The notes below the pieces were generated by a model. It was given only the letters and a program-made list of their open reading frames with translations, searched no databases and was not told the DNA's origin. A DNA stretch of 54,578 nucleotides from a virus (Duplodnaviria > Caudoviricetes). Below are positions 1 through 54,578 of this stretch, piece by piece. Location of the stretch: IMG/VR virus record IMGVR_UViG_3300025154_000124, positions 1 through 54,578 of that record; one strand, 5' to 3'. Numbering within the stretch: the stretch's first letter is position 1; each line of letters begins with the position of its first letter. A program made the position numbers and the translations under genes.

Positions 1-2
1 CC

Positions 3-1931
3 ATGGCAAAGGGTGGCGAAGACGGCCAAAAAGCTTTTATGGCTACCGTTGCTGCATTGGCTTCAATGGAAGATCCTATGGCGCAAAACGCAGCCGGTAC
101 CGCTCTTTTCGGTACCCAATGGGAGGACGTGCGGGCGAAGGTTATTATTGCCATGGCTGATGGCATAAAAGGCATTGGAGAATTCAAAGGGGCCACAGAT
201 TCAGCGGCCAAAGCTATGGACGATAACAACCCTGGTACGGCCTTAACATCGGCCATGCGCGAACTCCAAGCGGCCATTGGACCAGCGCTATTGCCCTTAG
301 CTGAAATTATAAAAAATACTATTGTGCCTGCAATTAAAGAGATGGCTAATTGGTTTACCGATTTGTCACCAGCGGGGCAAAAGGCTGCTCTTGCAATCGT
401 AGGCATTGCCGCTGCAATGGGTCCATTGCTAATGATCATAGGACCTATTATCTCAATTATTGGCAGTATAATCGGAGGACTTGGTGCAATGAGTCTTGCC
501 ATGGCCGGTGGAGCAACCGGAATAGGGATACTAACAACAGCTTTTCCGGCTATAGGCTCGGCCATAGCGGTGATTACAGGGCCAATCGGAATTGCCATTG
601 CCGTTATTGCTGGCTTAGCAGCATTAGCGTTAGTCGTTTATAAAAATTGGGAGCCTATAAAGGATTTTTTCGGCAATCTTTGGAATGGTATAGCCGCCAC
701 AATGTCAGCTGCTTGGAATGGCATTAAGCAGGCATTAAGCGATGCATGGACAGCTATTACCGATGGGCTCTCTGCTGCGTGGGAAGGCATAAAAAACACA
801 GCCGGTTCAGCGTGGAACGCGATAGTATCCGGTATAACCTCCACGATAACCTCTTTTGTTTCTAGCGCATTAGGCATGTTCACTGGTATGGGCGAATCCA
901 TAACTCCAATATTCGAGGGGATCAAAAACTACTTCTCGAATATCTGGGATATTATTAAAAACATATTCCTCGGAGCCCTCTTATTAATAGTAGACCTAGT
1001 AACAGGCGATTTCGAGGGGTTATCCACTGACGCGCAGGCAATTTGGAATAACCTCAAAGATGCATTCGGTCGAATATGGGAAGGCATCAAGCAGGGTTTT
1101 TTGATTGCACTAGATGCTATCAAAAACTTACTTGCACTTGCATGGGATACTATAACTGTCACACTAAAAACAGCGTGGGAGGACGTGAAAAACTACTTCG
1201 CTACACTCTGGGAAACCATTAAAACCACGGCAGCAGAGGCATGGGAAGGGTTTAAGACCACGATTATTACCACAACAACAACTCTTATTGACACAATAAA
1301 AAGTACATGGGAGTCAATCCTCGTATGGTTTACGACTCTCCCCGCAAGACTAAAGCAGTACGCGGTGGATATGTTTACGTCCATGAAAGATGGAGTAACA
1401 ACAACAGTTCCACAGGTCAAGGAATCGATTATTGAAGGTATTCAGGGGGCCTTAGACTGGATAATTGATCTACCGTCAAGGATGTTCAGTTATGGCGAAA
1501 ATATTGTCCAGGGTCTTGTTGATGGCATCAAGTCTATGATTGAAAATGTCGGTGAAGTTGTCGGAGGTTTAGCGGAAACGATTAAGAGCAAAATACGCGG
1601 TGCGCTTGAGATAAATTCTCCATCCAAGGTGATGATGAGGATAGGGGAGGGGGTCAGTGAAGGCCTTGCGCTCGGAATAGCTAACACGGTTGGCGAAGTT
1701 TCGCGGCAAGCGGATGCCTTGGCTGGCGCCGCGATACCAGATATTGATAATAATGGTTATGGTGGTGGCGCGAGTGGATCCGGAACAGCAGGATCTTCAG
1801 GGGGTAGCTCAATCGGTGCCTTACTACACGCTGATCAAGTAGTAATCGCCAACGACATGGATATCCAAGAACTAGCCAACAAGCTCGGCTTTTATTACCT
1901 GCAAGCAGTAGCGGCGAAGGGAGGGAGGTAA
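3..1931 (+). CDS. Tail tape measure protein, C-terminal part (5' end outside window)
   Basis: Ala/Gly-rich with periodic W/F repeats, a hydrophobic segment and a C-terminal INSPSKVM motif; lies directly upstream of Dit. Confidence 0.93.
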   Translation: MAKGGEDGQKAFMATVAALASMEDPMAQNAAGTALFGTQWEDVRAKVIIAMADGIKGIGEFKGATDSAAKAMDDNNPGTALTSAMRELQAAIGPALLPLAEIIKNTIVPAIKEMANWFTDLSPAGQKAALAIVGIAAAMGPLLMIIGPIISIIGSIIGGLGAMSLAMAGGATGIGILTTAFPAIGSAIAVITGPIGIAIAVIAGLAALALVVYKNWEPIKDFFGNLWNGIAATMSAAWNGIKQALSDAWTAITDGLSAAWEGIKNTAGSAWNAIVSGITSTITSFVSSALGMFTGMGESITPIFEGIKNYFSNIWDIIKNIFLGALLLIVDLVTGDFEGLSTDAQAIWNNLKDAFGRIWEGIKQGFLIALDAIKNLLALAWDTITVTLKTAWEDVKNYFATLWETIKTTAAEAWEGFKTTIITTTTTLIDTIKSTWESILVWFTTLPARLKQYAVDMFTSMKDGVTTTVPQVKESIIEGIQGALDWIIDLPSRMFSYGENIVQGLVDGIKSMIENVGEVVGGLAETIKSKIRGALEINSPSKVMMRIGEGVSEGLALGIANTVGEVSRQADALAGAAIPDIDNNGYGGGASGSGTAGSSGGSSIGALLHADQVVIANDMDIQELANKLGFYYLQAVAAKGGR

Positions 1932-2627
1932 TTGTTCAGCTTTAATTTTCTTGGTAAAGACAGCTTTACTGACTATGGGATTTTGGTCGAGAAGCGCCCT
2001 CCTATCCCTAAACCGCAGCGAAATATCGATTATATTGAGGTGCCTGGGAGAAGTGGAAGCCTAAAGGTAGATGATGCAACGCACAAAGACATTATCATCC
2101 CCATCCAATGCGCCTTTAAGGATGAAAACGTATCGAATAAAGCAGACGTAATAAAGGCTTGGTTAAACAGCGGAGAAGGTGCGCTAATTCTCGGAAATCA
2201 AGCCGATAAGTATTATGTCGCGCACGTTTCGGATCAGTTCGATATCTCACAGGAACTTAAGGTGTTTGGACAGTTTTTAGTCAACTTTCGATGCAAACCA
2301 TTTAAGTATGCCATACCTAATATTCCAGTAACCCTAGTAAGTAGTGGCAATGTAACTAATCCAGGCACCGCAAATAGTGAGCCGATCATCGTCGTAAACG
2401 GCTCCGGAAATATAACCTTAACAATTAATGGTGTCAACGTAGTACTAACTAGCGTTGATGGATCTATAACTATCGACAGCGTGCTCAAGGACGCGTACAA
2501 GAACACGGTCTTACAGAATAGCAAGATGCTCGGTGATTTCCCTGTCTTGGTTCCTGGTGACAACGCAATAAGCTGGACGGGAACAGTTACGTCGGTAGAG
2601 GTAACACCAAATTGGCGGTGGATCTAA
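1932..2627 (+). CDS. Distal tail protein (Dit)
   Basis: IEVPGRSG, FRCKPFKY and LVPGDNAISW motifs typical of Firmicute siphophage Dit; follows TMP; GGGAGG RBS. Confidence 0.88.
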   Translation: MFSFNFLGKDSFTDYGILVEKRPPIPKPQRNIDYIEVPGRSGSLKVDDATHKDIIIPIQCAFKDENVSNKADVIKAWLNSGEGALILGNQADKYYVAHVSDQFDISQELKVFGQFLVNFRCKPFKYAIPNIPVTLVSSGNVTNPGTANSEPIIVVNGSGNITLTINGVNVVLTSVDGSITIDSVLKDAYKNTVLQNSKMLGDFPVLVPGDNAISWTGTVTSVEVTPNWRWI

Positions 2628-4627
2628 TGATTAATCTCTACGATTCAAACGAGACAAACTTTAACCATAACGGCCTCGTGGTCCTAAGTGATTGCAAGGT
2701 CGCCTTTGTCGATGAGGAGCTAAACGGTAAACTCGAGCTTGAATTGGAATACCCCATCGATGCCCGTGGTAAATGGCAATATCTAGTCGAGGGCAATATC
2801 CTAAAGACTGACGGGCAGCTATACCGAATCTATCATAAGCGAAAAATCCTCTCTGGAATTAGAGTCAATGCTCGACACATATTCTATGATCTACTCGCCA
2901 ACTTCGTAGAGAGTGCAACCATTGGGAGTCTGAACGCTGGCGGGGCGATGGGAGCCATACTCTCAAATACTCAATATGCTCACGGTTACACGTCGATGTC
3001 TGACATTGATACAGCTAACACCTACGAGGTAGATAAGCAAAACCCCGTCGAGGCTATCATGGGCAGCGGCGGGGTTATTAGTAGGTATGGTGGGGAGTTA
3101 GTACGGGATAACTTTACAATTAGACTATACGCTGCGCGTGGCGTGGATAGAGATGTCCTTGTATCCTATGGCAAGAATGTAATTGGCATTGAGGAAACGC
3201 TCAATATGGACTCGGTATGCACTAGGATACTGCCAATTGGGAAAGACGGTTTGTTGCTGCCGGAAAAATACCTTGACAGTGTCCTGATCGGTAGCTACCC
3301 GCACCCCATTGTGAAGTCGATTGAGTTTTCGGACTGCGAGACAGAGGCGGCGTTAAGGTCTGCCGGACAATCCTATCTTGCCGCAAACGAAAAGCCTATG
3401 GTTAATTACGCGGTCGATTTCATCGAGCTTACCAAAACCGTGGAATATAAGCATTACTCAATCCTCGAAACCGTCTACATGGGTGATACTGTGACGATCC
3501 GGCACACAAAGCTTAATATCGATATCAAAGCAAAGGTTATTCGCATCAAGAAAAACCTACTTACGAATCGGATCGAAGAGGTAGAACTTGGCAGCTTTAA
3601 GCCCAACCTCGCATCAAGTATAAACACAGCGATAAATACAATAAGCAATCAACAAGTCCAGGACAAAACGGATCTACAACAGGCAATCGACAACGCCACA
3701 GCACAAATAAACAATGCCCTTGGCGGATATGTGATTAAGCGAAACGGTGAACTGCTTATCATGGATACTGAGGACGTGCTCACAGCAGTTAAAGTATGGC
3801 GATGGAACCAAGGTGGGCTTGGATACTCGGGCACCGGATACAATGGACCATTTAGGACGGCCATCACGGCAGATGGGCACATAGTTGCGGATTTTATGGA
3901 CACAGGGACACTGACAGCGAGCTTAATTAAGACAGGTACGATCACAAGTAAAACAGGAAAGCTAAGCATTGGGATTGACGACGAAGTTCTCAACATCGGA
4001 GGCAAGATTGTCTACGACGGTGCAACTGATCAGGTTACCTTTGCCCCAAGCGTAGTTTTGTCTTGGGATAACATTGGAGATTTACCAGACTTCGCTCCCA
4101 CAAATGCTGACAATACATCGGGAGCCTTACTTGGTAATGGCTTTACTAAAATTGGAGCCAATTATGTCTATACGGGTATTTTAGTTGCAGACCAAGTCAA
4201 AGGTCTATTGCTTGAAGGTGTAACTATAAAAGCTGGTAAGATCGTAGGCATAGGTGATGAAGCAGTTCTTGATATCGGGAATTACGGTGGGAAAATAGAT
4301 ACAGCCTACGACACAAGCGCAGCTACTGGGCAACAAGCATCAATACGACTCAAGCCAGGTGGGCCGACTGGCGGCGGGTATATTCAAGCTCTAGAGGATG
4401 GCGGTGTGTACTTCTACAAGAACGATAACTCTGGAGTACCCTTTGCGTATATTCACCCGGATGGTACAACAAATTTACATTCCTCGGGTGAAGGAGGTGG
4501 TAGCGGTGTACTTAATACTTTCACTTTTGTAAGGGTTGTTCCGATAACAAAGAATTTAGCTCTTACTGGCAATACTTTTACAACCGTTAAGACAGTTCCT
4601 ATCGTAAGAACCTTAACACTTGCGTAG
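2627..4627 (+). CDS. Tail spike / prophage endopeptidase tail (Tal-like)
   Basis: EELNGKLELELEYP, GGELVRDNF, YGKNV, TRILPIG and WRWNQGGLGYS..GYNGPF motifs. Start taken at ATG 2627, which overlaps the Dit stop (TAATG). Confidence 0.85.
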   Translation: MINLYDSNETNFNHNGLVVLSDCKVAFVDEELNGKLELELEYPIDARGKWQYLVEGNILKTDGQLYRIYHKRKILSGIRVNARHIFYDLLANFVESATIGSLNAGGAMGAILSNTQYAHGYTSMSDIDTANTYEVDKQNPVEAIMGSGGVISRYGGELVRDNFTIRLYAARGVDRDVLVSYGKNVIGIEETLNMDSVCTRILPIGKDGLLLPEKYLDSVLIGSYPHPIVKSIEFSDCETEAALRSAGQSYLAANEKPMVNYAVDFIELTKTVEYKHYSILETVYMGDTVTIRHTKLNIDIKAKVIRIKKNLLTNRIEEVELGSFKPNLASSINTAINTISNQQVQDKTDLQQAIDNATAQINNALGGYVIKRNGELLIMDTEDVLTAVKVWRWNQGGLGYSGTGYNGPFRTAITADGHIVADFMDTGTLTASLIKTGTITSKTGKLSIGIDDEVLNIGGKIVYDGATDQVTFAPSVVLSWDNIGDLPDFAPTNADNTSGALLGNGFTKIGANYVYTGILVADQVKGLLLEGVTIKAGKIVGIGDEAVLDIGNYGGKIDTAYDTSAATGQQASIRLKPGGPTGGGYIQALEDGGVYFYKNDNSGVPFAYIHPDGTTNLHSSGEGGGSGVLNTFTFVRVVPITKNLALTGNTFTTVKTVPIVRTLTLA

Positions 4628-4647
4628 GAGAGAAGGGAGAGATTTTC

Positions 4648-5313
4648 ATGGGTTTGTATCAAGGCACTATGTATTCAGATTTAACTTCGATAGATTATTC
4701 TCAAATTAACGATCTTGTAGGGCAAGTTAAAAATGCGATTGTAGCTAATGTTCCATTCGTATCAGTCGTGTCTGACAATAATCCTACCGCGCCTACAAGT
4801 ACTCCAAGAGTTGTAGTGCTTTCTTTTGGCGATTGTTCTCATTATTTAAGGCTGGATGCCGTTGGTACAACTGTTGCCTACATTGGCATTAGAAATATTG
4901 CAAATAGCGCCTATTTACCTTCTACCGCAAGTATTGTGTTACAGAACTTTGCTCTTAAATTTGTGTATGGGCCTAACTCTTTTGGTAGTAATATAAATCA
5001 ATCAGGTACAGGCAATTGGATCTGGTATCTAAAAGGTAGTGATGGACATGTTTATTGTGGCCTAGGAAATAATTTTGTGTATTATTACAACACTGACGTA
5101 GCATGCATTATTAGTCGCCTTGGCTATGCACCATTAACTCCTTCAGGTGCGGCAATATTAACACCTCTTTGGATACTTAATGGAAGCGCTACAACTGGGT
5201 ATGCTCAACTACCTATGTATAGCAGTTTTCCTGGGGTATCAGGCAGTTTTTATACTGATGGTACAAATTACTATTATTGTATAAGCACTACATGTTTAGT
5301 GCAGGACGGTTAG
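4648..5313 (+). CDS. Hypothetical beta-rich protein in tail module
   Basis: 221-aa ORF with RBS; Tyr/Ser/Gly-rich; AT-rich relative to neighbours. Confidence 0.65.
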   Translation: MGLYQGTMYSDLTSIDYSQINDLVGQVKNAIVANVPFVSVVSDNNPTAPTSTPRVVVLSFGDCSHYLRLDAVGTTVAYIGIRNIANSAYLPSTASIVLQNFALKFVYGPNSFGSNINQSGTGNWIWYLKGSDGHVYCGLGNNFVYYYNTDVACIISRLGYAPLTPSGAAILTPLWILNGSATTGYAQLPMYSSFPGVSGSFYTDGTNYYYCISTTCLVQDG

Positions 5314-5341
5314 AAAGTAGCAGAACTCGCTAGCATTATCC

Positions 5342-5367
5342 AAAAGCCGTATAAGGCTTATTTTTTA
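5342..5367 (+). terminator. Probable intrinsic terminator
   Basis: AAGCC-GTATAA-GGCTT followed by ATTTTTT. Confidence 0.45.
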
Positions 5368-5389
5368 TGCAAAGAAAGGGGCGATCACA

Positions 5390-5956
5390 ATGGAACTCGA
5401 AAAGGAAAGCAAACTCATGGTCTCGCAGCCACGGCAACCGATCGGTAAATCGCAACTCTACACATTGCTCGTGGATGCGACCGGAGATCCGGTACTCGAC
5501 GTTGAGGGGAACAAGCAGGTTGTTGCACTGCAGTCCGTGGATGGTAAATTGCAGGTAACTGCGATCCTGGCTGCCAGCTCGGTAATAGCCGGTAAGTTTG
5601 GGATTGACCAGACTGCCGGACAGAATGTAGTGAGTTTTGGGGCTGCAGCACAGCCAGTTTCGATTACTGGAAGTTTAGCGAATATACCCGTCGAAATACA
5701 AGCATGTAAACCCGAAGTATCTTCTTCTCAAGATTCACAAATAGCCACAACTGCAAAGACATATGCCAGAGCCGAAGGTGCATCCCAAATAGAAGTGTAT
5801 GTAGAGTCTGGATATGCTCGGGTACGTACAGATGGTCAGCCCTGCACATCGACTACAGGTGAGCCTATCGCTTCGGGCTTTGGATCTGCTTGGCAAACTG
5901 GTTCAATTAGTATTTTCTACGTGCAGGAATCAATAGTAACGGTGGTGAGTAGGTAA
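5390..5956 (+). CDS. Putative tail/baseplate accessory protein
   Basis: 188-aa ORF with RBS; TAATG-coupled to the DGR target gene. Confidence 0.65.
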   Translation: MELEKESKLMVSQPRQPIGKSQLYTLLVDATGDPVLDVEGNKQVVALQSVDGKLQVTAILAASSVIAGKFGIDQTAGQNVVSFGAAAQPVSITGSLANIPVEIQACKPEVSSSQDSQIATTAKTYARAEGASQIEVYVESGYARVRTDGQPCTSTTGEPIASGFGSAWQTGSISIFYVQESIVTVVSR

Positions 5957-7311
5957 TGCTACAGCGTGACTTATTTCGCAAACAATTTGCCGTAGCAAGC
6001 GATGTGATAGTGCATGATGTGTATGGGGTATCATGGGATAAAACAGCATCCCCGATACTAACTCGCACGGATTCAGCCCTCGGATTAGTCGCTAACGCAG
6101 GGATAGGCAATGGAGTAGTCCAAAACGATTTTGACAACATACCCTTATTTAAAGCCATCCACGAGGTAACGGACGATTTGGGGAATGTGTTTATACGTAT
6201 ACCCAAATTCTACATCCGGAAAACAGACAGTGCAGGACTTAAAACCGTGCAAGTTTGTGGGACAAAAAGACCTGGCTTTTATCGTCCGTGGTGCTTTTGG
6301 GACTTTACGAACGGCAAGGAATTGCCCTATATCGACGTAGGAAAGCACAAGGCATCTCTGGGAGTTGGTAATAAGCTAGAATCAAAGCCCGACTTGTACC
6401 CGCTAATTAATAAAAACATCGTTGACTTTAGGACTTACGCTCGTAACAATAATGTCGATGGGGCAAAAGGGTACCAACAGTTAGATACCCACGTTATCGA
6501 TGTCCTGCAAACTTTGTTCAGGGTTGAATTCGCAACGTTAAATTCACAAGCAGTTATGCAGGGATTCACCGCTGGGCAATACACAGCCACACATTTGGCA
6601 ACTGTGGCCGAAGGTAACACTAACAGAATTGTCTTAGCAAACGCATACGCAGACCTCTACCGAGTTGGTCAGGCGATTTCCGTCGGAACATCACAAGGCG
6701 GCAACCAGATATTCTATGGACGGACAATAACGTCCATAGATGTTTACGACGCAAGTAACAAGGCAATTAGCTTCGACGGCACCCCTGTGAATATCGCTAT
6801 TGGCAACATGCTGTACAATACAGGGTGGAAAAACGGATTCGCCAGTGGCATAACAGCAACAAGCGGCAGTTTAGTTACTAACGATGGGAAGTACCCGTGC
6901 ACCTACCGAGGTATCGAATCTCCGCTTGGAGACGTGTGGCAGTTTGTCGATGGTTATAACATAAACGAGAGGCAAGCGTGGATTGCTAAAAACGCGGCAG
7001 ATTATGCCAGCAATGTCTTTGCTAGTCCGTATGAGCAATTAGGTTATGTAAACGGAGCGGTAGACGGCTATCCGAAGGAAATGGGATATGATCCAAACAA
7101 CCAATTTGCCGAGCTGCCATCTGTAGTAGGCGGTGCAAGTACAACGTATTACAGCGATTACTACTACCAGGCTACTGGGCAACGCATTGCCCTCTTCGGT
7201 GGTTCCTGGGTCTATGGCGCGAGTGCGGGCCTTTCGTACTGGAGCTTGGGCAATTCCTCGTCGTATGCGAGTGTGGGCGTCGGCGGGCGGCTTCTTAAGA
7301 AACCTCTTTAG
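5956..7311 (+). CDS. DGR target protein, probable receptor-binding/tail protein with C-terminal CLec-like variable domain
   Basis: VR lies at the 3' end. GIESPLGDVWQFVDG resembles the GNVWEW motif, and GGSW...GGRL matches the C-terminus typical of DGR CLec targets. Located in the tail module. Confidence 0.9.
   Translation: MLQRDLFRKQFAVASDVIVHDVYGVSWDKTASPILTRTDSALGLVANAGIGNGVVQNDFDNIPLFKAIHEVTDDLGNVFIRIPKFYIRKTDSAGLKTVQVCGTKRPGFYRPWCFWDFTNGKELPYIDVGKHKASLGVGNKLESKPDLYPLINKNIVDFRTYARNNNVDGAKGYQQLDTHVIDVLQTLFRVEFATLNSQAVMQGFTAGQYTATHLATVAEGNTNRIVLANAYADLYRVGQAISVGTSQGGNQIFYGRTITSIDVYDASNKAISFDGTPVNIAIGNMLYNTGWKNGFASGITATSGSLVTNDGKYPCTYRGIESPLGDVWQFVDGYNINERQAWIAKNAADYASNVFASPYEQLGYVNGAVDGYPKEMGYDPNNQFAELPSVVGGASTTYYSDYYYQATGQRIALFGGSWVYGASAGLSYWSLGNSSSYASVGVGGRLLKKPL
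7187..7290 (+). repeat. DGR variable repeat (VR)
   Basis: 104-nt ungapped match to 7382-7485 with 17 mismatches, each opposite an A in TR (11 A>G, 5 A>T, 1 A>C). Confidence 0.96.
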
Positions 7312-7316
7312 GGGGT

Positions 7317-7338
7317 TTGGGGGCGCGCACGCCTCCAA
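7317..7338 (+). other. GC-rich hairpin/cruciform downstream of VR/IMH
   Basis: TTGGGGGCG-CGCA-CGCCTCCAA: 9-bp stem with one G-T, 4-nt loop, just after the target stop codon. Confidence 0.75.
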
Positions 7339-7362
7339 TAAGGTAACGAGACAACAGAACAT

Positions 7363-7616
7363 AGGGATATAGGGTGCATGCTTGCCCACTTCGGTGGTAA
7401 CTGGAACAATGGCGCGAATGCGGGCCTTTCGTACTGGAACTTGAACAATTCCTCGTCGAATGCGAATGTGAACATCGGCAGGCAGACTCTTATTAGAAAC
7501 TTTCAAAACTATTTGCATCCTATATTCCTCACCCCTTGGTGGAAATTTCGCCGCGAAGAACAGGGATTAGTAGGTTTCTCGAAATTCCCTGAGGCTAATA
7601 AGAAGGTAGGAATTTT
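7363..7616 (+). ncRNA. Predicted structured DGR template RNA (TR plus flanks)
   Basis: 7363-7378 pairs with 7514-7529 (16 bp, two G-U). A further stem is CAGGGA/TCCCTG at 7561-7591. Ends are approximate. Confidence 0.6.
7382..7485 (+). repeat. DGR template repeat (TR)
   Basis: AAC/AAT-rich copy of VR with 25 adenines; diverges from VR at non-A positions from 7487 (IMH vs IMH*). Confidence 0.96.
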
Positions 7617-8681
7617 GTGAAACGGGTAGGTTATCTCTTTGAAAAAGTGTGTGAGCTTGAAAATATAAAGCAAGCAATCATTAAGTCATCTCTCGGAAAA
7701 AGAAACCAAAAGAGGGTCAAGTATGTCATGGATAACATGGATACACATGCAGTTAAAATACGAAATTTGTTGTTAGATAAGAAGTATATCCCGTCTCCGT
7801 ATGACGTTAAAACAATCCAAGATGGAGCCACGAAAAAGACTCGCACTATCCATAAGCCCCGATATTTCCCGGATCAAATTATTCATTGGGCACTAATGCT
7901 GCAACTTCAACCGGTGATCATGAAAGGTATGTATGAATTTAGCTGCGGAAGCATTCCTGGAAGAGGTACTAGTTATGGGCAGAAGATTTTGAGGAAGTGG
8001 CTGGATACCGATTATAAGGGTACCAAGTATTGCCTCAAGATGGATATATCTAAGTTTTACCCTTCGGTCGATAATGAAATCCTGAAAGAGATGTTCAAGA
8101 AAAAGATCAAGGATGGTGATTGCCTGTGGTTAATTGATAGCATCATAGACAGTGCCGATGGGTTGCCAATAGGTAACTATACAAGCCAGTGGTTCTCGAA
8201 TTTCATTCTACAAGGCCTAGATCATTACATCAAAGAAAAGCTAGGCGTGAAATATTATGTGAGGTATGTCGATGATCTAGTTCTACTTGGAAGCAACAAG
8301 AAGAAATTACACCTTGCGAGGAAAATGATCTCCGAACACCTCAATAGTATAGGCTTGCAGCTCAAGGGGAATTGGCAGGTTTCTAAGGTTAGCGATAGGG
8401 ATATCGACTTCTTAGGGTTTAGGTTTTTTAGAGATAAAACCATCCTGAGAAAGCGAAATGCTCTAAGAATTCGTCGCAGAATAAAGAAAATCGGCAGGAA
8501 AAGGGAATTAAGCCTTAAAGATGCTTGCGCGGTCATATCGTACTGGGGATGGATCAAGAGAAGTAACAGTTTTAACTTTTACAATAAACACGTTAAGCCA
8601 ACGATCAGCGTTGGGCGTGCTAAGAAAGTGGTGAGCATATATGCCAGACGAGAAGCCATACGTTTACGCTCCGATTTTTGA
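7617..8681 (+). CDS. DGR reverse transcriptase
   Basis: KMDISKFYPS, GLPIGNYTSQ (DGR-type GxxxSQ), YVRYVDD and IDFLG motifs; 354 aa, basic; no maturase/endonuclease domain. Confidence 0.95.
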   Translation: MKRVGYLFEKVCELENIKQAIIKSSLGKRNQKRVKYVMDNMDTHAVKIRNLLLDKKYIPSPYDVKTIQDGATKKTRTIHKPRYFPDQIIHWALMLQLQPVIMKGMYEFSCGSIPGRGTSYGQKILRKWLDTDYKGTKYCLKMDISKFYPSVDNEILKEMFKKKIKDGDCLWLIDSIIDSADGLPIGNYTSQWFSNFILQGLDHYIKEKLGVKYYVRYVDDLVLLGSNKKKLHLARKMISEHLNSIGLQLKGNWQVSKVSDRDIDFLGFRFFRDKTILRKRNALRIRRRIKKIGRKRELSLKDACAVISYWGWIKRSNSFNFYNKHVKPTISVGRAKKVVSIYARREAIRLRSDF

Positions 8682-8826
8682 GTTTGACCAATTAACGCAG
8701 TATCTTACGCAAATACCACCCGTTGACATGGGAGATCATTATTTTGTTGGTATTGCCGTAATGACAGCGTCTTCGGTTTTTGATGATGAGCTTGAGGATT
8801 TACTATTAGCCGAAATGGGGGCCTAA
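8641..8826 (+). CDS. Small hypothetical protein (possible tail-fibre assembly-type)
   Basis: 61-aa acidic ORF overlapping the RT 3' end. Confidence 0.5.
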   Translation: MPDEKPYVYAPIFEFDQLTQYLTQIPPVDMGDHYFVGIAVMTASSVFDDELEDLLLAEMGA

Positions 8827-8829
8827 ATA

Positions 8830-8997
8830 ATGACGAGAGATGAGTTTTTAACTAAAATGCTCGAAAAAGGTAAAGTTACGCAAGCGCAAGCCAATAGAAT
8901 TAAGGCAAAAGATTCCGCAAAAGAAACTTATCGTAAAGATAAAGCAAAGATGAACAAAAGCGAGATACAGGGTGTATTGGATACCTTATTGAGCTAA
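8830..8997 (+). CDS. Small basic hypothetical protein (55 aa, MTRDEFLTKMLEKGKVTQ...)
   Basis: Translated by hand; tight spacing to the previous gene; resembles small post-tail-fibre (XkdX-like) genes by position. Confidence 0.5.
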   Translation: MTRDEFLTKMLEKGKVTQAQANRIKAKDSAKETYRKDKAKMNKSEIQGVLDTLLS

Positions 8998-9027
8998 AGG
9001 CGTAGCCAGTTAAAGGGGATATATTTA

Positions 9028-9189
9028 GTGTGTAGTAATGTAATCGGTATTTGCGAGCACCTTCTGGAGTTAATCGACACGCAGGAAAGCACGATAGCAA
9101 AGCAAAATGAGATAATCGCGAGGCTTATGAACGAGGGTTTTGAGCAGGAGAATCTAATAAAGGTGCTGATGCGAGAACGCGGCGAATAA
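9028..9189 (+). CDS. Small coiled-coil hypothetical protein (53 aa)
   Basis: GTG start after AAAGGGGA; translated by hand. Confidence 0.5.
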   Translation: MCSNVIGICEHLLELIDTQESTIAKQNEIIARLMNEGFEQENLIKVLMRERGE

Positions 9190-9259
9190 GCACCTTAACT
9201 ACACCGCAATAGCGGTTATTTTTTTATGGGTAGCAACGATTAGAGGTGGAAAAGGCGGT

Positions 9260-9514
9260 GTGCTAATGACGGAGCAAGGGCTAATGTCTGATATTCGCGA
9301 GCGCCTAGCAAGGCTTGAGACAAAAATTGATAACTTAAATGACCTGAGCAAAAAGGTGGATGAGACAGCTAACAAGGTGGCTGAAATCGAAGCTCGGTCG
9401 AAGTCTAACACCCACCGCATTGATGCAATTGAAAAGAACCTAAACTGGCTCTGGCGTACAATCGTCGGGGCCGTTATTGTTGCCGGCATTGGGGCGCTGG
9501 CTATTTTTAAGTAG
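9260..9514 (+). CDS. XhlA-like hemolysin/holin-associated protein
   Basis: Coiled coil, SNTHRIDAIEKNLNWLWR, single C-terminal TM; directly before the endolysin. Confidence 0.8.
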   Translation: MLMTEQGLMSDIRERLARLETKIDNLNDLSKKVDETANKVAEIEARSKSNTHRIDAIEKNLNWLWRTIVGAVIVAGIGALAIFK

Positions 9515-9526
9515 GGAGGGATTATC

Positions 9527-10342
9527 TTGCGAGCAGTCATCAACTACGGTCACGGTCCCAAGAACGTCGGCAAAGATCCGGGAGCCATTGGGCCAACCGG
9601 ATATCAAGAGGCCACTCAAAACAAAGAGGTAGGCGATTTGGTTGTCGTTAAACTTAAGTCAAACGGTTGGAACATCCTAGCGGTCCAAGACGGTGATCTG
9701 GACGATGTCACCGACCAAGCAAACGACTTTAAGCCGGATGCTTTCCTTTCGATCCACGCTAACTCCTTTACAAGTCCAAGCGCAAACGGGATTGAAACAA
9801 TAGCGCTGGCGCCTGGTGGAATGGGGGAAAAGATAGCCCGAGAGATCCAGCGGGAGTTGGTAGCGGACACAGGGCTCACAGACCGGGGGGTAAAGTTTGC
9901 TAACTTGCACGTACTCAGGGAGACGAAGGGTTATCCTGCGGTACTGGTGGAGGTTGGGTTTATCTCTAACCCTACGGAAGAGGCGCTGATGAAGCAGGGT
10001 GAGTGGGATGAGCTTGTAGCGTCGGCTATTTGCCGTGGTTTCAGTAGGGCGCACGGAGAGCCCTATATAGAGTGGAAGAAGGGAGTGATAGACGTGTCCT
10101 TGGATGTAGCAGTTTTGCTGAACACCAAGGAAGACTACTGGGCCGGTGCTGATGCAGCGGAGAAGAACGGTAATTGCGCGGTGTTTGTGCGGGGCGTAGA
10201 TAAGTCGGTGCCCAAGGATGCGATGAGTGCTAAGAAGTTGATTGTGGTGGGTGGACCGACTACGGGACATGCGGGAGAGGTGTTACTGAGTGGACGAACT
10301 AAGTTCGACACGGCTGCAGAGGTTGGGAAATATCTAGGGTAG
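9527..10342 (+). CDS. Endolysin, N-acetylmuramoyl-L-alanine amidase (Amidase_3) with C-terminal wall-binding region
   Basis: GHG..DPGA, SIHANS, LHVLRET and AVLVEVGFISN motifs; CWB2-like IVVGG...LSGRTKFDTA at the C-terminus. Confidence 0.93.
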   Translation: MRAVINYGHGPKNVGKDPGAIGPTGYQEATQNKEVGDLVVVKLKSNGWNILAVQDGDLDDVTDQANDFKPDAFLSIHANSFTSPSANGIETIALAPGGMGEKIAREIQRELVADTGLTDRGVKFANLHVLRETKGYPAVLVEVGFISNPTEEALMKQGEWDELVASAICRGFSRAHGEPYIEWKKGVIDVSLDVAVLLNTKEDYWAGADAAEKNGNCAVFVRGVDKSVPKDAMSAKKLIVVGGPTTGHAGEVLLSGRTKFDTAAEVGKYLG

Positions 10343-10354
10343 GAGGTTGTCAAA

Positions 10355-10627
10355 ATGCCTAAAGTTGAAATACTCAACAGACCTGATGGGCAATTCGGAG
10401 CATACGCAGTATATTGTTCGGGCTGTAAAACTCATCACGCTTTCGATGAAAGATGGACATTTAATGGAGATTTTGAAAAGCCAACATTTACCCCCTCGAT
10501 GCTAGTTAATCAACATCGTCCCGAAAGTAGATGCCATAGTTTTGTAACAGATGGAAAGATACAATTTCTCAGTGATTCATACCATGAGCTCGCAGGTCAG
10601 ACGGTTGATTTGCCTGAGGTAGATTAA
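10355..10627 (+). CDS. DUF6527-like small Cys/His protein
   Basis: CxxC..H, WTFNGD..PTFTPS and CHSFVTDG.I.FLSD..H.LAGQTV pattern, recognised from memory. Confidence 0.65.
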   Translation: MPKVEILNRPDGQFGAYAVYCSGCKTHHAFDERWTFNGDFEKPTFTPSMLVNQHRPESRCHSFVTDGKIQFLSDSYHELAGQTVDLPEVD

Positions 10628-10656
10628 ATTCGCAAGCGCTTTCCAAAACGAAAGGA

Positions 10657-11376
10657 ATGATCTCAATGATTTTAAATATGAAGGAAGCCGTTAAAACGCT
10701 TTTTAACAGAAAACAAGTTATTATCCTTACTGAACACGATGAGAAACTTGGTGGTAAATTAATATGCAAGCAGGGAGGAAAATTCGCGGTTAAGAAACTT
10801 GACGGAAAAGAAATCCCTATCTGGTTGAGTAGTATGCGTTTTATTGGGCTGGATGGCTTTGAAGTAATAGAGTGCAAGGGGGCCGATGGAAGCTCAAGTA
10901 TTTTGCTGGAAAACGGCATACCGGATGAAGTGAGAACTGGATTTAAACACTTAGATAATCCGGATAGTTCAGAAATACTACGATTATCCAACATACTCAT
11001 AGAGCAGCATAACCAGTTAATAGCGTTATACAAGACAGAATTATCAAGGACAAAGAAGGCAAGTAAAATAAGTGATAGGCTATTATGGGATATAGACAAA
11101 GCACAAGGTAATTTAATGGACTTAAGTAAAGAGCTTACAAGCTGGGAAATGCAATATAAAAAGCAAAAGAATAAAGAAAATGGCAATATATGTTTTAGGG
11201 TTGGAGATCCTTTTGATTTTGAAAATATTGTTGCAGCAGAAGTTTTCAATAAGGGTAGGAGCGGCCTAAGTAGATTATTTAGGCGTGATCAATTTGAGGA
11301 ATTTGCAATTATACAACAAAAAAATGGTGCCATTGGAATCTTTAGCGATTTCTGGACAGTTTATGCTGTAGGGTAA
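10657..11376 (+). CDS. Hypothetical protein with central coiled coil
   Basis: 239-aa ORF, AT-rich, AAAGGA RBS. Confidence 0.65.
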   Translation: MISMILNMKEAVKTLFNRKQVIILTEHDEKLGGKLICKQGGKFAVKKLDGKEIPIWLSSMRFIGLDGFEVIECKGADGSSSILLENGIPDEVRTGFKHLDNPDSSEILRLSNILIEQHNQLIALYKTELSRTKKASKISDRLLWDIDKAQGNLMDLSKELTSWEMQYKKQKNKENGNICFRVGDPFDFENIVAAEVFNKGRSGLSRLFRRDQFEEFAIIQQKNGAIGIFSDFWTVYAVG

Positions 11377-11645
11377 TGGGCCGAGCAGGCTGTTTACCTG
11401 CTTTTGGTTTTGCCAAAATGAAAGGGGAGGGAATGGGTTGAATATTATACTCGCCCTATTGATGATCGTGGCTGGATTACTTATTTTGGGCGCGTCGAGC
11501 CAACCGCATATGCGGAGTCCTGAACACTCTAAAATTAGGCACCCTATGAAAATATTAAACGGGTAAACCTTAATAAGGATGCAGCAACCAACTCGTTACT
11601 AAATAGTTAATATAATTTATTTAACAAGGGAGGAGTTTAACCCCA

Positions 11646-12110
11646 ATGCCAACGACATCGCCTGGTAAATTCTTTGTATATATAGGAGAGACTCATAAGG
11701 GCGCTGAAATGATGGGAGTTTTCCGGAGCAAAAAAGGGGCTATGGATAAGGCGAGCGAAGGGATGGGCGCTACCATCCTCGACAGGGATGCCATGAAATT
11801 TTATGACCATAAAGGCAGGAGGAAAACAAGGAGCTCCCCCTTGGATAGTTGCATTAAGTGGTCAGTGGCTAATAACTCGTACACGAAGGGTGCTGAAATG
11901 ATCGGCATGGACAATCCTGATTGCATACCTAAGTGGAAAAAGACACTAGCGGAGATGGAGGAAGACTTTAGGATGTCTGATGATATCTTTGCTTCGAGAG
12001 ATAAAATGGAGCACAGGAGAGCTGTAGAGAATGCACTTAGAATAGGCAAACCAGTTCCCTCGGAAGTGCTCGACAATTACCCAGAGCTTAATCATTTAGG
12101 TAAAAATTAA
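11646..12110 (+). CDS. Hypothetical protein (possibly two nested starts)
   Basis: GGAGGAG RBS; internal repeated RBS/ATG; C-terminal H..AV..AL..GKPVP.EVL..YPEL motif. Confidence 0.55.
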   Translation: MPTTSPGKFFVYIGETHKGAEMMGVFRSKKGAMDKASEGMGATILDRDAMKFYDHKGRRKTRSSPLDSCIKWSVANNSYTKGAEMIGMDNPDCIPKWKKTLAEMEEDFRMSDDIFASRDKMEHRRAVENALRIGKPVPSEVLDNYPELNHLGKN

Positions 12111-12116
12111 AAGGAG

Positions 12117-12548
12117 ATGACTTGCATGCCGTCAGATTTATTCACAACGACATACCTCGGGAGTTATGCCGGGCTCGTGGCCGTGACATATCTCCTAGTC
12201 CAATTCTTTAAGGAGCCGGTCAAGAAATATCTTACCGACTGGTGGATCCGGCTCTTAGCCGTGGGATTCGCTCTGTCGATTCAACTTTTTACGCTGTACG
12301 TAGCGCAGAACTTCACGGCTGAAGCGATTGGGTTAGCCGTGCTGAATTCGTTTTTGGTTGCCATTACTGCAGCTGGGACGCACAATATAAGTCAACCTAG
12401 TTCGACGCAACCTATACCTGTTACCCTCAATACATTTGAGCCCATTATAAATAAAGCACAAGTGACTGACGTTAGCCCTCCTATTATTACACCTCAGCCT
12501 AGTACATCCACGGATAACGACCAAGTCTCTCCTATTGCGCAAGGTTAA
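12117..12548 (+). CDS. Putative holin with Pro/Thr-rich tail
   Basis: Three hydrophobic segments, AAAGGAG RBS, last gene of the lysis cluster before a terminator. Confidence 0.7.
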   Translation: MTCMPSDLFTTTYLGSYAGLVAVTYLLVQFFKEPVKKYLTDWWIRLLAVGFALSIQLFTLYVAQNFTAEAIGLAVLNSFLVAITAAGTHNISQPSSTQPIPVTLNTFEPIINKAQVTDVSPPIITPQPSTSTDNDQVSPIAQG

Positions 12549-12554
12549 CATAAC

Positions 12555-12591
12555 AAAAGCCCTTCTGCCTTAATTGGTGGGAGGCTTTTTT
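12555..12591 (+). terminator. Intrinsic terminator ending late operon
   Basis: AAAAGCCC...GAGGCTTTTTT hairpin with T-tract. Confidence 0.7.
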
Positions 12592-12690
12592 GCGTTTCTA
12601 CAGAAAAATGTCCAGAACAGGTGAGATAATGAATTACAAAATGGATGTAGACGATTTGATCATTAGTGTAATTGCTGGAACTAATTAAGC

Positions 12691-12718
12691 TTGACAAAAG
12701 GGGGGACATTGATAAAAT
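12691..12718 (+). promoter_or_regulatory. SigA-type promoter for the kinase-HIRAN pair
   Basis: TTGACA-16 nt-TAAAAT with extended -10 TG. Confidence 0.7.
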
Positions 12719-12758
12719 TAACTATTACGTTAATAGTTAATTAATAGGCGGAGTAATC

Positions 12759-13613
12759 ATGTATGAAATCATTGATGCCTCTTCATGGGAAAGAGATGAG
12801 TACAAAGGTAAAGGGTCAAAAGAGAAGATAATGCTGGTAGAGCCTGAAACTAGAAGATTGGTAATGTTTAAATACGCTACTGAGGGATCGGGAGATACTT
12901 GGTCAGAAAAAATTGCTTCAGAGATTGGAAAATGTATTGGGTATAATGTGCAAGAAGTTAAACTCGGCGTATTTAACGGTATCCATGGTTCGCTTTCATA
13001 TTGGTTTCTAGAACGTGGAGATCCTCTTTATGAGGGTGCTGATCTAGTGGAAAACGACGAGTTTGACGTACGTAGTAGACCTAATTTGCAGTTCATAAAA
13101 CAACTTTTAGACTGCGACAATGAAGGATTATTCCCCAAATTCATGGAAATTGTTATTTTTGATATTTTGATTGGCAATACTGATAGACACATGGAAAATT
13201 GGGGTATTATCAAAGATGAAAATGGTTTATCCTCATTAGCTCCAGCGTATGATAATAGTTCTAGTCTTGGTCGAGAATTCAATTCAAACCCAGTGAAACT
13301 AGGCATAAGACTTAAAAATTCTAGAGTCTTTGAACAGTATTGCAAAAAGGGAATTTACTTTTACGGGTGGCTTGGTGAAGAAAAGATTCCGCATTTAAAA
13401 TACTCAGAAATCATATATAGTAATTATTCGGATATTATATATCCTCACGTAATTAAGCTTAATAAGCTCACCGATCAACTTATTAATGACATTATCCGAA
13501 GAATACCTCACAATATTATGACGACAGATCTGAAGGATTTCGTTGTAAGGTTTCTTATTTATAGAAGGAATTATTTGTTGAACTTAATAAAGGGGGATAA
13601 TGATGAATGCTAA
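12759..13613 (+). CDS. HipA-like Ser/Thr kinase (lacking N-subdomain)
   Basis: GSKEK, MFK, WSEKIA, catalytic GNTDRHMENWG and LAPAYDNSSSL motifs. Confidence 0.88.
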   Translation: MYEIIDASSWERDEYKGKGSKEKIMLVEPETRRLVMFKYATEGSGDTWSEKIASEIGKCIGYNVQEVKLGVFNGIHGSLSYWFLERGDPLYEGADLVENDEFDVRSRPNLQFIKQLLDCDNEGLFPKFMEIVIFDILIGNTDRHMENWGIIKDENGLSSLAPAYDNSSSLGREFNSNPVKLGIRLKNSRVFEQYCKKGIYFYGWLGEEKIPHLKYSEIIYSNYSDIIYPHVIKLNKLTDQLINDIIRRIPHNIMTTDLKDFVVRFLIYRRNYLLNLIKGDNDEC

Positions 13614-14340
13614 AAAACAAAATGAACTTTGGTTGGCATGGAAAGACACTAATTCTCGCGAAAGATTTGTAGTTGGCCTCCTGCAGTATGGTTTAGAAGG
13701 GTATCGTTTTAAATATATTGAAAATGAAGGAACGAATAATCTTAGCGAGGCTCTGGAGCGAGGATTTAAGTTGTTACCAGCTTTTCCGGATAAGGCACAA
13801 GAATATCACCAGAAGGAATTATTCCAAGTTTTTCTTAATAGGCTACCGAGTAGAAAAAGAAAAGATACGCAGCTCTTTCTAGAAAAGAAGGGTCTTTCTT
13901 TAGATTGTAGCGATTATGAACTCTTAAAGAAAACAGGAGGAAAATTACCTACTGATTCATTAGAATTTGTTGAACCATTTACTTTCAAAAGTGGTGAAAC
14001 ATTTAATATTGAATTTTTCATTGCGGGTCTTAGGTATTATGAAATTGATAAGATTCCAAGCCAAGAATTGTTGCCTAACACTAAGTTATTATTGAAATTG
14101 GAGCCGGATAACCCATTTGACTCGCATGCTATTAAAGTGCTTACTTTAGATGCTAAGAAATTGGGACACGTTCCGGTATTTTATAGTAGGTATATTGATT
14201 TGGCTGTTAAAACGGGAGATATCACTTCAGTTATAATTTCTTTCGATCCGGAGTCAGATTACGGTGAGAAATTACTCATCAAGGTTAGCGGAAATTCTGA
14301 TTTAGCGCGGGTTATTGAGAATCTAGATTCGACGCCTTAA
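13600..14340 (+). CDS. HipS-like N-terminal domain + HIRAN domain protein
   Basis: VGLL...YRFKY...LPAFP...LFQVFLNRLP (HipA N-subdomain/HipS-like); IAGLRYY..LEPDNPFDSHAIKV..LGHVP (HIRAN); overlaps the kinase stop. Confidence 0.85.
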   Translation: MMNAKKQNELWLAWKDTNSRERFVVGLLQYGLEGYRFKYIENEGTNNLSEALERGFKLLPAFPDKAQEYHQKELFQVFLNRLPSRKRKDTQLFLEKKGLSLDCSDYELLKKTGGKLPTDSLEFVEPFTFKSGETFNIEFFIAGLRYYEIDKIPSQELLPNTKLLLKLEPDNPFDSHAIKVLTLDAKKLGHVPVFYSRYIDLAVKTGDITSVIISFDPESDYGEKLLIKVSGNSDLARVIENLDSTP

Positions 14341-14390
14341 TCCCACTGAAAGCGTAGGGGTATCGGTCGAAGAGTTGGTTAGAATATGCC

Positions 14391-14428
14391 AAGGTCCTTA
14401 CTAGTGTAGTAGGGGCCTTTTTATTTTT
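14391..14428 (+). terminator. Intrinsic terminator after kinase-HIRAN pair
   Basis: AAGGTCCTTACTA-GTG-TAGTAGGGGCCTT followed by a T-rich tract. Confidence 0.7.
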
Positions 14429-14496
14429 GGGGACAGGTTTCCCCATACTTCGCGCGAGAGTTGTGAGATGATTAGGTTCCAAGGTAGGTGTAATTA

Positions 14497-14829
14497 ATGA
14501 TAACTGTACAAACAAGGAATTATATAAGCGCCGTAAATAACAAAGGCTATACTCGAAGCACGTTTAATAACTATGTTGAACAATGTGATGGTATTGATAA
14601 GCTAAAAAAGAAAGACCTTGATGAGATAATTCGTCAGCTTCCGTCAGATTATACTATTAACGATGTTGTATTTATGGATATCTATAGATTGGTTTCAGCG
14701 AACGAGACTGGAAGAATTATAAACAGATGGACATGGATAGCAGGAAGCGCATCAGTTTTGAGCTTAGTTGTATCGGTTATTAGTCTATGTATATCAATTA
14801 TTACTCTAGCTAGGAGTACGCCACCATGA
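14497..14829 (+). CDS. Hypothetical protein with C-terminal TM helix
   Basis: 110-aa ORF, AAGGTAGGT RBS, hydrophobic C-terminus. Confidence 0.65.
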   Translation: MITVQTRNYISAVNNKGYTRSTFNNYVEQCDGIDKLKKKDLDEIIRQLPSDYTINDVVFMDIYRLVSANETGRIINRWTWIAGSASVLSLVVSVISLCISIITLARSTPP

Positions 14830-15073
14830 AAATCCTCTCAACCCCCATCGAGGTCCTAGCCACTTCGAAATCGACGGCACACCCCACGCACTCCGCTTAA
14901 AGCTCAACAGTGAAACAATCAAGATCGAGCAGGTCCTCTCCGTATCGGAAGAGAAGCTAGCCGGCAATCGAATGCTGTGCTTCCGATGCCAGAGGGAGAT
15001 CGATGGAGAGCTTAAGCCGTTTGAGATCAAATTCGAGCTGGGTACCTGCAAGTGGTATCTGTATAAGATGTAG
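14826..15073 (+). pseudogene. Frameshifted small conserved clostridial protein (82 aa if one base is restored)
   Basis: MKILSTPIEVLA continues in another frame as HFEIDGTP...EEKLAGNRMLCFRCQ...ELGTCKWYLYKM*. Span is 248 nt, one short of a multiple of 3. Confidence 0.7.
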
Positions 15074-15120
15074 GAACTTGGGCAGTATATCAGTCAATGT
15101 CTTTTTTCTTCTCTTTCTTC

Positions 15121-15156
15121 GCCCTCATCGTTGCTCCAGCGATGGGGGCTTTTTTA
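15121..15156 (+). terminator. Intrinsic terminator at convergent junction
   Basis: GCCCTCATCG...CGATGGGGGC followed by TTTTTT; an oppositely oriented A-tract hairpin follows. Confidence 0.65.
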
Positions 15157-15214
15157 TGCATAAAAAAGCCCCCGACTTTCGCCAGGGACCATTGAAAATA
15201 AAAATATAGCCGTA

Positions 15215-15532
15215 TCATTTAAATAATACTACAACAATCCAATAAACGTGCAGCATCGTAACGAAAGTATAAGTAATTAAAGCTAATCCAAGACCATTGA
15301 TAACTAATCTACGTGATCTATTTCTAGAATTCCAGGATAAAACACCAAGGGCGATGGGTAGAAATACCTTCATTAATAAGAGGAGATTAGGGGTCCCCAA
15401 GAGAGGCAACATTATGGGGTTCGCCTCATTAATAGCACTAATCCTTAATCCCCAAAAGGTTAGAATGTAATCTGTTATGCAAAGAATTACAACAACTATT
15501 GATGCCAAAAGTATTTTACTATCGTAGGTCAC
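15215..15532 (-). CDS. DUF5658-like small membrane protein
   Basis: D..LT..GL....EANPIM motif plus three TM segments; AGGGAGG RBS. Confidence 0.7.
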   Translation of the reverse strand: MTYDSKILLASIVVVILCITDYILTFWGLRISAINEANPIMLPLLGTPNLLLLMKVFLPIALGVLSWNSRNRSRRLVINGLGLALITYTFVTMLHVYWIVVVLFK

Positions 15533-15564
15533 GCAAAAACCTCCCTAAGGCTATTTGCCCAAAG

Positions 15565-15590
15565 AAAAAAGGCGTCCATATAACGCCTTT
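15565..15590 (-). terminator. Probable terminator after pilin gene
   Basis: AAAAGGCGT-CCATATA-ACGCCTTTT inverted repeat with A/T tracts. Confidence 0.6.
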
Positions 15591-15605
15591 ATATTAATTA
15601 TCGGC

Positions 15606-16127
15606 TTATGGGGTAACTGTAATTGTTTTATCGGTCATAACATTTCCTAGGCTGTCGTGTGCAAAAATTTTTACAGACGTTATCTTACTAGATGTCTCTA
15701 CGGGGGCCACAACAATAAGGCCTTGCAACGTGGAACCTGTAGCGGTGTCTGTGCCGGTTACCGTGTTTAATACGGATAGGGCACCGGCAGCTGGAGCGGC
15801 TGCAATAGCCGGTATAGTAGTTAAGCCTGTAAATGGATTTTTTATTGCATTAGTAGAATCGTTAGTCGCGATGCCAGTAAACTGATTAAAAATATCGGTT
15901 CCAACGGCACTACCGGTTAGTTCGGCGCTAACCCAGCTTGATATTCTGCTCCGGACATATCCCTCAACCATTCTTTGGTTTGAGTCAATCCCCACAGACT
16001 TAGCTGTAGTTTTGATAATCCCAACCTTCGGCACAATCACGATTGCCAGGATGCCGATAACCGCAATAACGATCATGAGCTCAATAAGAGTGAATCCACT
16101 GTCCCTTTTTCGTTTCATTTCATCCAT
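15606..16127 (-). CDS. Type IV pilin / prepilin-type N-terminal cleavage-methylation protein
   Basis: Class III signal KRKRDSG|FTLIELMIVIAVIGILAIVIVP with Glu at +5. Confidence 0.93.
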   Translation of the reverse strand: MDEMKRKRDSGFTLIELMIVIAVIGILAIVIVPKVGIIKTTAKSVGIDSNQRMVEGYVRSRISSWVSAELTGSAVGTDIFNQFTGIATNDSTNAIKNPFTGLTTIPAIAAAPAAGALSVLNTVTGTDTATGSTLQGLIVVAPVETSSKITSVKIFAHDSLGNVMTDKTITVTP

Positions 16128-16351
16128 CCCCTTCTATGTGTATTTTACACCTGGACAAGTAACCTGCAAGACCCTTAACCAATAGCTCCTTTTTGGCATT
16201 TTTAAGGTCTTTGGTCCTATTGACTTACGTCTATTACCTTACATTGTACTCAACGCAGAGTGTTCTAGTCAATTAATTTTTTGAACTAATACAATGTTTT
16301 TGCATAGCGTAACCACTGTTTTAATGCTCACGATTCTTAATTGTTTTGCGA

Positions 16352-18757
16352 CTATTTGGCAGCGTTCTTTTCATCACCTCCTTTACTAGTAATCGGCGCT
16401 GGAAGGTGGGTGACGAACTTGGCATAGTTATCGTTGCACTTTATCAAGTTCAGGCTGTGGTAACGCTTTAAGCTCAGTAAATCCTCTTCAGTGTATGGGT
16501 ATAATTCACTTTTTAACTCATCGAAGTTCTTCTTATCGCTACCACTTATTAGCATATACGATGCGTTTGCGGTCCGTAGGTCCTCCCGGATCTGTTTGAT
16601 TTGATTTAAGTAATGGCAGCTTATAATAGGCTTCAGGTTAAATTTCGGGAGTTGGCTTAACTTCTTCGCTAGGAATTTCTCGGCGTTTCTAACCTGGTAT
16701 AACTCATCGATCTCTAAGTTAACCTTCGTCATTTTTGACCTATCCAGATTTTGCGCCTCAAATTGAGATTCCCGAATCTGTAGTGCCAGCCATATTTTAG
16801 TTAGCCAGTATGTTACATACACATCCCGCTCGTTGTCAGTCAGAAACATCCTCTGCGGCATCTTAATAACAATTAACTGATTCTCCTGGATCTCCTTTAC
16901 TAGATCGATGTTGTTTTCGCTGCCTTTTTTCAACATCGTTTCAAGGTAGGCGTTAACCTTTAGCTTCTGCAGCCGGTCGACTGCACCAGTGATTAGGTGC
17001 ATCCGGGTACCGACTACTTTACCCTTTTCAATAGTGTCCAACTCATGTAGGTAGCCAAGGTATTCCTCCATGTTTTCCGCCTGTTCTTTGGGTACCCGAT
17101 CAATAAATTCCTTACGTACTTTATAATTCATCAGTACCGCAAACACGTCCTTAATATTGCCGTTGGTTAGGAAAACGGTTAACGCAGCGCTCTCGAAATA
17201 CCTCCCCATCCTAGCGGTAAAATTAGCGTCATCCGCGTTTATGCTGTCCACCAATGTCATCAATAGAGCGGTCTGCTCTTTGGCGTTCTTATATTGGACA
17301 AAGGGATCTATGCTCGGCGGGACTTCGTTGTACCCCAAGCCTTGAAGGGTGTCCCAGTTATCGCACCGGAGCTCTAGTACTTTTTCCTGAGGGAATGCGC
17401 TGGCAATCTCGGTGCTTAATTGGCAGCTGCCTATATAGTCGGGGATAATAACGCACTCCCCAGCCTCGATAGCGTCTTTAGCTATGTTTGCCAAGAACTT
17501 AGATTTGCCGGCGCGATTCGGGCCAATTAAGACAAGTCCTAACATTCTGTACTCAGGGTCAGTACTCAAATAACTTTTTTGGCTAGTACCTTTAAACGTA
17601 TTAGTACCTACGCACATAACCCCGGTAAGAAGTTCTTCGGGTACTTCCGATTCAAGCGTTCCGATCCGTTCGATGAACTTGTGCTTCTCCAGTAGCTCCC
17701 TACCCGGTAGCGCGATAAAATTAGAGCACTCATTTTCACTAGCCTTGAAGGATGTGGCACCCCTTATTCTAGTGCCTAACGGATTAAACTTACCATACAA
17801 ACGCTTATGGGTTAAAGAGTTATCCTCCGTGATCGTATCAAAGCTCTGGGCAAGACTCTTGGCATTGTTGTACTGCCGCATCTTATCCTTGCTTTCGCTT
17901 AGCACTAAAATTTGAGTATCCAGGACCATGCTTTTACCCTTGGACAGGGTGTATTCGGATATGATCTTGGTATTTCTAAGACTAGAGATAATCTGATCAA
18001 ATACTTCGTATTCCTTTGACCGAATCGCCTTTTTGTTTTCCCCAGCAAGGATTGCGCTCGCACTGTTAATAAGACCGTTTAATTGAGTGAAAGCCCATTT
18101 AAGCAGGTATCCTACGTTCGCTACATTTTGGTCAACCGGTAGATCGCTACGCAACTTCGCTATGGTTTTCTTATACTTAGTAGGCCACGAAAATTGGGAC
18201 GTAGGAATAAAGTTATAAAATATCCCTACCTTGTCGCCATCCTCCATGATGTCCACGATGTTAAGATTTGCCTCTAGTAGGTCATTATTGCGTTTGTCTA
18301 CGGCCAGACTTAAGCCGTCTTCCTTGCGATAAAACAGATGATACTTGGTTGCGGAATCCCCAAATGCGGGGATCGTGACTATATCGGCAACAGGTTTTGC
18401 CGTGAGTCCTTTCCAAGTGCTGGATAGCTTCTCTTGTAAAATGCTCGAGTATTGCTTAGGGACAATAAAGTAGAACTCGATACGCTTCTTTTCAATGTAT
18501 ATAAAGTAGGAAACTTTAGGTGCCGTGGCTATCGAATACTTAGTACCAAGCATAAATTCCCTGCCAAGGATAGTAATAAGCTTTCCGTGTTCAACCTTGA
18601 TGCTTCGCTTAATGTCTCGGTACAAAGATCCTATGGTCGTAGCGATATTAGCCGTGGCATTGTTTAATATAGAGTTGTTAGGCGTTAGCTTGATATACAT
18701 ATACTCGGGATGAACGAGGGTAATAAACTTGCTGAACTTAACGGATTTAGATTTCAT
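16352..18757 (-). CDS. VirB4/TraG/HerA-FtsK superfamily P-loop ATPase
   Basis: Walker A GPNRAGKS, Walker B LEIDELYQ; 801 aa with a long N-terminal region. Confidence 0.75.
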   Translation of the reverse strand: MKSKSVKFSKFITLVHPEYMYIKLTPNNSILNNATANIATTIGSLYRDIKRSIKVEHGKLITILGREFMLGTKYSIATAPKVSYFIYIEKKRIEFYFIVPKQYSSILQEKLSSTWKGLTAKPVADIVTIPAFGDSATKYHLFYRKEDGLSLAVDKRNNDLLEANLNIVDIMEDGDKVGIFYNFIPTSQFSWPTKYKKTIAKLRSDLPVDQNVANVGYLLKWAFTQLNGLINSASAILAGENKKAIRSKEYEVFDQIISSLRNTKIISEYTLSKGKSMVLDTQILVLSESKDKMRQYNNAKSLAQSFDTITEDNSLTHKRLYGKFNPLGTRIRGATSFKASENECSNFIALPGRELLEKHKFIERIGTLESEVPEELLTGVMCVGTNTFKGTSQKSYLSTDPEYRMLGLVLIGPNRAGKSKFLANIAKDAIEAGECVIIPDYIGSCQLSTEIASAFPQEKVLELRCDNWDTLQGLGYNEVPPSIDPFVQYKNAKEQTALLMTLVDSINADDANFTARMGRYFESAALTVFLTNGNIKDVFAVLMNYKVRKEFIDRVPKEQAENMEEYLGYLHELDTIEKGKVVGTRMHLITGAVDRLQKLKVNAYLETMLKKGSENNIDLVKEIQENQLIVIKMPQRMFLTDNERDVYVTYWLTKIWLALQIRESQFEAQNLDRSKMTKVNLEIDELYQVRNAEKFLAKKLSQLPKFNLKPIISCHYLNQIKQIREDLRTANASYMLISGSDKKNFDELKSELYPYTEEDLLSLKRYHSLNLIKCNDNYAKFVTHLPAPITSKGGDEKNAAK

Positions 18758-18768
18758 CTCAATACCTC

Positions 18769-19389
18769 CTACTCTAGATTTAAGTAAGGAGCTGGATCCA
18801 CCGAGCGTCTACCCTGATCAAAGCGTATTTCGAAGTGTACGTGCGGACCGGTTGACCTTCCAGTATTCCCTGACAGGGCGATAATTTCACCTTGTTTAAC
18901 CGGTTGACCAACGATTACTAATACCTGGCTGTTGTGGGCATACATTGTTTGGGTACCGTCTGGATGGTTAAGCTCTACTACATTGCCGACTATGTTCCCC
19001 ATATATCCTGCATCGTGTACCGTTCCGGACTTACTGGCGAGGACCCTAGTGCCTTCACTTACGCCAAAGTCTATACCGTGATGAAATCCCCCGTCACGAG
19101 GTCCGAAAGGGGAGGAAACAGGACCAACGACAGGAACAACATAATCCGACGCTGTAATAGGAGCTGCTTGAGCCGGTGGGCCAAGAACGGCCACAATCAT
19201 GATGTAAGAAACCAGTAATATCCCGGCATAACGAATACCCTGCTTTAGTCCGGCGACGTACAATATTACAAGTATGGTACAGCCAAGTATGGTAACTGTG
19301 TGCATATAGCTCACAAACAGATCGGGCTTAGCAGTTATCAGTGCGACGAGAGCCGCCAGTACTCCTCCCTTTAATGCAAGTGCAAGCAT
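18769..19389 (-). CDS. Membrane-anchored M23 family peptidoglycan peptidase
   Basis: SSPFGPR, HHGIDF, YAHN and GNTGRSTGPHVHFE motifs; N-terminal TM segments. Confidence 0.92.
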   Translation of the reverse strand: MLALALKGGVLAALVALITAKPDLFVSYMHTVTILGCTILVILYVAGLKQGIRYAGILLVSYIMIVAVLGPPAQAAPITASDYVVPVVGPVSSPFGPRDGGFHHGIDFGVSEGTRVLASKSGTVHDAGYMGNIVGNVVELNHPDGTQTMYAHNSQVLVIVGQPVKQGEIIALSGNTGRSTGPHVHFEIRFDQGRRSVDPAPYLNLE

Positions 19390-19400
19390 CTAGAAACCTC

Positions 19401-19724
19401 CTAACTTAAGAAATCTTCAATTCCAAATACGAATCTAGGTATTAATATTAACAAGGCAACAATAGCACCATAAGCAATAGACTTCTGTTTGACTCCATCG
19501 TAATCCCCGTTAAGACCTCCCTGAATTGCATCCAGCGCCCACTTTCCGATAATAACCCATTTGCCAACGGAGAATATTTTCTTGTATGCTCTCAGTCCGC
19601 CGTCGTCTATACTGCCCGCCGCTAAGGCCGTACCAGGGATAAGCAATAAAATAGCTGTAGCAATTCCGACTTGGATATAAAATGATTTATGTCGTCGAAA
19701 ATGGTTAACAACTTTTACCAACAT
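19401..19724 (-). CDS. TrbC/VirB2-like small membrane protein
   Basis: Signal peptide ending ALAA followed by two hydrophobic helices; AAAAGGAG RBS. The family call rests on architecture and context. Confidence 0.55.
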   Translation of the reverse strand: MLVKVVNHFRRHKSFYIQVGIATAILLLIPGTALAAGSIDDGGLRAYKKIFSVGKWVIIGKWALDAIQGGLNGDYDGVKQKSIAYGAIVALLILIPRFVFGIEDFLS

Positions 19725-19814
19725 GGTATTCCACTCCTTTTCGGTATATTTTCGATGGTTGTCGAATAAAGTTTAAAAACTTTAAACTTAATAGGGAAAG
19801 TCTTGCCTTCTGTC

Positions 19815-19858
19815 AAGAGCTTCGATGTCCTGCGGGATGTCGGGGCTTTTTGGTTTTT
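19815..19858 (+). terminator. Plus-strand intrinsic terminator inside a minus-strand operon
   Basis: AAGAGCTTCGATGTCC...GGATGTCGGGGCTTTT pairs only with G-U on the + strand and is followed by TTTTTGGTTTTT. Confidence 0.5.
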
Positions 19859-20066
19859 AAGACCTTTCGGCTTTAAGATTGAGCATCAATTCCCGAGCCA
19901 CCAACCGGGCCGCATCCGGGGTAATGGGTTCCGGCGGCTTACTTGGGCTGATGCCGAAGTACTGGCGGAGTGCCATGCGAACAATCGTACTTAGTTCACC
20001 ATCTGGTATAGCGTCCAACCTCGGTCCAATGCTGGGATCATCCCAAAATGTTCTGCGTTTTTTCAC
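19857..20066 (-). CDS. Small ribbon-helix-helix-like regulator (69 aa)
   Basis: GTG start after GAGGGGTGAGG; ELSTIVRMALRQYF helix pattern. Confidence 0.5.
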   Translation of the reverse strand: MKKRRTFWDDPSIGPRLDAIPDGELSTIVRMALRQYFGISPSKPPEPITPDAARLVARELMLNLKAERS

Positions 20067-20108
20067 AGCCTCACCCCTCGACGTTTTGTATGACTGGCGT
20101 AGTATAAT

Positions 20109-20179
20109 GTAAGACACTGTGTGATCGTGTTCGCTTAGTGTCTTACTGTTTGATATATGATATAGACTAAAGTCTATAT
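20109..20179. promoter_or_regulatory. Two perfect inverted repeats upstream of the RHH/VirB2/M23/ATPase operon
   Basis: GTAAGACACT-N18-AGTGTCTTAC (20109-20146) and ATATAGACT-AA-AGTCTATAT (20160-20179). Confidence 0.6.
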
Positions 20180-20211
20180 TTATGCCCAAAAAAATAAAAA
20201 ATATATTTGAC

Positions 20212-20430
20212 CTACTTGAATAAAGAAGGCCAAATATATTCCATCGAGTACCCGAGGGCTACCGATATCATTGCTGCTCGCACAAGAGTAAGTCGTTTTA
20301 CCTTGCCGGCAATGATATCGCTTATGTCACTTTGGTAAAGTCCAATCATGTCAGCAAGATCTTTCTGTACCATGCCGCGTTTATCTAGTATTTCCTGTAT
20401 CCTATTGTCTGCCAACAGATCATAATTCAT
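20212..20430 (-). CDS. XRE-family HTH regulator (72 aa)
   Basis: NRIQEILDKRGMVQKDLADMIGLYQSDISDI; start re-set to the ATG after GGTGGTG. Confidence 0.82.
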   Translation of the reverse strand: MNYDLLADNRIQEILDKRGMVQKDLADMIGLYQSDISDIIAGKVKRLTLVRAAMISVALGYSMEYIWPSLFK

Positions 20431-20704
20431 CGCATCACCACCATAGGAAAATACTTCCACATGGTGTTTGTGAAATCCTGCAAGCGTAATTTTGGCGTTT
20501 TGCGCGTAATATATAGACTTAAGGTTATCTTTCTTGACCAATTGTTCATAATTCATTCGACATGGTTTTCGAGATTTCGACCAAGAAAGGGGTATATGCT
20601 TGTAATATCGTTGATTATTACGATTGATGGAATTTATAGGTAACAACGAATGGAGATGGGCGCTTGGCATTGATTAGGGGTCTAGGCAGAAACGTAAAGG
20701 AGGA

Positions 20705-20926
20705 GTGGTTATATTCCAAATTACATTGCGTGCTATCAGGATTTCTTGCGGGTACACAGGTGATGAGGTTGCTAGGTGCTGCGATGTACCCGTAGGGGAT
20801 ATAAATAAGGCTGAAATAGATTCAAGCGAGATGGCATATAGTTTATTATCTAAAATGGCTGATCTTTATAAGGTCGCAATAGATCGTATTTATTTAGGGC
20901 CTGAGGGTAACGAAAGGGTAACGTAA
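20705..20926 (+). CDS. XRE-family HTH protein, paralogue of the Cro-like gene
   Basis: FQITLRAIRISCGYT..EVA...YLGPE aligns with FRITWRAARVNRGYN..EVA...YCGPE of 23232-23477. Confidence 0.75.
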   Translation: MVIFQITLRAIRISCGYTGDEVARCCDVPVGDINKAEIDSSEMAYSLLSKMADLYKVAIDRIYLGPEGNERVT

Positions 20927-21176
20927 TTCCGATGAAGGTGGAGTTTTATTAATAAAGATGTTACAAGTATGCAAGAGTCAAATAACCTCTAGGTTAGCCT
21001 GTAGTGCGTCTTTGCGGTCTATCAATAAAGATATTACAGTTAGGGGATATAGTGGGCATGAGATATTGGGTATACCTTGCATAAAAATTACGAACCTGGC
21101 TGTACCAACGGTCGAAGGGTCTTTATATACACTATTTTTACTCAAGGGTAACGAAAGGGTAACGAAATGGAACAAA
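20904..21176. other. Probable attP region with integrase arm-type direct repeats
   Basis: AGGGTAACG(A/T)A x2 at 20904-20925; x2 plus a degenerate copy at 21145-21176; AATAAAGAT(G/A)TTACA at 20951 and 21024; directly downstream of the integrase. Confidence 0.7.
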
Positions 21177-21209
21177 AGATATTCCACGCCCGAGAAAAGC
21201 GCGGAATAG

Positions 21210-22427
21210 TTAGAGGTTTTTCATGAGTTCGCTGAACTTTTTGGAGGCCTCTTTTTTCATTGTTTTTGTGGTATGCATATAGACGTATCTTGTTGTTTTA
21301 TCATCTTTATGACCGAGCCTCTCCATAATCTCCGGGAGGCTGACGCCCGCCTCAGCAAGTAAAGAAGTGTGGGTATGTCGTAATGAGTGGGGGGTCAACG
21401 ATGCGTTCAAGCTAGCGAGCTTTAACAGGCGACACATGCGTCTTTCTATGAAATTAGTAGTCTCTGGATAACCAAGAAATTTATCCTCCTGTGCAAATAT
21501 GAAATCCTTATCATGGTAAGAATCCCTGTTTTTCATGAGTGTAATATTTTGGCTTGACTTGTGCTTTTTTAACTCTTCTAAAACAACTCCATCAACGGAA
21601 ATTTTCCTTTTAGATGCCTTTGTCTTCGGTGGAGATAATTCGTAGGCCGTCGCCTTGTTGGTTGGATTGTAGTAAGTCTTGGTGATGTTGACGCTACCTT
21701 CGATAAAATCAATGTCTTTCCATTTCAGTGCACATAGCTCCCCTATTCTCACGCCTGTGTACGCCAAAAATAGAAAAATCAGATAATCCTTATCTAATCC
21801 TTTATCATTGGCAGTTTGCAGAAAAAGGGATAACTCGTCTTTTTCTAGATACTTCTCTATTTCCTCTTCCTCCTCTAACTCCTCGATCGTTTTAGTTGTT
21901 TTCGGCACTGCAGCATACCTAGTCGGGTCATTCTTGATTAACTCAAGTTCTACAGCTTTATTAAATATCATGCGTCCTGTTGTGTGCGCTCCTATGATTG
22001 AGCTTTCTGAAAATCCCCTATCTTTTAAGGTAATTAGGGCATCTTGGTATTGCTTGCGTGTTACATCTTTTAATTTTAGTTTTGCAAAGAAAGTCTTTAT
22101 TCTTGCAATCTCAATCTCCCTGACCCTAATCGTACTCTTCTTTTTGGGTTTGCCTGTGTTTTTGTAATAGCCTAGCCATTCCTTGGAAAATTGCTCGAAC
22201 GTGATATTTGACTCCTTAACATAAGTTCCTTGCTCCACTTCTTGAATCACTATACCGCATGCAAGTTGCGCAGCCTTCTTTGTTTTGAAGCCTCCTTTCT
22301 TCTCCTGCTTACGGTCTCCTGTGCTTGGATCGACGCCAACATCAACGATATACGACCAGGTTGCACCACAGCTACATTTCTTTTTGTCAGAGCAGATACA
22401 CTTTGGCCTGTAATAATATCCTTGCAT
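21210..22427 (-). CDS. int: Tyrosine integrase
   Basis: N-terminal arm-binding domain (GGFKTKKAA); TGVRIGE, HSLRHTH and LGH...T..VY catalytic motifs. Confidence 0.96.
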   Translation of the reverse strand: MQGYYYRPKCICSDKKKCSCGATWSYIVDVGVDPSTGDRKQEKKGGFKTKKAAQLACGIVIQEVEQGTYVKESNITFEQFSKEWLGYYKNTGKPKKKSTIRVREIEIARIKTFFAKLKLKDVTRKQYQDALITLKDRGFSESSIIGAHTTGRMIFNKAVELELIKNDPTRYAAVPKTTKTIEELEEEEEIEKYLEKDELSLFLQTANDKGLDKDYLIFLFLAYTGVRIGELCALKWKDIDFIEGSVNITKTYYNPTNKATAYELSPPKTKASKRKISVDGVVLEELKKHKSSQNITLMKNRDSYHDKDFIFAQEDKFLGYPETTNFIERRMCRLLKLASLNASLTPHSLRHTHTSLLAEAGVSLPEIMERLGHKDDKTTRYVYMHTTKTMKKEASKKFSELMKNL

Positions 22428-22433
22428 AATGCA

Positions 22434-23093
22434 TCACTCCTTAGACGTATGTTTTGCTGGCCTGAAGTGTCCCATATAAATTCCACATATACTCACTTGA
22501 TTTGGTAAGACTTCGATAGTCTTATGTTTGGGGTTTTCTGGTGCTAACTTTATTTGTGGTGATCCTTCCGACCACTTAATGCGTTTCAACATTCCCTCCT
22601 CGTCGCCGTTAATAAGCGCCGCAACGATTTGCCCATTGTGATCAGCCCATTGTGCGTAACGCATATAGACTATATCCCCTGATTCGATACCAGCGCCAAC
22701 CATACTGTCCCCCTTAACCTTCAGGGCATAGTCTGGTTGTTGGTTACTCAAGAAAGGGTAATGGATGTAGTCTTCAACATTCTGCTCAGCCGTTAGGCCT
22801 TCTCCTGCGCAGATTGTACCTATAAGAGGTATTGACTTATAGGTTTGAGATTTTTTAAGCGAAGAGTTTATATCTGATTTTGGAATATTTAATGCATCTG
22901 ATATTTTCTGTAGATTTCCGGGAGACATTAACGTTTTACCTAAAACATAGTCCGAAATAGTACTTGTCGATAATCCTGTTTTATCACTTAGCTCAGTTTG
23001 ACTAACACCTTTAAGGTGCAGTATTTGTTTAAGGTTGATGGAGATATCTTTAATCATTCCTATCTCAACCTCAGTGTATTTACTCCGTGCCAT
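22434..23093 (-). CDS. CI/LexA-like repressor (HTH + S24 peptidase)
   Basis: N-terminal HTH; IPLIGTICAG cleavage site; VKGDSM and MLKR catalytic motifs. Confidence 0.93.
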   Translation of the reverse strand: MARSKYTEVEIGMIKDISINLKQILHLKGVSQTELSDKTGLSTSTISDYVLGKTLMSPGNLQKISDALNIPKSDINSSLKKSQTYKSIPLIGTICAGEGLTAEQNVEDYIHYPFLSNQQPDYALKVKGDSMVGAGIESGDIVYMRYAQWADHNGQIVAALINGDEEGMLKRIKWSEGSPQIKLAPENPKHKTIEVLPNQVSICGIYMGHFRPAKHTSKE

Positions 23094-23134
23094 TGTTTTC
23101 CCTCCGGTAAAATAAAATTAACGATGATGTTACA

Positions 23135-23219
23135 TTCCGAGTATATCCGATTTTAGGCATATTTAAAAGCATTTTTTCATAAAATATATGTTGACATTCC
23201 TGTTAAATCGGATTAGTAT
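23135..23219 (+). promoter_or_regulatory. Lytic promoter and operators of the genetic switch
   Basis: TTGACA(23191)-17-TAGTAT. Operator TTCCTGTTAAATCGGATT lies in the spacer, with a degenerate copy at 23135-23152 and an exact inverted copy at 23452-23469. Confidence 0.75.
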
Positions 23220-23231
23220 AAAATCAAGGAG

Positions 23232-23477
23232 GTGGACAGGGTGAGTGCGGTTAAGGAGATATTCAGAATTACATGGCGAGCTGCAAGGGTAAACAGAGGG
23301 TACAATCAGGCTGAGGTTGCTGAATTATCTGGCAAAAACATAGATACGGTCACAAAGTATGAAAAGGATTCAACAGAAATACCGCACAACTTAATGCGGT
23401 TGTGGTTGGATTTATATAACGTACCTGAAGACCTTATTTATTGTGGTCCTGAATCCGATTTAACAGGAAAGAAATAA
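23232..23477 (+). CDS. Cro-like XRE HTH protein
   Basis: Divergent from the repressor; HTH; AAGGAGG RBS. Confidence 0.85.
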   Translation: MDRVSAVKEIFRITWRAARVNRGYNQAEVAELSGKNIDTVTKYEKDSTEIPHNLMRLWLDLYNVPEDLIYCGPESDLTGKK

Positions 23478-23501
23478 TTCTCTATAGAAAGGAAACGACC
23501 A

Positions 23502-23726
23502 ATGAAGGCTAAGCAACATATTTCCATCGATGCGTTACCTGAAGTGATCACAGCCCAAAACATAGCTGATTATCTCGGAATATCCCGGGGGCGTGTTTAC
23601 GAATTGTTTCAACGAAAGCCCACTGCCGGAGGGATACCTAACTTTGAGATAGGTCTATCCAAGAGGGTTGAAAAAAAGGATTTTATCCAGTGGATCGATG
23701 CCAGGAAGAAAGAAAAAGTTGGTTAA
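23502..23726 (+). CDS. Excisionase-like HTH_17 protein
   Basis: LPEVITAQNIADYLGISRGRVYEL...IG.SKRV.K.DF..W. Confidence 0.8.
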   Translation: MKAKQHISIDALPEVITAQNIADYLGISRGRVYELFQRKPTAGGIPNFEIGLSKRVEKKDFIQWIDARKKEKVG

Positions 23727-23766
23727 TTGTGAAAAAGCGGCCAACTAAATCAAGGAGAGGATATTA

Positions 23767-23934
23767 ATGAACATCCGCATCGAAACATGCTTAGGCCACG
23801 AGACGGCAAAAAGAAGCCCACAAAGGGCCTCAACTCAACAACCTCATATACTTCGCTCATTATTAACGGCGATTGCTCTTAGCGCTGGCATTATAACAGG
23901 ATTCATTGCTGGAGCGCACTATTTCTTGAAATAG
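23767..23934 (+). CDS. Small ORF (55 aa) with C-terminal TM, convergent with next gene
   Basis: AAGGAGAGG RBS; translated by hand. Confidence 0.45.
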   Translation: MNIRIETCLGHETAKRSPQRASTQQPHILRSLLTAIALSAGIITGFIAGAHYFLK

Positions 23935-24266
23935 GTAAAAGAAATCCAAGCGAGCGCTAAACCTGAAGCGAACCCAAAGACATAACCCAGTAAAACCTGA
24001 AATAACATCCAACGACGATCTGACCATTTCTGTCTCATGACTTCGGACTTCTTGTTAAAATAATCCAACCCGTTATGAGTTAGGTGGATAAGTGTGATTT
24101 TCTCGTTTATATCCTCCGAATAGTCAATCAGTTTTTCATTCTTAAGAATTCCTAAAGCGGTTCTTATCGAGTATGGATCTATGCCAATCAAGTCGTCGTA
24201 GAGTTCGTGTAAACCCTTATTGTATTGACTAAAATTCTCTGAATTAAACTCCATTAAAAACTTCAA
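23919..24266 (-). CDS. Moron: winged-helix-like protein with C-terminal TM
   Basis: L..LKNEKLI...LTHNGLDY pattern; own GGAGGT RBS and promoter-like motif; true start may be slightly upstream (CTG at 24293). Confidence 0.65.
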   Translation of the reverse strand: MKFLMEFNSENFSQYNKGLHELYDDLIGIDPYSIRTALGILKNEKLIDYSEDINEKITLIHLTHNGLDYFNKKSEVMRQKWSDRRWMLFQVLLGYVFGFASGLALAWISFTYFKK

Positions 24267-24397
24267 AATTGTTTCTTTAGTTTTGGTATCCAGTGCAATT
24301 ACCTCCTATCGCGTACATTCTTCGACACAAGGAGGGCTAAATCCTATAAGGATGCTGATTGTAAATGGCGGTCAACTAAATCGAGGAGAGGATATCA

Positions 24398-25057
24398 ATG
24401 GGAGACTTAGTCTTTCTCGAACCAAACTCCATCAAGGCTGTACCGTTTACGACTAGTGACGTTATTGCTGAGTACGCAAAAATAGATTATCGCTCCGTCC
24501 AACGAACAATCGAAAAGCATCTAAAAAGACTTGAAAAGTTCGGAAGGGTGCGATTTGAAATCACACCCATGAAAACAAGAGGAGGTATTCAGGACAAGAA
24601 GATTTATTACCTTACGGAAGAGCAAGCGACTCTACTAGTTACATTTCTTAAAAACACAGACGTTGTTGCTGATTTCAAAGTTGAACTAGTTCGTCAATTC
24701 TTTGAAATGCGTTCCGAACTCCAAAGGCGTCAAATCGGAAAATTAAATCTAAAACCAACTCGCAGATCCCTAACGGATGAAATCAAGGGCAACCCAGAAC
24801 ACAGCAAATGGGATTACAAGTTATTCACTGACTTAGCCTACAAAATGGTAACTGGTAAAATTGCAGCTCAACTTCGTAAAGAACGAGGAGCGAGCAAGAA
24901 ATCCGTTGCGCTTGACTACATGACATCGAACGAAATAATGCTCGTGGACAAGCTTATGTACAAAATGGCCGTGCTTTACGAAATGGGACTGGATTATTAC
25001 CAGATCAAGGAAATGTTACAGAAAAGTCAGGAGAAGGCGTTGTCTAGTAATGGGTGA
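24398..25057 (+). CDS. Rha family regulatory protein
   Basis: FTTS.VIAE, YYLTEEQATLL.T.LKN and FKVELV.QF..MR motifs. Confidence 0.85.
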   Translation: MGDLVFLEPNSIKAVPFTTSDVIAEYAKIDYRSVQRTIEKHLKRLEKFGRVRFEITPMKTRGGIQDKKIYYLTEEQATLLVTFLKNTDVVADFKVELVRQFFEMRSELQRRQIGKLNLKPTRRSLTDEIKGNPEHSKWDYKLFTDLAYKMVTGKIAAQLRKERGASKKSVALDYMTSNEIMLVDKLMYKMAVLYEMGLDYYQIKEMLQKSQEKALSSNG

Positions 25058-25244
25058 AGTTAAACAACTACGACCAATTAATACGCCAAACGAAGAGTAT
25101 GTTTTCCTCAATCCACTTAAGCCAAAAAGTCTAGAGTATGTCATTAGATATGTTGGGCAACTGATAAACAAAGGATACGCAATTGCGTCAATTGAGTCAG
25201 TAAAGGGGCACGACAACCTATACCTTATTTGTCTGCACCGTTAA
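25050..25244 (+). CDS. Small hypothetical protein
   Basis: 64-aa ORF overlapping the Rha stop. Confidence 0.5.
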   Translation: MGEVKQLRPINTPNEEYVFLNPLKPKSLEYVIRYVGQLINKGYAIASIESVKGHDNLYLICLHR

Positions 25245-25293
25245 GCCAATCAGCCCAGCATTGTGAAAACGTTGGTTATGAGGGGAGGTGAAA

Positions 25294-25449
25294 ATGATGT
25301 CAGAGCAAACCATTGAGCAACGTGTTTCTGTACTCGAAAAAGAAATAGCCGAACTGAAAGTGCAAGTTTCAGCCCGGCCAATGGATATCGAAAAGTTCGC
25401 GGCGGAATTAGCGCTCTATAGATCTAAAGCCTCACACAAAACGGAATAA
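25294..25449 (+). CDS. Small coiled-coil ORF (51 aa), convergent with next gene
   Basis: GGGGAGGTG RBS; translated by hand. Confidence 0.5.
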   Translation: MMSEQTIEQRVSVLEKEIAELKVQVSARPMDIEKFAAELALYRSKASHKTE

Positions 25450-25631
25450 AGAAGTTTCTTTGTGAATTCTTGTGATTCAGTTATGCAAAACATCGCTATA
25501 CCAGCATTAGAAATATTTTTACCGTCATCAGAGTATTTTAGTAAATTTGTTAAAATTTGTTCTTCCGTTGACTCGCTGGTAATTTTATTTGCTAAATCAT
25601 CACAGATAGTTTTGAGTTCCTGTTTATCCAT
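25416..25631 (-). CDS. Moron: small acidic hypothetical protein (71 aa)
   Basis: GAGGAGGTG RBS; upstream repeated promoter-like motif. Confidence 0.6.
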   Translation of the reverse strand: MDKQELKTICDDLANKITSESTEEQILTNLLKYSDDGKNISNAGIAMFCITESQEFTKKLLYSVLCEALDL

Positions 25632-25737
25632 AGTTATATCACCTCCTCTCACATCGAGATTGGAAGTCCGAACAGCTTACATTTCGACACGAAAGAGGTA
25701 AAACCTGTAAATTATTTTGCGAAGGGAGGTTGGTAAA

Positions 25738-25875
25738 GTGAATGTAGCCTTGAAAATTGTCACGAGTTCCATGGAAGATGCAGAAAAAAGTCTTTCGGAA
25801 ATCGCACGCATACGCGCAGATCTGGTAAAAAAATACCCCGACATTGTAGTGAATGTCGAGGTAGAGATCAGATAA
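25738..25875 (+). CDS. Small ORF (45 aa), abutting the next convergent gene
   Basis: AAGGGAGG RBS, GTG start; translated by hand. Confidence 0.5.
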   Translation: MNVALKIVTSSMEDAEKSLSEIARIRADLVKKYPDIVVNVEVEIR

Positions 25876-26100
25876 TTAGTCTTCCTTCGTTATAGAGATA
25901 AACTTCAGTCCTTTGCATGATGCTGAATAGTTCGCGCCTTCAGCATATAAATGCATATCACAGCTTACTGGAAAATCGTGTTCTAGTATTTCATTTTCTG
26001 ATACAACAACATCGTCAATTGCGTTGAAATATTTTACTTTCGTTATGTGCTCAAACTCCTGATAACTCTTGTCGTTGTAAATAAACTGAAACTTAAACAT
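25876..26100 (-). CDS. Moron: small hypothetical protein (74 aa)
   Basis: AAGGAGGTG RBS; upstream repeated promoter-like motif. Confidence 0.6.
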   Translation of the reverse strand: MFKFQFIYNDKSYQEFEHITKVKYFNAIDDVVVSENEILEHDFPVSCDMHLYAEGANYSASCKGLKFISITKED

Positions 26101-26848
26101 TTTGCCACCTCCTTCCTGTATCGACATTGGCTAGTCCGGACAAATTACCATTTCGACACGAAAGAAGGAAAACCTGTAAATATTTACCGAGGGGAGGCGA
26201 GAACCACGAAAGAGCAGATCGCCAATAAAGACCAAGCATTTGCCATGGTACTAAAGATCAACAGTATGCCGCGTTCTAGCTGGATTAAAAAAGGCAGCCG
26301 GGCAAAGTCAAACGAGAATATCGAGATACCCAGAGAGCTCGCGATGGAGCTGGCTAACAAAGCTGTTTACTTTTACCAAACTCTTGAGTTGCTTCCGTGC
26401 GATCCGTTTTGCAATTGCAGTGAAATAGAGGCCCTGCTACAGAAAACGGTCCAAGAACTGCCGGAAGGCGATACGGTGGACGAGTTGGAGCAAATCATGT
26501 TTAGATTTTGCACTTCGTGTGGGAAGAAGTTTGAACGGAAACGAGGCGAAGGAAACCGTGGCAAAATCCCTAACAACATGGCTAAAAGGCCTAACGATAA
26601 CCCCAACATTCGAAACCCTACCGGAGACTAAGGTCACAATCCCCGGCGGGGACCTAAAAACCCTGACCATGCCGAAGTGTCGACCCTGCACATGGATATT
26701 CCGTTCCCTCGGAAAAAGCTTTTGTAATCATCCGAAGGCACCTGACGCGCGGAAGAAGCGCGCAACCCGTATACCGTCGAGAGAGACCAGGATGGGGCCG
26801 GATTGGTGCCCGTTGAGGATAGTGTGAGAGAAGGAGGAGGAAAACGAA

Positions 26849-27250
26849 GTGGCAAACTACCAAATAGAGGTAAAAGTAACGGATCTAGAAAAATTCAAGC
26901 AAATCGTAGTGGAAAACGAGATATTAAAGCTTCAGCTCGAGAAACTCAAAACAGCAAGTAAGGAAGCTGCTGAAATCCTTGGAGACATGGTTGACGTAGC
27001 GAATGCAACGGGGAGCGCTTATTTGTATCGAAGAGATACCGAAAACATTTTAAGGGTTACAAAAGCGTTGGTCGTTGGAGATATCAAACCACACCCAGAC
27101 AGCCCACTATCCTCGCCGGATTGCCCAGAAATCAAGCAAGAAATCAAAAATATATTGCACGACATGCGCAATATGCCGGATGGCTCAACTTACTCAATCG
27201 CACTGGTACGAGAAATGCTCGAAAGCCTCTTGGGTGAAGAAGGGCGGTGA
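26849..27250 (+). CDS. Hypothetical early protein
   Basis: AAGGAGGAGG RBS, 133 aa. Confidence 0.6.
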   Translation: MANYQIEVKVTDLEKFKQIVVENEILKLQLEKLKTASKEAAEILGDMVDVANATGSAYLYRRDTENILRVTKALVVGDIKPHPDSPLSSPDCPEIKQEIKNILHDMRNMPDGSTYSIALVREMLESLLGEEGR

Positions 27251-27468
27251 TCACGTGCTTCGTAAGGTTCTCGAAGCAGCTCATGGTCCAATGACAGACA
27301 CCGAGTTTGCCGAAGTCATGGACCTAATCAGAACGGATGTGAAGGTAAACCGCGTCGCCTTCAATCGAAGGACAAGCACTAAGGAAGCGATTGATATCGC
27401 ACTAGGTTGTTTTATGGCACTCCGGAGGGGTCAGGTAGCTTAATGGATGGAGAAGGAGGTAAAAACGA

Positions 27469-28059
27469 TTGAGAGAAACCACAGCCGAGAAACAAGCTAA
27501 AAATCCAAGGCTAATCCATGAATTCGAAGGCGGACCCGTTAGCTTATTTTGGCAAGACCCTACTTGGTTCAGACCACATTACAAGGGCGAAGATATGAAA
27601 CTTATCGTCCTCGAACTATGTAAATACCATCAAGTTTTTGTTGATCATAAGATCATGCCAACCTTAAATGCTGTCGTGTGGGAAAGGATGCCTTTATGTA
27701 ATCCATGCGAGGAATGCGACGAGTGTAGCGCTGATACCTGTCCAAAGTCGGAGGATGAAGTTGGCGAAAAGGGCTCCAGGATGCAGATAGCTGAGACTCT
27801 GGAAGGTTGGTTTATCGATCTTGGAAAATGCACACCTTGGGATGATCCCGTTAAGCTCAAAGCCGAAAACGTAAGGCTCAAACTGCAACTTGAAAAGGTG
27901 CTGGAAGCGATAGGGGAAGGAGTTCCGTGCCCTAACGCTGTGAATTTACCAATTGTTGATATTAGATGCGGCGAGTTCAATTGTATAGAATGCTGGCGAC
28001 AAGCTCTAGAAACTGTTAAGGAAGGCGAGGTGACGGGAAGCGGATGCCAAGGTAATTGA
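27469..28059 (+). CDS. Cys-rich hypothetical early protein
   Basis: AAGGAGG RBS; several CxxC clusters. Confidence 0.55.
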   Translation: MRETTAEKQAKNPRLIHEFEGGPVSLFWQDPTWFRPHYKGEDMKLIVLELCKYHQVFVDHKIMPTLNAVVWERMPLCNPCEECDECSADTCPKSEDEVGEKGSRMQIAETLEGWFIDLGKCTPWDDPVKLKAENVRLKLQLEKVLEAIGEGVPCPNAVNLPIVDIRCGEFNCIECWRQALETVKEGEVTGSGCQGN

Positions 28060-28532
28060 CCTGACCAAAGAAGGAACCCTTCTGCCATGTGCTCCTGACG
28101 TATGCCAAGAATGCGCAACGAAGCACGATCCGGCAATGCCCCACAACCAGCAAAGCCTTTACTATCAATACAAGTTTTATCAGCAGAACGGACGTTTTCC
28201 AACTTGGAATGATGCTCTAGCCCATTGTTCCCTCAAAACAAAGGCATGGTGGAAGAAGGAACTCACGGAAAGAGGTATCGAGATTTAAGAGCAAGGAGGG
28301 TGGGCCCCATGCAAAAACAATCGTTAACCCCGCGATGCCTATGTGGGCAAACCATAACCTTTCCAAAACGCAAGAACATATCGCACTGTACGACCGAAGG
28401 ATGCGGAGTCCGTTGGGAGCGTGGCCCGGAAGGCTATTGGGCAATCGGGCTCACAAGGATAATGTTTACCCCTTATTTAGCAAAGCTAAAGGAGTCCAAG
28501 TACAAACTTGACCGTTATGGTCGCTACATGGA

Positions 28533-29102
28533 GTGGAGGGAAAGGAACAAGGGGAAGGCGGGGAGGAAATGACGGAAGAACAGAAAGCCCAGGCTCTGTC
28601 AAAGCTTAAAGAGGTCCGCGAGACGTGGGTTGACCTACCAAGGCATGTTTACACCGAAGCATACGAGTCAGCAATTCTTACTTATGTTGCCCTGTGCGTT
28701 CACTATGGGCATACCGAAATCGAATCCCTGGTCATCAGTATCCTGCATCACGAAACGGGCGGGAGGGAGCCGTATTTTAGGCTTGATTGGAGAGAAGGGC
28801 AGCTGGAAAAGATCCTGAAGTCCATTCGACGGAAACTGCTCAAAGTTGATTGGATTAAGCGCGAAGTTGAGGCATACCAGCTAGTTCAAGAAGAAAAGCG
28901 TTATCACGAACTTTGGGCGCAAACCATGCACAGCGGTCAGGCGACGAGGGTTAACAAAACCGAGAAGTCCAATCCTTATGCCACGCTTGCGACCGTTACC
29001 GATGAAGGTTTGACGGTGGAGTACATGGCTGGCAGGGTCGTTGGTCAAGAGTATGTTGTCCCGGTGTTCATAGACTCCGTTAACTGGGGAGGGCTGAAAT
29101 GA
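28533..29102 (+). CDS. Hypothetical early protein
   Basis: ORF in early operon; likely start is ATG near 28569 after GGGAGG. Confidence 0.55.
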   Translation: MEGKEQGEGGEEMTEEQKAQALSKLKEVRETWVDLPRHVYTEAYESAILTYVALCVHYGHTEIESLVISILHHETGGREPYFRLDWREGQLEKILKSIRRKLLKVDWIKREVEAYQLVQEEKRYHELWAQTMHSGQATRVNKTEKSNPYATLATVTDEGLTVEYMAGRVVGQEYVVPVFIDSVNWGGLK

Positions 29103-29270
29103 AGCAAGGTAAAGCACCAACGCGAGCGCAAGAGATCAGACTCAAATCCCTACGACTCATTCCCGAGAATTGGTTAGTAGTTAGGGACTGCCCTACGTGT
29201 TTCGTCATTATTCATCGGGTGTCGAAAAAGGTTCGAACACTTGACTTGCAGCCAAGAAAGGAGAATTCAA

Positions 29271-29642
29271 TTGGATCAACTAGAACTCGAAGTAATCAAC
29301 ATCCTGCGAGAACTCGGAATACCTGCACATATCAAGGGTTATCGGTACATCATAGCCGCGGTTAAATACCTTCGCAAGAATCCAAACTCCATCTATCACG
29401 TGATCAAAGAACTCTATCCAGAGGCCGGAAAATCGTGTGGCGAAGAAAAAACCAACCGTGTCGAAAGAGGCATTCGCCACGCGATTAGCCTGGCTTCCTC
29501 CGATGACAACACATGGCTCAAAGTGCTCGGCAGAGTTGGACCGATGCCAAATGGAGAGTTCTTGGCAGCGTTGGACGAGACAATACGGATTAAGGCGGCA
29601 AGTAATCCTGACAAGCTGGAAGAGCGCATTCGTGAAGAGTAA
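29271..29642 (+). CDS. Stand-alone Spo0A C-terminal DNA-binding domain protein
   Basis: ELGIPAHIKGYRY, KELYP, RVERGIRHAI and PNGEFLA match the Spo0A effector domain; no receiver domain; TTG start after AAGGAG. Confidence 0.9.
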   Translation: MDQLELEVINILRELGIPAHIKGYRYIIAAVKYLRKNPNSIYHVIKELYPEAGKSCGEEKTNRVERGIRHAISLASSDDNTWLKVLGRVGPMPNGEFLAALDETIRIKAASNPDKLEERIREE

Positions 29643-30171
29643 TGTGGCTTTGAGCCGCAAAAACCGGTTCGCCGATCTAAAGACCGAATCCGAAATGAAT
29701 TCCATGGCTATCGGAATCATCGGGGTAATCGTGGGGGAGATTCACAGCACCGCTGAGGAAAAGGTTGTGGAAATTGCAAGGACCATGAAGGATATGAACC
29801 AAGTGTTGGACGCGAAAAAAGCCTCTGCGTCAACAGAGGCCCAAGGGGAAATATATCATTTGAATTGTATCATAGATCCGGAAAAAGTTGAATCATTCAA
29901 GAGGCAATGGAACTCCATAGATGTCTCGAAAGTTGAACCACTGGTGGCTTTTCCGTTGACGGAGCGTGGGCCAAAGTGCAGGGATTGTAAATGCTTTAAT
30001 TGTGGGGAATTGATCGAATGTCGAGTTATTGAACCGTCTGCCTTGCTCCATTGCGCGTCACTTTGTATAGGGTTGTACCCAATTGAGTCGTGCAAATATT
30101 TTGACAAGGAGAACGATGATCAAGCGGAAGCAAAGTCGGACGCTGAAGAGATTTTAAGAAATGAGGGGTAA

Positions 30172-30843
30172 ATGTTGAAAATATCAGAAAAACACCTCAA
30201 GGAAGTATGCAAGATTGGTCAGGGTGCTGAATGTTGCAGGTATATTGTTTTAGGCGATGCTCTTGAGTGCTCTAAAGGTACAGCCGTGGGCGGACTTCTA
30301 GATAGAAGAGCCAGAAAAGGAGAAACGACAGCCCAAGGGGATAACTGCGACGGCCATGGATCGCCAATCAGTAAGCCTAAGACTCGGATTATTGATCAAG
30401 TGTCTAAGGATACAGGGATTTCTCCAGAGGACTTGGCGAAATACCATTGCGTTAATGAATTCCGTAATAAATTTAAAGCGCTTTGCGATGGCCCTTGCGA
30501 AGCTTGCTGGGATCAGGAGGATTTCAAGGAGGAAGCTGTCGATCCCTACGTTTTGGTAACGGTAACGGATGAGGAAGCTGAGTGCATTAATAGGGTTAAG
30601 GACAAGCTTGATGAGGCTTGCAAGCTTTCTAGGAAAGCTAAGGAAATAAAAAAGAATGCCTTTGAGGAAAAAGATGTCTGGTTTGCGGAGGTAGAAGAGA
30701 AGTACGGAATTAAGGGTAATTTCCGTTTTGATCCCGAGACCAAAGCTTTGCGGAGGATGGAAAAGCCTGACGAAAGAGCAGCTATCACCAAGGTAATCGG
30801 AATATTGGTAGGACTTCAAGAAACTACCATTGGCCCTAAATAA
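30172..30843 (+). CDS. Hypothetical Cys-rich early protein
   Basis: GAGGGG RBS, 223 aa. Confidence 0.55.
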   Translation: MLKISEKHLKEVCKIGQGAECCRYIVLGDALECSKGTAVGGLLDRRARKGETTAQGDNCDGHGSPISKPKTRIIDQVSKDTGISPEDLAKYHCVNEFRNKFKALCDGPCEACWDQEDFKEEAVDPYVLVTVTDEEAECINRVKDKLDEACKLSRKAKEIKKNAFEEKDVWFAEVEEKYGIKGNFRFDPETKALRRMEKPDERAAITKVIGILVGLQETTIGPK

Positions 30844-30863
30844 AAGAGAGTGAGGAAATACAA

Positions 30864-31781
30864 ATGTCAGTAAAGGAAACGAAAGCCCAAGAACAGTCTC
30901 AGGAAATCGCACTTTTAGGTGACGGAGCCGTATTTGTAAAACGGACCGCCTCTGGCCTTGTCAAGGCTGTTAAGGCTCAAATAAAACTTGAGGAGAAGAA
31001 AGGCCATCTCGCGGAAATTCAAGGGAAGGTGATGGTCACCGGAGCCGGATACAACGAAATGAATAAGGTTGCAGGGGTTTCTGTTATCACTCCCGAGAAA
31101 TTAACCTTGCCGGATGGATCGGTGGTTGTTAATCCATACCCTATCGTAGATCCTGTTTCGGGAAGTATCTCAAAAGTTTGGGTTAAAAAGATGGCAATCG
31201 GCTTAAGCCCAATTGGCAATCTAGTTATCACCACTTCCACCCTGCTTTATGATATCCAAATGTATTTCATTCAGGACCTTATGAAAAAGATTAAAAAAAA
31301 TTCTATTGCTGGTCGACTTTGCATGGAATCCATGCTGACAGATCAGGACAGATTGAAAGGAATGTTTTGCCGAATTGAAGGTGAAATGGGAATTTGGGCG
31401 GACATTAATAACATAGATACAATGACCTGCATTGAGACATTCATACAAAACAAGCTCTTTGCTGAACGAAAAGCCCAAACCATTGCCGAACGCAATGCAA
31501 TGAAGAAACATCCTGCGCTTGCAACAACCTTAGTTGTTCCAACCGGACCGGAAAAGGCCAGAACTGCCGTTGTTAACGTGGTTGGATTCTCCCATGATTT
31601 TTCCCAGCAAGAACTATTAGATATTGCCCAAAAAGCATCCGACGGAGAACCGATCACAGTGAACAACAAAAAGGTTGAGGTCGTTGATATCTCATCCAGC
31701 GAACTTACCGAAGAAGATTTGGCAACCAGTACTGATGAGGAAGAAAATACAGAAGGCTCAAGTGGGGGTGATCTTCTTTGA
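30864..31781 (+). CDS. Putative DNA recombination/annealing protein
   Basis: First gene of the SbcC-UvrD cluster; acidic C-terminal tail; family not recognised. Confidence 0.4.
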   Translation: MSVKETKAQEQSQEIALLGDGAVFVKRTASGLVKAVKAQIKLEEKKGHLAEIQGKVMVTGAGYNEMNKVAGVSVITPEKLTLPDGSVVVNPYPIVDPVSGSISKVWVKKMAIGLSPIGNLVITTSTLLYDIQMYFIQDLMKKIKKNSIAGRLCMESMLTDQDRLKGMFCRIEGEMGIWADINNIDTMTCIETFIQNKLFAERKAQTIAERNAMKKHPALATTLVVPTGPEKARTAVVNVVGFSHDFSQQELLDIAQKASDGEPITVNNKKVEVVDISSSELTEEDLATSTDEEENTEGSSGGDLL

Positions 31782-33982
31782 TCACAGCGATAACCATGCG
31801 CAACTTCAAGGGCCAGATGGAGTCGCAAAAGTTAACTGGTAAAGACATCTTCGTCGGCCCAAATGGCAAGGGTAAGACGACTCGGTTACAAGCTGTCGGT
31901 ATTGCCCTCCTTGGTTACGTACCCGGCAAGGGCAAATTGCCAGCTGAGACGTTTAAATTAGCCAGTGCGGATAATATGTCAGTTGGGCTTGTGACTGATA
32001 ATCTGACATTTGCCCGTACCTTTACGAGGACGGAAAAGAGCGGTAAGGATGGGGCTAGTAACGTTACAGTCTCCCAAGACATTACCTTATCACCCAGTCG
32101 GGGCGAAAAGAAGGCAGTGGAGAAAGAAGCGCGGATTGCCTTCGAGGTTGGAAACTTTCCGGTAATGCTGGATTTTAATGAGTTCCTTTCCTTGTCAGAC
32201 TCAAAACGTCGGGATTTTATCTATGGATTATCGGCTATCAAGACGGATTCGTGGGATCGCACCAAAGTCGAGAAACACATAAGGACTAAACTCCTCACAT
32301 TGGATCTCGAAGTAAATAATCCTGATCAATACCAAATCATGAGCGGACTCATAGTGGACGCAATGAAGGAATATCCGGAACACGATGACATTCAGGCCGG
32401 ATTACAGTCGATGATCGAATGGGCCAAAGCTAAGCAGACCCACTGGAACGATGAGAAGAAGAATGCTGTTGGTGCTGTCAAGAAGTTGGCCGACATGAAG
32501 AATCAGCTGGAAGAAACCGACCGTAATATCGTGCAGCACAAAGCCGAATTAGAGCAGCTGCAGCAACAGCTTACTGACAGTGAAAGTCAACTCGCTAGAG
32601 ATCGAGAACGAAAACGTGCAATTGATCAGCGCCTTGTTAGGATAAGTGAACTCGGGACAATGATTGAAACGCTGTCTAAGAGTCAGGCTGAACCTGCAGT
32701 TAATTATGACCTGATGATTACGGAGCTCCGAGGACAGATCAAAGAGTTTGACTTTAAGGCAACGTTCGCCAGATTTGATCAAGAATTGCAAGCATTAACC
32801 AATCAGCTCAAAGAGGCAAGGGAACAGGATCGAGCCACCATCACTGCATTAGCCCAAATCCAGGCGGAAAAAACGGTACTTAATTCGACCTTAAAGCAGA
32901 TCGATGAGCAGTCAAAGAAAAATGGCTCCGGCAGGGTCTGTGTTATTCATCCCAAGATTGGATGCGACAAGGATTTTAGCAAGGCAGCGACAGTCTTTAG
33001 TCAACAGCTCGTTGTATTGGAGCAAAGAGAAGCCGACCAAAAGGCTGTACAAAAGGAAGTAAGGATTCGGATCGAAGGCCTTGAAACCGGTAAAAACGAC
33101 ATCGATGCGCAACGTACAGAGACGCATAAAAATCAAACGACCTTGAATCAGGTGAACGAGGAAACTAGAAAATCGATTGCTAATCTAGAGAAGAAAAAAG
33201 CAGATGAGGTCAACGCTGCAGCGCGAATCAGCGACCAGCTGAAGATGTACCAGGACGAATTGACTAGGATTAAGAGTTTACCACCCGAGGTGATCGCCCC
33301 CTTGGATATCTTGGAGAAACAAAGCGAAGGGCGTAGGGCGCAGATCAAGGAGCTCAAGGTCAAGCTAGAGGGGCAAGAGAAGGCCAAGATTACGCTGAGT
33401 AGTCTTAAGTCCACGATGATCGACTCCAAGACTGCAAATTATAATGCGCAGTGCATAAAGGACCTTGCTGAGTCCCTGGGCGCAAAAGGCCTACAAGGCG
33501 AGCTAGTGAAAGGGATACTTGAGCCGATACGCTCTGATATTCAAACGAATCTTGAACTTATGGGAATTGACAGTGAATTTTACTTTTCGACGGAATCTGA
33601 TACCGGCAAAGAAGTGTTCCAATTTGGCTGGAAGAATAGCCATGGTGACGAACGCAACTTTGATGCTCTGAGCACTGGGCAACAACTGATTCTTTTAATT
33701 GCAATGCTTGTTACCTTCTTGGAAAGATCTAATCCACCACTTAAAGTTTTAGCGATCGACAATATAGAGAATCTTGATCCGAGGAATTTATGTCGGGCCT
33801 TGGTTGGCATGAACAAACTCTCGAGTAAGATCGATAACATTATCCTTTCTGGAGTGGTCGATGTTTATCGGAGTAAGTGGATTGACGGTCAAGAAGTTAG
33901 GACACCGCTTCCGGAATTGGAAGGCTGGGGAGTAACAGACTTAGGTATTGAGGAGGTGAAGACAGATGCCAGGATGTTATAA
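31778..33982 (+). CDS. SbcC/Rad50-like ABC ATPase with long coiled coil
   Basis: NFKG, Walker A GPNGKGKT, coiled coil with central CVIHPKIGC, signature LSTGQ, Walker B LAIDNIE. Confidence 0.85.
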   Translation: MITAITMRNFKGQMESQKLTGKDIFVGPNGKGKTTRLQAVGIALLGYVPGKGKLPAETFKLASADNMSVGLVTDNLTFARTFTRTEKSGKDGASNVTVSQDITLSPSRGEKKAVEKEARIAFEVGNFPVMLDFNEFLSLSDSKRRDFIYGLSAIKTDSWDRTKVEKHIRTKLLTLDLEVNNPDQYQIMSGLIVDAMKEYPEHDDIQAGLQSMIEWAKAKQTHWNDEKKNAVGAVKKLADMKNQLEETDRNIVQHKAELEQLQQQLTDSESQLARDRERKRAIDQRLVRISELGTMIETLSKSQAEPAVNYDLMITELRGQIKEFDFKATFARFDQELQALTNQLKEAREQDRATITALAQIQAEKTVLNSTLKQIDEQSKKNGSGRVCVIHPKIGCDKDFSKAATVFSQQLVVLEQREADQKAVQKEVRIRIEGLETGKNDIDAQRTETHKNQTTLNQVNEETRKSIANLEKKKADEVNAAARISDQLKMYQDELTRIKSLPPEVIAPLDILEKQSEGRRAQIKELKVKLEGQEKAKITLSSLKSTMIDSKTANYNAQCIKDLAESLGAKGLQGELVKGILEPIRSDIQTNLELMGIDSEFYFSTESDTGKEVFQFGWKNSHGDERNFDALSTGQQLILLIAMLVTFLERSNPPLKVLAIDNIENLDPRNLCRALVGMNKLSSKIDNIILSGVVDVYRSKWIDGQEVRTPLPELEGWGVTDLGIEEVKTDARML

Positions 33983-34115
33983 ATGCGGAACCCAACAAAA
34001 GGTTTTAATAAGCCTCACGACCACTCTTCCTGATACCAAAGGAAAGCCTCAAATTGGTTCTTATGCTCTTTGCGATAAATGCGCCGAAGATCATAAGGAG
34101 GATGCCAAGAAATGA
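33966..34115 (+). CDS. Small zinc-finger-like protein (49 aa)
   Basis: CYKC...CDKC; GAGGAGGTG RBS; ATGA-coupled to the helicase. Confidence 0.5.
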   Translation: MPGCYKCGTQQKVLISLTTTLPDTKGKPQIGSYALCDKCAEDHKEDAKK

Positions 34116-36964
34116 GCCTCTTATCTGGCCTAAATGATCAACAACTGAAGGCGGTCACATCCGATAGTCCAACCATACTCAATCTAGCTGGGGCAGGATC
34201 TGGAAAAACCAGAGTCCTGACCTCACGAATAAATTATCTTCACCAAGAGAAGCGAGTAGGCACCAGCAACATACTCGCCATAACCTTCACTCGTCTTGCG
34301 GCCAAGGAAATGAAAGAGCGGGTCATGCATCTAGTTGGAACGAGCGAGGGTCATAAGTTAACGATCGGGACATTTCATAGTTTCTGTGTACGAATCCTCA
34401 AGGAGTGGGGTCATCTAGTTTCGTTAGAGAAGAACTTCACCATCTATACAGAGGATGATCGGAGAGCCATTATTCAGTCGTGCATTAATGAGCTTGGATA
34501 TAAGGTTAAATTGCAGGATGTCCTAGATAATCTTTATAAAGATCTTTCTGATTGGGATGTTTCGTTAGTAAGGGTACTTGAAGAATACGAATACCGATTA
34601 AAGCGGAACAACGCCGCAGATCTCGATGGCTTGTTAGTTCTCGCGAAGGATGTACTTTCTTTTCCTCAAGCTCAAGCGGAATTACAAAACCGGTACCGAT
34701 ACGTTTTCGTTGATGAGTTTCAGGACACCAACGACATACAGCTTGAGATTATCAATCTACTTAATCCGGATAACCTTTTCGTGGTAGGAGACGACTTTCA
34801 ATGTTGGGCTAAGGATGGACTAGTTACCACACTTCAAGGGGATATACCTATTGCAAATCTCCAAGTTGGTGATCGGGTATTGTCAATGGTGAAGGGCAAG
34901 GTAGAGTTTGCAGATGTAACAGGAAAGAGTAATCCCATTATCAAAGAGATACTTAGTATTAAAACTAAGTCCGGAAAGGTACTGAGAGTAAGTCCGGAAC
35001 ACAAATGCTTTACTACATTACCTTCGTTTGATAAAGGTAGACACTATCTTTATCTCATGTATCGGAAGGATAAAGGGTTTAGGATTGGTTTATTAACAGG
35101 AGGTCTTTACGGAACTTTATTTAGTCGAACTCACCCCGAAAGGCCCGAGAGATTATGGTTATTAGCTGGATTCGATGATAAAGACGATGCAGCGTATAGC
35201 GAAGAATATCTCTCGCTTAAATATAACGTGCCGACTAATCCTTTTTATCATAACGGTAGGAACATATCGTTAGGTCAATCTTCTTTAGATAAATTATTTG
35301 CTGAATTTGGCGAAAACGGACAAAGCGTATTGTATCACTTTGGTTATGAATTTGATTACCCTCATTACGTGCCCCAAGGAACCGTTAAGTACAATTCTCG
35401 TATTATCAATATTAATCTTCTTCTGAACTTACCAAAAAACGGAACCATGGTTAGTTATGAAAGTGGTGGAGAAAGGGTAAGGAAAGTATTTTGTAATTCA
35501 CAAGGCTATAAAGATGCTAGACTCTTTGCTGAAAAATTAGCTAAGGAAAAGGGAGCAAATGTAATTGTAGAAAAATATTCGCATGATAAACACAAATATC
35601 TAAGCGTTATTCCGGCTAATCAATTACTTATTACTATGAAGATTCCGGTTATTGAAGATAGAACGGAAATTCTGGATGAGATTATTGAAATTAGTCGAGA
35701 ATCTAAGCAAGAAGTTTATCACGTAGAAGTAGCAAGGACAGGGATATTAATTGTGAATAATGTCGTTAGTCATAATTCCATCTATCAGTTCCGAGGGGCA
35801 AATGTCCAAAACATCATTGATTTCCCGAACAAATATTATGGTTGCGAAGTCGTAAAACTCGAACGCAATTACCGGTCGACAAAGCAGATTGTTTCAGCAG
35901 CAAATGCGCTGATTAAACACAATGTCAGTCAGACAGAGAAGGTGCTGATTGCCGATCGCGATGGTGCAGATATTACTTATCTAGTTATGCTGGATGAAGG
36001 CGTTGAGGCAATGAATGTTGCTGACATGATAAGTGCAGAGTTCAAGCTGACGGAAACGTGGTCAGATATAGCAGTCCTGGCGCGAACGAATCGACAGCTT
36101 CAAAAGATCAAAGAAAACCTAGATCGGCGAAACATTCCATCCCTGATCGTTTCAAGCCAAGATGATGTCTTCAAGAAACATGATATCAGAATGATTATTG
36201 CGTTTATCGAGGCGGCAATTAACCCGCTAGATGATATGAACGTCCGCAAGGTGATCAATTTCCCTGAGGCGAGACTTACTGATCTTGACATTCAAAACCT
36301 TGAATTAAAGGCGCTCAATATCGGACAGAGTCTCTCGGAAGTAATGCAAATAGGAACAGTGAAGGAAAGACTTTTTTATCAACTCTTAGAATCGGCTAAA
36401 GAAAGTTCCGAAGAACGCGAAACCGCCCTCGAGGTAATCGAAGAAGCAATACATCAACTTGACCTCAGGTATCACTACTACAATGAGGGCCTAAATAACC
36501 GGGCAGAAGATCTTGTAACAATGTTTACTGAGGTAGAACGATGGCAAAACGTTCAAGAGTCACTGGGCGAACCCAACGGCATCTTTTCTTTTCTGAAATG
36601 GCTCCGAATGAAGGATATTCAGGAAAAGTTAGTTCAAGAAAAAGTAGATGTAGTCAAGTTAATGACGGTTCATGCATCAAAAGGCCTAGAATTCCCGGTC
36701 GTATTCGTAATTGGCATGAACCAAAATGTTTTCCCCAGCAAGAGAACGGAGGACATGGAAGAGGAACGCCGGTTGTTCTACGTTGCAATCACCAGAGCGA
36801 AGGACCGGTTATATCTTACTCGCCCGGAGCAAAGGGTGGCTTATCCTGGTGGGCCAATGGTTCTACAAGCCGAGAGTCAATTTATTAGGGAAATTAACAT
36901 CGAGCAGTCGAGAGGGACAAGTCAGTCGCAAGGAAAGGTAGTGGGGTTTGAATGGTTGGAGTAG
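34112..36964 (+). CDS. UvrD/PcrA-family SF1 helicase containing an intein
   Basis: AGAGSGKT, VDEFQD, VGDDFQ|...|SIYQFRGA, NYRS, MTVHASKGLEF and EERRLFYVAITRAK motifs. Confidence 0.95.
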   Translation: MSLLSGLNDQQLKAVTSDSPTILNLAGAGSGKTRVLTSRINYLHQEKRVGTSNILAITFTRLAAKEMKERVMHLVGTSEGHKLTIGTFHSFCVRILKEWGHLVSLEKNFTIYTEDDRRAIIQSCINELGYKVKLQDVLDNLYKDLSDWDVSLVRVLEEYEYRLKRNNAADLDGLLVLAKDVLSFPQAQAELQNRYRYVFVDEFQDTNDIQLEIINLLNPDNLFVVGDDFQCWAKDGLVTTLQGDIPIANLQVGDRVLSMVKGKVEFADVTGKSNPIIKEILSIKTKSGKVLRVSPEHKCFTTLPSFDKGRHYLYLMYRKDKGFRIGLLTGGLYGTLFSRTHPERPERLWLLAGFDDKDDAAYSEEYLSLKYNVPTNPFYHNGRNISLGQSSLDKLFAEFGENGQSVLYHFGYEFDYPHYVPQGTVKYNSRIININLLLNLPKNGTMVSYESGGERVRKVFCNSQGYKDARLFAEKLAKEKGANVIVEKYSHDKHKYLSVIPANQLLITMKIPVIEDRTEILDEIIEISRESKQEVYHVEVARTGILIVNNVVSHNSIYQFRGANVQNIIDFPNKYYGCEVVKLERNYRSTKQIVSAANALIKHNVSQTEKVLIADRDGADITYLVMLDEGVEAMNVADMISAEFKLTETWSDIAVLARTNRQLQKIKENLDRRNIPSLIVSSQDDVFKKHDIRMIIAFIEAAINPLDDMNVRKVINFPEARLTDLDIQNLELKALNIGQSLSEVMQIGTVKERLFYQLLESAKESSEERETALEVIEEAIHQLDLRYHYYNEGLNNRAEDLVTMFTEVERWQNVQESLGEPNGIFSFLKWLRMKDIQEKLVQEKVDVVKLMTVHASKGLEFPVVFVIGMNQNVFPSKRTEDMEEERRLFYVAITRAKDRLYLTRPEQRVAYPGGPMVLQAESQFIREINIEQSRGTSQSQGKVVGFEWLE
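34802..35776 (+). mobile_element. Intein (325 aa) in helicase motif III
   Basis: Begins with Cys (CWAKDGLV), has block B SPEH, ends VVSHN followed by Ser; removal restores GDDFQSIYQFRGA. Confidence 0.93.
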
Positions 36965-36997
36965 ATTCCATCGAGGTAGATATGAAAGACGCGGTGG

Positions 36998-38182
36998 ATG
37001 TCGATGGGTGAAACAAAAATAGAGTGGGCTTCTCATACGTGGAATCCAATTTCGGGCTGCACTAAGATATCTACCGGCTGCCAAAACTGTTACGCAGAAC
37101 GAATGAGTAAGCGCCTAGCTGGGCGTTGCGGATACCCGAAGGATGAGCCATTCAAGGTTACCGTCCACCAAGATAAATTCATTGAGCCTTTGACGTGGAG
37201 GAAGCCGCGCCGGGTTTTTGTAAATTCAATGAGTGACTTATTTCATCCTGATGTTAAGGATGACTGGATTTTGGCCGCGTTTGTAGCAATGGGCCTTACC
37301 TACGAACACACAGGAGAAATGAAAGAAGTATCACCGGGTCATAAAACAGCAATACACAAGCCAAAGCATATCTTCATGATACTTACGAAACGTCCTGAGA
37401 GAATGAGAGACTTTATTAATCGTCTTGTTTCTGGCGAGCCAGACGAAGAGTGGGATAATAGAGCAAATTATTTCGCTACTCAATTAGCTGGCGCAAACGG
37501 AGCGATATTGCCAGGTAATGCAATATTCACAGTTATGGCATGGATTAGAGATGGAATGCCCGGTCTCTGGCTTGGCGTCTCCGTCGAGAACCAAGCCGCA
37601 GCAGGCGAACGGATACCTTTGTTATTACAGACGCCTGCAGTAGTTCGGTTTATCAGTGCGGAGCCGTTGTTGTCAGAAATCAACCTAAGTAGATATTTAA
37701 AACAGCCTATTTGTAAGCACTGGAGCCGAGATGGAGATCCGAATAAATATGGTAAATACCACTGGGAGAAGCAATCACTTTTTAGTGCCGATTGGGTTGG
37801 TATCGATTTGGCTATATGCGGTGGAGAATCAGGACCAGGCGCGCGGCCAGTGCATCCGGATTGGGTTAGATCCCTACGGGATCAATGCCAGGCGGCAGGA
37901 ACTAAGTTTTTCTTCAAGCAGTGGGGAGAGTTTAAGGAGGTACACCGTTACAACTCTTGGCCAAAATATCGCGACACAGTTGGGAGAGTAGCAAAAGCAA
38001 TTGGAACAACACATTCCGGCCGAGCTGCCTTATTAAATGTTGACGGTTCAGATCTAGTCAATGGTGGTCCCGATCATAAGTTTTTTCCCATCAGCCATCT
38101 TGAACGAGTTGGTAAGAAGCAAGCCGGGCGCGAATTGGATGGTCGGACGTGGGACGAGATACACGAGGTAGGCGAATCGTGA
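36998..38182 (+). CDS. Phage Gp37/Gp68 (DUF5131) family, radical-SAM-like
   Basis: TKIEW..TWNP..GC.K.S.GC.NCYA, FVNSMSDLFH, LTKRP, SAEPLL, GGESG and FFFKQWG motifs. Confidence 0.9.
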   Translation: MSMGETKIEWASHTWNPISGCTKISTGCQNCYAERMSKRLAGRCGYPKDEPFKVTVHQDKFIEPLTWRKPRRVFVNSMSDLFHPDVKDDWILAAFVAMGLTYEHTGEMKEVSPGHKTAIHKPKHIFMILTKRPERMRDFINRLVSGEPDEEWDNRANYFATQLAGANGAILPGNAIFTVMAWIRDGMPGLWLGVSVENQAAAGERIPLLLQTPAVVRFISAEPLLSEINLSRYLKQPICKHWSRDGDPNKYGKYHWEKQSLFSADWVGIDLAICGGESGPGARPVHPDWVRSLRDQCQAAGTKFFFKQWGEFKEVHRYNSWPKYRDTVGRVAKAIGTTHSGRAALLNVDGSDLVNGGPDHKFFPISHLERVGKKQAGRELDGRTWDEIHEVGES

Positions 38183-39774
38183 ACCCTCAAAGAGAGATTA
38201 TAGTTGACAACTTTTGTGGCGGTGGGGGAGTAAGTACAGGGTGCAAGAAGGCAACTGGAAGAAGTCCTGATATTGCTATAAATCACGACCAAGAAGCAAT
38301 TAGTATGCACGCCGTCAATCATCCGGAAACGAAACATTACCGCGAAGATGTTTGGCAAGTGGATCCGCGAAAGGCAACAAGCGGGCAACCTGTGGCCCTA
38401 GTATGGTTAAGTCCAGATTGTAAGCACCATAGCAGGGCTAGAGGTGGAAAACCGAAGGATAAGAACATTCGAGGCCTTGCTTGGGTAGGCATAAGGTGGG
38501 CGGCTACGGTAAAACCTCGGGTGCTTATACTTGAAAACGTTGAGGAGTTTCAAGACTGGGGACCATTGACGAAGGATAACCTTCCGGATCCTAAGCAAAA
38601 GGGCAGAACGTTCCGGGTTTTCGTAAATGCTCTTAAGTATCAAGGATATAAAGTGGAGTGGCGAAAACTAAAAGCTTGTGATCATGGGGCCCCAACGACC
38701 AGGGAAAGACTATTCATGGTGTCCCGGAGTGACGGAAAACCTATTGTCTGGCCTAAACCTACTCACGGAGATCCCAATAGCCCTGAAGTTAAATCAGGCA
38801 AGTTGAAGCCATGGAGGACTGCCGCTGAAATTATTGACCTCGAATTGCCTAGTCCGTCTATCTTTGAAACTGTGGCTGAGATTAAGGAGAAGTACAACCT
38901 TAAGGCTGTAAGGCCTCTGGCCGACAAAACAATGAAGCGAATAGCCAAAGGATTGGACAAGTTCTTCATAAAGAATCCAGAGCCCTATATTGTTCAAGTT
39001 AACCATGGTGGCGATAACTTCAGGGGACAGAGTATCCATGAACCAATGCCAACTCTTACGGCAAAGCACGGATATGGAATAGTGGCGCCAACACTCTTAC
39101 AATATCACGACAGCCCCGAAGCCAGAGGGCAAACGGTTGGTAGACCCATATTAACGATTGATTCATCACCAAGATACGCGTTAGTGTCTGCCTACCTGAT
39201 TAAGTACTATGGACAAGGTGTGGGTCAGGAAGTAACAGAACCTCTGCACACCGTTACCAGTAAGGACCGTAGCGCGCTTAGTGTCGTCCATATCGTCAAG
39301 TTCAAGGGCGACAATAAGGGGCAGATGGTTAACGCTCCCTTGCAAACGATAACTGCAAGCATCGGGCAATTTGGGGTAGTAAAAACATATTTGAGAAAAA
39401 CAAACGGAACCGATGGACTCGGGCATTGGCCGAAAGTCCGGACGATGCTGAACGAATATTGTGATTACCATATCGGTGAAGATGAAATTCTCATAATCGA
39501 GATTGACGGAGAGAAGTATTTCATCAGCGATATTGGACTCAGGATGTTAACGCCAAGGGAGCTATTTAATGCCAATGGTTTTCCGTCAGACTACATCATC
39601 GATCATGACAGTGAGGGCAAGAAGCTTTCTAAGGCCACGCAGGTTGCGAGGTGCGGAAACGCAGTACCACCACCATTCGCGGAGCATCTTATTAGGGCCA
39701 ATTTGCTTGAACTGTGTACCGGAAGTGTCGATGGTGAAGGAGTAGGAATGGAGCAATTAGCGCTTTTAAACTGA
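38179..39774 (+). CDS. DNA cytosine-5 methyltransferase
   Basis: DNFCGGGG, SPDC, LENVEEF, R.RLF, RMLTPREL and GNAV motifs; GTG start overlapping the previous stop. Confidence 0.92.
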   Translation: MNPQREIIVDNFCGGGGVSTGCKKATGRSPDIAINHDQEAISMHAVNHPETKHYREDVWQVDPRKATSGQPVALVWLSPDCKHHSRARGGKPKDKNIRGLAWVGIRWAATVKPRVLILENVEEFQDWGPLTKDNLPDPKQKGRTFRVFVNALKYQGYKVEWRKLKACDHGAPTTRERLFMVSRSDGKPIVWPKPTHGDPNSPEVKSGKLKPWRTAAEIIDLELPSPSIFETVAEIKEKYNLKAVRPLADKTMKRIAKGLDKFFIKNPEPYIVQVNHGGDNFRGQSIHEPMPTLTAKHGYGIVAPTLLQYHDSPEARGQTVGRPILTIDSSPRYALVSAYLIKYYGQGVGQEVTEPLHTVTSKDRSALSVVHIVKFKGDNKGQMVNAPLQTITASIGQFGVVKTYLRKTNGTDGLGHWPKVRTMLNEYCDYHIGEDEILIIEIDGEKYFISDIGLRMLTPRELFNANGFPSDYIIDHDSEGKKLSKATQVARCGNAVPPPFAEHLIRANLLELCTGSVDGEGVGMEQLALLN

Positions 39775-39792
39775 AGTGAAGAAGGTGAAGAA

Positions 39793-40713
39793 GTGGGCAG
39801 GAAGGTTTTTGTCACCAGTGATATAAGCATTGATGAGAATTTAATTATAGTTGCTGAGCGTGATCCATTGGCGGCTCTAATCTGGCCTTGGATTCTAACC
39901 GCGCTTGATGACTGGGGAAGGGCTGAAGCCAAACCTAGGATGCTCAAGGCGAAAGTGTTTCCTTGTAACGTCATGATCACAATTGAGTCTATAGAGACGG
40001 CATTGAGTCTTTATCATGACGTCGGGCTGATTGAGCTTTACGAGGTAGCAAATAAACCATACTTGTCGGTTTCTCCTGATAAATGGTTTAAATATCAAAC
40101 CCATATCAGGAAGGACAAACGAAATGTTGACGAGTCGAAATATCCAGCCCCACCAATTGCGCGAGTTTGCGCGGAGATGCGCGAGGTTCGCATGCAAAAA
40201 GAACCGGAATATCTGCAAAACGAACCTTCACCTTCACCTTCACCTTCACCTTCACCTTCACCTTCACCTTTATATACGGATGATAATGATACGTGCGCGA
40301 GGGAAAGTGAAAAAACGGATAAGCCAATTTTAGGGCAGGTCCTTGATTACGCAGAAAAGGCATGGGGTAGACTTATTGTCCATAAGGAGATTGAGGTAAT
40401 TACTCTCGCCATGAACGACTTAACGACCAGGGGGAGCAAGGAGACCAAAGAGTTGATCTGCGATGCAATCGATAGGTGTAGCGGGTACAACGTCAGGAAT
40501 GCAAAATACTTGGACGGTATAATCCGCCAGTGGCTTGACAAGGGAATCTTGAGCATAGATACCCTAAAGCGTGACGATGAGGCGTTCGGTAAAAAGAAAG
40601 AGCGAGCGAGCCCGAAAGGAGTTAAGCCGAATGAAAAGCATCCAGGAGATTCTGAGCCATGGAAAGACGACCCCTACATGCAAGCAATGTTCGGGCCAAA
40701 GCCAGAAGACTAA
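39793..40713 (+). CDS. Replication initiator (lambda O-like N-terminus, DnaD-like C-terminus)
   Basis: DDWGR, W.KYQ, Ser-Pro linker and YLDGIIRQW; directly upstream of a DnaC-like loader. Confidence 0.8.
   Translation: MGRKVFVTSDISIDENLIIVAERDPLAALIWPWILTALDDWGRAEAKPRMLKAKVFPCNVMITIESIETALSLYHDVGLIELYEVANKPYLSVSPDKWFKYQTHIRKDKRNVDESKYPAPPIARVCAEMREVRMQKEPEYLQNEPSPSPSPSPSPSPSPLYTDDNDTCARESEKTDKPILGQVLDYAEKAWGRLIVHKEIEVITLAMNDLTTRGSKETKELICDAIDRCSGYNVRNAKYLDGIIRQWLDKGILSIDTLKRDDEAFGKKKERASPKGVKPNEKHPGDSEPWKDDPYMQAMFGPKPED
40225..40270 (+). repeat. (CCTTCA)7+ microsatellite encoding a Pro-Ser linker
   Basis: Seven perfect hexamers plus CCTT. Confidence 0.9.
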
Positions 40714-41476
40714 TAAATTCGGACTTTATCACACTGGTGCCAATTACAACCTTGCGCCGGTTGAAAAAACATACAACTGCCCGAAGTGTCAGGATAGGGA
40801 AATCGTCGAAATTGGGGAAGACGCAAATGGGTTCCCGATTTACGCTGAATGTTCCTGTAAATCAAAAAGGATAGCGTCCCTAAAACTGAAGTCGTCGGGG
40901 TTAAGGCAGCATCAACTTAGATACAACCTCGAAGACTACGTCATCAACGAAGGGAACCGAAACATGCTTGAGGGGGTAAGGCGATACCTAGGAGCGTGGC
41001 CAATGTTAATTAACTCAGACTCATCGTCAAAAGGCTTTTTCCTAGTTGGGAACCCCGGGATCGGAAAGACAATGCTTTCTTGCATCATCGCGAAGGACAT
41101 GCTTGATAAAGGGGTTTCGGTCATATTTGTATCTTCTGCCGATTTACTTGCTGAGTTGAGACAAGCTCAGTTTTCGAAGAACGAGGAAGGCATAGAGGCC
41201 AAGATAGATGCGTTAGCTAAAGCACCTGCGCTGATCCTCGACGACATTGGCAAGGAAAAGCCCACTGAATGGGTGCAGAGTATGTACTACCGCCTGATTG
41301 ATCTAAGATACCGTAATAACTTACTGACGGGATTCAACGCTAACTATTTCCCCAAAGAACTGACTGGGCGATTGGGAGATTTCGGGGAAGCAACGGTGTC
41401 GAGGATCTTAGGTGTTACGAGAGATCATTTTCTATACGCTAAGGATCTTGATCATAGGATAGTCAGGGATTCGTAA
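40631..41476 (+). CDS. DnaC/IstB-like helicase loader
   Basis: CPKC..CSC zinc site, GNPGIGKT, LILDDIGKE; ATG 40631 after AAAGGAG. Confidence 0.9.
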   Translation: MKSIQEILSHGKTTPTCKQCSGQSQKTNKFGLYHTGANYNLAPVEKTYNCPKCQDREIVEIGEDANGFPIYAECSCKSKRIASLKLKSSGLRQHQLRYNLEDYVINEGNRNMLEGVRRYLGAWPMLINSDSSSKGFFLVGNPGIGKTMLSCIIAKDMLDKGVSVIFVSSADLLAELRQAQFSKNEEGIEAKIDALAKAPALILDDIGKEKPTEWVQSMYYRLIDLRYRNNLLTGFNANYFPKELTGRLGDFGEATVSRILGVTRDHFLYAKDLDHRIVRDS

Positions 41477-42859
41477 GTAAGTGCGAGAAATTCTATCTGT
41501 GAGGTGAAAAACAAATGTCTAAAACATCCTTCGACGAGTCAAAAGCCCTAGCCCTTTACCATGCCCACAAAACCGATACCGAAATAGCCAAAGGAGTCGA
41601 CTCCCTAACCGCAACCATCCGGAATTGGCGAAAGTACAGAGGCCTGCCGAACATATCCCCCAACGCAAGACCAAGAGCAAGAGCAAGTTACCCTCAAGCA
41701 AGAAAAATCATTAACCAGGTAAAGGGAATAGGGGGGGGTGGATTATCGCGAAGCGCTAAGCCCTTCGCAAGCCGAAGCCATGAATCGATTCCTCCGAGCA
41801 CTAGCTTACGCGGGACAAGAGTGTGCGAAAGCAGGGATAAGGCCCGACGTGAACGGAGCCATAAACGCCTGGAGTGGCAGAACCAAGAGTGATGCAGGAA
41901 TTAAAGCAGATAACTCGCGGAGATATAAGGAGCGGGTGGCCAATGCCAAGAAGTAGCCATGCAAACTCTCGAACATACGGATCCAAGCTTATCGGGCCAA
42001 AAACGGATGAGGTAACGACTGAATTTCCTGTGAAAACGAGGATGTGCGACATTGATCATCTAAACCGCACTGGCGAAGTTAGATATATCGATGAGGAGGA
42101 AAAGGGCATGCCGACGATTGATCAAAAAGCGAACACTAAGAAGCTCCGAGCCGATATCACGACCATTGAGCAATTTGATGCAATCGGAAATTACGCGGCT
42201 GTTGCCAAGAAATATCATGTCGCTACCATGACCGCTCACGGACTCATGAAATCATTGAGATCCAAGAAAGAGAAGGAGGAAAAACAAATGATCAACAACG
42301 CTGTCAAAACAAGTGACACGAAGGTTGAGGAAACCGTAGATATCCTACCAGGGGAGGAAGTAGCCACTTCTGACGAGTCAAAAGGCATAGTTGCGGTAGA
42401 TTGCCCAAAAGAGGACAAGGAAGAGGCTGTCGATACCCTTCTTGGCAAGATGAGCACAAAGACAGGTCGCTACATTTGTGTAGGTTGCGGCGAGGGAGTC
42501 GTAGACGCTGTGGGAGTTTATGCTCAATCCAGTCTATGCCAAAGTTGCAGTGAGGCCTTGGTTGCGGAGGAACAAGGAGTAAACCAAAATCTGGTGGAAG
42601 AACAGCTGTCAGACGTGGAGTTCGATTGGGTTATGTCTAAGGTTAAGGTTCAAGAGGTTAATCAGGAGGTTAATCCGGAAGAAACGCTGGAAGAAATCGA
42701 TAAGCTCATGGACAAGTTGGATGGAAATCTAACTCTGCAAATTGGTCACATGTGGAAGGTTGTCGAGTCTGATTTGGAGATTATCCACAAATTGTACATG
42801 GAACGCGCTGAAAGGGAATACGACGAACAGTTATCGAGGGTGATGATGGGTGAAAAAAC

Positions 42860-43225
42860 ATGCTTGAATGCTACTCCTGCCTAAAGAATGTTCAACACGA
42901 TGGAAAATGCGGAGGAAAATGTGGTTCTCGACCTTGCTTGATATTTGAACGTGATCCGCGCGGAGTCAGAGTATACGAGGACAAAACTAAGTTCAAACTT
43001 GACTTTGACGATGATATTCCGGAGATCGGAAAACCTGCTCGGAATTGGCTGCTTAGCGGCGTAAACAAAACCATTACATTCACAAAGATTCGCAAAGTTG
43101 AGTGGAATAAGGATGCTCGGGGATTACATGGGATTTACGTTTGGGCTGATTACTGGTACTGGTCGGATGAGAATGGGGAGTTGCCGCCAGAGAAGCCAAA
43201 GTTGAGGCTTGTCGACAGGAAGTAG
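42860..43225 (+). CDS. Hypothetical Cys-rich protein
   Basis: ORF in the post-replication operon. Confidence 0.5.
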   Translation: MLECYSCLKNVQHDGKCGGKCGSRPCLIFERDPRGVRVYEDKTKFKLDFDDDIPEIGKPARNWLLSGVNKTITFTKIRKVEWNKDARGLHGIYVWADYWYWSDENGELPPEKPKLRLVDRK

Positions 43226-43254
43226 ACAAATGGGAAATCGAGGAGGAGTAAATC

Positions 43255-43536
43255 ATGAGGAAGCTAATTACCCTATCTGTTCTTTCAGTTCTCCTGCTCA
43301 CTGGTTGTGGGTCCGATCAGGCCCAAACCGTACCACAACCAGTTGAGCAGGAAGATGAGGATGAAATGGGTTGGTTCGCTGATGAAGTTCTAGACATGGA
43401 TGATTGGGGCGAAAAGAAAAAGCATAAAACTAAAACTGAAGTCGTTAAACCTCTCAGCCCTAAACCTTCGGTGGACACAAAATCAACTACAAAACCAAAA
43501 GTAAGTACGAGTAAAAAGAATCCAAAAGGGCGGTGA
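43255..43536 (+). CDS. Putative lipoprotein
   Basis: MRK + hydrophobic stretch + lipobox LLTGC; GAGGAG RBS. Confidence 0.7.
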   Translation: MRKLITLSVLSVLLLTGCGSDQAQTVPQPVEQEDEDEMGWFADEVLDMDDWGEKKKHKTKTEVVKPLSPKPSVDTKSTTKPKVSTSKKNPKGR

Positions 43537-43624
43537 AGTTTAATGCAATTTGGTCTAGGATTAATCCTCGGTGGCATGATCGGCATGATAATAACTGCTC
43601 TAATGGTAGCGTCGAGCAGGGCAG

Positions 43625-44239
43625 ATGAGGAGGTTAGGAAGAGTTATGAGTAAGGGTCCAGAAATGAATCCATCGGAAACCTATCATGTGCCCTTAGGCG
43701 AGCAGAAACGCGAGAGGATGGATGAGTTAAAGGGAAAGCATGGAAGAGAGATTAAGTTTCGTGGCAAAAAGGTAAACAACGACGTATGGGTTTTCGGAGA
43801 TTTATGCCGAGATAAGGATATCGAAATGGTTGCCATACTCAAGAAGTCGAGTAAGCCTTATGCGTTATCCGACAGTAAGGAAGCGGAGACATACTTTTAC
43901 TTTATATTGATGGAGGTTAAGCCCGAAACGGTCGGGCAGTTCACTGGGCTTAAGGACAAGAATGGCGTGGAGATTTTCGAGGGGGATATCCTAGGGCTTT
44001 ATGTCAGAGGCGAAGGCGTAAGAAGATTTGTAGTTGAAATAGGCACTGTGATCCGCGATGTAATAAGCCGCCATGGTTTTATTGATAAAATAGTTAAGGT
44101 AGCAATAACGGGCGTTGTATTCAATTGGAATGGTTACCAATTGTTACCTTGTGTAGATGCGGAAGGATTAAGCGATAGCGAGAAAATGGAAGTTATTGGG
44201 AACAAATGGGATAATCCTGAATTGATGGCGCAAGGATGA
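43625..44239 (+). CDS. YopX family protein
   Basis: REIKFRGK, ETVGQFTGLKDKNGVEIFEGDI and EVIGN.WDNPEL motifs; true start probably downstream. Confidence 0.9.
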   Translation: MRRLGRVMSKGPEMNPSETYHVPLGEQKRERMDELKGKHGREIKFRGKKVNNDVWVFGDLCRDKDIEMVAILKKSSKPYALSDSKEAETYFYFILMEVKPETVGQFTGLKDKNGVEIFEGDILGLYVRGEGVRRFVVEIGTVIRDVISRHGFIDKIVKVAITGVVFNWNGYQLLPCVDAEGLSDSEKMEVIGNKWDNPELMAQG

Positions 44240-44598
44240 AGCATCTTGAGTCCTCAGAACAGCAAGCCTTATTCTCCTGGGCAAAACTAATGCGGCCCCA
44301 ACACCCTGAACTCTCGCTCCTCCATAGCATCCCAAACGGAGGCAAGAGAAATGTCCGAGAGGCAACACGACTAAAAAAAGAAGGAGCATTGGCAGGGGTT
44401 AGCGATATCTTCCTGCCGGTGGCTCGGGGTGGTTTTCACGGGCTGTACATCGAGTTGAAAGTAAAGGGTGGAAAGTTGTCGGATAACCAAAAATGGTGGA
44501 TAGAGGAAGTTTCTCTACAGGGTTACATGGCAACAACTTGCATCGGATGGGTCAAGGCGAGTGAGGTCATTAAAGGGTATTTAGAGATGGAGGAATAA
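44236..44598 (+). CDS. VRR-NUC domain nuclease (Holliday junction resolvase-like)
   Basis: IPNGGKR, LKKEG..AGVSD, LYIELK and Q..W motifs. Confidence 0.88.
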   Translation: MKHLESSEQQALFSWAKLMRPQHPELSLLHSIPNGGKRNVREATRLKKEGALAGVSDIFLPVARGGFHGLYIELKVKGGKLSDNQKWWIEEVSLQGYMATTCIGWVKASEVIKGYLEMEE

Positions 44599-44988
44599 GG
44601 AAAATGAAACATATCGCATGCGAAACATGTAAATGCAATACTTGCCAAGATGGTAATTGTAAGAGTGAATCATGCAACGAGTGTTGTCTAGAAGGAAATA
44701 AGGTTAATCCTGTTTTGGGTGATTGTCATGGGTATTCTGCGCCAGAAAATGTGAAACCATTAACGATACCAAGCGAACCGATCTCAGCTTGGTTCAACAA
44801 ACTCCTAGTCATCAACGGCCTGTACTATGCAGGAATGAGCAATGACCTATCCAATGATCGATCCGATGCTGTAGTCATAAAGAGCAAAGATGCGCTCTAC
44901 GCTATTCTGGGCGCTGTGCTTAGTTCTGTTATGCAAGGAAAGCTCGCACTGAAGCGGATTGAGGTTATCAAGGTGAAGGAGGTCCCAA

Positions 44989-45759
44989 ATGAACCGCCAA
45001 TGCCTAACCTCTTGCAAGGGACAAACTTGCCAATGCAAAACCTGTCCTGACAATAAAAAATGTGGCTATGTTTATACCGGGGATTGTCGATGGATTGAAA
45101 TTGGAGGACTGAAGCAGATGGCTAAAATTACCGTTAGCTTGACTGATGAGCAAGAGAAGTTCCTGAAACTGTTTGTCAAAAACCACTATCCAAATGCAAA
45201 GGATAACTTATGCACTTCTCAACCGATTCACGTCGTTCAATCATACAATCCTCACTATATTCCTTATGCTGAGGATACTGCTGAATACTTTGATTCTGAT
45301 GACTTGAGGTTTTGTTGGGATACTGATGATTATTCTGATTGGTTCAAAAGTGATGTTGAGGCCATTAAGAGCTACTACGATTATCGGGATGAAGTTTGTC
45401 CGATCATGATAAAACCGTTCAACCAAGTCGAATTCTCCGAGATGATCAAGGTTGACGGAAATGATATCCACGTAACGGATTATGATGACTATTTCAGGGC
45501 TTATGGTATTGAGAATATGATTATGGCGTGGGAACACGAAGAATGGAAGGATATAGCCTACTTTTTCATCCTTGAAGAAGCAAGAAAGTATATAAAATAC
45601 CAATCTCATAACCTGAAAAGTCCAAGAACATATACGCTCCATGGCGGTTATGGGAATATTGGTGAATATCATCACTTTTGGGAATTGTTGTTCGGGATTG
45701 GTAAGCAACTGAATGAACTTCCTGAGATCGGAGGCAAGAATGAAAAAGTGCGGGGATAA
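44989..45759 (+). CDS. Hypothetical acidic protein
   Basis: Likely start ATG 45118 after GGAGG. Confidence 0.55.
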   Translation: MNRQCLTSCKGQTCQCKTCPDNKKCGYVYTGDCRWIEIGGLKQMAKITVSLTDEQEKFLKLFVKNHYPNAKDNLCTSQPIHVVQSYNPHYIPYAEDTAEYFDSDDLRFCWDTDDYSDWFKSDVEAIKSYYDYRDEVCPIMIKPFNQVEFSEMIKVDGNDIHVTDYDDYFRAYGIENMIMAWEHEEWKDIAYFFILEEARKYIKYQSHNLKSPRTYTLHGGYGNIGEYHHFWELLFGIGKQLNELPEIGGKNEKVRG

Positions 45760-46568
45760 GTTTTGCAGCAACCCAGAAATCAAACTCGAGTTCGACGTCC
45801 GGAATTGCGTGGCTACGATCAAGGCGAATCATCCCGAGTGGAAAGGCGCTTGCTTTTACCAAAGAGATGGAGCAGGTTGCCAAGAGTGCGGAGGAAAGCT
45901 TGTCAGGGGTAGTAGTTGTAGTCATTGCGTAGAGTGCGGCTGGAGTCGGTGTGGATGAAAACCCTGAAATATAAGGGGGAGTCCTATCGTGTCTGCGCAC
46001 CACGTCCTAGCGGAGAGGGGAAGTATACCTGTGATGCGTGGAAGGCTAGGACTGGGCGGGAGATCAAGAATACGGAGACCCTTGATGACCTAGCGAAGAT
46101 TTGGCTTAAGGCGAATGGAAGGGGATGAAGTTTGGATACAACTGAACGAATCACAATCCTGCGTGATGGAGATAGATGCCTAGAGGGGTCGTTACACGCA
46201 GACATCAGGCATCTAGTAACAGTAGGTAGTTTACAACGCGACCATGCATGGATGTTGTGCTACGAAGAGGGAAAAAGGGCTGTGATTGCTATGCGGGATA
46301 TGTTTACTCCTGTGCTAGAGAAGGCGTACGAGGTATTCACGGAGATTTGCGAGATGTTTAACGATGCCCTAGCGATAACCCCTCCTTCTCTAGCTAAATG
46401 GTACAACCCAATCGACCGCCACAACTACCGCAAGATGCACCACATGACCATGTTACGAAGGCTTAGGTGTCGATGGAGGACCAGGGAGAGTCGTCGCTCC
46501 ATGGATGGATTAAGTCCTAAAACTGCGATCATAGACGGCGATCCAAGAGAGTTGGAGGTGATAGTCTT

Positions 46569-47000
46569 TTGACTGATGCGATCTTAACGACCAGGAGTTT
46601 CCCCGAAACCCTAAACGTCGTCGAAAAGGATTGGGGTAACTGGGTAGATGACCTAAAGCTATGTGATGCGGAGACGCAAGACCTTCTGCACGAAATAGAG
46701 TTGACTAATTTTGATAAACGTCGAGGTCATCAACTCTGCAAACAACTCCAAGAGGTTAGAAAACGCAGGCGGAATCTAAAAGAGAAAATGGAGTTGCTCA
46801 GAAGCATCAAGGAGTTCGTGGATTCCAATAGGCAACTGAAGATCAGCTTGTTCAAGACGCTGACTAGCATGGAGAGAACCGAGGAGAGCCAAGGGGAGCG
46901 ATCATACTATCCGAGGGTTAGGAATGATCTTGAACTTGCTAAGGACAGGGAGGCTATTCAGAGTCAGGATGTGTGTAGTGAGTGTTGTGCGGAATCCTAG
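46569..47000 (+). CDS. Conserved phage coiled-coil protein
   Basis: QDLLHEIEL...R..RR..K...R.Y.PR pattern common in Firmicute phages. Confidence 0.6.
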   Translation: MTDAILTTRSFPETLNVVEKDWGNWVDDLKLCDAETQDLLHEIELTNFDKRRGHQLCKQLQEVRKRRRNLKEKMELLRSIKEFVDSNRQLKISLFKTLTSMERTEESQGERSYYPRVRNDLELAKDREAIQSQDVCSECCAES

Positions 47001-47078
47001 ATATGATCAGCCGAGTTACAGCGAAGCAGATACAGTTGTGAATAAAGGGGTGAATTAGTTAGACGGAGGTGGCCAAGT

Positions 47079-47600
47079 GTGAAAAAGCTAATCGATGAGT
47101 ATCGAATTACTCTAAGACGTGTTAATAGAGCAAGAACGGAGGCCACCAACAAAGAAGATAGATCAATACTCGCAAGTTGCGTGGACAGCTTGAGCTTTTC
47201 AATAAAGTACATGGAGATGAGTAAGCATCCGGACAGTCGGCGAGGGATCACGAGACTAAGCGGGATACAGAGAGAGATACCGGTAGATCCGAGAAACCTT
47301 GATTTTGTTCGTGCTGTAGCAATGCAACGTCAGCCATCGGAGGTCAGCGAGAGAATGCGAAAGGCTATTGATGACCTAGGGATCGTGCTTAAGGCCTTAA
47401 GCACGAAGGAACAGGAAGCATACTCGTTAGTCAAGGGCAGTGGTTATTCTTTCGGAGCAACTGCAACAATCATGGGAATACAGAAAGCAACCGTCCAAAC
47501 GCTGGTTAAAAGGGCAGAAGAAAAAATATATTTTATGGTTTTGGATATAAATGACCATGGAATCGTCTTTAAGCAGGATATTCAGCTCGAAATGTTCTAA
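47079..47600 (+). CDS. Sigma-70 region-4 type late transcription activator (Xpf-like)
   Basis: LSTKEQEAY...GYS...A.IMGI.K.TVQT.V.RA..K HTH; last early gene. Confidence 0.82.
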   Translation: MKKLIDEYRITLRRVNRARTEATNKEDRSILASCVDSLSFSIKYMEMSKHPDSRRGITRLSGIQREIPVDPRNLDFVRAVAMQRQPSEVSERMRKAIDDLGIVLKALSTKEQEAYSLVKGSGYSFGATATIMGIQKATVQTLVKRAEEKIYFMVLDINDHGIVFKQDIQLEMF

Positions 47601-47634
47601 TTTTGTCATACGATTGCCACCTATATATAAGGAG
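47601..47634 (+). promoter_or_regulatory. Putative late promoter
   Basis: TTTGTCATACGATTGCCACCTATA directly after the activator; resembles the sequence found after Xpf-like genes (from memory). Confidence 0.5.
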
Positions 47635-47643
47635 TTGTTTTAT

Positions 47644-47672
47644 AAAAGAGCCTCGAGGCTCTTTTCTTTTTT
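47644..47672 (+). terminator. Palindromic intrinsic terminator
   Basis: AAAAGAGCC-TCGA-GGCTCTTTT followed by CTTTTTT. Confidence 0.7.
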
Positions 47673-47681
47673 GAGAAGGCG

Positions 47682-48191
47682 GTGACCTTGTTGTTGAAGC
47701 CAGCATTTGCATACAAGGAAAAACTACAACAGAAGTACAACGAGATTATATTCAAGGATAAATACATGTTCTACAATTGCGATGCTTATTGGAGTTATGA
47801 ATTTAAGCTTAACCCAGATTCATGGAACTCTATCGAAATGGTAAGCGTTGACTCCCAAGGTAATGTGATTGGATTTTTCAAGGCGGCACTTGATAGATCA
47901 GCGGAAAAGGTATCATCTCTAGGGGTTGTGAATTTCCATGACGCAAATTCATTGTTCGCCAAGGACTTGCGGCAATTCGTATTAGACTTATTGTTTAAGT
48001 TTAACTTCAGGAAGATTGAATGGGCTGTCGTTATCGGTAACCCGGCTGAGAAACTATACGACAGGGCCATTGCAAAATATGGTGGCAGTGTTACTGGTGT
48101 TCATAAAGAAACGGTAAAATTGCAGGATGGCAAGTATTACGATATGAAGGGGTACGAAGTATTTAGATCTGAGTTTAATCCAAGGCGGTGA
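47682..48191 (+). CDS. GNAT (RimJ/RimL-like) acetyltransferase
   Basis: F.K.NFRKIEW.V..GNPA.KLY....G...G...DG.YYD pattern. Confidence 0.7.
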   Translation: MTLLLKPAFAYKEKLQQKYNEIIFKDKYMFYNCDAYWSYEFKLNPDSWNSIEMVSVDSQGNVIGFFKAALDRSAEKVSSLGVVNFHDANSLFAKDLRQFVLDLLFKFNFRKIEWAVVIGNPAEKLYDRAIAKYGGSVTGVHKETVKLQDGKYYDMKGYEVFRSEFNPRR

Positions 48192-48354
48192 TTGCGGTGG
48201 CCAAGAGAACAATGATTCAACCAACCCTTTTTCAATGCCCGAGTTGCAAGAAGAAGTACTTCTCTTATCTGGAAAGAATGTGGTGTCCGGAGTGCTCGGA
48301 GGAGAAAGATAAGAGTGCGGGGTCGGATGATGCGGACGAATCGGAGGATAAGGT

Positions 48355-48912
48355 TTGAACGATAAAATAAAATGGTTATTAATCCTATCAACGTCATTCT
48401 TCAGTTTCATCATGGCGTTAACGTCGCCAACAGTGCATTTATATTACATCAAGATAGTAACTCCTCAGATTTATACTGCTGCACAGGTTATATCGACGTT
48501 GTCAGCGGCAATCATAACTATGTTCTTGAGCAAGCAAGCCAATCGGGATAAGTTCAAGGGATTCTTTGCCCCAATCCTGATCTTGGATTCCATCGGATTC
48601 TTCGTCTTATCGTACCTCGGAACCATGGATGCCAACATTCGCTTTATTGGATTTGCGATTCTTTTCTCCACAACGCTAACAGTTTGGTCAACAATTATGA
48701 TGGGAGTAATCAATAATACCCTATCATCGGACGAACTCACAGATTTCCAAACGCTTTCTCGTTCCTTTGGTCTCTGGGCAACGGTTACTGGTGGAGTTAT
48801 GGCGATCTTCTTAATCAATATCCTACCTCTTAACCTGGCTTTATTTCTACAGTGCGCCAGCAATGCTATTTTGGCTGTTTGTGACTATAAGGGGTTTAAA
48901 TGTTTGAGTTAG
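48355..48912 (+). CDS. Multi-TM membrane protein, half-MFS-like
   Basis: About six hydrophobic segments in 185 aa; GGAGG RBS. Confidence 0.6.
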   Translation: MNDKIKWLLILSTSFFSFIMALTSPTVHLYYIKIVTPQIYTAAQVISTLSAAIITMFLSKQANRDKFKGFFAPILILDSIGFFVLSYLGTMDANIRFIGFAILFSTTLTVWSTIMMGVINNTLSSDELTDFQTLSRSFGLWATVTGGVMAIFLINILPLNLALFLQCASNAILAVCDYKGFKCLS

Positions 48913-48985
48913 TTGATTGCATGAACGTATACCTGAAGTAATCAGGATGGAATATGCGAACAAGATTATTCTGAAGGGGTAGTCC

Positions 48986-49606
48986 ATGGCGGATAAGTTA
49001 AGGCTGATATGCGAAAAGTGCGGCATGGGTTGCGATATCCCATGTGTACCATTGAGATCCCTGTTAAAGCTTTACGATGACCTAAAAACAGAAGAGAAAG
49101 CAGGAATAATAAAAGACCTCAGAAAAGAACTAAGCTTAGCAGATTATGAAGTGGCAGATGACCTAAGGGTGTTAGGTGAAAAAATAATAAGCGCTATGCC
49201 AGAGTTGCACGTCATCAGAGATTATGAGGCAAAGATTGGCTATGTCAGAAGCTTCGAGGCAAAGAAGGATAAGGGAAGACAGATCAACGCAGATTGCAGG
49301 AAGGTCAATGGAGTATATACTGCGTACCTTCCTTTTGATTTTGTCGTAACCTTCTATGAACCCAATATTTATCATATGACAGAGAACCAGAAGAAGATTC
49401 TAATGTTGCATGAGTTGCGACACATAGGAATCGGTGAAAAAGGCTTCCGGATCGAGAACCACGACGTTGAAGATTTTAGAGATATCCTAGAAAGATTCGG
49501 CATTGAATGGAATGGATTTGACCAGGAAGTTCCAGACATCCTAGCAGAAGTAAAAGCAGGTGGTGATGGTGGAAAAAAAGCCAAGCCAAAAGGTAAGAAA
49601 AGGTAA
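48986..49606 (+). CDS. Putative phage metallopeptidase
   Basis: LMLHELRHIG (HExxH) followed by HDVEDF..I.ERFG. Confidence 0.75.
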   Translation: MADKLRLICEKCGMGCDIPCVPLRSLLKLYDDLKTEEKAGIIKDLRKELSLADYEVADDLRVLGEKIISAMPELHVIRDYEAKIGYVRSFEAKKDKGRQINADCRKVNGVYTAYLPFDFVVTFYEPNIYHMTENQKKILMLHELRHIGIGEKGFRIENHDVEDFRDILERFGIEWNGFDQEVPDILAEVKAGGDGGKKAKPKGKKR

Positions 49607-49904
49607 TGAATGGGTACCGCATGCAAAACAGATTAAAATGGCGGAGTTGCTTCTAAATCCAGAGGACAGAAGAACAAAACAAGAGAAGTGCAAAGAAGTT
49701 GACATTACCATGAAAACCCTTTGGAAATGGATGAAGGATAAACGGTATGTCGACTATGTGAATTCACAGATAGACCAATATACAAACGCTGAATTGGCAG
49801 AGGTGTGGAAGGCCTTAATCAACCAATGCAAGCGCGGAAATATACAGGCCATCAAATTATTTTTCGAGATGAAAGAACTTCATCCTGACACAAAAGCGTG
49901 GTGA
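49560..49904 (+). CDS. phBC6A51-like HTH protein (small-terminase-like)
   Basis: KQ..MAELL...TLWKW...VWKAL...GNIQAIKLFFE. Confidence 0.65.
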   Translation: MVMVEKKPSQKVRKGNEWVPHAKQIKMAELLLNPEDRRTKQEKCKEVDITMKTLWKWMKDKRYVDYVNSQIDQYTNAELAEVWKALINQCKRGNIQAIKLFFEMKELHPDTKAW

Positions 49905-50356
49905 TGTTTATGGCTAATAGCAAATGGCCAAAGGTACAAGATATGTTATTACTCGTTAGGAAATGGGCAAGAGACGGACTTACTGAGGAACAAATTTGTA
50001 AAAATCTTGGCATAAGCAAAAGCACCATGAACGAATACAAAAAGCAGCATCCAGACTTTCTGAATGCCCTAAAAAGGGGAAAAGAAGTTATCATTACCGA
50101 AATTGAGAATGCATTGATCAAACGGGCACTGGGTTACGATTTCGAAGAAATAAAAACTTCCATAAGAATGATCGGCGGAAAGGAAACCAAATACACTGAA
50201 AAAACCAGAAAGCATATACCGCCCGACGTGGGGGCTTGTGCCATATTGCTTAAAAATAAGGATCGTGGTAATTGGAGTGATAACCCAATGAAGTTAGACA
50301 TCGAAAGAGAGTTTTTAGAACTTCGCAAGCGGATCGAGGAGGATAAGTTGTTTTGA
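49898..50356 (+). CDS. Terminase small subunit-like HTH protein
   Basis: WARDGLTEEQI..LGIS.ST..YK..HP.F..ALKRGKE..IENAL.KRA.GY...PD..A...LKN. Confidence 0.72.
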   Translation: MVMFMANSKWPKVQDMLLLVRKWARDGLTEEQICKNLGISKSTMNEYKKQHPDFLNALKRGKEVIITEIENALIKRALGYDFEEIKTSIRMIGGKETKYTEKTRKHIPPDVGACAILLKNKDRGNWSDNPMKLDIEREFLELRKRIEEDKLF

Positions 50357-51591
50357 TAATTCATGATATTAATATAAATAGTATCATGAATTATAAAAAC
50401 AATCCGAGAGAAAACGACCAAGCTGTTGAGGCTGTGGCTAGATCCATTGAACAATTTGGATTCAAGGTGCCGCTTGTAATAGATAAAAACAACGAGGTAG
50501 TATGTGGCCATACGAGGTTAAAGGCTGCCATTAAACTGGGTATACAAACCGTGCCATGTCTAATAGCTGACAATTTAACCGATGAACAAGTCAAAGCGTT
50601 TAGGCTTGCTGATAATAAGACGGCGGAGTTGGCGGAGTGGGACTTCGACGCACTTAAATTAGAGATGGATGAACTAAGTGAAATGAATCTAGATTTTACA
50701 ATGGAGGATTTCGGATTTGAGCTTGAGGTCGCAGAGACAGCCCTGACCGAGATCAAAGAGGATGACTTCGACGCCGATGCGGCCCTAGCTGAAATCGAAA
50801 CTCCGGTAAGTCAGCGCGGAGATATATGGCTGCTTGGTAAACATCGTTTGATGTGCGGCGACAGCACTTCCTTTGATGACGTCAAGACACTGATGGATGG
50901 CAAGAAAGCCCGACAGGTCTTCACAGATCCACCTTGGAATGTTGACTACGGCGGGAGTGCCCATCCAAATTGGAAACCGGATAGACAGATACTAAACGAC
51001 AGCATGAGTACCGAAGATTTTAAAGACTTCATGCTTAAAGTATTTACAACCATGAGTGTGGTCAGTGAACCGGGCTGTATGACATATGTCGTTATGAGCG
51101 CCCAAGAATGGGGAAGCCTCATGGACGCCATACGTGAAGCAGGTTATCACTGGTCAAGTACAATTATTTGGAAAAAGGATTCGCTAGTGCTCTCTCGAAA
51201 GGACTACCACACCCAATATGAGCCTATCTGGTATGGATGGTTGGAGGGTAGCGCAAGGCTTTGTCCCCTGGGGGATAGAAAGCAAAGCGACGTTTGGGAT
51301 GCGCCAAGGCCGAAGCGGAGCGAGGAACACCCAACGATGAAACCAATTGAACTGGTGGCTAGGGCAATTTTCAATTCAAGCCATAAGGGCGACTTGGTAC
51401 TTGATCTGTTCGGTGGGTCGGGAACAACGCTCCTTTCTGCGGAGCAAACCGAAAGGGTCTGCAATATGATGGAGCTAGATCCCAAATACGCAGATGTAAT
51501 TGTGAAAAGATATATCAAGTATATGGGCAGCGATGCTGGTGTATTTTTAGTTCGTAACGGAGAGGAGGTATCCTTTCAAGAGGTTAATTAA
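50353..51591 (+). CDS. ParB-N domain + N6/N4 DNA methyltransferase fusion
   Basis: NNPR.N, GHTR and RLADN (ParB-like); TDPPW, HPTMKP and DLFGGSG (beta-class amino-MTase). Confidence 0.9.
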   Translation: MIIHDININSIMNYKNNPRENDQAVEAVARSIEQFGFKVPLVIDKNNEVVCGHTRLKAAIKLGIQTVPCLIADNLTDEQVKAFRLADNKTAELAEWDFDALKLEMDELSEMNLDFTMEDFGFELEVAETALTEIKEDDFDADAALAEIETPVSQRGDIWLLGKHRLMCGDSTSFDDVKTLMDGKKARQVFTDPPWNVDYGGSAHPNWKPDRQILNDSMSTEDFKDFMLKVFTTMSVVSEPGCMTYVVMSAQEWGSLMDAIREAGYHWSSTIIWKKDSLVLSRKDYHTQYEPIWYGWLEGSARLCPLGDRKQSDVWDAPRPKRSEEHPTMKPIELVARAIFNSSHKGDLVLDLFGGSGTTLLSAEQTERVCNMMELDPKYADVIVKRYIKYMGSDAGVFLVRNGEEVSFQEVN

Positions 51592-51621
51592 ATCGTTGAC
51601 TTACGCTTAATACAGAGCAAT

Positions 51622-51657
51622 GAATGTACCTACCAAGAACGAAAGGTAGGTACATTC
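51622..51657 (+). promoter_or_regulatory. 13-bp perfect hairpin covering the RBS of the next gene
   Basis: GAATGTACCTACC-N10-GGTAGGTACATTC; ATG at 51660. Confidence 0.65.
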
Positions 51658-51659
51658 TA

Positions 51660-52406
51660 ATGTCAAAACTACTGATCAACCAACCACCTCTGCAGGTTAT
51701 ACCTGCCTTGGCGGTCAAGATCGGCCTTAACGAGGCAATTATTCTCCAGCAACTACATTACTGGCTAGAGCGATCCGTAAACATACGCGAAGGGCGCAAG
51801 TGGGTATATAACGATTACGCCGCATGGCATGAACAGTTCCCATTTTGGAGCGAAAAAACAGTCAAACGCACTTTTTTAGCCCTTGAGAAACTAGGTATTG
51901 TTTCCTCTAGGCAATTTGAGAAATACACCTCAAATTACGCGAAACGTAATCGGCGAAAATGGTACACGATTGATTATGATAAATTCTCTGTGATGGAGAA
52001 TGAAAAACCATCGGAAGCCATACTGGACACCGACAAGGACAAAATGGGCCGTTCATGTGAAGAGGACAAAATGGGTCGTTCAACGTATACAGAGACTGTT
52101 ACAGAGAATACATCTGAATGGACTGAGAAAGATTGGCCCCTGATTAAAGTTTTAGGGGATGAAGGCTACGATCCGGACACCGATTCCGCGATCAAGCTAG
52201 GGCATATAGTTAAGGCTGAGCAAGCCAACCCTGATCAACTGCGCGAGGCACTACAAGAACTTACAAAGCAAAAAACACATATTAATAATCCCTTCGGTTG
52301 GGTTCGTTCCAAGATCCGTGAACTGAAGGCCCGCGACGAACTTTATTTCCAGCGCGTGCAGAGGGTATCCAAGAAAAGTCCAGCCACCAAACGTCCAATA
52401 CGATAG
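51660..52406 (+). CDS. Second replication-initiator-like winged-helix protein
   Basis: MSKLLI..PPLQV.P.LA..IGLNEAIILQQLHYWL..WVYN...FPFWS..T.KR, typical of phage Rep N-termini; internal 20-bp direct repeats. Confidence 0.75.
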   Translation: MSKLLINQPPLQVIPALAVKIGLNEAIILQQLHYWLERSVNIREGRKWVYNDYAAWHEQFPFWSEKTVKRTFLALEKLGIVSSRQFEKYTSNYAKRNRRKWYTIDYDKFSVMENEKPSEAILDTDKDKMGRSCEEDKMGRSTYTETVTENTSEWTEKDWPLIKVLGDEGYDPDTDSAIKLGHIVKAEQANPDQLREALQELTKQKTHINNPFGWVRSKIRELKARDELYFQRVQRVSKKSPATKRPIR

Positions 52407-52581
52407 GCCGTTAGACGGAATATGCGAACCAACGTGTCGTGGCATTGGCAACGTGTCGCGACACGTTCCCCTGTGTGGGTTAACCAATCGGATCATGGGC
52501 AAATACCCAACTCGGGCGATGTTGGGGGCTTAAAAGGGAAGAGAAATATTAATCAAACTGTTACAAAGGTGTGGTGATGTC

Positions 52582-53268
52582 ATGGCCAAGTACGCAATTC
52601 TGCATAATTTCTATGCTGGGGATCCATGGATAAACCTTAGGTTTAACCTGATCGCTGAACGCGGACCTTACTGCCAGATATGTGGAAAGCTAATAGCTAT
52701 TGCGCGTGAGATCATAGGTCACCACAAGATTGAGCTGACGCCTGAGAATGTGAATGATGCCATGATTTCTCTTAACCCAGACAATATTCTGTTAGTAGAC
52801 TTCGGTTGCCATAATGTCGTGCATAAACGCTTTGGGCGTCAGTTATCCGCGAGGTCAGTCTTTATCGTCTACGGTCCACCAATGGCGGGCAAGCAAGACT
52901 TGGTACAGCAGCGTGTACAACGCGGGGACATTGTCGTTGATATGGATCGACTGTATCATGCGGTGTCTATGCTGCCGAGTTTTGATAAGCCTGACAGCTT
53001 ACTTAGCAATGTTCGAGGGATTCATAGCTTACTCCTAGATAACATCAAGACCAGGTATGGTAAATGGAACAATGCCTGGGTTATCGGTGGGTACCAAGAT
53101 AAGTATAAGAGAGAGAAGTTGGCGAACGATCTTGGGGCTGAGCTTATCTTCTGCGATGTCAGTCAAGAGGAATGCTTGAGACGGTTAGAGATCGATGAGG
53201 ATAGGCAGTACAGGAAGGATGAGTGGCGTGGGTATATCAGGAAATGGTTCGAGCAATATACGGAATAA
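52582..53268 (+). CDS. HNH endonuclease fused to P-loop (AAA) domain
   Basis: CQICG..HH...N....CHNVVH followed by VYGPPMAGK. Confidence 0.82.
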   Translation: MAKYAILHNFYAGDPWINLRFNLIAERGPYCQICGKLIAIAREIIGHHKIELTPENVNDAMISLNPDNILLVDFGCHNVVHKRFGRQLSARSVFIVYGPPMAGKQDLVQQRVQRGDIVVDMDRLYHAVSMLPSFDKPDSLLSNVRGIHSLLLDNIKTRYGKWNNAWVIGGYQDKYKREKLANDLGAELIFCDVSQEECLRRLEIDEDRQYRKDEWRGYIRKWFEQYTE

Positions 53269-53617
53269 CCCAAATGGAAAATATATCAACCCTACTTATA
53301 GGTGTCTTGATTGCGGTCGTGACATTATTGAATACAAGGGGTTTACGATTGATGGGCTTAGGTGTCCAAGATGTCAGGGTCCGATTGTTCCTATTCGGAC
53401 ATCCGAAGGGATCGAAGCACGCAAAGACGGATTGACTGAGCAAGAAGGCAAAGTCATGGATGCACTTATAGCTGCATGGAATGAGTTCTTAAGGCTTGAT
53501 ATAACGCACCCTTCTGATATGCCAGACTTTACGAATGGTATACACCAATGTCAGCAGATACTTGGCATGAGGGTGTTACAAAGGAATTATCCTGAAGGAT
53601 ATCCAGTCAAGCGATAG
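53195..53617 (+). CDS. Hypothetical: zinc ribbon + helical domain (start uncertain)
   Basis: CLDC...CPRC followed by GLTEQEGKVMDAL...GIHQCQ..R.L.R.YP. Confidence 0.5.
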   Translation: MRIGSTGRMSGVGISGNGSSNIRNNPNGKYINPTYRCLDCGRDIIEYKGFTIDGLRCPRCQGPIVPIRTSEGIEARKDGLTEQEGKVMDALIAAWNEFLRLDITHPSDMPDFTNGIHQCQQILGMRVLQRNYPEGYPVKR

Positions 53618-53680
53618 CTAATTTTCGTAAGGAATAGGGTCTGCAGCCCAACAAGAGCCGAACTCCACGGCTCTTTCCTT

Positions 53681-54535
53681 ATGTTCAAATTTGGAGAACA
53701 CTGGGGGAGTGTTAATTTGATTAATAATTGCGCTGAGTGCGGTATTGAGTTCGAGAGTCCTAATGCGCGCGAGTATTGCAGTCACAAATGCTACCATAAG
53801 CATAATTATACTAAGCAGGAAATAGCGCACGTTTGTGAGTATTGTGGTAAAGACTTTACTTCAAGACAAAAGCGAACAAAGTTTTGTTCTATTGCTTGCG
53901 GTAATAAGTATAGGCGCAATGAAAAAGCCGAAGTTAAACACTGTAGGGTTTGCGGAAAAGAGTTAGGTAAACTCGTAAAGGGAAAAGCTTATTGCAGCAA
54001 GGAATGCGATGCTGTGTGGGTAAGGGAAAATCCAAGATGGGAGAGAACTTGTCAGATATGTGGAGATAAATTTAGAACTAATGAGAAAAAGCAAGATTAT
54101 TGTAGTTATGGGTGTCTAGGGAAATCAAAATCAAAACCAAACTCTATCTGCCTAAATTGCAGTAAGGAGTATAATGCACCGAGTAACCATGCCGGCAAGT
54201 TTTGTAGTCGCGAATGCTTTGTGAAATATACTGGCATGGTCGAGATAAACAATTACAAATACAAGAGCCACCTTACTGATGCGACTGCGATTAAAAGAGC
54301 AAAGCGGTATGGGGTTGCATGGGAGTATATCGACCCGTTGGATATCCTAGAGCGCGATGAATGGGTGTGTGGGATATGCCTGAAATCTGTCAATAAGAGG
54401 TTATTGTGGCCACATCCCATGTCTGCATCTTTAGATCACATAATACCGTTAAGTAAATTTGGGACACACACAAAAGAGAATGTGCAAACTAGTCATCTTA
54501 AATGCAACTGTAGTAAAGGTTCAAAGGTAGTGTAA
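53681..54535 (+). CDS. HNH (homing-type) endonuclease with tandem CxxC...(F/Y)CS..C zinc fingers
   Basis: Five CxxC-(F/Y)CSxxC repeats; ERD..VCGIC...DHIIPLSK.G.H...N....H..CN..K. Confidence 0.85.
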   Translation: MFKFGEHWGSVNLINNCAECGIEFESPNAREYCSHKCYHKHNYTKQEIAHVCEYCGKDFTSRQKRTKFCSIACGNKYRRNEKAEVKHCRVCGKELGKLVKGKAYCSKECDAVWVRENPRWERTCQICGDKFRTNEKKQDYCSYGCLGKSKSKPNSICLNCSKEYNAPSNHAGKFCSRECFVKYTGMVEINNYKYKSHLTDATAIKRAKRYGVAWEYIDPLDILERDEWVCGICLKSVNKRLLWPHPMSASLDHIIPLSKFGTHTKENVQTSHLKCNCSKGSKVV

Positions 54536-54578
54536 TACTCCCCCCGGTCCCCTAAAAAAGGTAAATTACTCATGGACA

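What the first reader, a model, noticed from the sequence alone, without database searches (positions are those of the whole stretch)
5956..8681. Complete DGR diversifying a phage tail protein
Seen: VR 7187-7290 and TR 7382-7485 align without gaps over 104 nt. All 17 mismatches are at TR adenines (17 of 25 As changed), mostly in AAC/AAT codons. VR stays open and in frame, a hairpin follows it, and an intact GxxxSQ/YVDD RT lies downstream. Established: this is the adenine-specific mutagenic retrohoming signature of Bordetella BPP-1-type DGRs. Inference: it drives receptor/host switching, with up to 4^25 possible nucleotide variants.
Basis: partly seen in the sequence, partly recalled or inferred. 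Interest (0 to 1): 0.85.

Follow-up and report, generated by a model that had tools for sequence, protein, structure and literature searches.

The report
Avd-less phage DGR, complete cassette
This is a real, intact diversity-generating retroelement in a temperate phage of Gram-positive bacteria that rewrites the tip of a tail protein; it belongs to a known, common kind, but its RNA layout shows how the version without the usual helper protein may work.

Summary
VR 7187-7290 and TR 7382-7485 align without gaps; all 17 mismatches sit on TR adenines (17 of 25 A; chance 8e-14). The target ORF (5956-7311) folds with high confidence and best matches TaqVP, a solved DGR variable protein. The RT (7617-8681) carries IGxxxSQ and YVDD. 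It matches the Bordetella DGR RT best by sequence and by fold.

It is not BPP-1-like in layout. No Avd gene was found, and the order is target-TR-RT, the known accessory-free 'Architecture A'. The TR-RT spacer is the Rfam motif RT-18, not BPP-1's Phage_DGR RNA.

Two covarying long-range helices were found:
- one closes the TR;
- one pairs the TR 3' end with the RT-18 tail.
They parallel BPP-1's stop and template:primer duplexes.

Near-identical relatives differ almost only at TR-adenine positions of the VR, so the clade is active. Diversification of this phage itself was not seen: contigs of three runs are identical.

Verdict: a genuine DGR, a new member of a known kind, of moderate interest.

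The parts
5956..7311 (+). DGR target gene (451 aa), a tail or receptor-binding protein with a C-terminal C-type-lectin-like variable domain
   Evidence: ORF. It matches phrog_5302 'tail protein' at E 1.4e-50. It has no Pfam, NCBIfam or PDB sequence hit. AF2 gives pLDDT 93.1 and pTM 0.90. The best PDB fold match is 5vf4, TaqVP, a DGR variable protein (E 2.4e-12, prob 1.0); PvdO, Mtd and TvpA follow weakly. BFVD gives 'tail collar fiber' proteins with TMq up to 0.89.
7187..7290 (+). Variable repeat (VR), codons 411-445 of the target
   Evidence: 17 of 17 mismatches to the TR lie at TR adenines.
7279..7299 (+). Putative IMH: the GC-rich 3' end of VR, which differs from the TR end (IMH*, about 7474-7496)
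   Evidence: The VR/TR alignment ends here. It has A>N differences up to 7291, a non-A difference at 7292, then divergence. The same VR-end versus TR-end difference is seen in L087. The boundaries are my estimate.
7317..7338 (+). GC-rich inverted repeat (hairpin or cruciform) downstream of VR
   Evidence: 9-pair stem with a 4-nt loop. As a single sequence it is not significant (z -1.47). A hairpin with at least 5 G-C pairs lies within 70 nt after VR in 58 of 78 family loci, against 0 of 78 after TR. No T-run follows, and it is not listed as terminator-like.
7364..7378 (+). 5' arm of the TR-closing helix; pairs with 7514-7528
   Evidence: 15 consecutive pairs in the window. In 31 aligned relatives the two parts of this helix have 84.8% and 73.5% of cells paired, and 9 of 15 pairs change on both sides.
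7382..7496 (+).
   Evidence: TR is unchanged (0 differences) in most near-identical locus pairs whose VRs differ.
7514..7528 (+). 3' arm of the TR-closing helix
7530..7605 (+). RT-18 RNA motif (Rfam RF03021), the spacer RNA between TR and RT. Its 3' tail 7596-7603 pairs with TR 7488-7495.
   Evidence: 65.6 bits against a gathering score of 41.3, E 1e-11, full-length model match. The same motif lies in the same place in 24 of 27 related loci and in phage LBR48. For the tail:TR helix, 85.5-87.9% of cells are paired and 7-8 pairs change on both sides; 0 of 500 shuffles reach this, and slid controls give 39-66%.
7617..8681 (+). DGR reverse transcriptase (354 aa, GTG start)
   Evidence: Pfam RVT_1 and phrog_1423 at E 8e-107. 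The best PDB sequence match is 8ub7 at E 4.6e-27, against 1e-14 for group-II-like RTs and 6e-5 for retron Ec86. AF2 gives pLDDT 94.4. The best fold match is 8ub7_A, the 'DGR ribonucleoprotein reverse transcriptase', with TMq 0.85, TMt 0.91 and rmsd 2.1 A. Motif residues R76, D143, I185, G186, S190, Q191, D219 and D220 align with bRT R74, D138, I181, G182, S186, Q187, D215 and D216.

Best explanation
This is a functional, accessory-free (Avd-less) diversity-generating retroelement of a temperate siphovirus-like phage of Bacillota.

Proposed mechanism:
1. The late tail operon is transcribed through the target gene into TR, the RT-18 spacer and the RT gene.
2. In the RNA, a 15-bp helix (7364-7378 with 7514-7528) closes the TR into a loop.
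3. RT-18 folds just downstream. Its conserved 3' tail (7596-7603) pairs with the 3' end of TR (7488-7495).
4. This places an adenosine of the tail (A7603 or A7604) as a cis-primer. TR C7487 would be the first template base.
5. The RT copies TR into cDNA faithfully except opposite adenines.
6. The cDNA replaces VR (7187-7291) in the target gene. Direction comes from the IMH end of VR and the GC hairpin at 7317-7338, which TR lacks.
7. The outcome is up to about 4e14 variants of 15 surface codons of the lectin-like tip of a tail protein. This most likely changes which host surface ligand the phage binds.

Shown here: the adenine-specific TR/VR pattern, the RT clade and fold, the target fold, the conserved hairpin, RT-18, both covarying helices, and adenine-site VR turnover in relatives.

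Inferred: transcription, the priming nucleotide, Avd-independence, the homing steps and the receptor-switching role.
For: - TR/VR: 17 of 17 mismatches on TR adenines, 0 of 79 non-A positions changed, P 7.9e-14. No stop codon is reachable, and there are 10 AAY codons.
- RT: nearest by sequence and by fold to the solved Bordetella DGR RT. It has the [I/V/L]GxxxSQ signature and the R74 and I181 equivalents that promote adenine mutagenesis (PMC7826257 passages). In a 30-sequence tree it sits with BPP-1 Brt, hankyphage and VP58.5 RTs. Three group II RTs are separated by a branch with 100% SH-aLRT.
- Target: its fold matches TaqVP.
- Family: across 77 related loci, 1227 of 1326 VR/TR mismatches (92.5%) lie at TR adenines. 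These loci had been chosen for at least 70% adenine bias, so the figure is selected.
- Activity in the clade:
  - L042/L043: 3 differences in 3509 nt, all at TR-A sites of VR (also 3 in 7056 nt).
  - L059/L074: 22 differences in 2349 nt, 19 at TR-A sites of VR, 3 at other VR sites, 0 outside.
  - L131/L132: 17 of 21 at TR-A sites.
  - TR is unchanged in all three pairs.
- Hairpin: a GC hairpin follows VR in 58 of 78 loci and follows TR in 0 of 78.
- RNA: RT-18 lies between TR and RT. Over 39 pairs, 85.1% of cells are paired against 71.6 +/- 0.7 in shuffles (0 of 500) and 41-44% when slid. 28 pairs change on both sides.
- Boundary: the predicted first template base, C7487, lies directly 3' of the last adenine-type difference, TR A7486.
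Against: - No diversification of this element itself was seen. Contigs of runs X1, X2 and X4 (one study, probably the source of the record) are identical to the window over 5956-8681. Contigs drop minority variants, so the test is weak.
- The X5 relative's differences within VR were not displayed.
- One related pair (L073/L086) has 54 differences outside VR and none inside it. Turnover is therefore not constant.
- Several relatives have lost the RT, so the module is dispensable.
- Avd-independence rests on absence of evidence. The Pfam Avd model found nothing in the window or in 5 related records. It also missed the proven Avd of BPP-1, although it found that of VP58.5. phmmer with both of those Avd proteins gave nothing under E 0.3.
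- The record is about 70% complete.
- Single-sequence folding energies are not better than shuffles: hairpin z -1.47, TR plus spacer z +0.87.
- The priming nucleotide is assigned only by analogy with BPP-1.
Confidence: 0.85

Rival explanations
1. The cassette is a recently silenced or rarely firing DGR. All parts look intact, but the VR is frozen in this phage population and no longer switches receptors.
For: VR is identical in the contigs of three runs. The pair L073/L086 shows 2.3% divergence with an unchanged VR. Relatives show clear decay. L008 keeps the IMH and half the hairpin fused to the last 36 codons of the RT. L005, L006, L015 and L029-L032 have the target gene but no RT ORF on the same strand within the fetched flank. 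Phage LBR48 appears to hold a single TR-like repeat.
Against: Zero of the 79 non-adenine positions differ between VR and TR. The RT ORF, the catalytic residues, RT-18 and both long-range helices are intact. A long-silent element would gather non-A differences and breaks. The three runs may be one data source, and contigs hide minority variants.
Confidence: 0.12
2. The element is an active DGR but is not self-sufficient. It needs an accessory protein that these searches did not recognise: a divergent Avd-like protein, another phage protein in the missing 30% of the genome, or a host factor.
For: Avd proteins are 'very poorly conserved' (PMC5758913, passage). The Pfam model missed BPP-1 Avd in my control. 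The record is about 70% complete. In BPP-1, Avd is needed to position the template:primer duplex (preprint 10.1101/2023.10.23.563531, passages).
Against: There is no room for a gene between VR, TR and RT (gaps of 84 and 120 nt). The ORFs after the RT are 61, 55 and 53 aa. The 61-aa ORF is acidic (pI 4.1) and persists next to the target gene in RT-less relatives, so it is not DGR-linked. No Avd hit was found in a 100%-complete relative with terminal repeats or in the complete LBR48 genome. Wu et al. report 75 of 372 DGRs without accessory genes and a whole RT lineage without avd (PMC5758913, passages). The RT is very basic (pI 10.0), and its C-terminal 70 residues reach pI 11.4.
Confidence: 0.25
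3. It is not a DGR: a chance or recombinational duplicate of the gene's 3' end lying next to an unrelated RT (group II intron, retron or defence RT).
For: NCBIfam's best-scoring models for the RT are group II RT/maturase (89.8 bits) and retron St85 (71.4 bits). That library returned no DGR-RT model among its hits.
Against: Both scores are far below their cut-offs of 300 and 235. The mismatch pattern has P 7.9e-14. The RT is closest to the DGR RT 8ub7 by sequence and by fold. It carries SQ rather than the SP of group II and retroviral RTs. Rfam found no group II intron or retron RNA in 7100-7800, only RT-18. The whole layout recurs in dozens of loci.
Confidence: 0.01

Closest known systems
Bordetella phage BPP-1 DGR (mtd-avd-TR-brt), the prototype
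   Same: - Adenine-specific TR-to-VR transfer into the C-terminal lectin-fold tip of a tail protein.
- An RT of the same clade and fold (30% identity; TMt 0.91 to 8ub7).
- A GC-rich inverted repeat after VR.
- A structured spacer RNA between TR and RT.
[quoted passage not shown] In BPP-1 these are the cPRT Stop duplex and the TR117-129:Sp47-56 template:primer duplex (preprint 10.1101/2023.10.23.563531, passages).
   Different: - No avd gene; in BPP-1, bbp7/avd lies between VR and TR.
- The spacer is Rfam RT-18, while BPP-1's is RF03022 Phage_DGR.
- The target shows no sequence similarity to Mtd, and the fold match to Mtd is weak (E 0.03-0.08).
- The host is Gram-positive.
Accessory-free DGRs: 'Architecture A' (TR-RT core, 75 of 372 DGRs) and the avd-less 'Lineage 3' of Wu et al. 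2018 (PMC5758913, passages read; supplementary tables not seen)
   Same: The order target-TR-RT on one strand, with no avd, HRDC, MSL or CH1 gene, and a lectin-type VR at the C-terminus.
   Different: I could not check whether this RT falls in their Lineage 3, or which CLec class the VR belongs to. Their trees and tables are in supplements that were closed.
Lactobacillus phage LBR48 (GU967410) and Butyrivibrio phage Arawn (NC_048848) RT loci, the nearest isolated phages
   Same: The RTs are 53% and 42% identical. The synteny is the same: tail genes, target, RT, small ORFs, holin or lysin. LBR48 has RT-18 upstream of its RT.
   Different: LBR48 shows only one TR-like, Asn-rich repeat, and the target frame ends early. 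That record contains N bases. Arawn has no RT-18 hit at the gathering score. No paper in the library links LBR48 to its RT.
TaqVP, Thermus aquaticus DGR variable protein (PDB 5vf4)
   Same: It is the best solved-structure match of the target model: E 2.4e-12, prob 1.0, TMq 0.45, TMt 0.53.
   Different: 16% identity and rmsd 11 A over the whole chain, so domain arrangement differs. TaqVP is cellular, not a phage tail protein.
Rfam RF03021 RT-18 RNA (Weinberg et al. 2017, PMC5737381, passages read)
   Same: A full-length match above the gathering score. That paper describes the RT-1 to RT-19 motifs as lying near RT genes. It says RT-10 is the BPP-1 TR-RT spacer and speculates that other RT motifs serve other DGRs.
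   Different: Rfam models the 3' tail of RT-18 as unpaired. Here the tail pairs with the TR 3' end, with covariation. The main text of that paper does not mention RT-18 by name (0 occurrences).

Membership tests
Diversity-generating retroelement (DGR) | A TR/VR repeat pair whose differences are confined to adenines of the TR | tested here: met
   17 of 17 mismatches lie at TR adenines and 0 of 79 non-A positions differ; P 7.9e-14.
Diversity-generating retroelement (DGR) | An adjacent RT of the DGR clade with the [I/V/L]GxxxSQ motif and YxDD | tested here: met
   IGNYTSQ (185-191) and YVDD (217-220). The best PDB sequence and fold match is the DGR RT 8ub7. In the tree it lies with BPP-1, hankyphage and VP58.5 RTs, apart from group II RTs. 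No retron RT was in the tree.
Diversity-generating retroelement (DGR) | VR inside an open reading frame, usually C-terminal, in a C-type-lectin-type fold that tolerates variation | tested here: met
   VR covers codons 411-445 of 451 and is in frame. The AF2 model best matches TaqVP; PvdO, Mtd and TvpA appear lower in the list.
Diversity-generating retroelement (DGR) | IMH at the VR end differing from IMH* at the TR end, with a GC-rich inverted repeat after VR only | tested here: met
   The ends diverge after 7291/7486. The hairpin lies at 7317-7338. It is conserved after VR in 58 of 78 loci and after TR in 0 of 78.
Diversity-generating retroelement (DGR) | The accessory protein Avd (present in about 74% of DGRs, so not universal) | tested here: not met
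   PF05635 gave no hit at E <= 1 in the window or in 5 related records. phmmer with the BPP-1 and VP58.5 Avd proteins gave nothing under E 0.3. There is no space for a gene inside the cassette. Caveat: the Pfam search missed BPP-1's own Avd.
Diversity-generating retroelement (DGR) | A structured non-coding spacer RNA between TR and RT that can pair with the TR 3' end | tested here: met
   RT-18 at 7530-7605. A covarying helix joins TR 7488-7495 and the tail 7596-7603, and a second helix closes the TR.
Diversity-generating retroelement (DGR) | Observed adenine-site variation of VR with an invariant TR among otherwise identical genomes | tested here: inconclusive
   For this phage there is one VR in the contigs of 3 runs, probably its own source. 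For relatives the feature is met: L042/L043, L059/L074, L131/L132 and others.
Group II intron RT/maturase | Protein reaches the family model cut-off; intron RNA domains flank the ORF | tested here: not met
   TIGR04416 scores 89.8 bits against a cut-off of 300. Rfam found no group II intron RNA in 7100-7800. The motif reads SQ, not SP.
Retron | A retron-type RT with an adjacent msr/msd RNA | tested here: not met
   NF038233 scores 71.4 bits against a cut-off of 235. Retron Ec86 RT gives E 6e-5 by sequence and TMq 0.51-0.55 by fold, against 0.85 for the DGR RT. No retron RNA family was hit.
Rfam RF03021 (RT-18 RNA) | Covariance-model score at or above the gathering threshold over the full model | tested here: met
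   65.6 bits against 41.3, model positions 1-84 of 84.

The most novel reading that the evidence does not exclude
The RT-18 clade would be a natural two-component diversifier: one RT plus one RNA, with no Avd.

The RNA would do the positioning work that Avd does in BPP-1. It would combine the TR-closing helix, the RT-18 fold, and a pseudoknot-like duplex between the TR 3' end and the RT-18 tail that sets an adenosine as cis-primer. The very basic C-terminal part of the RT may assist.

If so, RT-18 is the first Rfam 'RT motif' other than RT-10 to receive a defined role, and the hankyphage's RT-3 probably has the same role. This cassette of about 1.3 kb would then be the smallest self-contained DGR core.
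Probability: 0.45. Interest if true: 0.6.

Novelty: new member of a known kind. Interest (0 to 1): 0.38.

Why it matters
As a DGR it is ordinary. Surveys list phage DGRs that target tail proteins in Firmicutes phages, and they name groundwater as a DGR-rich habitat (PMC8144416, passages). Accessory-free cassettes are already 29% of one curated set (PMC5758913).

Its value lies in being a clean example of the Avd-less type, with many relatives for comparison. Those relatives show active VR turnover. They also show that the known but unassigned RT-18 RNA is the TR-RT spacer of this clade. Finally, they reveal two covarying long-range helices that mirror the stop and template:primer duplexes solved for BPP-1.

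The published conservation analysis of those RNA elements covered only DGRs with Avd (preprint 10.1101/2023.10.23.563531, methods passage). How Avd-less DGRs prime and limit cDNA synthesis therefore remains open. This locus gives exact nucleotides to test.

Tried and rejected
- **Phage DNA search.** blastn of the cassette against GenBank phages found nothing. Only protein-level relatives exist there.
- **Exact TR search.** A 51-nt TR search in IMG/VR found no other record. No near-identical sister of this phage could be compared.
- **Read laying.**
  - Only Logan contigs were on offer.
  - X1, X2 and X4 are identical to the window and may be its source.
  - X5 holds a relative with 35 differences over 5956-6887 and 138 over 6964-8678. 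The output was cut at 7026 (123 rows not shown), so its VR could not be read.
- **Close metagenome relative.** L087, listed at 91% for its best segment, is only 80% identical in DNA. It was useful for the RNA comparison but not as a near-identical pair.
- **Single-sequence folding.** Neither the hairpin nor TR plus spacer stood out from shuffles. Support for structure comes from the comparisons only.
- **Wide duplex test.** A broad-window RNA duplex energy test of TR end against spacer tail was noisy. The cognate mean was -13.1 and the non-cognate mean -12.1 kcal/mol; 1 of 1000 permutations was as low. I rely on the column counts instead.
- **Small ORFs after the RT as accessory genes.** Rejected. 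The 61-aa ORF occurs in 28 loci, including RT-less ones. The 55-aa ORF occurs in 2 loci and the 53-aa ORF in 10.
- **Avd searches.** Searches were negative. The control shows that the Pfam search is insensitive.
- **RT-less relatives.** I searched only plus-strand ORFs of at least 50 aa in the fetched flanks. An RT elsewhere in those genomes is not excluded.
- **Tree limits.** The RT tree used 30 of about 90 available RTs, the quick method and no retron sequence. It shows separation from group II RTs only.
- **Selected tally.** The tally of 77 loci used loci pre-filtered for at least 70% adenine bias. L013, which has 18 of 28 mismatches at A, and others were dropped by that filter.
- **Hairpin counts.** The 78 loci include near-identical ones, so they are not independent.
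- **Literature.**
  - No paper links RT-18 with DGRs: 'RT-18' with 'retroelement' gave 0 papers, and RT-18 had 0 occurrences in the papers listed.
  - 'LBR48' with 'reverse transcriptase' gave 0 papers.
  - Supplements were closed. Wu et al.'s tables and trees and Weinberg et al.'s motif files may already show some of this.
- **Papers seen.**
  - Passages only: PMC5758913, PMC5737381, PMC7826257, PMC8144416 and 10.1101/2023.10.23.563531.
  - Abstract and outline only: PMC6182149.

Full report
**1. The observation**

VR 7187-7290 and TR 7382-7485 lie 195 nt apart and align without gaps. The 17 mismatches all have A in the TR (A>G 11, A>T 5, A>C 1). They use 17 of the TR's 25 adenines. None of the 79 other positions differs. 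The repeat finder reports the pair independently. The chance that 17 mismatches all land on the 25 A positions is 7.9e-14.

The window is a whole IMG/VR virus record of 54,578 nt, estimated 70% complete. It holds only this one VR, one TR and one RT.

The VR is in frame in codons 411-445 of a 451-codon ORF. The TR holds 10 AAY codons plus CAC, TAC, ATC, AGG and CAG. 13 of the 17 changes fall in AAY codons. No adenine substitution can make a stop. The coding space is 1.1e15 nucleotide or 4.4e14 protein variants.

**2. The proteins**

*Reverse transcriptase.* The RT (7617-8681, 354 aa) matches Pfam RVT_1 and phrog_1423.
- By sequence, its best solved relative is 8ub7 (E 4.6e-27). Group-II-like RTs follow at about 1e-14 and retron Ec86 RT at 6e-5.
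- An AF2 model (pLDDT 94.4) superposes best on 8ub7_A, titled 'DGR ribonucleoprotein reverse transcriptase', with TMq 0.85, TMt 0.91 and rmsd 2.1 A. Group II RTs give TMq 0.76 and retron RTs 0.51-0.60.
- It carries IGNYTSQ and YVDD. Alignment to BPP-1 Brt puts R76, I185 and Q191 opposite R74, I181 and Q187. R74 and I181 promote adenine mutagenesis, and [I/V/L]GxxxSQ is the DGR signature (PMC7826257, passages).
- NCBIfam models for group II, retron and DRT RTs all score far below their cut-offs.
- In a quick tree of 30 RTs it lies in a clade with LBR48 and metagenomic relatives. That clade sits inside a group holding BPP-1 Brt, hankyphage and VP58.5 RTs. Three group II RTs are split off by a branch with 100% SH-aLRT. 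No retron RT was included.

*Target.* The target has no Pfam, NCBIfam or PDB sequence match, but it matches phrog_5302 'tail protein'.
- With 44 homologues it folds at pLDDT 93.1.
- Its best solved match is TaqVP, the Thermus DGR variable protein (E 2.4e-12). PvdO, Mtd and TvpA appear lower in the list.
- Among predicted viral structures it matches 'tail collar fiber' proteins with TMq up to 0.89.

*Context.* The gene order is: tape measure (cut by the record start), Dit, Tal-like endopeptidase tail protein, two unknown ORFs, target, TR, RT, three small ORFs, XhlA-type holin, amidase. An integrase lies at 21210-22427 on the other strand. This is a temperate siphovirus-like phage. Related prophages lie in Bacillota, namely Alkalihalobacillus sp., Clostridia and Bacilli MAGs.

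**3. The family and its activity**

Target relatives: 44 viral and 25 genomic loci encode one. RT relatives: 80 metagenomic loci were kept of 230 found.

Most loci with enough flank show the same layout, with the TR end about 118-130 nt before the RT start.

Near-identical pairs give direct evidence of mutagenic homing:

| Pair | Total differences | At TR-A sites of VR | Other VR sites | Outside VR |
|---|---|---|---|---|
| L042/L043 | 3 in 7056 nt | 3 | 0 | 0 |
| L059/L074 | 22 in 2349 nt | 19 | 3 | 0 |
| L131/L132 | 21 | 17 | 2 | 2 |

TR is unchanged in these pairs.

Against constant activity, L073/L086 differ at 54 sites outside VR and none inside it.

For this phage itself, contigs from three runs of one study (probably its source) are identical to the window. 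A fourth run holds a diverged relative whose VR differences were not shown.

**4. Not the BPP-1 layout**

BPP-1 has avd between VR and TR. Here the VR-TR and TR-RT gaps are 84 and 120 nt, and no Avd was found:
- The Pfam Avd model found nothing in the window, in five related records (one 100% complete) or in LBR48.
- The same search missed BPP-1's own Avd, although it found that of VP58.5. It is therefore weak evidence.
- phmmer with both Avd proteins was also negative.
- The 61-aa ORF after the RT recurs in 28 loci, including RT-less ones, so it is an ordinary phage gene.

Wu et al. describe this accessory-free 'Architecture A' in 75 of 372 DGRs. They also describe an RT lineage without avd (PMC5758913, passages).

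**5. DNA and RNA elements**

*Hairpin.* A GC hairpin (7317-7338) follows the stop codon. A comparable hairpin follows VR in 58 of 78 loci and follows TR in none. Its flanking pairs vary while the G5/C5 core stays. No T-run follows it.

*Spacer RNA.* The TR-RT spacer is Rfam RT-18 (65.6 bits against 41.3).
- RT-18 lies in the same place in 24 of 27 related loci and in LBR48. The misses are L104, L108, L122 and phage Arawn; all four lie outside the 18-row clade that holds the window's RT.
- The equivalent spacer is RF03022 Phage_DGR in BPP-1 and RT-3 in the hankyphage.
- Weinberg et al. tied only RT-10 to a DGR and speculated about the other motifs (PMC5737381, passages).

*Long-range helices.* In unfitted MAFFT alignments of 31 loci I found two.
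- Helix A: 7364-7378 pairs with 7514-7528 (15 bp) and closes the TR.
- Helix B: TR 7488-7495 pairs with the RT-18 tail 7596-7603 (8 bp). It crosses helix A.

Counted together with the RT-18 stems, the result was as follows:

| Measure | Value |
|---|---|
| Pairs counted | 39 |
| Cells paired, observed | 85.1% |
| Cells paired, shuffles | 71.6 +/- 0.7% (0 of 500 reach the observed value) |
| Cells paired, slid controls | 41-44% |
| Pairs that change on both sides | 28 |

Helix B alone gave 87.9% of cells paired, and 8 of 9 pairs changed on both sides.

[quoted passage not shown] That study's conservation survey used only Avd-containing DGRs (preprint 10.1101/2023.10.23.563531, passages).

By analogy, A7603 or A7604 would prime and C7487 would be the first template base. 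This fits the last adenine-type difference at TR 7486. The assignment is an inference.

**6. Verdict**

It is a new member of a known, common kind, and the accessory-free type was already described. I saw no diversification in this phage itself.

The added value is the RNA architecture of the Avd-less RT-18 clade, which makes its priming mechanism testable.

Noticed in passing
L008:4240-4450 (relative of the window's 7250-8681): A deletion scar. The target gene keeps its IMH-like end and the 5' half of the GC hairpin. These are fused directly to the last 36 or so codons of the RT, so TR, RT-18 and most of the RT are gone.
   Followed up: partly
L005, L006, L015, L029, L030, L031, L032 (relatives): These loci have full-length target homologues (52-69% identity) but no RT ORF on the same strand in the fetched flank. 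In L005, L006 and L032 the 61-aa ORF homologous to window 8641-8826 follows the target directly. The TR-RT module thus behaves as an insertion/deletion unit of about 1.3 kb.
   Followed up: partly
L153:540-830 and L162 (Lactobacillus phage LBR48, GU967410): This nearest isolated phage has RT-18 and an intact RT. I found only one Asn-rich TR-like repeat and no separate VR, and the target frame stops just before that repeat. The record has N bases here and a 41-nt terminal repeat, so this may be a collapsed cassette or a sequencing problem.
   Followed up: partly
L159:409-558 (Bacteroides hankyphage p00): The Rfam motif RT-3 (146.6 bits) fills the gap between the annotated DGR template repeat and the RT. 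RT-3 therefore looks like another clade-specific DGR spacer RNA.
   Followed up: no
window 8641-8826, 8830-8997, 9028-9189: Three small ORFs (61, 55 and 53 aa) lie between the RT and the holin, with no family match. The first overlaps the RT's 3' end by 41 nt, is acidic (pI 4.1) and is conserved in 28 related loci.
   Followed up: partly
window 4648-5313 and 5390-5956: Two ORFs (221 and 188 aa) lie between the Tal-like tail protein and the DGR target. They have no Pfam, PHROG or NCBIfam match. The 188-aa one has a single relative among the fetched loci (L129, 40% identity).
   Followed up: no
window 31778-33982, 34112-36964, 38149-39774, 50353-51591, 16352-18757(-): Other large genes: a 734-aa protein of unknown function (phrog_32642), a 950-aa helicase, two DNA methyltransferases (one fused to a ParB-like domain), and an 800-aa protein of unknown function (phrog_5156) on the minus strand near the integrase.
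   Followed up: no
window 1-1931: The tape-measure gene runs off the start of the record and no head genes were seen. This agrees with the 70% completeness estimate. The record may be a cut prophage or a permuted fragment.
   Followed up: no

Follow-up and report, generated by a model that had tools for sequence, protein, structure and literature searches.

The DGR of this temperate, siphovirus-like phage from groundwater and sediment metagenomes is an ordinary member of an already described accessory-less kind, and the loss of Avd is a trait of its lineage of reverse transcriptases (RTs) and no peculiarity of this phage. What is new here is an RNA structure, predicted from sequence comparison across the lineage, in which one helix brackets the template repeat (TR) and a second helix crosses the first as a pseudoknot. 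The explanation that best accounts for these observations, and that we consider likely, is a DGR that is complete without Avd, as in the rest of its lineage, and whose working unit is the RT together with one structured RNA. The window refers throughout to the whole 54.6-kb stretch of DNA that was analysed.

Cassette layout and past activity

The cassette and its upstream neighbour comprise the following features.

5390-5956, 188-aa ORF, from the ORF list
5956-7311, plus strand, DGR target gene encoding a tail-fibre/receptor-binding protein of 451 aa with the variable repeat at its 3' end (ORF; phrog_5302 tail protein, E 1.4e-50; relatives have homologues upstream of the RT)
7187-7297, plus strand, variable repeat (VR), 111 nt, 83% identical to the TR
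7317-7338, plus strand, GC-rich DNA hairpin right after the target stop codon, with a 9-bp stem and a 4-nt loop (-8.7 kcal/mol, z -3.0)
7382-7492, plus strand, TR, 111 nt, from repeat comparison with the VR
7617-8681, plus strand, DGR reverse transcriptase, 354 aa, GTG start (RVT_1, E 5e-14; phrog_1423, E 8e-107)

The TR and VR differ at 19 positions, 18 of them at TR adenines. All 27 adenines of the TR lie in codon positions 1 or 2, and 18 of these are altered in the VR. The VR has been rewritten in an adenine-specific manner in the past, as the first-pass annotation had read from its divergence, and the DGR is presumably still active today. Besides this repeat pair the cassette has further marks of a DGR, with an RT of DGR type, as judged by phrog_1423, adjoining the TR and an IMH-like end and the GC-rich hairpin 3' of the VR. 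The end of the VR, which is richer in G and C than that of the TR, is 14 nt from the target stop codon, and relatives show GC-rich palindromes, different in sequence, at this position after the stop (alignment columns 1-60). The RT is colinear with bRT, its best solved relative (8ub7_A; residues 5-303 against 6-299, E 4.6e-27), has no extra domain and contains YVDD and IGNYTSQ, which we take to be hallmark motifs of DGR RTs. The target protein was recognised through its PHROG tail-protein match; in Pfam it had no match at E ≤ 1, to a C-type-lectin fold or otherwise.

The gaps on either side of the TR, given in the first-pass annotation as about 70 and 130 nt, measure 70 nt from the target stop (7312-7381) and 124 nt to the RT (7493-7616). 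Neither can accommodate an Avd of about 120 aa, as had been argued there, and the neighbours are as described, a 188-aa gene and three ORFs of 53-61 aa. Two further ORFs that overlap the TR were considered and rejected as genes. An 80-aa ORF (7378-7620) continues the reading frame of the TR; only in 3 of 27 relatives does that frame extend to the RT start, and its peptide after the TR is not conserved. The other, an antisense ORF of 159 aa (7039-7518), is a product of the VR and TR read backwards and is bridged in 8 of 55 loci. Nine public runs, all of them available as contigs, were found, and four were compared with the window at that level, at which minor variants are hidden and no read-level sign of present activity was obtained: two contain the identical sequence and may be its source, one has a relative about 93% identical and one has a short identical contig.

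Absence of Avd from the window and its lineage

No Avd was found in the window. Six-frame searches over its whole length gave no match at E ≤ 10 to phrog_3206 ('Avd protein of DGR') or PF05635 and none to PF22296 (bAvd), while in Pfam and PHROGs the three small ORFs (53-61 aa, two of them acidic) and the 188-aa ORF had no match to an Avd family at E ≤ 1. A Pfam scan of 71 window ORFs showed neither an HRDC nor a MutS domain. PF05635 missed all five control records with a positional Avd, giving weak matches by hmmscan alone, and is therefore unsuitable as a test for Avd; the 0 matches that this same weak profile gave in 46 relatives are to be read accordingly. It was replaced by phrog_3206, which matched all eight positional Avd ORFs, all ten control records and the Avd of BPP-1 (E 5.9e-31). 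The earlier remark that no Avd-like ORF lies elsewhere in the window has thus withstood the profile search suggested alongside it, run here for Avd, HRDC and MutS. With no Avd in the cassette or the genome record, the layout is not the BPP-1-type Architecture B (avd-TR-RT); it has the TR-RT core of Architecture A1, without an accessory gene by the profile tests for Avd, HRDC and MutS.

The absence is clade-wide. Lineage members include Lactobacillus phage LBR48, Butyrivibrio phage Arawn, Faecalibacterium phage FP_Epona, Psychrobacillus phage Perkons and the crAss-like cr56_1. With phrog_3206 there was no Avd in any of 39 records with an RT 36-75% identical to that of the window, in LBR48 and Arawn, or in Perkons, FP_Epona and cr56_1 (0 of 3), and an Avd in all ten records with an RT at most 35% identical. 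On a tree of 47 RTs the presence or absence of Avd changes once, on a branch with an SH-aLRT of 98. The gap between target stop and TR follows the same division: it is 45-279 nt in 55 lineage loci and 471-2214 nt in ten loci with distant RTs, where it contains a basic ORF of 135-159 aa. The suggestion in the first-pass annotation of a minimal, Avd-independent DGR is supported by these data, but not as anything special to this phage, since the lineage is large and known from Wu et al. (2018).

The IMG/VR record is 70% complete (CheckV). Supply of an Avd in trans, which the first-pass annotation had also considered, might come from the missing 30% of the phage, the host or a co-resident DGR. For BPP-1, avd, TR and brt placed on a plasmid are reported to function in trans (Wu et al., 2018; PMC5758913). 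The window extends between the tape-measure gene and the small-terminase genes, and the missing part is therefore probably the head and packaging module. None of the 17 lineage records in IMG/VR that are at least 90% complete has an Avd, nor has any of the five named phages, and the passages of Wu et al. (2018) that treat accessory-less genomes report no avd elsewhere in them. Among 14 host MAGs carrying such prophages, all of them incomplete assemblies, 11 have no Avd and three carry one somewhere; in the one case examined (G061) the Avd is on a separate contig beside an RT of its own, 27.5% identical to that of the window. The window and its closest relatives also have no counterpart of the Avd-binding stem-loop of BPP-1 in the 16-nt linker that follows the TR. 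Supply in trans is thus unlikely as a rule, and for this phage we regard it as quite improbable.

The small downstream ORFs

The TR-RT unit lies between the fibre gene and three small ORFs, which were compared across 83 loci.

8641-8826, plus strand, 61-aa acidic ORF (net -11) that overlaps the 3' end of the RT gene; by synteny part of the tail-fibre module, a probable fibre chaperone or adaptor, not DGR-specific
8830-8997, plus strand, 55-aa basic helical ORF; phage module gene, not DGR-specific (homologues in 2 of 83 loci, and one in the RT-less L085)
9028-9189, plus strand, 53-aa acidic ORF upstream of the XhlA holin; not DGR-specific (homologues in 3 of 83 loci)

It had been proposed that one of these tiny ORFs is an unrecognised accessory factor in place of Avd. 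The 61-aa ORF would be the best candidate: in almost every lineage locus the RT 3' end is overlapped or adjoined by an acidic ORF, the 61-aa family itself keeps its position in ten close relatives, and the overlap suggests translational coupling with the RT. The conservation of 8641-9189 beside homologous RTs, which had been put forward as a check, points the other way, since homologues of all three ORFs also occur where the RT is missing or a remnant. The 61-aa ORF has homologues in 40 further loci, seven of which lack an RT although 1000 nt or more of upstream sequence is present. In L085, L097, L110, L111 and L120 the homologue follows a homologous tail-fibre gene by 7-52 nt with neither TR nor RT. 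At the same position three more distant relatives (L014, L023 and L024) have an ORF with Phage_tail_APC / phrog_4912, tail-fibre assembly, and in L008 the ORF is fused to CBM_5_12. The family itself has no Pfam or PHROG match; its nearest named Atlas clusters are fibre-assembly families and, all scores being below 0.9, are leads only. Moreover the 61-aa protein is acidic, whereas Avd, a four-helix-bundle protein of about 120-160 aa, is basic and RNA-binding. The 55-aa and 53-aa ORFs are rare among the loci, and the 53-aa homologues in L091 and L100 stand where the RT is a remnant. From synteny the three ORFs are probably genes of the tail-fibre and lysis modules, the 61-aa product probably being a fibre chaperone or adaptor, and a role for any of them as a substitute for Avd is highly improbable.

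A conserved RNA structure around the template repeat

The stretch between the target gene and the RT is predicted to form two helices and a known RNA domain.

7364-7378, plus strand, helix P1 5' strand, immediately upstream of the TR; 15 pairs with 7514-7528
7488-7496, plus strand, pseudoknot helix PK 5' strand, the TR 3' end with its IMH*-like end; pairs with 7595-7603
7514-7528, plus strand, helix P1 3' strand; a 4-bp hairpin (7530-7541) and three invariant adenosines come next
7530-7605, plus strand, Rfam RF03021 RT-18 RNA, a hairpin and three-tier stem-loop (65.6 bits against a gathering score of 41.3)

The match to RT-18 lies above the gathering threshold and covers positions 1-84 of the 84 in the model. 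Its 3' tail is the PK 3' strand (7595-7603), which overlaps the Shine-Dalgarno sequence of the RT.

Both helices covary. In P1, 11 of 15 pairs change on both sides and 93.1% of cells are paired; in PK all nine pairs change on both sides, and this helix has alignment-free support too. For the structure as a whole the paired share is 91.1%, where slid controls reach 41-46%, and both partners vary in 31 of its 39 pairs. Folded as a single sequence, 7355-7616 is unexceptional (z -1.06). The structure is commoner where Avd is absent: 38 of the 49 Avd-less loci have a PK of 7 bp or more, compared with one of the nine loci with Avd, and Arawn is among the 11 Avd-less loci in which the helix is shorter; RT-18 was found in 9 of 11 Avd-less loci against 0 of 4 with Avd. 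One strand of PK is pyrimidine-rich and the other purine-rich, like an anti-Shine-Dalgarno and Shine-Dalgarno pair, so that some of this complementarity could act in translational control instead of in priming. The TR is followed, in the window and the relatives closest to it, by a 16-nt linker that is variable and has no structure. Over the 45 nt directly after the TR the window folds at 0.0 kcal/mol, with a mean MFE of -5.0 in 50 Avd-less loci and -7.2 in seven with Avd, a crude stem-loop test that does not separate the groups. A combined-term literature search on RT-18 found no paper, and one on DGR RNA pseudoknots, judged mainly from the listing of papers, found none.

A model for an Avd-less DGR

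It would seem that the DGR diversifies the tip of the tail-fibre protein, and that its working unit is most likely the RT and one structured RNA spanning about 7360-7606. In this RNA P1 would clamp both flanks of the TR, followed in order by the short hairpin, the three invariant adenosines and the RT-18 domain. Pairing of the TR 3' end with the RT-18 3' tail in PK would close a pseudoknot and present the TR end to the RT for cis-primed cDNA synthesis, by analogy with the TR:Sp duplex of template and primer in BPP-1; PK may, on that analogy, be the priming duplex. The adenine-mutagenised cDNA would then home to the VR, with the IMH-like end and the GC hairpin beyond the VR as its guides. We infer that the RT and this RNA suffice without a further protein.

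A non-homologous helper might nevertheless be needed, be it an RNA chaperone of the host or a protein that the phage encodes elsewhere, in either case invisible to the Avd, HRDC and MutS profiles. According to a review, bRT alone is inactive without Avd; about half of the window ORFs have no family, and CH1-type accessory genes have no public profile. Against such a helper, the target, TR and RNA are all that is conserved beside the RT across siphoviruses, the myovirus-like LBR48 and crAss-like phages, no homologue of the flanking 221-, 188- and 90-aa ORFs occurs among the 83 loci compared, and the HRDC and MutS domains are absent from the scanned ORFs, so that we think a helper of this kind unlikely.

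A bolder form of the two-component model, which we offer tentatively and slightly doubt, is that the RNA has taken over the job of Avd. The P1/PK pseudoknot would wrap RT-18 and let the RT alone hold, prime and stop on its template, and PK would also mask the ribosome-binding site of the RT, tying RT translation to folding of the template. If true, this would be a natural two-component DGR of one protein and one RNA of about 250 nt, with an RNA topology unlike that of BPP-1, and a simpler chassis for targeted mutagenesis.

Comparison with known systems

How reverse transcription proceeds in Avd-less DGRs, about one quarter to one third of all DGRs, has been a question since Wu et al. (2018), and the mechanistic work found uses the bRT-Avd pair of BPP-1. 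The window alone leaves that picture unchanged, because its lineage typically has no Avd. The comparison, on the other hand, gives a testable RNA model, with a clamp resembling cPRT-Stop, an RT-18 domain and a crossing helix that relatives with an Avd largely lack. It also strikes the small ORFs next to the RT from the list of candidate helpers, and a compact RT and RNA cassette of about 1.35 kb would be a practical start for reconstitution and engineering.

Wu et al. (2018, Nucleic Acids Res 46:11; PMC5758913) assign 75 of 372 DGRs to the accessory-less Architecture A, report no avd elsewhere in those genomes, propose 'Avd-independent mutagenic homing' and state that avd is missing from their Lineage 3. 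Theirs was the only work found on such homing. The window shares with their Architecture A1 (target-TR-RT) the TR-RT core without an accessory gene, the target directly upstream, adenine-specific mismatches and no avd elsewhere, a likeness of layout.

The closest isolated phage is LBR48 (NC_027990), whose accessions are absent from one supplementary file of Wu et al. (2018). Its RT is 53% identical to that of the window and is likewise followed by an overlapping acidic ORF, a holin and an endolysin; it has an RT-18 RNA (59.2 bits) and no Avd. It differs in having a phage backbone with baseplate genes, a target gene that spans the record ends and a PK helix of only 6 bp.

The Rfam family found in the window is RT-18, whereas RT-10 is placed in BPP-1 by Weinberg et al. 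(2017; PMC5737381). In their treatment of these motifs Weinberg et al. give RT-18 no function and speculate that more RT motifs act in DGRs. The RF03021 model leaves the 3' tail unpaired, whereas in the window the tail is predicted to pair with the TR 3' end, and the TR-bracketing helix lies outside the model.

BPP-1 (mtd-avd-TR-Sp-brt; 8ub7) is alike in its colinear RT, in a target-recognition hairpin at the position of the GC hairpin after the VR, in a duplex involving the TR 3' end and in the cPRT-Stop duplex, to which P1 would correspond (bioRxiv 10.1101/2023.10.23.563531). It differs from the window in having an Avd gene and, as described in the same preprint, an Avd-binding stem-loop after the TR. 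The arrangement of the duplexes also differs, since the window has the predicted partner strand of the TR 3' end at the extreme 3' end of its spacer, and the two duplexes would therefore cross in a pseudoknot, whereas those of BPP-1 nest.

The DGR and its phage

The diversity-generating retroelement (DGR) is positioned where the tail module ends, in what reads as a temperate siphovirus-like phage. The features relevant here are as follows.

3-1931: tape measure, followed by Dit and a Tal-like tail protein
5956-7311: target gene, 451 aa, tail protein (phrog_5302, E 1.4e-50)
7187-7297: variable repeat (VR)
7317-7338: GC-rich DNA hairpin 3' of the target stop codon (-8.7 kcal/mol, z -3.0)
7382-7492: template repeat (TR)
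7617-8681: reverse transcriptase (RT; RVT_1; phrog_1423, E 8e-107)
8641-8826, 8830-8997 and 9028-9189: three small ORFs downstream of the RT
9260-9514: XhlA-type holin, after the small ORFs
9527-10342: Amidase_3 endolysin, after the holin
21210-22427, minus strand: integrase; a CI-like repressor is also present

Replication genes and methyltransferases are found further along the window and small-terminase genes at its far end. As the gene order runs from tape measure to small terminase, the head and packaging module is most likely the part absent from the record, for which CheckV gives a completeness of 70% (54,578 bp). Three ORFs, at 49560-50356 and 52582-53268, have small-terminase PHROG matches; in between lie a ParB-methyltransferase fusion and a DnaD-like ORF, an unusual order at the record edge.

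Several other regions stand out. Right after the lysis genes (12759-14340) two overlapping ORFs encode a HipA_C-like kinase (284 aa) and a HIRAN-domain protein (246 aa), each matching part of one longer PHROG, phrog_26212; the pair could form a moron of toxin or defence type. A minus-strand block (15215-19389), which separates the lysis module from the integrase, encodes DUF5658, a pilin-like protein whose N-terminus bears a methylation motif, a phrog_5156 protein of 801 aa and an M23 peptidase. In the early region (30864-33982) a 305-aa protein (phrog_32428) precedes a 734-aa AAA_23/AAA_21 ATPase (phrog_32642); the AAA_21 family name suggests ATPases of the abortive-infection type.

Of the 19 differences between VR and TR, 18 fall at TR adenines. 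All 27 TR adenines are in codon positions 1 or 2, and 18 are altered in VR. Given this adenine bias the DGR has rewritten its target at some past time, as the first-pass annotation had read from the VR. Within the target gene but far upstream of VR, a ~93% identical relative in a sediment-metagenome run has 79 other letters replacing 76 at 6887-6964.

Absence of Avd from the window and its RT lineage

The accessory protein Avd had been reported missing, with gaps too small to hold it, and both observations are borne out. The gaps are 70 nt from target stop to TR and 124 nt from TR to RT, and six-frame searches of the whole 54,578 bp gave no match to the Pfam Avd profiles PF05635 and PF22296 (bAvd) or to phrog_3206, the 'Avd protein of DGR' profile. 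Among these only the phrog_3206 result carries weight, because PF05635 failed on the positional Avd ORF in five of five control records while phrog_3206 matched all eight positional Avd-like ORFs (E 5e-19 to 2e-5), as well as the Avd of BPP-1, the Bordetella phage with the Avd-dependent model DGR (E 5.9e-31). A Pfam scan of 71 ORFs showed no HRDC or MutS domain; of the 86 ORFs in one call set, 18 lay outside it, 16 of them clearly named by PHROG and two antisense. CH1 is without a public profile. The RT is colinear with that of BPP-1 (residues 5-303 against 6-299 of 8ub7_A), the alignment revealing no extra domain able to stand in for Avd.

Relatives fetched through the RT comprised 80 IMG/VR loci and annotated phages. 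The stop-to-TR gap is 45-279 nt in the 55 loci with VR upstream and an RT at least 34% identical, compared with 471-2214 nt, containing an Avd-like ORF, in 10 loci with RTs at most 32% identical; at loci with distant RTs a basic ORF of 135-159 aa sits between VR and TR. Phrog_3206 matched none of 39 whole records of the close-RT group, which takes in 17 records at least 90% complete and the phages LBR48 and Arawn, nor any of Perkons, FP_Epona and cr56_1 (0/3), but all 10 records with distant RTs. On a tree of 47 RTs one change of Avd label suffices, on a branch with SH-aLRT 98; the tree is a quick, unrooted search omitting six Avd-less loci with RT ORFs below 300 aa and loci whose records were unsearched. 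Absence of Avd is thus a trait of the RT lineage.

Avd might still be borrowed in trans, as the first-pass annotation had suggested. Fourteen bacterial MAGs, titled as Clostridia or Bacilli, each have a prophage RT 41-59% identical; phrog_3206 (E<=0.01) had no match in 11 of them and a match in three, compared with five of six control genomes with distant RTs. One of these three was examined; its Avd gene sits on a different contig, immediately 5' of an RT of its own that is 27.5% identical to that of the window, and is part of a separate classical DGR. Borrowing is therefore less probable, though only lowered because the MAGs are incomplete.

The small downstream ORFs

One of the tiny ORFs had also been proposed as an accessory factor. 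The first, an acidic 61-aa ORF overlapping the RT end (8641-8826), is indeed kept at the same place beside the RT in 10 close relatives (alignments A3/A4), but it is also kept where there is no RT. A search with its alignment gave 40 further loci, of which 28 have an RT match upstream (only a remnant in L091, L100, L114 and L116), seven have at least 1000 nt upstream yet no RT, and five are too short to judge. In L085, L097, L110, L111 and L120, where TR and RT are both absent, 7-52 nt separate the homologue from the homologous fibre gene before it, and L113 retains only a TR remnant at this site, with no RT. Homologues of the other two ORFs likewise occur without an intact RT, the 55-aa ORF following in L085 and the 53-aa ORF in L091 and L100. 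We conclude that the TR-RT unit lies between the fibre gene and the genes that belong with it downstream, and that the small ORFs do not form part of the DGR; an accessory role is disfavoured, a moonlighting one being possible.

L091 and L100 retain only the RT C-terminal end, and L114 and L116 only its first ~52 residues. These decayed DGRs and that of L113 sit between the same fibre gene and a 61-aa-type ORF, and represent different stages of TR-RT unit loss.

More distant relatives encode an acidic protein of 110-176 aa at this site, often followed by XkdX; that of L014, L023 and L024 has the tail-fibre assembly domain Phage_tail_APC / phrog_4912. In L008 (3975-4805) a 276-aa protein joins the 61-aa-type domain to CBM_5_12, a carbohydrate-binding module. 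Fibre-assembly families are the closest named Atlas clusters, all below 0.9 and leads only.

A predicted pseudoknot in the template RNA

The TR-RT spacer matches the Rfam family RT-18 (RF03021) at 7530-7605 (65.6 bits; gathering score 41.3). RT-18 was detected in nine of the 11 Avd-less loci tested and none of four with Avd, one of which has RT-2. The available text of Weinberg et al (2017) gives RT-18 no function and locates RT-10 in the BPP-1 spacer.

Covariation in 27 distinct sequences (alignment A5) supports two helices. P1 (7364-7378 with 7514-7528) flanks TR; of its 15 pairs, 11 carry changes in both partners. On its 3' side come a hairpin of 4 bp and three adenosines that do not vary, and the two P1 pairs adjoining the hairpin are G:C in 26 of the 27 sequences. 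The second, PK, pairs the TR 3' end (7488-7496) with 7595-7603, the RT-18 tail that Rfam draws unpaired and that overlaps the RT Shine-Dalgarno sequence; here each of the nine pairs has changes in both partners, with pairing in 88.4% of cells. In an initial version of the structure pairing reached 91.2%, compared with 34-49% in slid controls; the whole structure with PK reached 91.1%, compared with 41-46%. These controls somewhat favour the structure, since the window and the Rfam consensus were its sources.

Independently of the alignment, a Watson-Crick helix of at least 7 bp joins the PK regions in 24 of the 27 sequences, in 15 distinct versions. Over all distinct loci such a helix occurs in 38 of 49 without Avd and one of nine with it, and at most 15 of 300 shuffles equalled PK in 34/49 and 1/9, respectively. 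As PK crosses P1, the RNA is predicted to be a pseudoknot.

PK may be the template-primer duplex. The last transferred adenine, TR 7486, is two bases from it, which fits, but at 7487 the repeats differ (C in TR, T in VR). Within 7595-7606, PK also takes up the 5'-most bases of the purine-rich ribosome-binding site, 10 nt ahead of the RT GTG start, and for this reason folding of the template RNA may throttle RT translation.

Comparison with other DGRs

In the available text of Wu et al (2018), avd is present in 275 of 372 DGRs, Architecture A, without accessory genes, accounts for 75 of 372, and no avd lies elsewhere in genomes of the latter; Avd-independent homing is proposed. In their numbering, 'Lineage 3 notably lacks avd'. 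The Avd-less lineage described here agrees with this account of Architecture A, and a minimal Avd-independent DGR is the best supported of the readings offered by the first-pass annotation, one already in print for DGRs of this kind. We found no paper describing such a DGR RNA pseudoknot, although supplementary material to Weinberg et al or to the bioRxiv paper cited below may show more. What is added is a covariation-backed RNA model setting the Avd-less lineage apart from its Avd-bearing relatives.

As far as the available text describes it, the BPP-1 cPRT Stop consists of a duplex, a short stem-loop and adenosines in A-minor contact with G:C pairs (bioRxiv 10.1101/2023.10.23.563531), the same order of elements as P1, its hairpin and the adenosines. 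BPP-1 also has an Avd-binding stem-loop after TR; the window and its close relatives have no counterpart, since the 16 nt from TR to the P1 3' strand are variable and unstructured. Over the wider clade, mean folding energies of the 45 nt after TR do not separate loci without Avd (-5.0 kcal/mol, 50 loci) from those with it (-7.2 kcal/mol, seven loci). By our reading of that paper's coordinates, the two corresponding duplexes are nested in BPP-1, whereas here P1 and PK cross.

Follow-up and report, generated by a model that had tools for sequence, protein, structure and literature searches.

The window, by which we mean the whole stretch of DNA analysed here, is a virus record of 54,578 bases with an estimated completeness of 70%. 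It carries a diversity-generating retroelement (DGR) within a module of tail and lysis genes, with genes for a distal tail protein and Prophage_tail upstream, and genes for a holin and an amidase located 3' of the reverse transcriptase (RT) gene. The parts of the locus are the following:

5956..7311, + strand: target gene, encoding a phage tail protein of 451 aa (open reading frame; phrog_5302 "tail protein", E 1.4e-50)
7187..7307, + strand: VR, found as a direct repeat of the TR (111 nt at 83%)
7318..7338, + strand: GC-rich hairpin just past the stop codon of the target gene, with a stem of about 9 bp and a 4-nt loop (minimum-energy fold)
7382..7502, + strand: TR, 121 nt with 31 adenines (direct repeat and TR/VR alignment)
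7617..8681, + strand: DGR reverse transcriptase, 354 aa, GTG start (Pfam RVT_1, E 5.2e-14; phrog_1423, E 7.7e-107)

The gap between the tail gene and the RT gene measures 305 nt and contains the TR, whereas the VR forms the 3' end of the target gene (5956–7311), its own end at 7307 being an estimate (TR end minus 195). A local alignment of TR and VR covers 119 columns at 83% identity, and 18 of its 20 mismatches fall at TR adenines. The locus is a DGR: an RT gene lies beside the TR, a target gene carries the VR at its 3' end, and the two repeats differ mainly at TR adenines. No Pfam family was found for the 451-aa target protein, and a promoter and terminator scan of 7150–7700 returned no site on the + strand. 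Two open reading frames that overlap the TR and the RNA element described below, at 7378–7620 (+ strand, 80 aa) and 7039–7518 (− strand, 159 aa), are most likely not genes. At the site of the 7318–7338 hairpin, a G-run/C-run hairpin is present in most relatives (columns 44–70 of alignment A1, see below), and we take it to resemble the hairpin known downstream of the VR in BPP-1. Elsewhere in the window, a Spo0A-like C-terminal fragment (29241–29642), a LexA-like repressor (22434–23093) and a prepilin-type protein (15606–16127) suggest that the phage is temperate and that its host is a spore-forming member of the Bacillota.

A contig from another study spans positions 7150–7750 of the same region. 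Among the differences listed for it (25 of the 31 counted), 18 lie in 7185–7279, and 17 of these are at positions matching TR adenines; none of those listed lies in 7280–7610, and seven lie in 7611–7691. These being contig data, rare variants are invisible in them. The DGR looks active: its VR differs between the two studies at TR-adenine positions, which is evidence of diversification in nature.

A preliminary description of this DNA had proposed that the TR is looped out, almost exactly, by a 16-bp helix with two G-U pairs. All of these pairs were confirmed, between the following two strands:

7363..7378, + strand: 5' strand of the long-range helix, a duplex of probable cPRT-Stop type (complementarity, covariation and RNAalifold)
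7514..7529, + strand: 3' strand of the long-range helix, ending one base before the RT-18 RNA (complementarity, covariation and RNAalifold)

The helix consists of 16 consecutive pairs, 14 of them Watson–Crick and two G.U (7366.7526 and 7374.7518), with the G on the + strand in both. Its arms, 16 nt each and 135 nt apart, are 88% complementary as DNA, and the looping out is indeed close to exact, since the TR (7382–7502) begins 3 nt past the 5' arm and ends 11 nt ahead of the 3' arm. The minimum-energy folds of 7312–7620 and of 7355–7612 both include the helix, and the arm sequence recurs in the window only as its partner and at one site with three mismatches. The duplex scored 36, whereas 200 shuffles of the 3' arm averaged 17.5 and did not exceed 30. 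The folding energy of the region was not unusual relative to shuffled sequences (z −1.26 for 7312–7620, −0.93 for 7355–7612 and −0.25 for the minus strand). Taken from the window alone, the helix is only modestly above chance, and the decisive evidence is comparative.

Directly after the 3' arm lies a second conserved RNA, whose elements are listed here together with their conservation in alignment A1:

7530..7605, + strand: Rfam RT-18 RNA (RF03021), 65.6 bits (gathering score 41.3, E 1.7e-10)
7530..7541, + strand: P1 hairpin, 4 bp with a tetraloop, putative counterpart of BPP-1 Sp71–78 (100% of cells paired)
7542..7545, + strand: unpaired GAAA, putative counterpart of BPP-1 Sp79–81 (GAA); A7543–A7545 invariant in 34/34
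7561..7591, + strand: P3 stem around UAGUAG and CGAAA interior loops (89.5% of cells paired)

The RT-18 match extends over the full model (positions 1–84 of 84) and begins one base past the 3' arm; apart from it, only RT-17, weakly, matched the window among the Rfam families. In the conserved 3' tail of RT-18 (UAAUAAGAAGG, 7596–7619), some 10 nt ahead of the GTG at which the RT gene starts, lies its likely ribosome-binding site, and binding of the RT to its own leader could affect RT translation.

To place these elements in a comparative frame, viral contigs were scanned with the RT of the window. This matched 96 stretches, 86 of which encode a relative; the best 80 of the 86 were kept, with RTs 26–75% identical to that of the window. 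Among these best 80, a simple pattern for the P1 hairpin occurred upstream of the RT gene in 50 loci. Removal of two loci with a short upstream region and of four exact duplicates left, with the window, 45 distinct sequences, in each of which the best ungapped pairing partner of the 20 nt preceding the P1 hairpin was sought. In 36 of the 45, the partner found this way forms a duplex of 13–20 bp that ends 0–1 nt before P1 and closes a loop of 125–171 nt; the duplex outscored all 200 arm shuffles in 17 of the 45. As for the nine exceptions, one locus (L026) has the same arms as another (L024) and the search chose another copy; in six (L044–L048 and L056) two hairpins inserted in the 3' strand interrupt the helix, by eye; and for two (L061 and L062) no 5' partner was placed, the P1 hairpin being present. 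The sub-clade with this interrupted 3' strand comprises L044–L048, L056 and L063, with RTs about 40% identical to that of the window; by eye, it keeps the AGGG/UCCU end and a 10-bp distal part, giving a multi-way junction (e.g., L045:2700–2930).

Alignment A1 consists of the window and 33 of these loci, aligned with MAFFT without structure input. Left out were the short loci (L001 and L002), the duplicates (L012, L022, L031 and L063), three near-duplicates (L021, L025 and L027) and the eight loci without a flush ungapped duplex (L044–L048, L056, L061 and L062), the last of these omissions favouring the structure. In A1, the helix pairs in 87.9% of 544 cells, compared with 38.1–55.1% when the 3' partner is slid by 1–3 columns. 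Double changes occur in 13 of the 16 pairs, and the 101 double-change cells compare with 30.4 in shuffles. The covariation score of the helix was 0.551, against 0.223 in shuffles, and was reached by none of 500 shuffles; the RT-18 stems scored 0.670 on the same alignment. RNAalifold recovered 12 of the 16 helix pairs de novo, together with P1 and P3. The check that the preliminary description had named, covariation on the flanks of related DGRs, thus came out positive, the helix being conserved and covarying in 34 loci.

In 32 of the 34 loci, the loop enclosed by the helix is a TR that differs from an upstream VR mainly at adenines, the exceptions being L024 and L026; overall, 520 of 646 mismatches between loop and VR are at A. 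From the 5' arm to the TR start the median gap is 3 nt (34 loci), and from the TR to the 3' strand the distance ranges from −2 to 25 nt in the relatives. On these comparative grounds, we regard it as confirmed that the 16-bp helix looping out the TR is real and conserved, and that it is part of what must be a functional RNA.

Of the further stems mentioned in the preliminary description, the two fared differently. The one formed by CAGGGA and TCCCTG (7561–7591) is P3 of RT-18 and covaries, with double changes in 6 of its 7 pairs, and the AGUA (7569–7572) and AA (7582–7583) of its loops are invariant. P1 likewise has double changes in 3 of its 4 pairs (A1, 34 sequences). The TTCG-CCG-CGAA hairpin (7547–7557), in contrast, is not conserved, since 33.9% of its cells pair, compared with 34.8% in shuffles.

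The arrangement of the window closely resembles one described for the DGR of BPP-1, for which Handa et al (bioRxiv 10.1101/2023.10.23.563531), cited throughout from the part of the preprint available to us, report a cryo-EM structure of the RT–Avd–RNA complex. There, the 3' codons of avd (369–379) pair with Sp59–70, and the resulting avd:Sp duplex, the hairpin Sp71–78 and the unpaired Sp79–81 constitute the "cPRT Stop", in which the pairs G370:C69 and G371:C68 accept A80 and A81 in their minor groove. The cDNA stops just short of the duplex, and no cDNA is made once the avd strand is deleted. Re-forming the duplex by compensatory mutations did not bring activity back, so pairing by itself does not explain everything. 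The RT contacts the duplex sparsely, and mainly contacts the hairpin and adenosines that follow it. A duplex of this type was predicted in 207 of 278 Avd-bearing DGRs (Handa et al, 10.1101/2023.10.23.563531).

For the comparison we took the BPP-1 sequence from GenBank and checked the numbering on TR G117, Sp A56/G57/C58, the UUCG hairpin Sp71–78 and A80/A81. The pairs avd369–372:Sp70–67 of BPP-1 correspond to 7363–7366:7529–7526 of the window, and in both they read A-U, G-C, G-C, G.U. In A1, these first four helix pairs are A-U in 17/34, G-C in 32/34, G-C in 33/34 and G.U in 32/34, and G7364, G7365 and G7366 are invariant or nearly so. In both systems a hairpin follows the duplex (GCUUCGGC in BPP-1, CACCCCUUGGUG in the window), then GAA, and then a stem whose loops are GAUUA (Sp108–112) and GAAA (Sp122–125) in BPP-1 and UAGUA(G) and (C)GAAA in the window. 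There are differences as well. The duplex has 16 bp without a bulge in the window and 11 bp with one unpaired U in BPP-1, and its upstream strand is intergenic in the former, whereas in the latter it is avd coding sequence (the last codons). The upstream strand lies 3 nt from the TR start in the window and 8 nt in BPP-1; the TR lies 11 nt from the downstream strand in the window and 58 nt in BPP-1. In the window the hairpin closes an NCUU loop with 4 bp, compared with UUCG and 2 bp in BPP-1. Finally, BPP-1 has an Avd gene and an Avd-binding stem-loop, whereas the window has neither.

From these shared features we conclude that 7514–7605 is probably homologous to BPP-1 Sp59–139, and consider it very likely that the helix is the homologue of the BPP-1 cPRT Stop duplex, the long-range duplex of the DGR template RNA. 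The preliminary description had treated the helix as new, and in this it was mistaken: the same element has already been described in BPP-1 and predicted in the Avd-bearing DGRs mentioned above. What the window holds is a type of helix already known as the cPRT Stop, here in a compact, Avd-less form that extends Rfam RT-18. In our literature search, which covered Handa et al in its preprint form (10.1101/2023.10.23.563531), that preprint was the sole source to use the term "cPRT Stop", and no paper linked RT-18 to the duplex or described the duplex in Avd-less DGRs. RT-18 and RT-17 were mentioned side by side in one unrelated paper, and neither the Minerva preprint nor a preprint on the E. coli DGR had anything on the element.

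Two functional proposals had been attached to the helix, and both stand in part. As an RT-binding and priming scaffold, it is supported in the sense of a scaffold by the likely homology with the cPRT Stop; the idea that the duplex itself is bound by the RT is not, given the sparse contact in BPP-1. That the helix may define the boundaries of the TR is reasonable for the 5' boundary, since the cDNA of BPP-1 ends just before the putatively homologous duplex.

One could suppose instead that the helix only insulates or stabilises the RNA, preventing mispairing of the template or protecting the transcript, with no role in stopping or positioning the RT. The middle of the helix behaves as a plain structural clamp would, its sequence varying freely in A1 while pairing persists, and two of the pairs, columns 129/327 and 130/326, are often unpaired (12/34 and 14/34 sequences, respectively). 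However, the four pairs adjoining P1 hardly vary in sequence, down to the G.U, and match those of BPP-1, and they are followed by an invariant hairpin and AAA, neither of which a plain clamp needs. We therefore consider a purely insulating role unlikely.

The precursors of rRNAs offer another precedent, in which a functional RNA is bracketed by a duplex that serves as a processing stem. A 16-bp duplex bracketing a functional RNA, as found here, could similarly be cut by a double-strand-specific RNase and free the TR RNA from a longer transcript, and such a role would be compatible with the cPRT Stop reading. Against it, the probable homologue of the duplex in BPP-1 is intact in the active RT complex (10.1101/2023.10.23.563531), the 3' strand abuts RT-18, whose continued linkage to the template is required if priming is to occur in cis, and both the length (13 to 20 bp) and the mismatches of the helix vary. 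Processing is, in our opinion, a quite improbable function of the helix.

The arms are also an 88% inverted repeat, as would suit an element that works at the DNA level, be it an inverted repeat or cruciform serving recombination or homing, or a mobile element's two ends. The wobble pairs, however, are one-sided. Among the 544 cells of A1 there are 87 G.U/U.G and 10 A.C/C.A combinations, and 36 and 7, respectively, once the two wobble columns are set aside; this excess indicates that the selected form is the + strand RNA, as the preliminary description had argued from the two G-U pairs of the window. The same polarity appeared when the elements were combined into a strict composite pattern, in which GGG/UCC (with a G.U as third pair) is continued by at least 9 pairs over the following 10 positions and encloses 90–340 nt, with a hairpin and then AA coming after it. 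Of 73 distinct loci, 33 showed this pattern upstream of the RT gene on the forward strand and 0 on the reverse strand; among 1460 shuffles, 15 did. A looser version requiring at least 8 of 10 pairs was discarded for its high background (13/73 reverse, 329/1460 shuffles). Together with the minus-strand fold (z −0.25), these counts make a role as DNA highly improbable. That the complementarity arose by chance, for which the weak energy z-scores and the 17 of 45 loci beating all arm shuffles might be cited, is scarcely credible in view of covariation in 34 loci that no shuffle reached and of the same place and geometry in 36 of 45.

Matches to the strict pattern include loci whose RTs are only 29–35% identical to that of the window (L064, L066–L068, L070, L072 and L073), and some lie in loci with other Rfam motifs; many of the misses are helices with mismatches or insertions. 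Being strand-specific and rare in shuffles, the composite signature could help to annotate the limits of TRs. Distant relatives of the RT (L060:2850–2947; L074, L076 and L077) carry Rfam RT-4 or RT-2 rather than RT-18, and in L060 and L039–L043 an AGGG...UCCU helix still precedes the motif. A stem with (G/U)AGUA in its 5' loop, (C)GAAA in its 3' loop and a small hairpin at the apex is seen at 7569–7584 of the window, at 2762–2779 of the BPP-1 locus (L082) and at L076:2413–2450, and it is common to the Rfam families RT-18, RT-17, Phage_DGR and RT-2. By analogy with BPP-1, P3 is likely the RT-binding element, and the recurring AGUA/GAAA stem may be a common RT-binding element of DGR RNAs.

Retrons come closest in outline among other retroelements, as in their msr-msd RNA the template is flanked by inverted repeats, and synthesis is primed from a 2'-OH belonging to that very RNA. 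They belong to a different RT clade, yield a different product and have no VR/TR pair, and are not of the same family as DGRs.

Two Rfam families bear directly on the element. The RT-18 model (RF03021) starts at P1 and does not include the long-range helix; in the window, RT-18 lies between a DGR's TR and its RT gene and comes after the helix's 3' strand. Phage_DGR (RF03022), which represents the BPP-1 spacer RNA, has UCCU, a hairpin, AA and then a stem with GAGUA...GAAA loops, like the window, but begins with the Avd-binding stem-loop, which is absent here, and the window falls below its score. Weinberg et al (2017; PMC5737381) introduced RT-1 to RT-19 as motifs found in the vicinity of RT genes; in the portion of that report at hand, only RT-10 is assigned to a DGR, with the speculation that other RT motifs might belong to DGRs. 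The closest named phage is Lactobacillus phage LBR48 (GU967410), whose RT is 53% identical to that of the window. It has an RT-18 of 59.2 bits and, by eye, the same helix flush with P1; the LBR48 helix has two U.U mismatches, and the record has N's near the VR.

The Avd protein, on which BPP-1 depends, was sought in several ways. A six-frame search with PF05635 gave no match in the window record or in any of 29 records related to it, 13 of which have a completeness of 90% or more, Avd-like NCBIfam models did not match any of 82 small ORFs, and Pfam and PHROGs searches of the ORFs adjoining the RT returned no Avd family. A 61-aa ORF overlapping the end of the RT gene (8641–8826, + strand), which belongs to no family, was rejected as an Avd for being acidic and too short. 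Ten related loci keep this ORF immediately behind the RT, and it could be an accessory or a phage gene. In LBR48, a 136-aa ORF after the RT has no Pfam family and no relative among the loci. At the RNA level, the TR is only 11 nt from the 3' strand, which leaves no room for an Avd-binding stem-loop. According to Wu et al (PMC5758913), in the part of the article consulted, Avd is poorly conserved. A very divergent Avd could therefore escape the searches made here, and "no Avd" is to be read as none detectable. Wu et al also list 75 of 372 DGRs without accessory genes, describe a Lineage 3 without avd and suggest an Avd-independent mechanism. The duplex survey of Handa et al (10.1101/2023.10.23.563531), as presented in the accessible part of the preprint, covered only Avd-bearing DGRs, and the BPP-1 RT is reported there to be inactive without Avd. 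As the BPP-1 RT needs Avd and none is detectable in the lineage of the window, part of the mechanism must differ.

These results also bear on the suggestion that the helix could stand in for contacts made by avd sequence or Avd protein in other DGRs. For the sequence this holds literally, an intergenic strand occupying the place taken by avd codons in BPP-1; for the protein, the observations go no further than the lack of a detected Avd gene and of room for its stem-loop.

The remaining element between template and helix is the candidate site of priming:

7503..7513, + strand: spacer from the TR to the 3' strand, 11 nt, candidate site of the priming nucleotide (TR/VR alignment)

When the last 48 nt before the 3' arm were folded in the 34 loci, no conserved template:primer pairing was found. 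A few loci (L003, L006 and L009) have a small hairpin ending 0–2 nt before the 3' arm, and nothing was consistent across all 34. A central step of BPP-1 is thus left without a visible counterpart in the family of the window. By the position of Sp A56 in BPP-1, 3 nt before the duplex strand, our guess for a candidate primer would be A7511, a position that is not conserved.

Taking the helix as the cPRT Stop duplex, its mode of action can be outlined as follows. A + strand transcript would start before 7363 and run through the TR into the RT leader, where 7363–7378 would pair with 7514–7529 and loop out the 121-nt template. The end of the duplex nearest to the RT gene (A-U, G-C, G-C, G.U) would be followed directly by the P1 hairpin and the unpaired adenosines 7543–7545, for which the two G-C pairs probably provide a docking site in their minor groove. 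The module of duplex, P1 and adenosines, together with the RT-18 stem bearing the UAGUAG and CGAAA loops, would be held by the reverse transcriptase, and this would place the 3' end of the TR and a priming nucleotide of the 11-nt spacer in the active site. Synthesis of cDNA would proceed 3' to 5' through the TR, with adenines misread, and would presumably stop at the duplex, setting the 5' limit of the template. The lineage of the window would do so without a recognisable Avd or Avd-binding stem-loop, perhaps independently of Avd.

A broader reading, which we put forward tentatively and with somewhat more doubt than confidence, is that this lineage is a minimal, Avd-independent DGR made of an RT and about 120 nt of non-template RNA, namely the 16-nt upstream strand, the 11-nt spacer, the 16-nt downstream strand and the 76-nt RT-18; linked to it is the proposal that AGGG...UCCU with its G.U, hairpin and AA is a hallmark across RT clades. 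If the lineage is such a minimal DGR, self-primed and adenine-mutagenic cDNA synthesis would need nothing beyond the RT and this RNA, and the longer clamp and the 4-bp P1 would do the positioning that Avd and its stem-loop do in BPP-1. If the hallmark holds, it would reach to RTs of about 30% identity and show where any TR ends on its 5' side. Laboratory mutagenesis tools now rely on the BPP-1 RT and Avd, and for these a DGR with one protein and a short RNA scaffold would be attractive.

For the family itself, Rfam RT-18, published without a function, now has one: it forms the part of a DGR RNA that follows the template, and the RT-18 model omits the 16-bp long-range helix. The cPRT Stop module, G.U included, appears to be kept in a lineage without a detectable Avd or Avd-binding stem-loop. 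Rather than the different mechanism that Wu et al (PMC5758913) propose in the part of their article cited above, these sequence comparisons suggest that Avd-less DGRs may have the same RNA core as BPP-1, with only the Avd part missing.

Follow-up and report, generated by a model that had tools for sequence, protein, structure and literature searches.

Two published accounts of phage-borne translocation modules come closest to the locus analyzed here. A "DNA translocation operon" of phages 0305phi8-36 and SPO1 was discussed in 2012 (PMC3357382), and the available text of that paper reads its ATPase as a VirD4/TraG-type coupling protein, states that deletion costs no laboratory growth and proposes a conjugation-like spread from cell to cell. 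For phage SPP1, a translocon of gp31.1 and gp31.2 with gp32 was proposed in 2018 (PMC6316719), the accessible sections of which term gp32 non-essential and assign only its C-terminus, to TrwB/VirB4/FtsK collectively. The module is described in these portions of both papers as dispensable for laboratory plaque growth. A preliminary description of our locus had presented it as a candidate for an undescribed system, a claim overtaken by these two discussions. Three of its genes make up a cassette of one family with SPP1 gp31.1-gp31.2-gp32 and SPO1 gp27.4.

The stretch of DNA that was analyzed (the window, 54,578 nucleotides) is an IMG/VR record that encodes a tape measure protein, tail proteins, an integrase and a CI/LexA-like repressor, and the virus context of the cassette, a prophage-like one, is genuine. 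The cassette occupies an accessory island with lysis genes on one side and the integrase on the other, and a candidate defence pair, PDC-M03, adjoins it. The ORF listing of the window confirmed four co-oriented minus-strand genes followed by a type IV pilin gene and a DUF5658-like gene, as had been described:

16352..18757, minus strand: 801-aa predicted two-domain ATPase of the VirB4 class (phrog_5156, predicted models, fold searches)
18769..19389, minus strand: 206-aa putative fusion of a membrane hairpin and an M23 peptidase (Peptidase_M23 match, hairpin alignment)
19401..19724, minus strand: 107-aa TrbC/VirB2-like membrane subunit (alignment of 32 relatives, ESM Atlas)
19760..19816, minus strand: promoter-like TTGACA-17-TATTAA followed by a palindrome (read from the sequence, within the gap before the 107-aa gene)
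19857..20066, minus strand: RHH-like DNA-binding protein, probably 69 aa from GTG 20066 (alignment, ribosome-binding site); the longest reading, 19857-20189, gives 110 aa
15606-16127: type IV pilin (N_methyl motif, E 1.8e-9)
15215-15532: DUF5658 protein, following the pilin and the cassette

The gaps at 18758-18768 and 19390-19400 are each exactly 11 bp, as previously reported, and both junctions have the identical form stop-TAGGAGGT-N6-ATG, which points to translational coupling of the 107-aa, 206-aa and 801-aa genes. The RHH-like gene lies upstream of the 107-aa gene, from which it is separated by 132 bp. SPP1 genes 31/31.1/31.2/32 present the same order: an RHH-like gene comes first, then the genes for a membrane protein with a leader, for a second small membrane protein and for an ATPase of ~800 aa, and the gene 32 ATPase likewise has no transmembrane segment. 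By hhalign, gp31.1 and the 107-aa family match in the N-terminal leader motif only (E 1.2e-4). In contrast to the window, SPP1 is a lytic phage, its gp31.2 lacks an M23 domain and, leader aside, its small proteins have no significant sequence similarity to those of the window. Phages 0305phi8-36 and SPO1 share the ATPase family (SPO1 gp27.4, E 6e-163), small membrane proteins upstream of it and an Alp actin-like gene nearby. They differ in adding a Replic_Relax/MobC-like gene and, according to the available text of PMC3357382, a VirB6-like gene; the window has neither.

The 801-aa protein is, on its predicted structure, a soluble VirB4-class ATPase and not a coupling protein. It has no transmembrane segment or hydrophobic N-terminus, and consists of a VirB4-like N-domain (about residues 1-365) joined to a C-domain of the RecA type, in which Walker A occupies residues 412-419 and Walker B is D684-E685; G417, K418, D684 and E685 are invariant across 73 sequences. 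The family profile phrog_5156 matches residues 4-790 (E 1.1e-84). Pfam and NCBIfam, including VirB4 models such as CagE_TrbE_VirB and AAA_10, assign no family at E up to 0.1, and a profile search of PDB sequences gave only marginal matches, with VirB4 4ag5 at E 0.42. AlphaFold models reached a pLDDT of 90.1 and 92.7, the latter for the N-domain, and the top Foldseek matches of the whole model were full-length TrwK/VirB4 (8rtd_O, E 2e-13). When the N-domain alone was compared with 48,161 chains, TrwK/VirB4 scored Z 14.5 (rmsd 3.5, 238 residues aligned) and the next fold only Z 8.3; the best ten Foldseek rows were all TrwK chains. The C-domain (residues 370-792) best matched 4ag5 VirB4 (Z 27.9, rmsd 3.3, 339 residues aligned), with DndH/DptH (Z 26.2), TrwB (25.9) and HerA (24.7) as near runners-up. 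HerA, DndH(DptH) and FtsK-SpoIIIE share the ASCE P-loop fold of the C-domain (Z 17-26) but are without the VirB4-type N-domain; additionally, FtsK/SpoIIIE have transmembrane N-termini, and the partners of these ATPases are different ones (nucleases, Sir2, Dnd proteins). The coupling-protein domain PF10412 is present in 11 of the 120 ATPase relatives listed. Assignment of the window's ATPase to the type IV coupling proteins (VirD4/TraG/TrwB) was rejected on the soluble N-domain of ~365 residues with its VirB4 fold. The earlier, looser label "VirB4/TraG/HerA-type" can be narrowed to the VirB4 class. The same predicted fold places the SPO1-family ATPase in the VirB4 class, as opposed to the VirD4/TraG reading in the available text of PMC3357382.

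The 107-aa protein is TrbC/VirB2-like in architecture, with sequence support below threshold. Behind a signal-peptide-like leader ending ALA-AG come an amphipathic/hydrophobic helix and a C-terminal transmembrane helix, with a charged loop between the two, and the alignment of 32 relatives displays this TrbC/VirB2 arrangement of a leader and two hydrophobic helices with a short charged loop. The nearest ESM Atlas clusters carry PF04956 TrbC (score 0.90, 181-182/256 features). Pfam TrbC does not match the 107-aa protein itself; one of the 32 relatives matches at 22.0 bits, under the gathering cut-off of 27.9 bits, and no Pfam domain is precomputed for any of 57 database relatives. A two-gene TrbC-ATPase unit is also found on large plasmids of Clostridium botulinum/sporogenes and on Clostridium plasmids of 40-60 kb, whose ATPases are 23-44% identical over 97-98% of length. 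For example, on plasmid pCLK the product of the gene upstream of the ATPase bears the record name TrbC/VirB2 family protein and, at 28.5 bits, passes Pfam TrbC; hhalign of the 107-aa family with this positional counterpart was not significant (probability 0.9%). pCLK differs from the window in being a plasmid replicon, and no hairpin/M23 gene is annotated between its TrbC and ATPase genes.

The 206-aa protein is predicted to be a membrane-anchored M23 peptidoglycan endopeptidase with intact active-site motifs. Its C-terminal domain matches Peptidase_M23 (PF01551, E 1.1e-31, 109 bits) and retains the zinc-binding motifs HxxxD (H103-D107) and HxH (H183-H185). Its N-terminal membrane part (about residues 1-75) holds a conserved two-helix hairpin, with which a stand-alone gene of 69-113 aa in relatives aligns. 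The hairpin gene lies between the pilin-like and ATPase genes, the place of virB3 in T4SS operons. The resemblance to VirB3 is one of position, PF05101 matching 2 of 24 hairpin members at a non-significant E of 0.19. R388 TrwL-TrwM-TrwK (VirB2-VirB3-VirB4) has the same succession of pilin-like gene, small membrane protein and ATPase, and both ATPase domains of TrwK/VirB4 superpose on those of the window in predicted models. The earlier proposal of a T4SS-like membrane set of TrbC/VirB2-like subunit, membrane-anchored M23 peptidase and ATPase is supported.

VirB1 is the wall hydrolase that accompanies conjugative T4SS, and a wall hydrolase likewise accompanies the present set. The window's hydrolase belongs to the M23 type rather than to the lytic transglycosylases, and it is carried by a phage of a monoderm host; compared with the conjugative T4SS core, the window is without VirB5-VirB11, VirD4 and relaxase and has no Pfam-level sequence similarity. 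Among Bacillota, ICEBs1 (ConE/CwlT), pCW3 (TcpF/TcpG) and Tn916 (Orf16/Orf14) combine a VirB4-type ATPase with a membrane-associated peptidoglycan hydrolase, as does the window. These systems additionally require VirB6-like, VirB8-like, coupling-protein and relaxase genes; to our knowledge they have no VirB2-like subunit and are not phage-borne.

The RHH-like gene probably starts at GTG 20066, which is preceded by the ribosome-binding site GAGGGGTGAGG; homologues start just ahead of the same beta-strand. The alignment with 19 relatives reads as a beta-strand and two helices, NCBIfam ParR matches weakly (E 0.031) and Pfam gives no match. The protein is likely an operon regulator or a ParR-like adaptor. 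Its type occurs upstream of the cassette in 16/104 loci, and another RHH type (SPP1 gene 31-like) takes the same position in 42/96 loci. The palindrome (12+12 nt, 19766-19792) is a possible operator, and the promoter-like site preceding it was unlisted by a consensus scan because its -10 hexamer ends in A.

Gene order was surveyed in 84 distinct related loci, and all 84 have the pilin-like gene ahead of the ATPase gene, so the arrangement is not a product of chance. Phages and prophages keep these genes as a conserved set. One or more small membrane genes lie directly upstream of the ATPase on the same strand in phiCp-D, TPDSL_ph2, Wes44, 031MP004, vB_BpsM-61, SPO1 and SPP1. A profile found the hairpin in 70/84 loci, and nine of the 14 misses were inspected, all nine having it. 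M23 is present in some form in 56/84 loci: as an M23>TM fusion in 39 and as TM>M23 in six, while 25 loci have an unfused hairpin and 11 of these encode M23 separately. M23 has been recruited repeatedly, either by fusion to one or the other end of the hairpin or as a separate gene. Export of the M23 domain in the M23>TM architecture is uncertain because this peptidase has no signal peptide. Neither the pilin nor the DUF5658 gene was found in any other related locus, and the pilin gene comes with a promoter-like site and a terminator of its own. Both were therefore rejected as parts of the cassette, contrary to the preliminary description, and are window-specific add-ons.

The wider family comprises 439 ATPase clusters at 50% identity. 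A tblastn search retrieved 81 phage records with ATPase relatives, including SPO1, SP-10, D6E and phiCp-D, and the relatives' profile matches SPP1 gene 32 (5e-106), SPO1 gp27.4 (6e-163) and D6E gp23 (3e-176). Strictly lytic phages also keep the cassette, in early or replication regions. Against a relative of 91% identity, dN/dS is 0.053 for the ATPase gene, 0.063 for the M23 gene and 0.10 for the 107-aa gene, values that indicate purifying selection. These results bear on whether the cassette is a decayed, functionless piece of a tra region that a phage acquired from an ICE or plasmid, which we regard as very improbable. The set is reduced relative to a complete T4SS and lies in a variable island beside an integrase. 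However, all ORFs are intact under the selection just described, the same trio is kept in the 84 loci and in lytic model phages, the family is as large as given above, and no conjugation Pfam model matches. Conservation and selection thus contradict such an origin; neither an ICE fragment, nor a lack of co-conservation, nor relaxed selection was found, any of which would have told against the preliminary description. The cassette is a T4SS-derived phage module.

We consider it probable, with appreciable room for doubt, that the trio is the core of a conserved T4SS-derived phage accessory cassette in which VirB2-like subunit, hairpin/M23 protein and VirB4-class ATPase build a conduit. The ATPase would form a hexamer at the cytoplasmic face of the membrane, anchored by the hairpin protein, and would extract or polymerize the VirB2-like subunit into a short envelope-spanning fibre or conduit, in the manner of VirB4 during T4SS pilus biogenesis. 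A third transmembrane helix would place M23 outside the membrane, where it may cut peptidoglycan cross-links locally so that the structure passes the thick wall, and the upstream RHH protein may repress the operon at the palindrome or tether DNA. Phage DNA is the leading candidate for the transported substrate because relatives carry an actin- or tubulin-like segregation gene and an RHH gene just upstream (ALP_N actin-like genes in 26/96 upstream regions, tubulin-like genes in 7/96), and because in SPO1 a Replic_Relax gene (gp27.3) lies just downstream of the ATPase gene; SPO1 gp27.9 is an ALP_N gene.

Where such DNA would go, whether into the forespore or from cell to cell, is speculative. 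Virion-independent transfer between neighbouring cells, a conjugation-like spread in chains or biofilms as already put forward in the available text of PMC3357382, would draw on the T4SS-type parts and on the Replic_Relax gene that adjoins the SPO1 ATPase. We hold it to be improbable. Pfam, phrog and NCBIfam models matched no relaxase, VirB6 or VirB8 among the scanned ORFs of the island, in agreement with the preliminary description, and VirD4 was not found there. The 365 ORFs that follow the ATPase in relatives yielded no relaxase-like cluster, nor any VirB6/VirB8 or coupling-protein cluster. Furthermore, 35 of the 36 homologue-bearing plasmid records are typed non-mobilizable.

Every host named in the 81 phage records, 36 plasmid records and 35 genome loci belongs to what we take to be an endospore-forming genus. 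M23/LytM domains act in engulfment and in the forespore channel (SpoIIQ), and NCBIfam SpoIIQ is one of many M23 models that match the window's domain. These observations would suit delivery of the phage genome from mother cell to forespore across the sporulation septum (virospore entrapment), with M23 opening septal peptidoglycan and the actin/tubulin-RHH genes of relatives bringing DNA to the pole. SPO1, which forms virospores according to the available text of PMC12991052, carries the cassette beside the ParM-like gene 27.9. We nevertheless judge this delivery, with the roles given to M23 and the segregation genes, to be unlikely. The host distribution may simply track phylogeny. The ATPase was found in 25/401 sampled genomes, 24 of these 25 having Spo0A versus 335/401 overall, which is not significant. 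Spo0A boxes show no enrichment, either in the window (8 versus 6.9 expected) or in the regions preceding the cassettes of relatives (5/82, the background being 0.045 per 350 nt).

A role in superinfection exclusion, in defence or in counter-defence, in which a membrane ATPase complex would block or expel foreign DNA or protect the lysogen, is also unlikely in our estimation. The accessory-island site beside the PDC-M03 pair, the resemblance of the C-domain to DndH/DptH and defence-type HerA ATPases (Z 20-26), a weak PADLOC mad8 match (E 6.7e-7) and growth of related phages without the cassette (available text of PMC3357382 and PMC6316719) are consistent with it. On the other hand, the N-domain is VirB4-specific and not HerA-like, strictly lytic phages are among the carriers, and the ATPase is constantly accompanied by a pilin-like subunit and wall hydrolase rather than by a nuclease or other effector.

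The preliminary interpretation of the locus is thus partly supported. While the cassette and the proposal of translocation were already known, assignment of its ATPase is now narrowed to the VirB4 class, as predicted from fold. The cassette constitutes a conserved accessory set that endospore-forming Bacillota harbour in their phages, prophages and phage-like plasmids.

The genes under study are given in the ORF listing as follows.

19857-20189, minus strand: RHH ORF, for a small RHH-like DNA-binding protein
19401-19724, minus strand: 107-aa gene, for a candidate TrbC/VirB2-like protein
18769-19389, minus strand: 206-aa gene, for a two-helix membrane part (hairpin) joined to an M23 domain
16352-18757, minus strand: 801-aa ATPase gene

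The listing and the gene junctions agree with the preliminary description of four co-oriented minus-strand genes, the last three of which are 11 bp apart. The gaps between the 107-aa, 206-aa and ATPase genes are exactly 11 bp each and both junctions have the same form, namely a TAG stop that begins TAGGAGGT, then N6 and then ATG. Given this shared spacing and form, the three genes look like one translationally coupled operon, referred to here as the cassette. The first ORF probably begins at a GTG at 20066, and so is shorter than listed, since this codon is preceded by a ribosome-binding site, GAGGGGTGAGG, and the start in homologues likewise falls just ahead of the same beta-strand. Within the 132 bp 5' of the 107-aa gene are TTGACA-17-TATTAA and a palindrome of 12+12 nt (19766-19792), a putative promoter and operator. 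An exact Spo0A-box heptamer (19760-19766) adjoins the palindrome in the operon leader.

The window record is linear and about 70% complete according to IMG/VR, and it encodes tape measure and tail proteins, a helicase and methyltransferases, with an integrase and a CI/LexA-like repressor immediately right of the cassette. Megablast of window positions 14000-24000 against the phage collection returned no near-identical DNA. The DNA runs with the cassette are four groundwater metagenomes only, which may be its source, and no RNA run is listed for it. Several other features of the window were recorded. A tail protein gene (5956-7311) is followed by a reverse transcriptase (7617-8681; phrog_1423, E 7.7e-107), and the 3' end of the tail gene (7187-7297) recurs at 7382-7492 with 83% identity, so that 5956-8681 looks like a diversity-generating retroelement with a variable repeat and a template repeat. 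In the accessory island of the phage a HipA_C-like kinase (12759-13613) overlaps a HIRAN-domain protein (13600-14340), a pair for which PADLOC reports PDC-M03, a candidate defence system (A: E 3.7e-81; B: E 1.3e-67). Two groups of an 11-nt unit (GGGTAACGAAA-like), five copies in all, lie immediately beyond the 3' end of the integrase gene (20904-21179) and may be integrase arm sites or attP. Additionally, 50353-51591 encodes a DNA methyltransferase (phrog_498, E 8.4e-142) with a ParB-like domain at its N-terminus (phrog_620, E 2.2e-49).

The 801-aa protein has no match in Pfam or NCBIfam, and a search of PDB sequences was uninformative. It is a member of phrog_5156 (E 1.1e-84), a PHROGs family of unassigned function, and among candidates scored in a 90%-identity database its family comprises 882 proteins at E <=1e-5. 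At 50% identity the family has 439 clusters. Its nearest relatives (63-91% identity) come from metagenomes, Desulfosporosinus and Desulfitobacteriaceae. A Foldseek search with the whole AlphaFold model (73 sequences in the alignment, mean pLDDT 90.1) placed full-length TrwK/VirB4 of plasmid R388 at the top (E 2e-13), with TrwB and HerA ranking lower. With a second structural aligner, the C-terminal domain (370-792) was closest to the Thermoanaerobacter VirB4 C-domain (Z 27.9, rmsd 3.3 over 339 residues), with DndH (26.2), TrwB (25.9) and HerA (24.7) close behind. The N-terminal domain, modelled separately (residues 1-370, pLDDT 92.7) and compared with 48,161 representative chains, matched TrwK/VirB4 at Z 14.5 (rmsd 3.5, 238 residues), and the next fold reached Z 8.3; the best ten Foldseek rows for this domain were all TrwK chains (10/10). 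Walker A (G417, K418) and Walker B (D684, E685) residues are invariant across the alignment. On the fold matches of both domains, the modelled protein is a two-domain ATPase of the VirB4 class without a membrane anchor. The VirB4/TraG/HerA-type ATPase of the preliminary description is thus narrowed to one class. A VirD4/TraG coupling protein was also considered and is ruled out, as far as the models go, by the fold matches and the lack of a membrane anchor.

The 206-aa protein carries an M23 domain (E 1.1e-31) with HxxxD and HxH motifs intact, in keeping with its earlier designation as a membrane-anchored wall peptidase. Relatives have stand-alone genes of 69-113 aa with which the N-terminal membrane part of this protein can be aligned. 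No Pfam domain occurs in 22 stand-alone members of this hairpin family (23 were found, the 23rd being an M23 fusion), and the likeness of the hairpin to VirB3 is positional only. The 107-aa protein opens with a leader that ends in ALA-AG, continues with one helix of hydrophobic or amphipathic character and a charged loop, and closes with a transmembrane helix at the C-terminus, a pattern kept in 32 aligned relatives. One of these 32 reaches 22.0 bits against Pfam TrbC, for which the cut-off is 27.9, and all 57 database relatives lack a precomputed Pfam domain. In a language-model Atlas the protein adjoins clusters with TrbC members (score 0.90, 181-182/256 features). The gene at the equivalent position on plasmid pCLK, before a 23%-identical ATPase, scores 28.5 bits for Pfam TrbC and carries that annotation; comparison of the 107-aa family with this pCLK protein by hhalign was not significant, and against SPP1 gp31.1 the match was confined to the leader. 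Sequence support for a TrbC/VirB2 identity is therefore thin, so that the VirB2-like label given earlier stands on architecture and falls short of the Pfam threshold.

To describe the family we gathered ~110 related loci from collections of viruses and of genomes, and searched them with profiles grown from the window's proteins. Removal of duplicate ATPases and restriction to full-length ATPases with at least 1.5 kb upstream left 84 distinct loci. A pilin-like gene lies 5' of the ATPase in 84/84 of these, and the profile finds the hairpin in 70/84. Nine of the 14 profile misses were inspected by eye, and in all nine the gap contains an ORF of hairpin or M23-hairpin type. M23 is fused ahead of the hairpin in 39 of the 84 loci and behind it, as in the window, in 6. 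Of the 25 loci whose hairpin is unfused, 11 encode M23 as a gene of its own; in any form M23 is present in 56/84. Fusion at either end, together with the separate M23 genes, argues from gene content that peptidase and hairpin function together. Measured against a relative whose ATPase is 91% identical, dN/dS comes to 0.053 (ATPase), 0.063 (M23) and 0.10 (107-aa gene), ratios that are rough since dS is ~1.1-1.3. Gene order shared in 84 loci and dN/dS of 0.05-0.10 run against the possibility, raised at the outset, that the genes are a dead ICE fragment, an explanation which this conservation and selection contradict. The cassette is a genuine phage module derived from a type IV secretion system, conserved and under selection.

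The genes surrounding the cassette are more variable. Upstream, a 74-aa RHH-like gene of the SPP1 gene-31 type occurs in 42/96 loci, an Alp actin-like gene in 26/96 and a tubulin/FtsZ-like gene in 7/96; the window has neither cytoskeletal gene, and its own RHH type is found in 16/104 loci. In related loci such as L023 (5758-6588) and L070 (5855-6937), an Alp or tubulin/FtsZ-like gene and a small RHH gene stand directly upstream of the cassette. The 3' side in relatives contains regulators, serine or tyrosine recombinases and assorted cargo, for example an AgrB-like protein (L120, 11297-11830) and a DndB-like protein (L111, 11041-12603). Plasmid pCLK (8603-11403) has genes for a TrbC/VirB2 family protein and an 800-aa ATPase that overlap by 4 bp. 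This two-gene version is carried by large Clostridium botulinum/sporogenes plasmids and by 40-60 kb Clostridium plasmids, and 35 of the 36 plasmid records with it are typed non-mobilizable. In the window itself, the type IV pilin gene (within 15215-16127; G-FTLIE motif, N_methyl E 1.8e-9) and the adjacent DUF5658 membrane protein gene are present beside the ATPase as first described, but their linkage to the cassette does not hold up: the profile search found them in no other related locus, and the pilin gene is flanked by a promoter-like site (16272-16243) and a terminator (15590-15568) of its own. No pilin relatives were found in viral contigs, and a literature search returned no mention of DUF5658.

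By tblastn the ATPase is present in 81 of 50,697 phage records, all at <60% identity. By the start of the organism name these are Bacillus (72 records), 'Deep-sea' (2, thermophilic phage D6E), Lysinibacillus (2), and Clostridium, Terrisporobacter, Brevibacillus, Geobacillus and Alicyclobacillus (1 each). Temperate phages D6E and TPDSL_ph2 have the gene between lysis genes and integrase, as in the window, and lytic phages SPO1, Wes44, 031MP004 and SPP1 have it among early or replication genes. The window's cassette is a member of a family already in print and first noted in 2012. In the passages available from Pathria et al. 2012 (PMC3357382), a 'DNA translocation operon' is described in 0305phi8-36 and SPO1, its ATPase is taken as a coupling protein and is linked with a MobC-like relaxase, a VirB6-like protein and an MreB-like protein, and deletion of the operon has no growth cost. 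Passages of Godinho et al. 2018 (PMC6316719) report that SPP1 gp32 is non-essential and that its C-terminus is similar to TrwB, VirB4 and FtsK by HHpred, and suggest a translocon of gp32 with gp31.1/gp31.2. These two papers overturn the earlier view of an undescribed system. A 2014 review (PMC4113786), in the part available, speculates on sporulation for 'FtsK/SpoIIIE' genes of gamma-like phages, possible members of this family, and an excerpt of a 2026 paper (PMC12991052) shows that SPO1 forms virospores and mentions its ParM-like gene 27.9. No functional work on the cassette turned up in our literature searches. Additional to these published passages are the assignment of the N-domain to VirB4, the presence of a pilin-like partner at every distinct locus and the recurrent fusion with M23.

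VirB4, the signature ATPase of type IV secretion, has an established role in pilin extraction and pilus biogenesis. By analogy with this role, the cassette ATPase may work on the VirB2-like subunit to give a short fibre or conduit. It would do so as a VirB4-type hexamer on the inner membrane face, recruited by the hairpin, while the M23 domain would open the wall locally; complex prediction for the ATPase N-domain with the hairpin scored 0.00, which is neither for nor against binding. DNA is the favoured candidate substrate because of the neighbouring Alp/tubulin-RHH genes and the Replic_Relax gene that adjoins SPO1 gp27.4. Cell-to-cell spread through such a machine is one rival explanation of the cassette; no relaxase cluster was seen downstream of it in relatives. 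An exclusion or defence role is another, and PADLOC gave for the ATPase a weak match to mad8 and nothing else.

A third explanation is delivery of the phage genome into the forespore. All named hosts, whether of phage records, genome loci or plasmid records, belong to genera that we take to be endospore-forming, the denominator of phages from other Bacillota in the collection being assumed rather than counted. Within one class the ATPase is found in 25/401 genomes, and Spo0A in 24/25 of those versus 335/401 overall, a comparison that is underpowered and non-discriminating. Spo0A boxes are not enriched in the window (8 versus 6.9 expected) or upstream of the cassette in relatives (5/82 versus a background of 0.045 per 350 nt). 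We regard as rather unlikely a 'conjugation inside the sporangium' in which a phage-owned device derived from type IV secretion would pass the genome through the sporulation septum into the forespore, the virus thereby surviving in the spore, or alternatively through the septa of chained cells. The VirB4 motor would build a VirB2-like conduit, M23 would open the septal wall, and the DNA would be brought there by Alp/TubZ filaments together with an RHH adaptor.

Whichever role applies, a VirB4-class motor, a pilin-like subunit and a wall hydrolase constitute a stable, selected three-gene unit in tailed phages, which was unexpected, and the family takes in the laboratory phages SPP1 and SPO1. 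Such a unit points to an envelope structure that phages of Gram-positive spore formers make for themselves, separate from virion assembly and lysis. Should this machine move DNA, it would give phages a new way to persist or spread; should it exclude DNA, it would be an exclusion system of a new kind.
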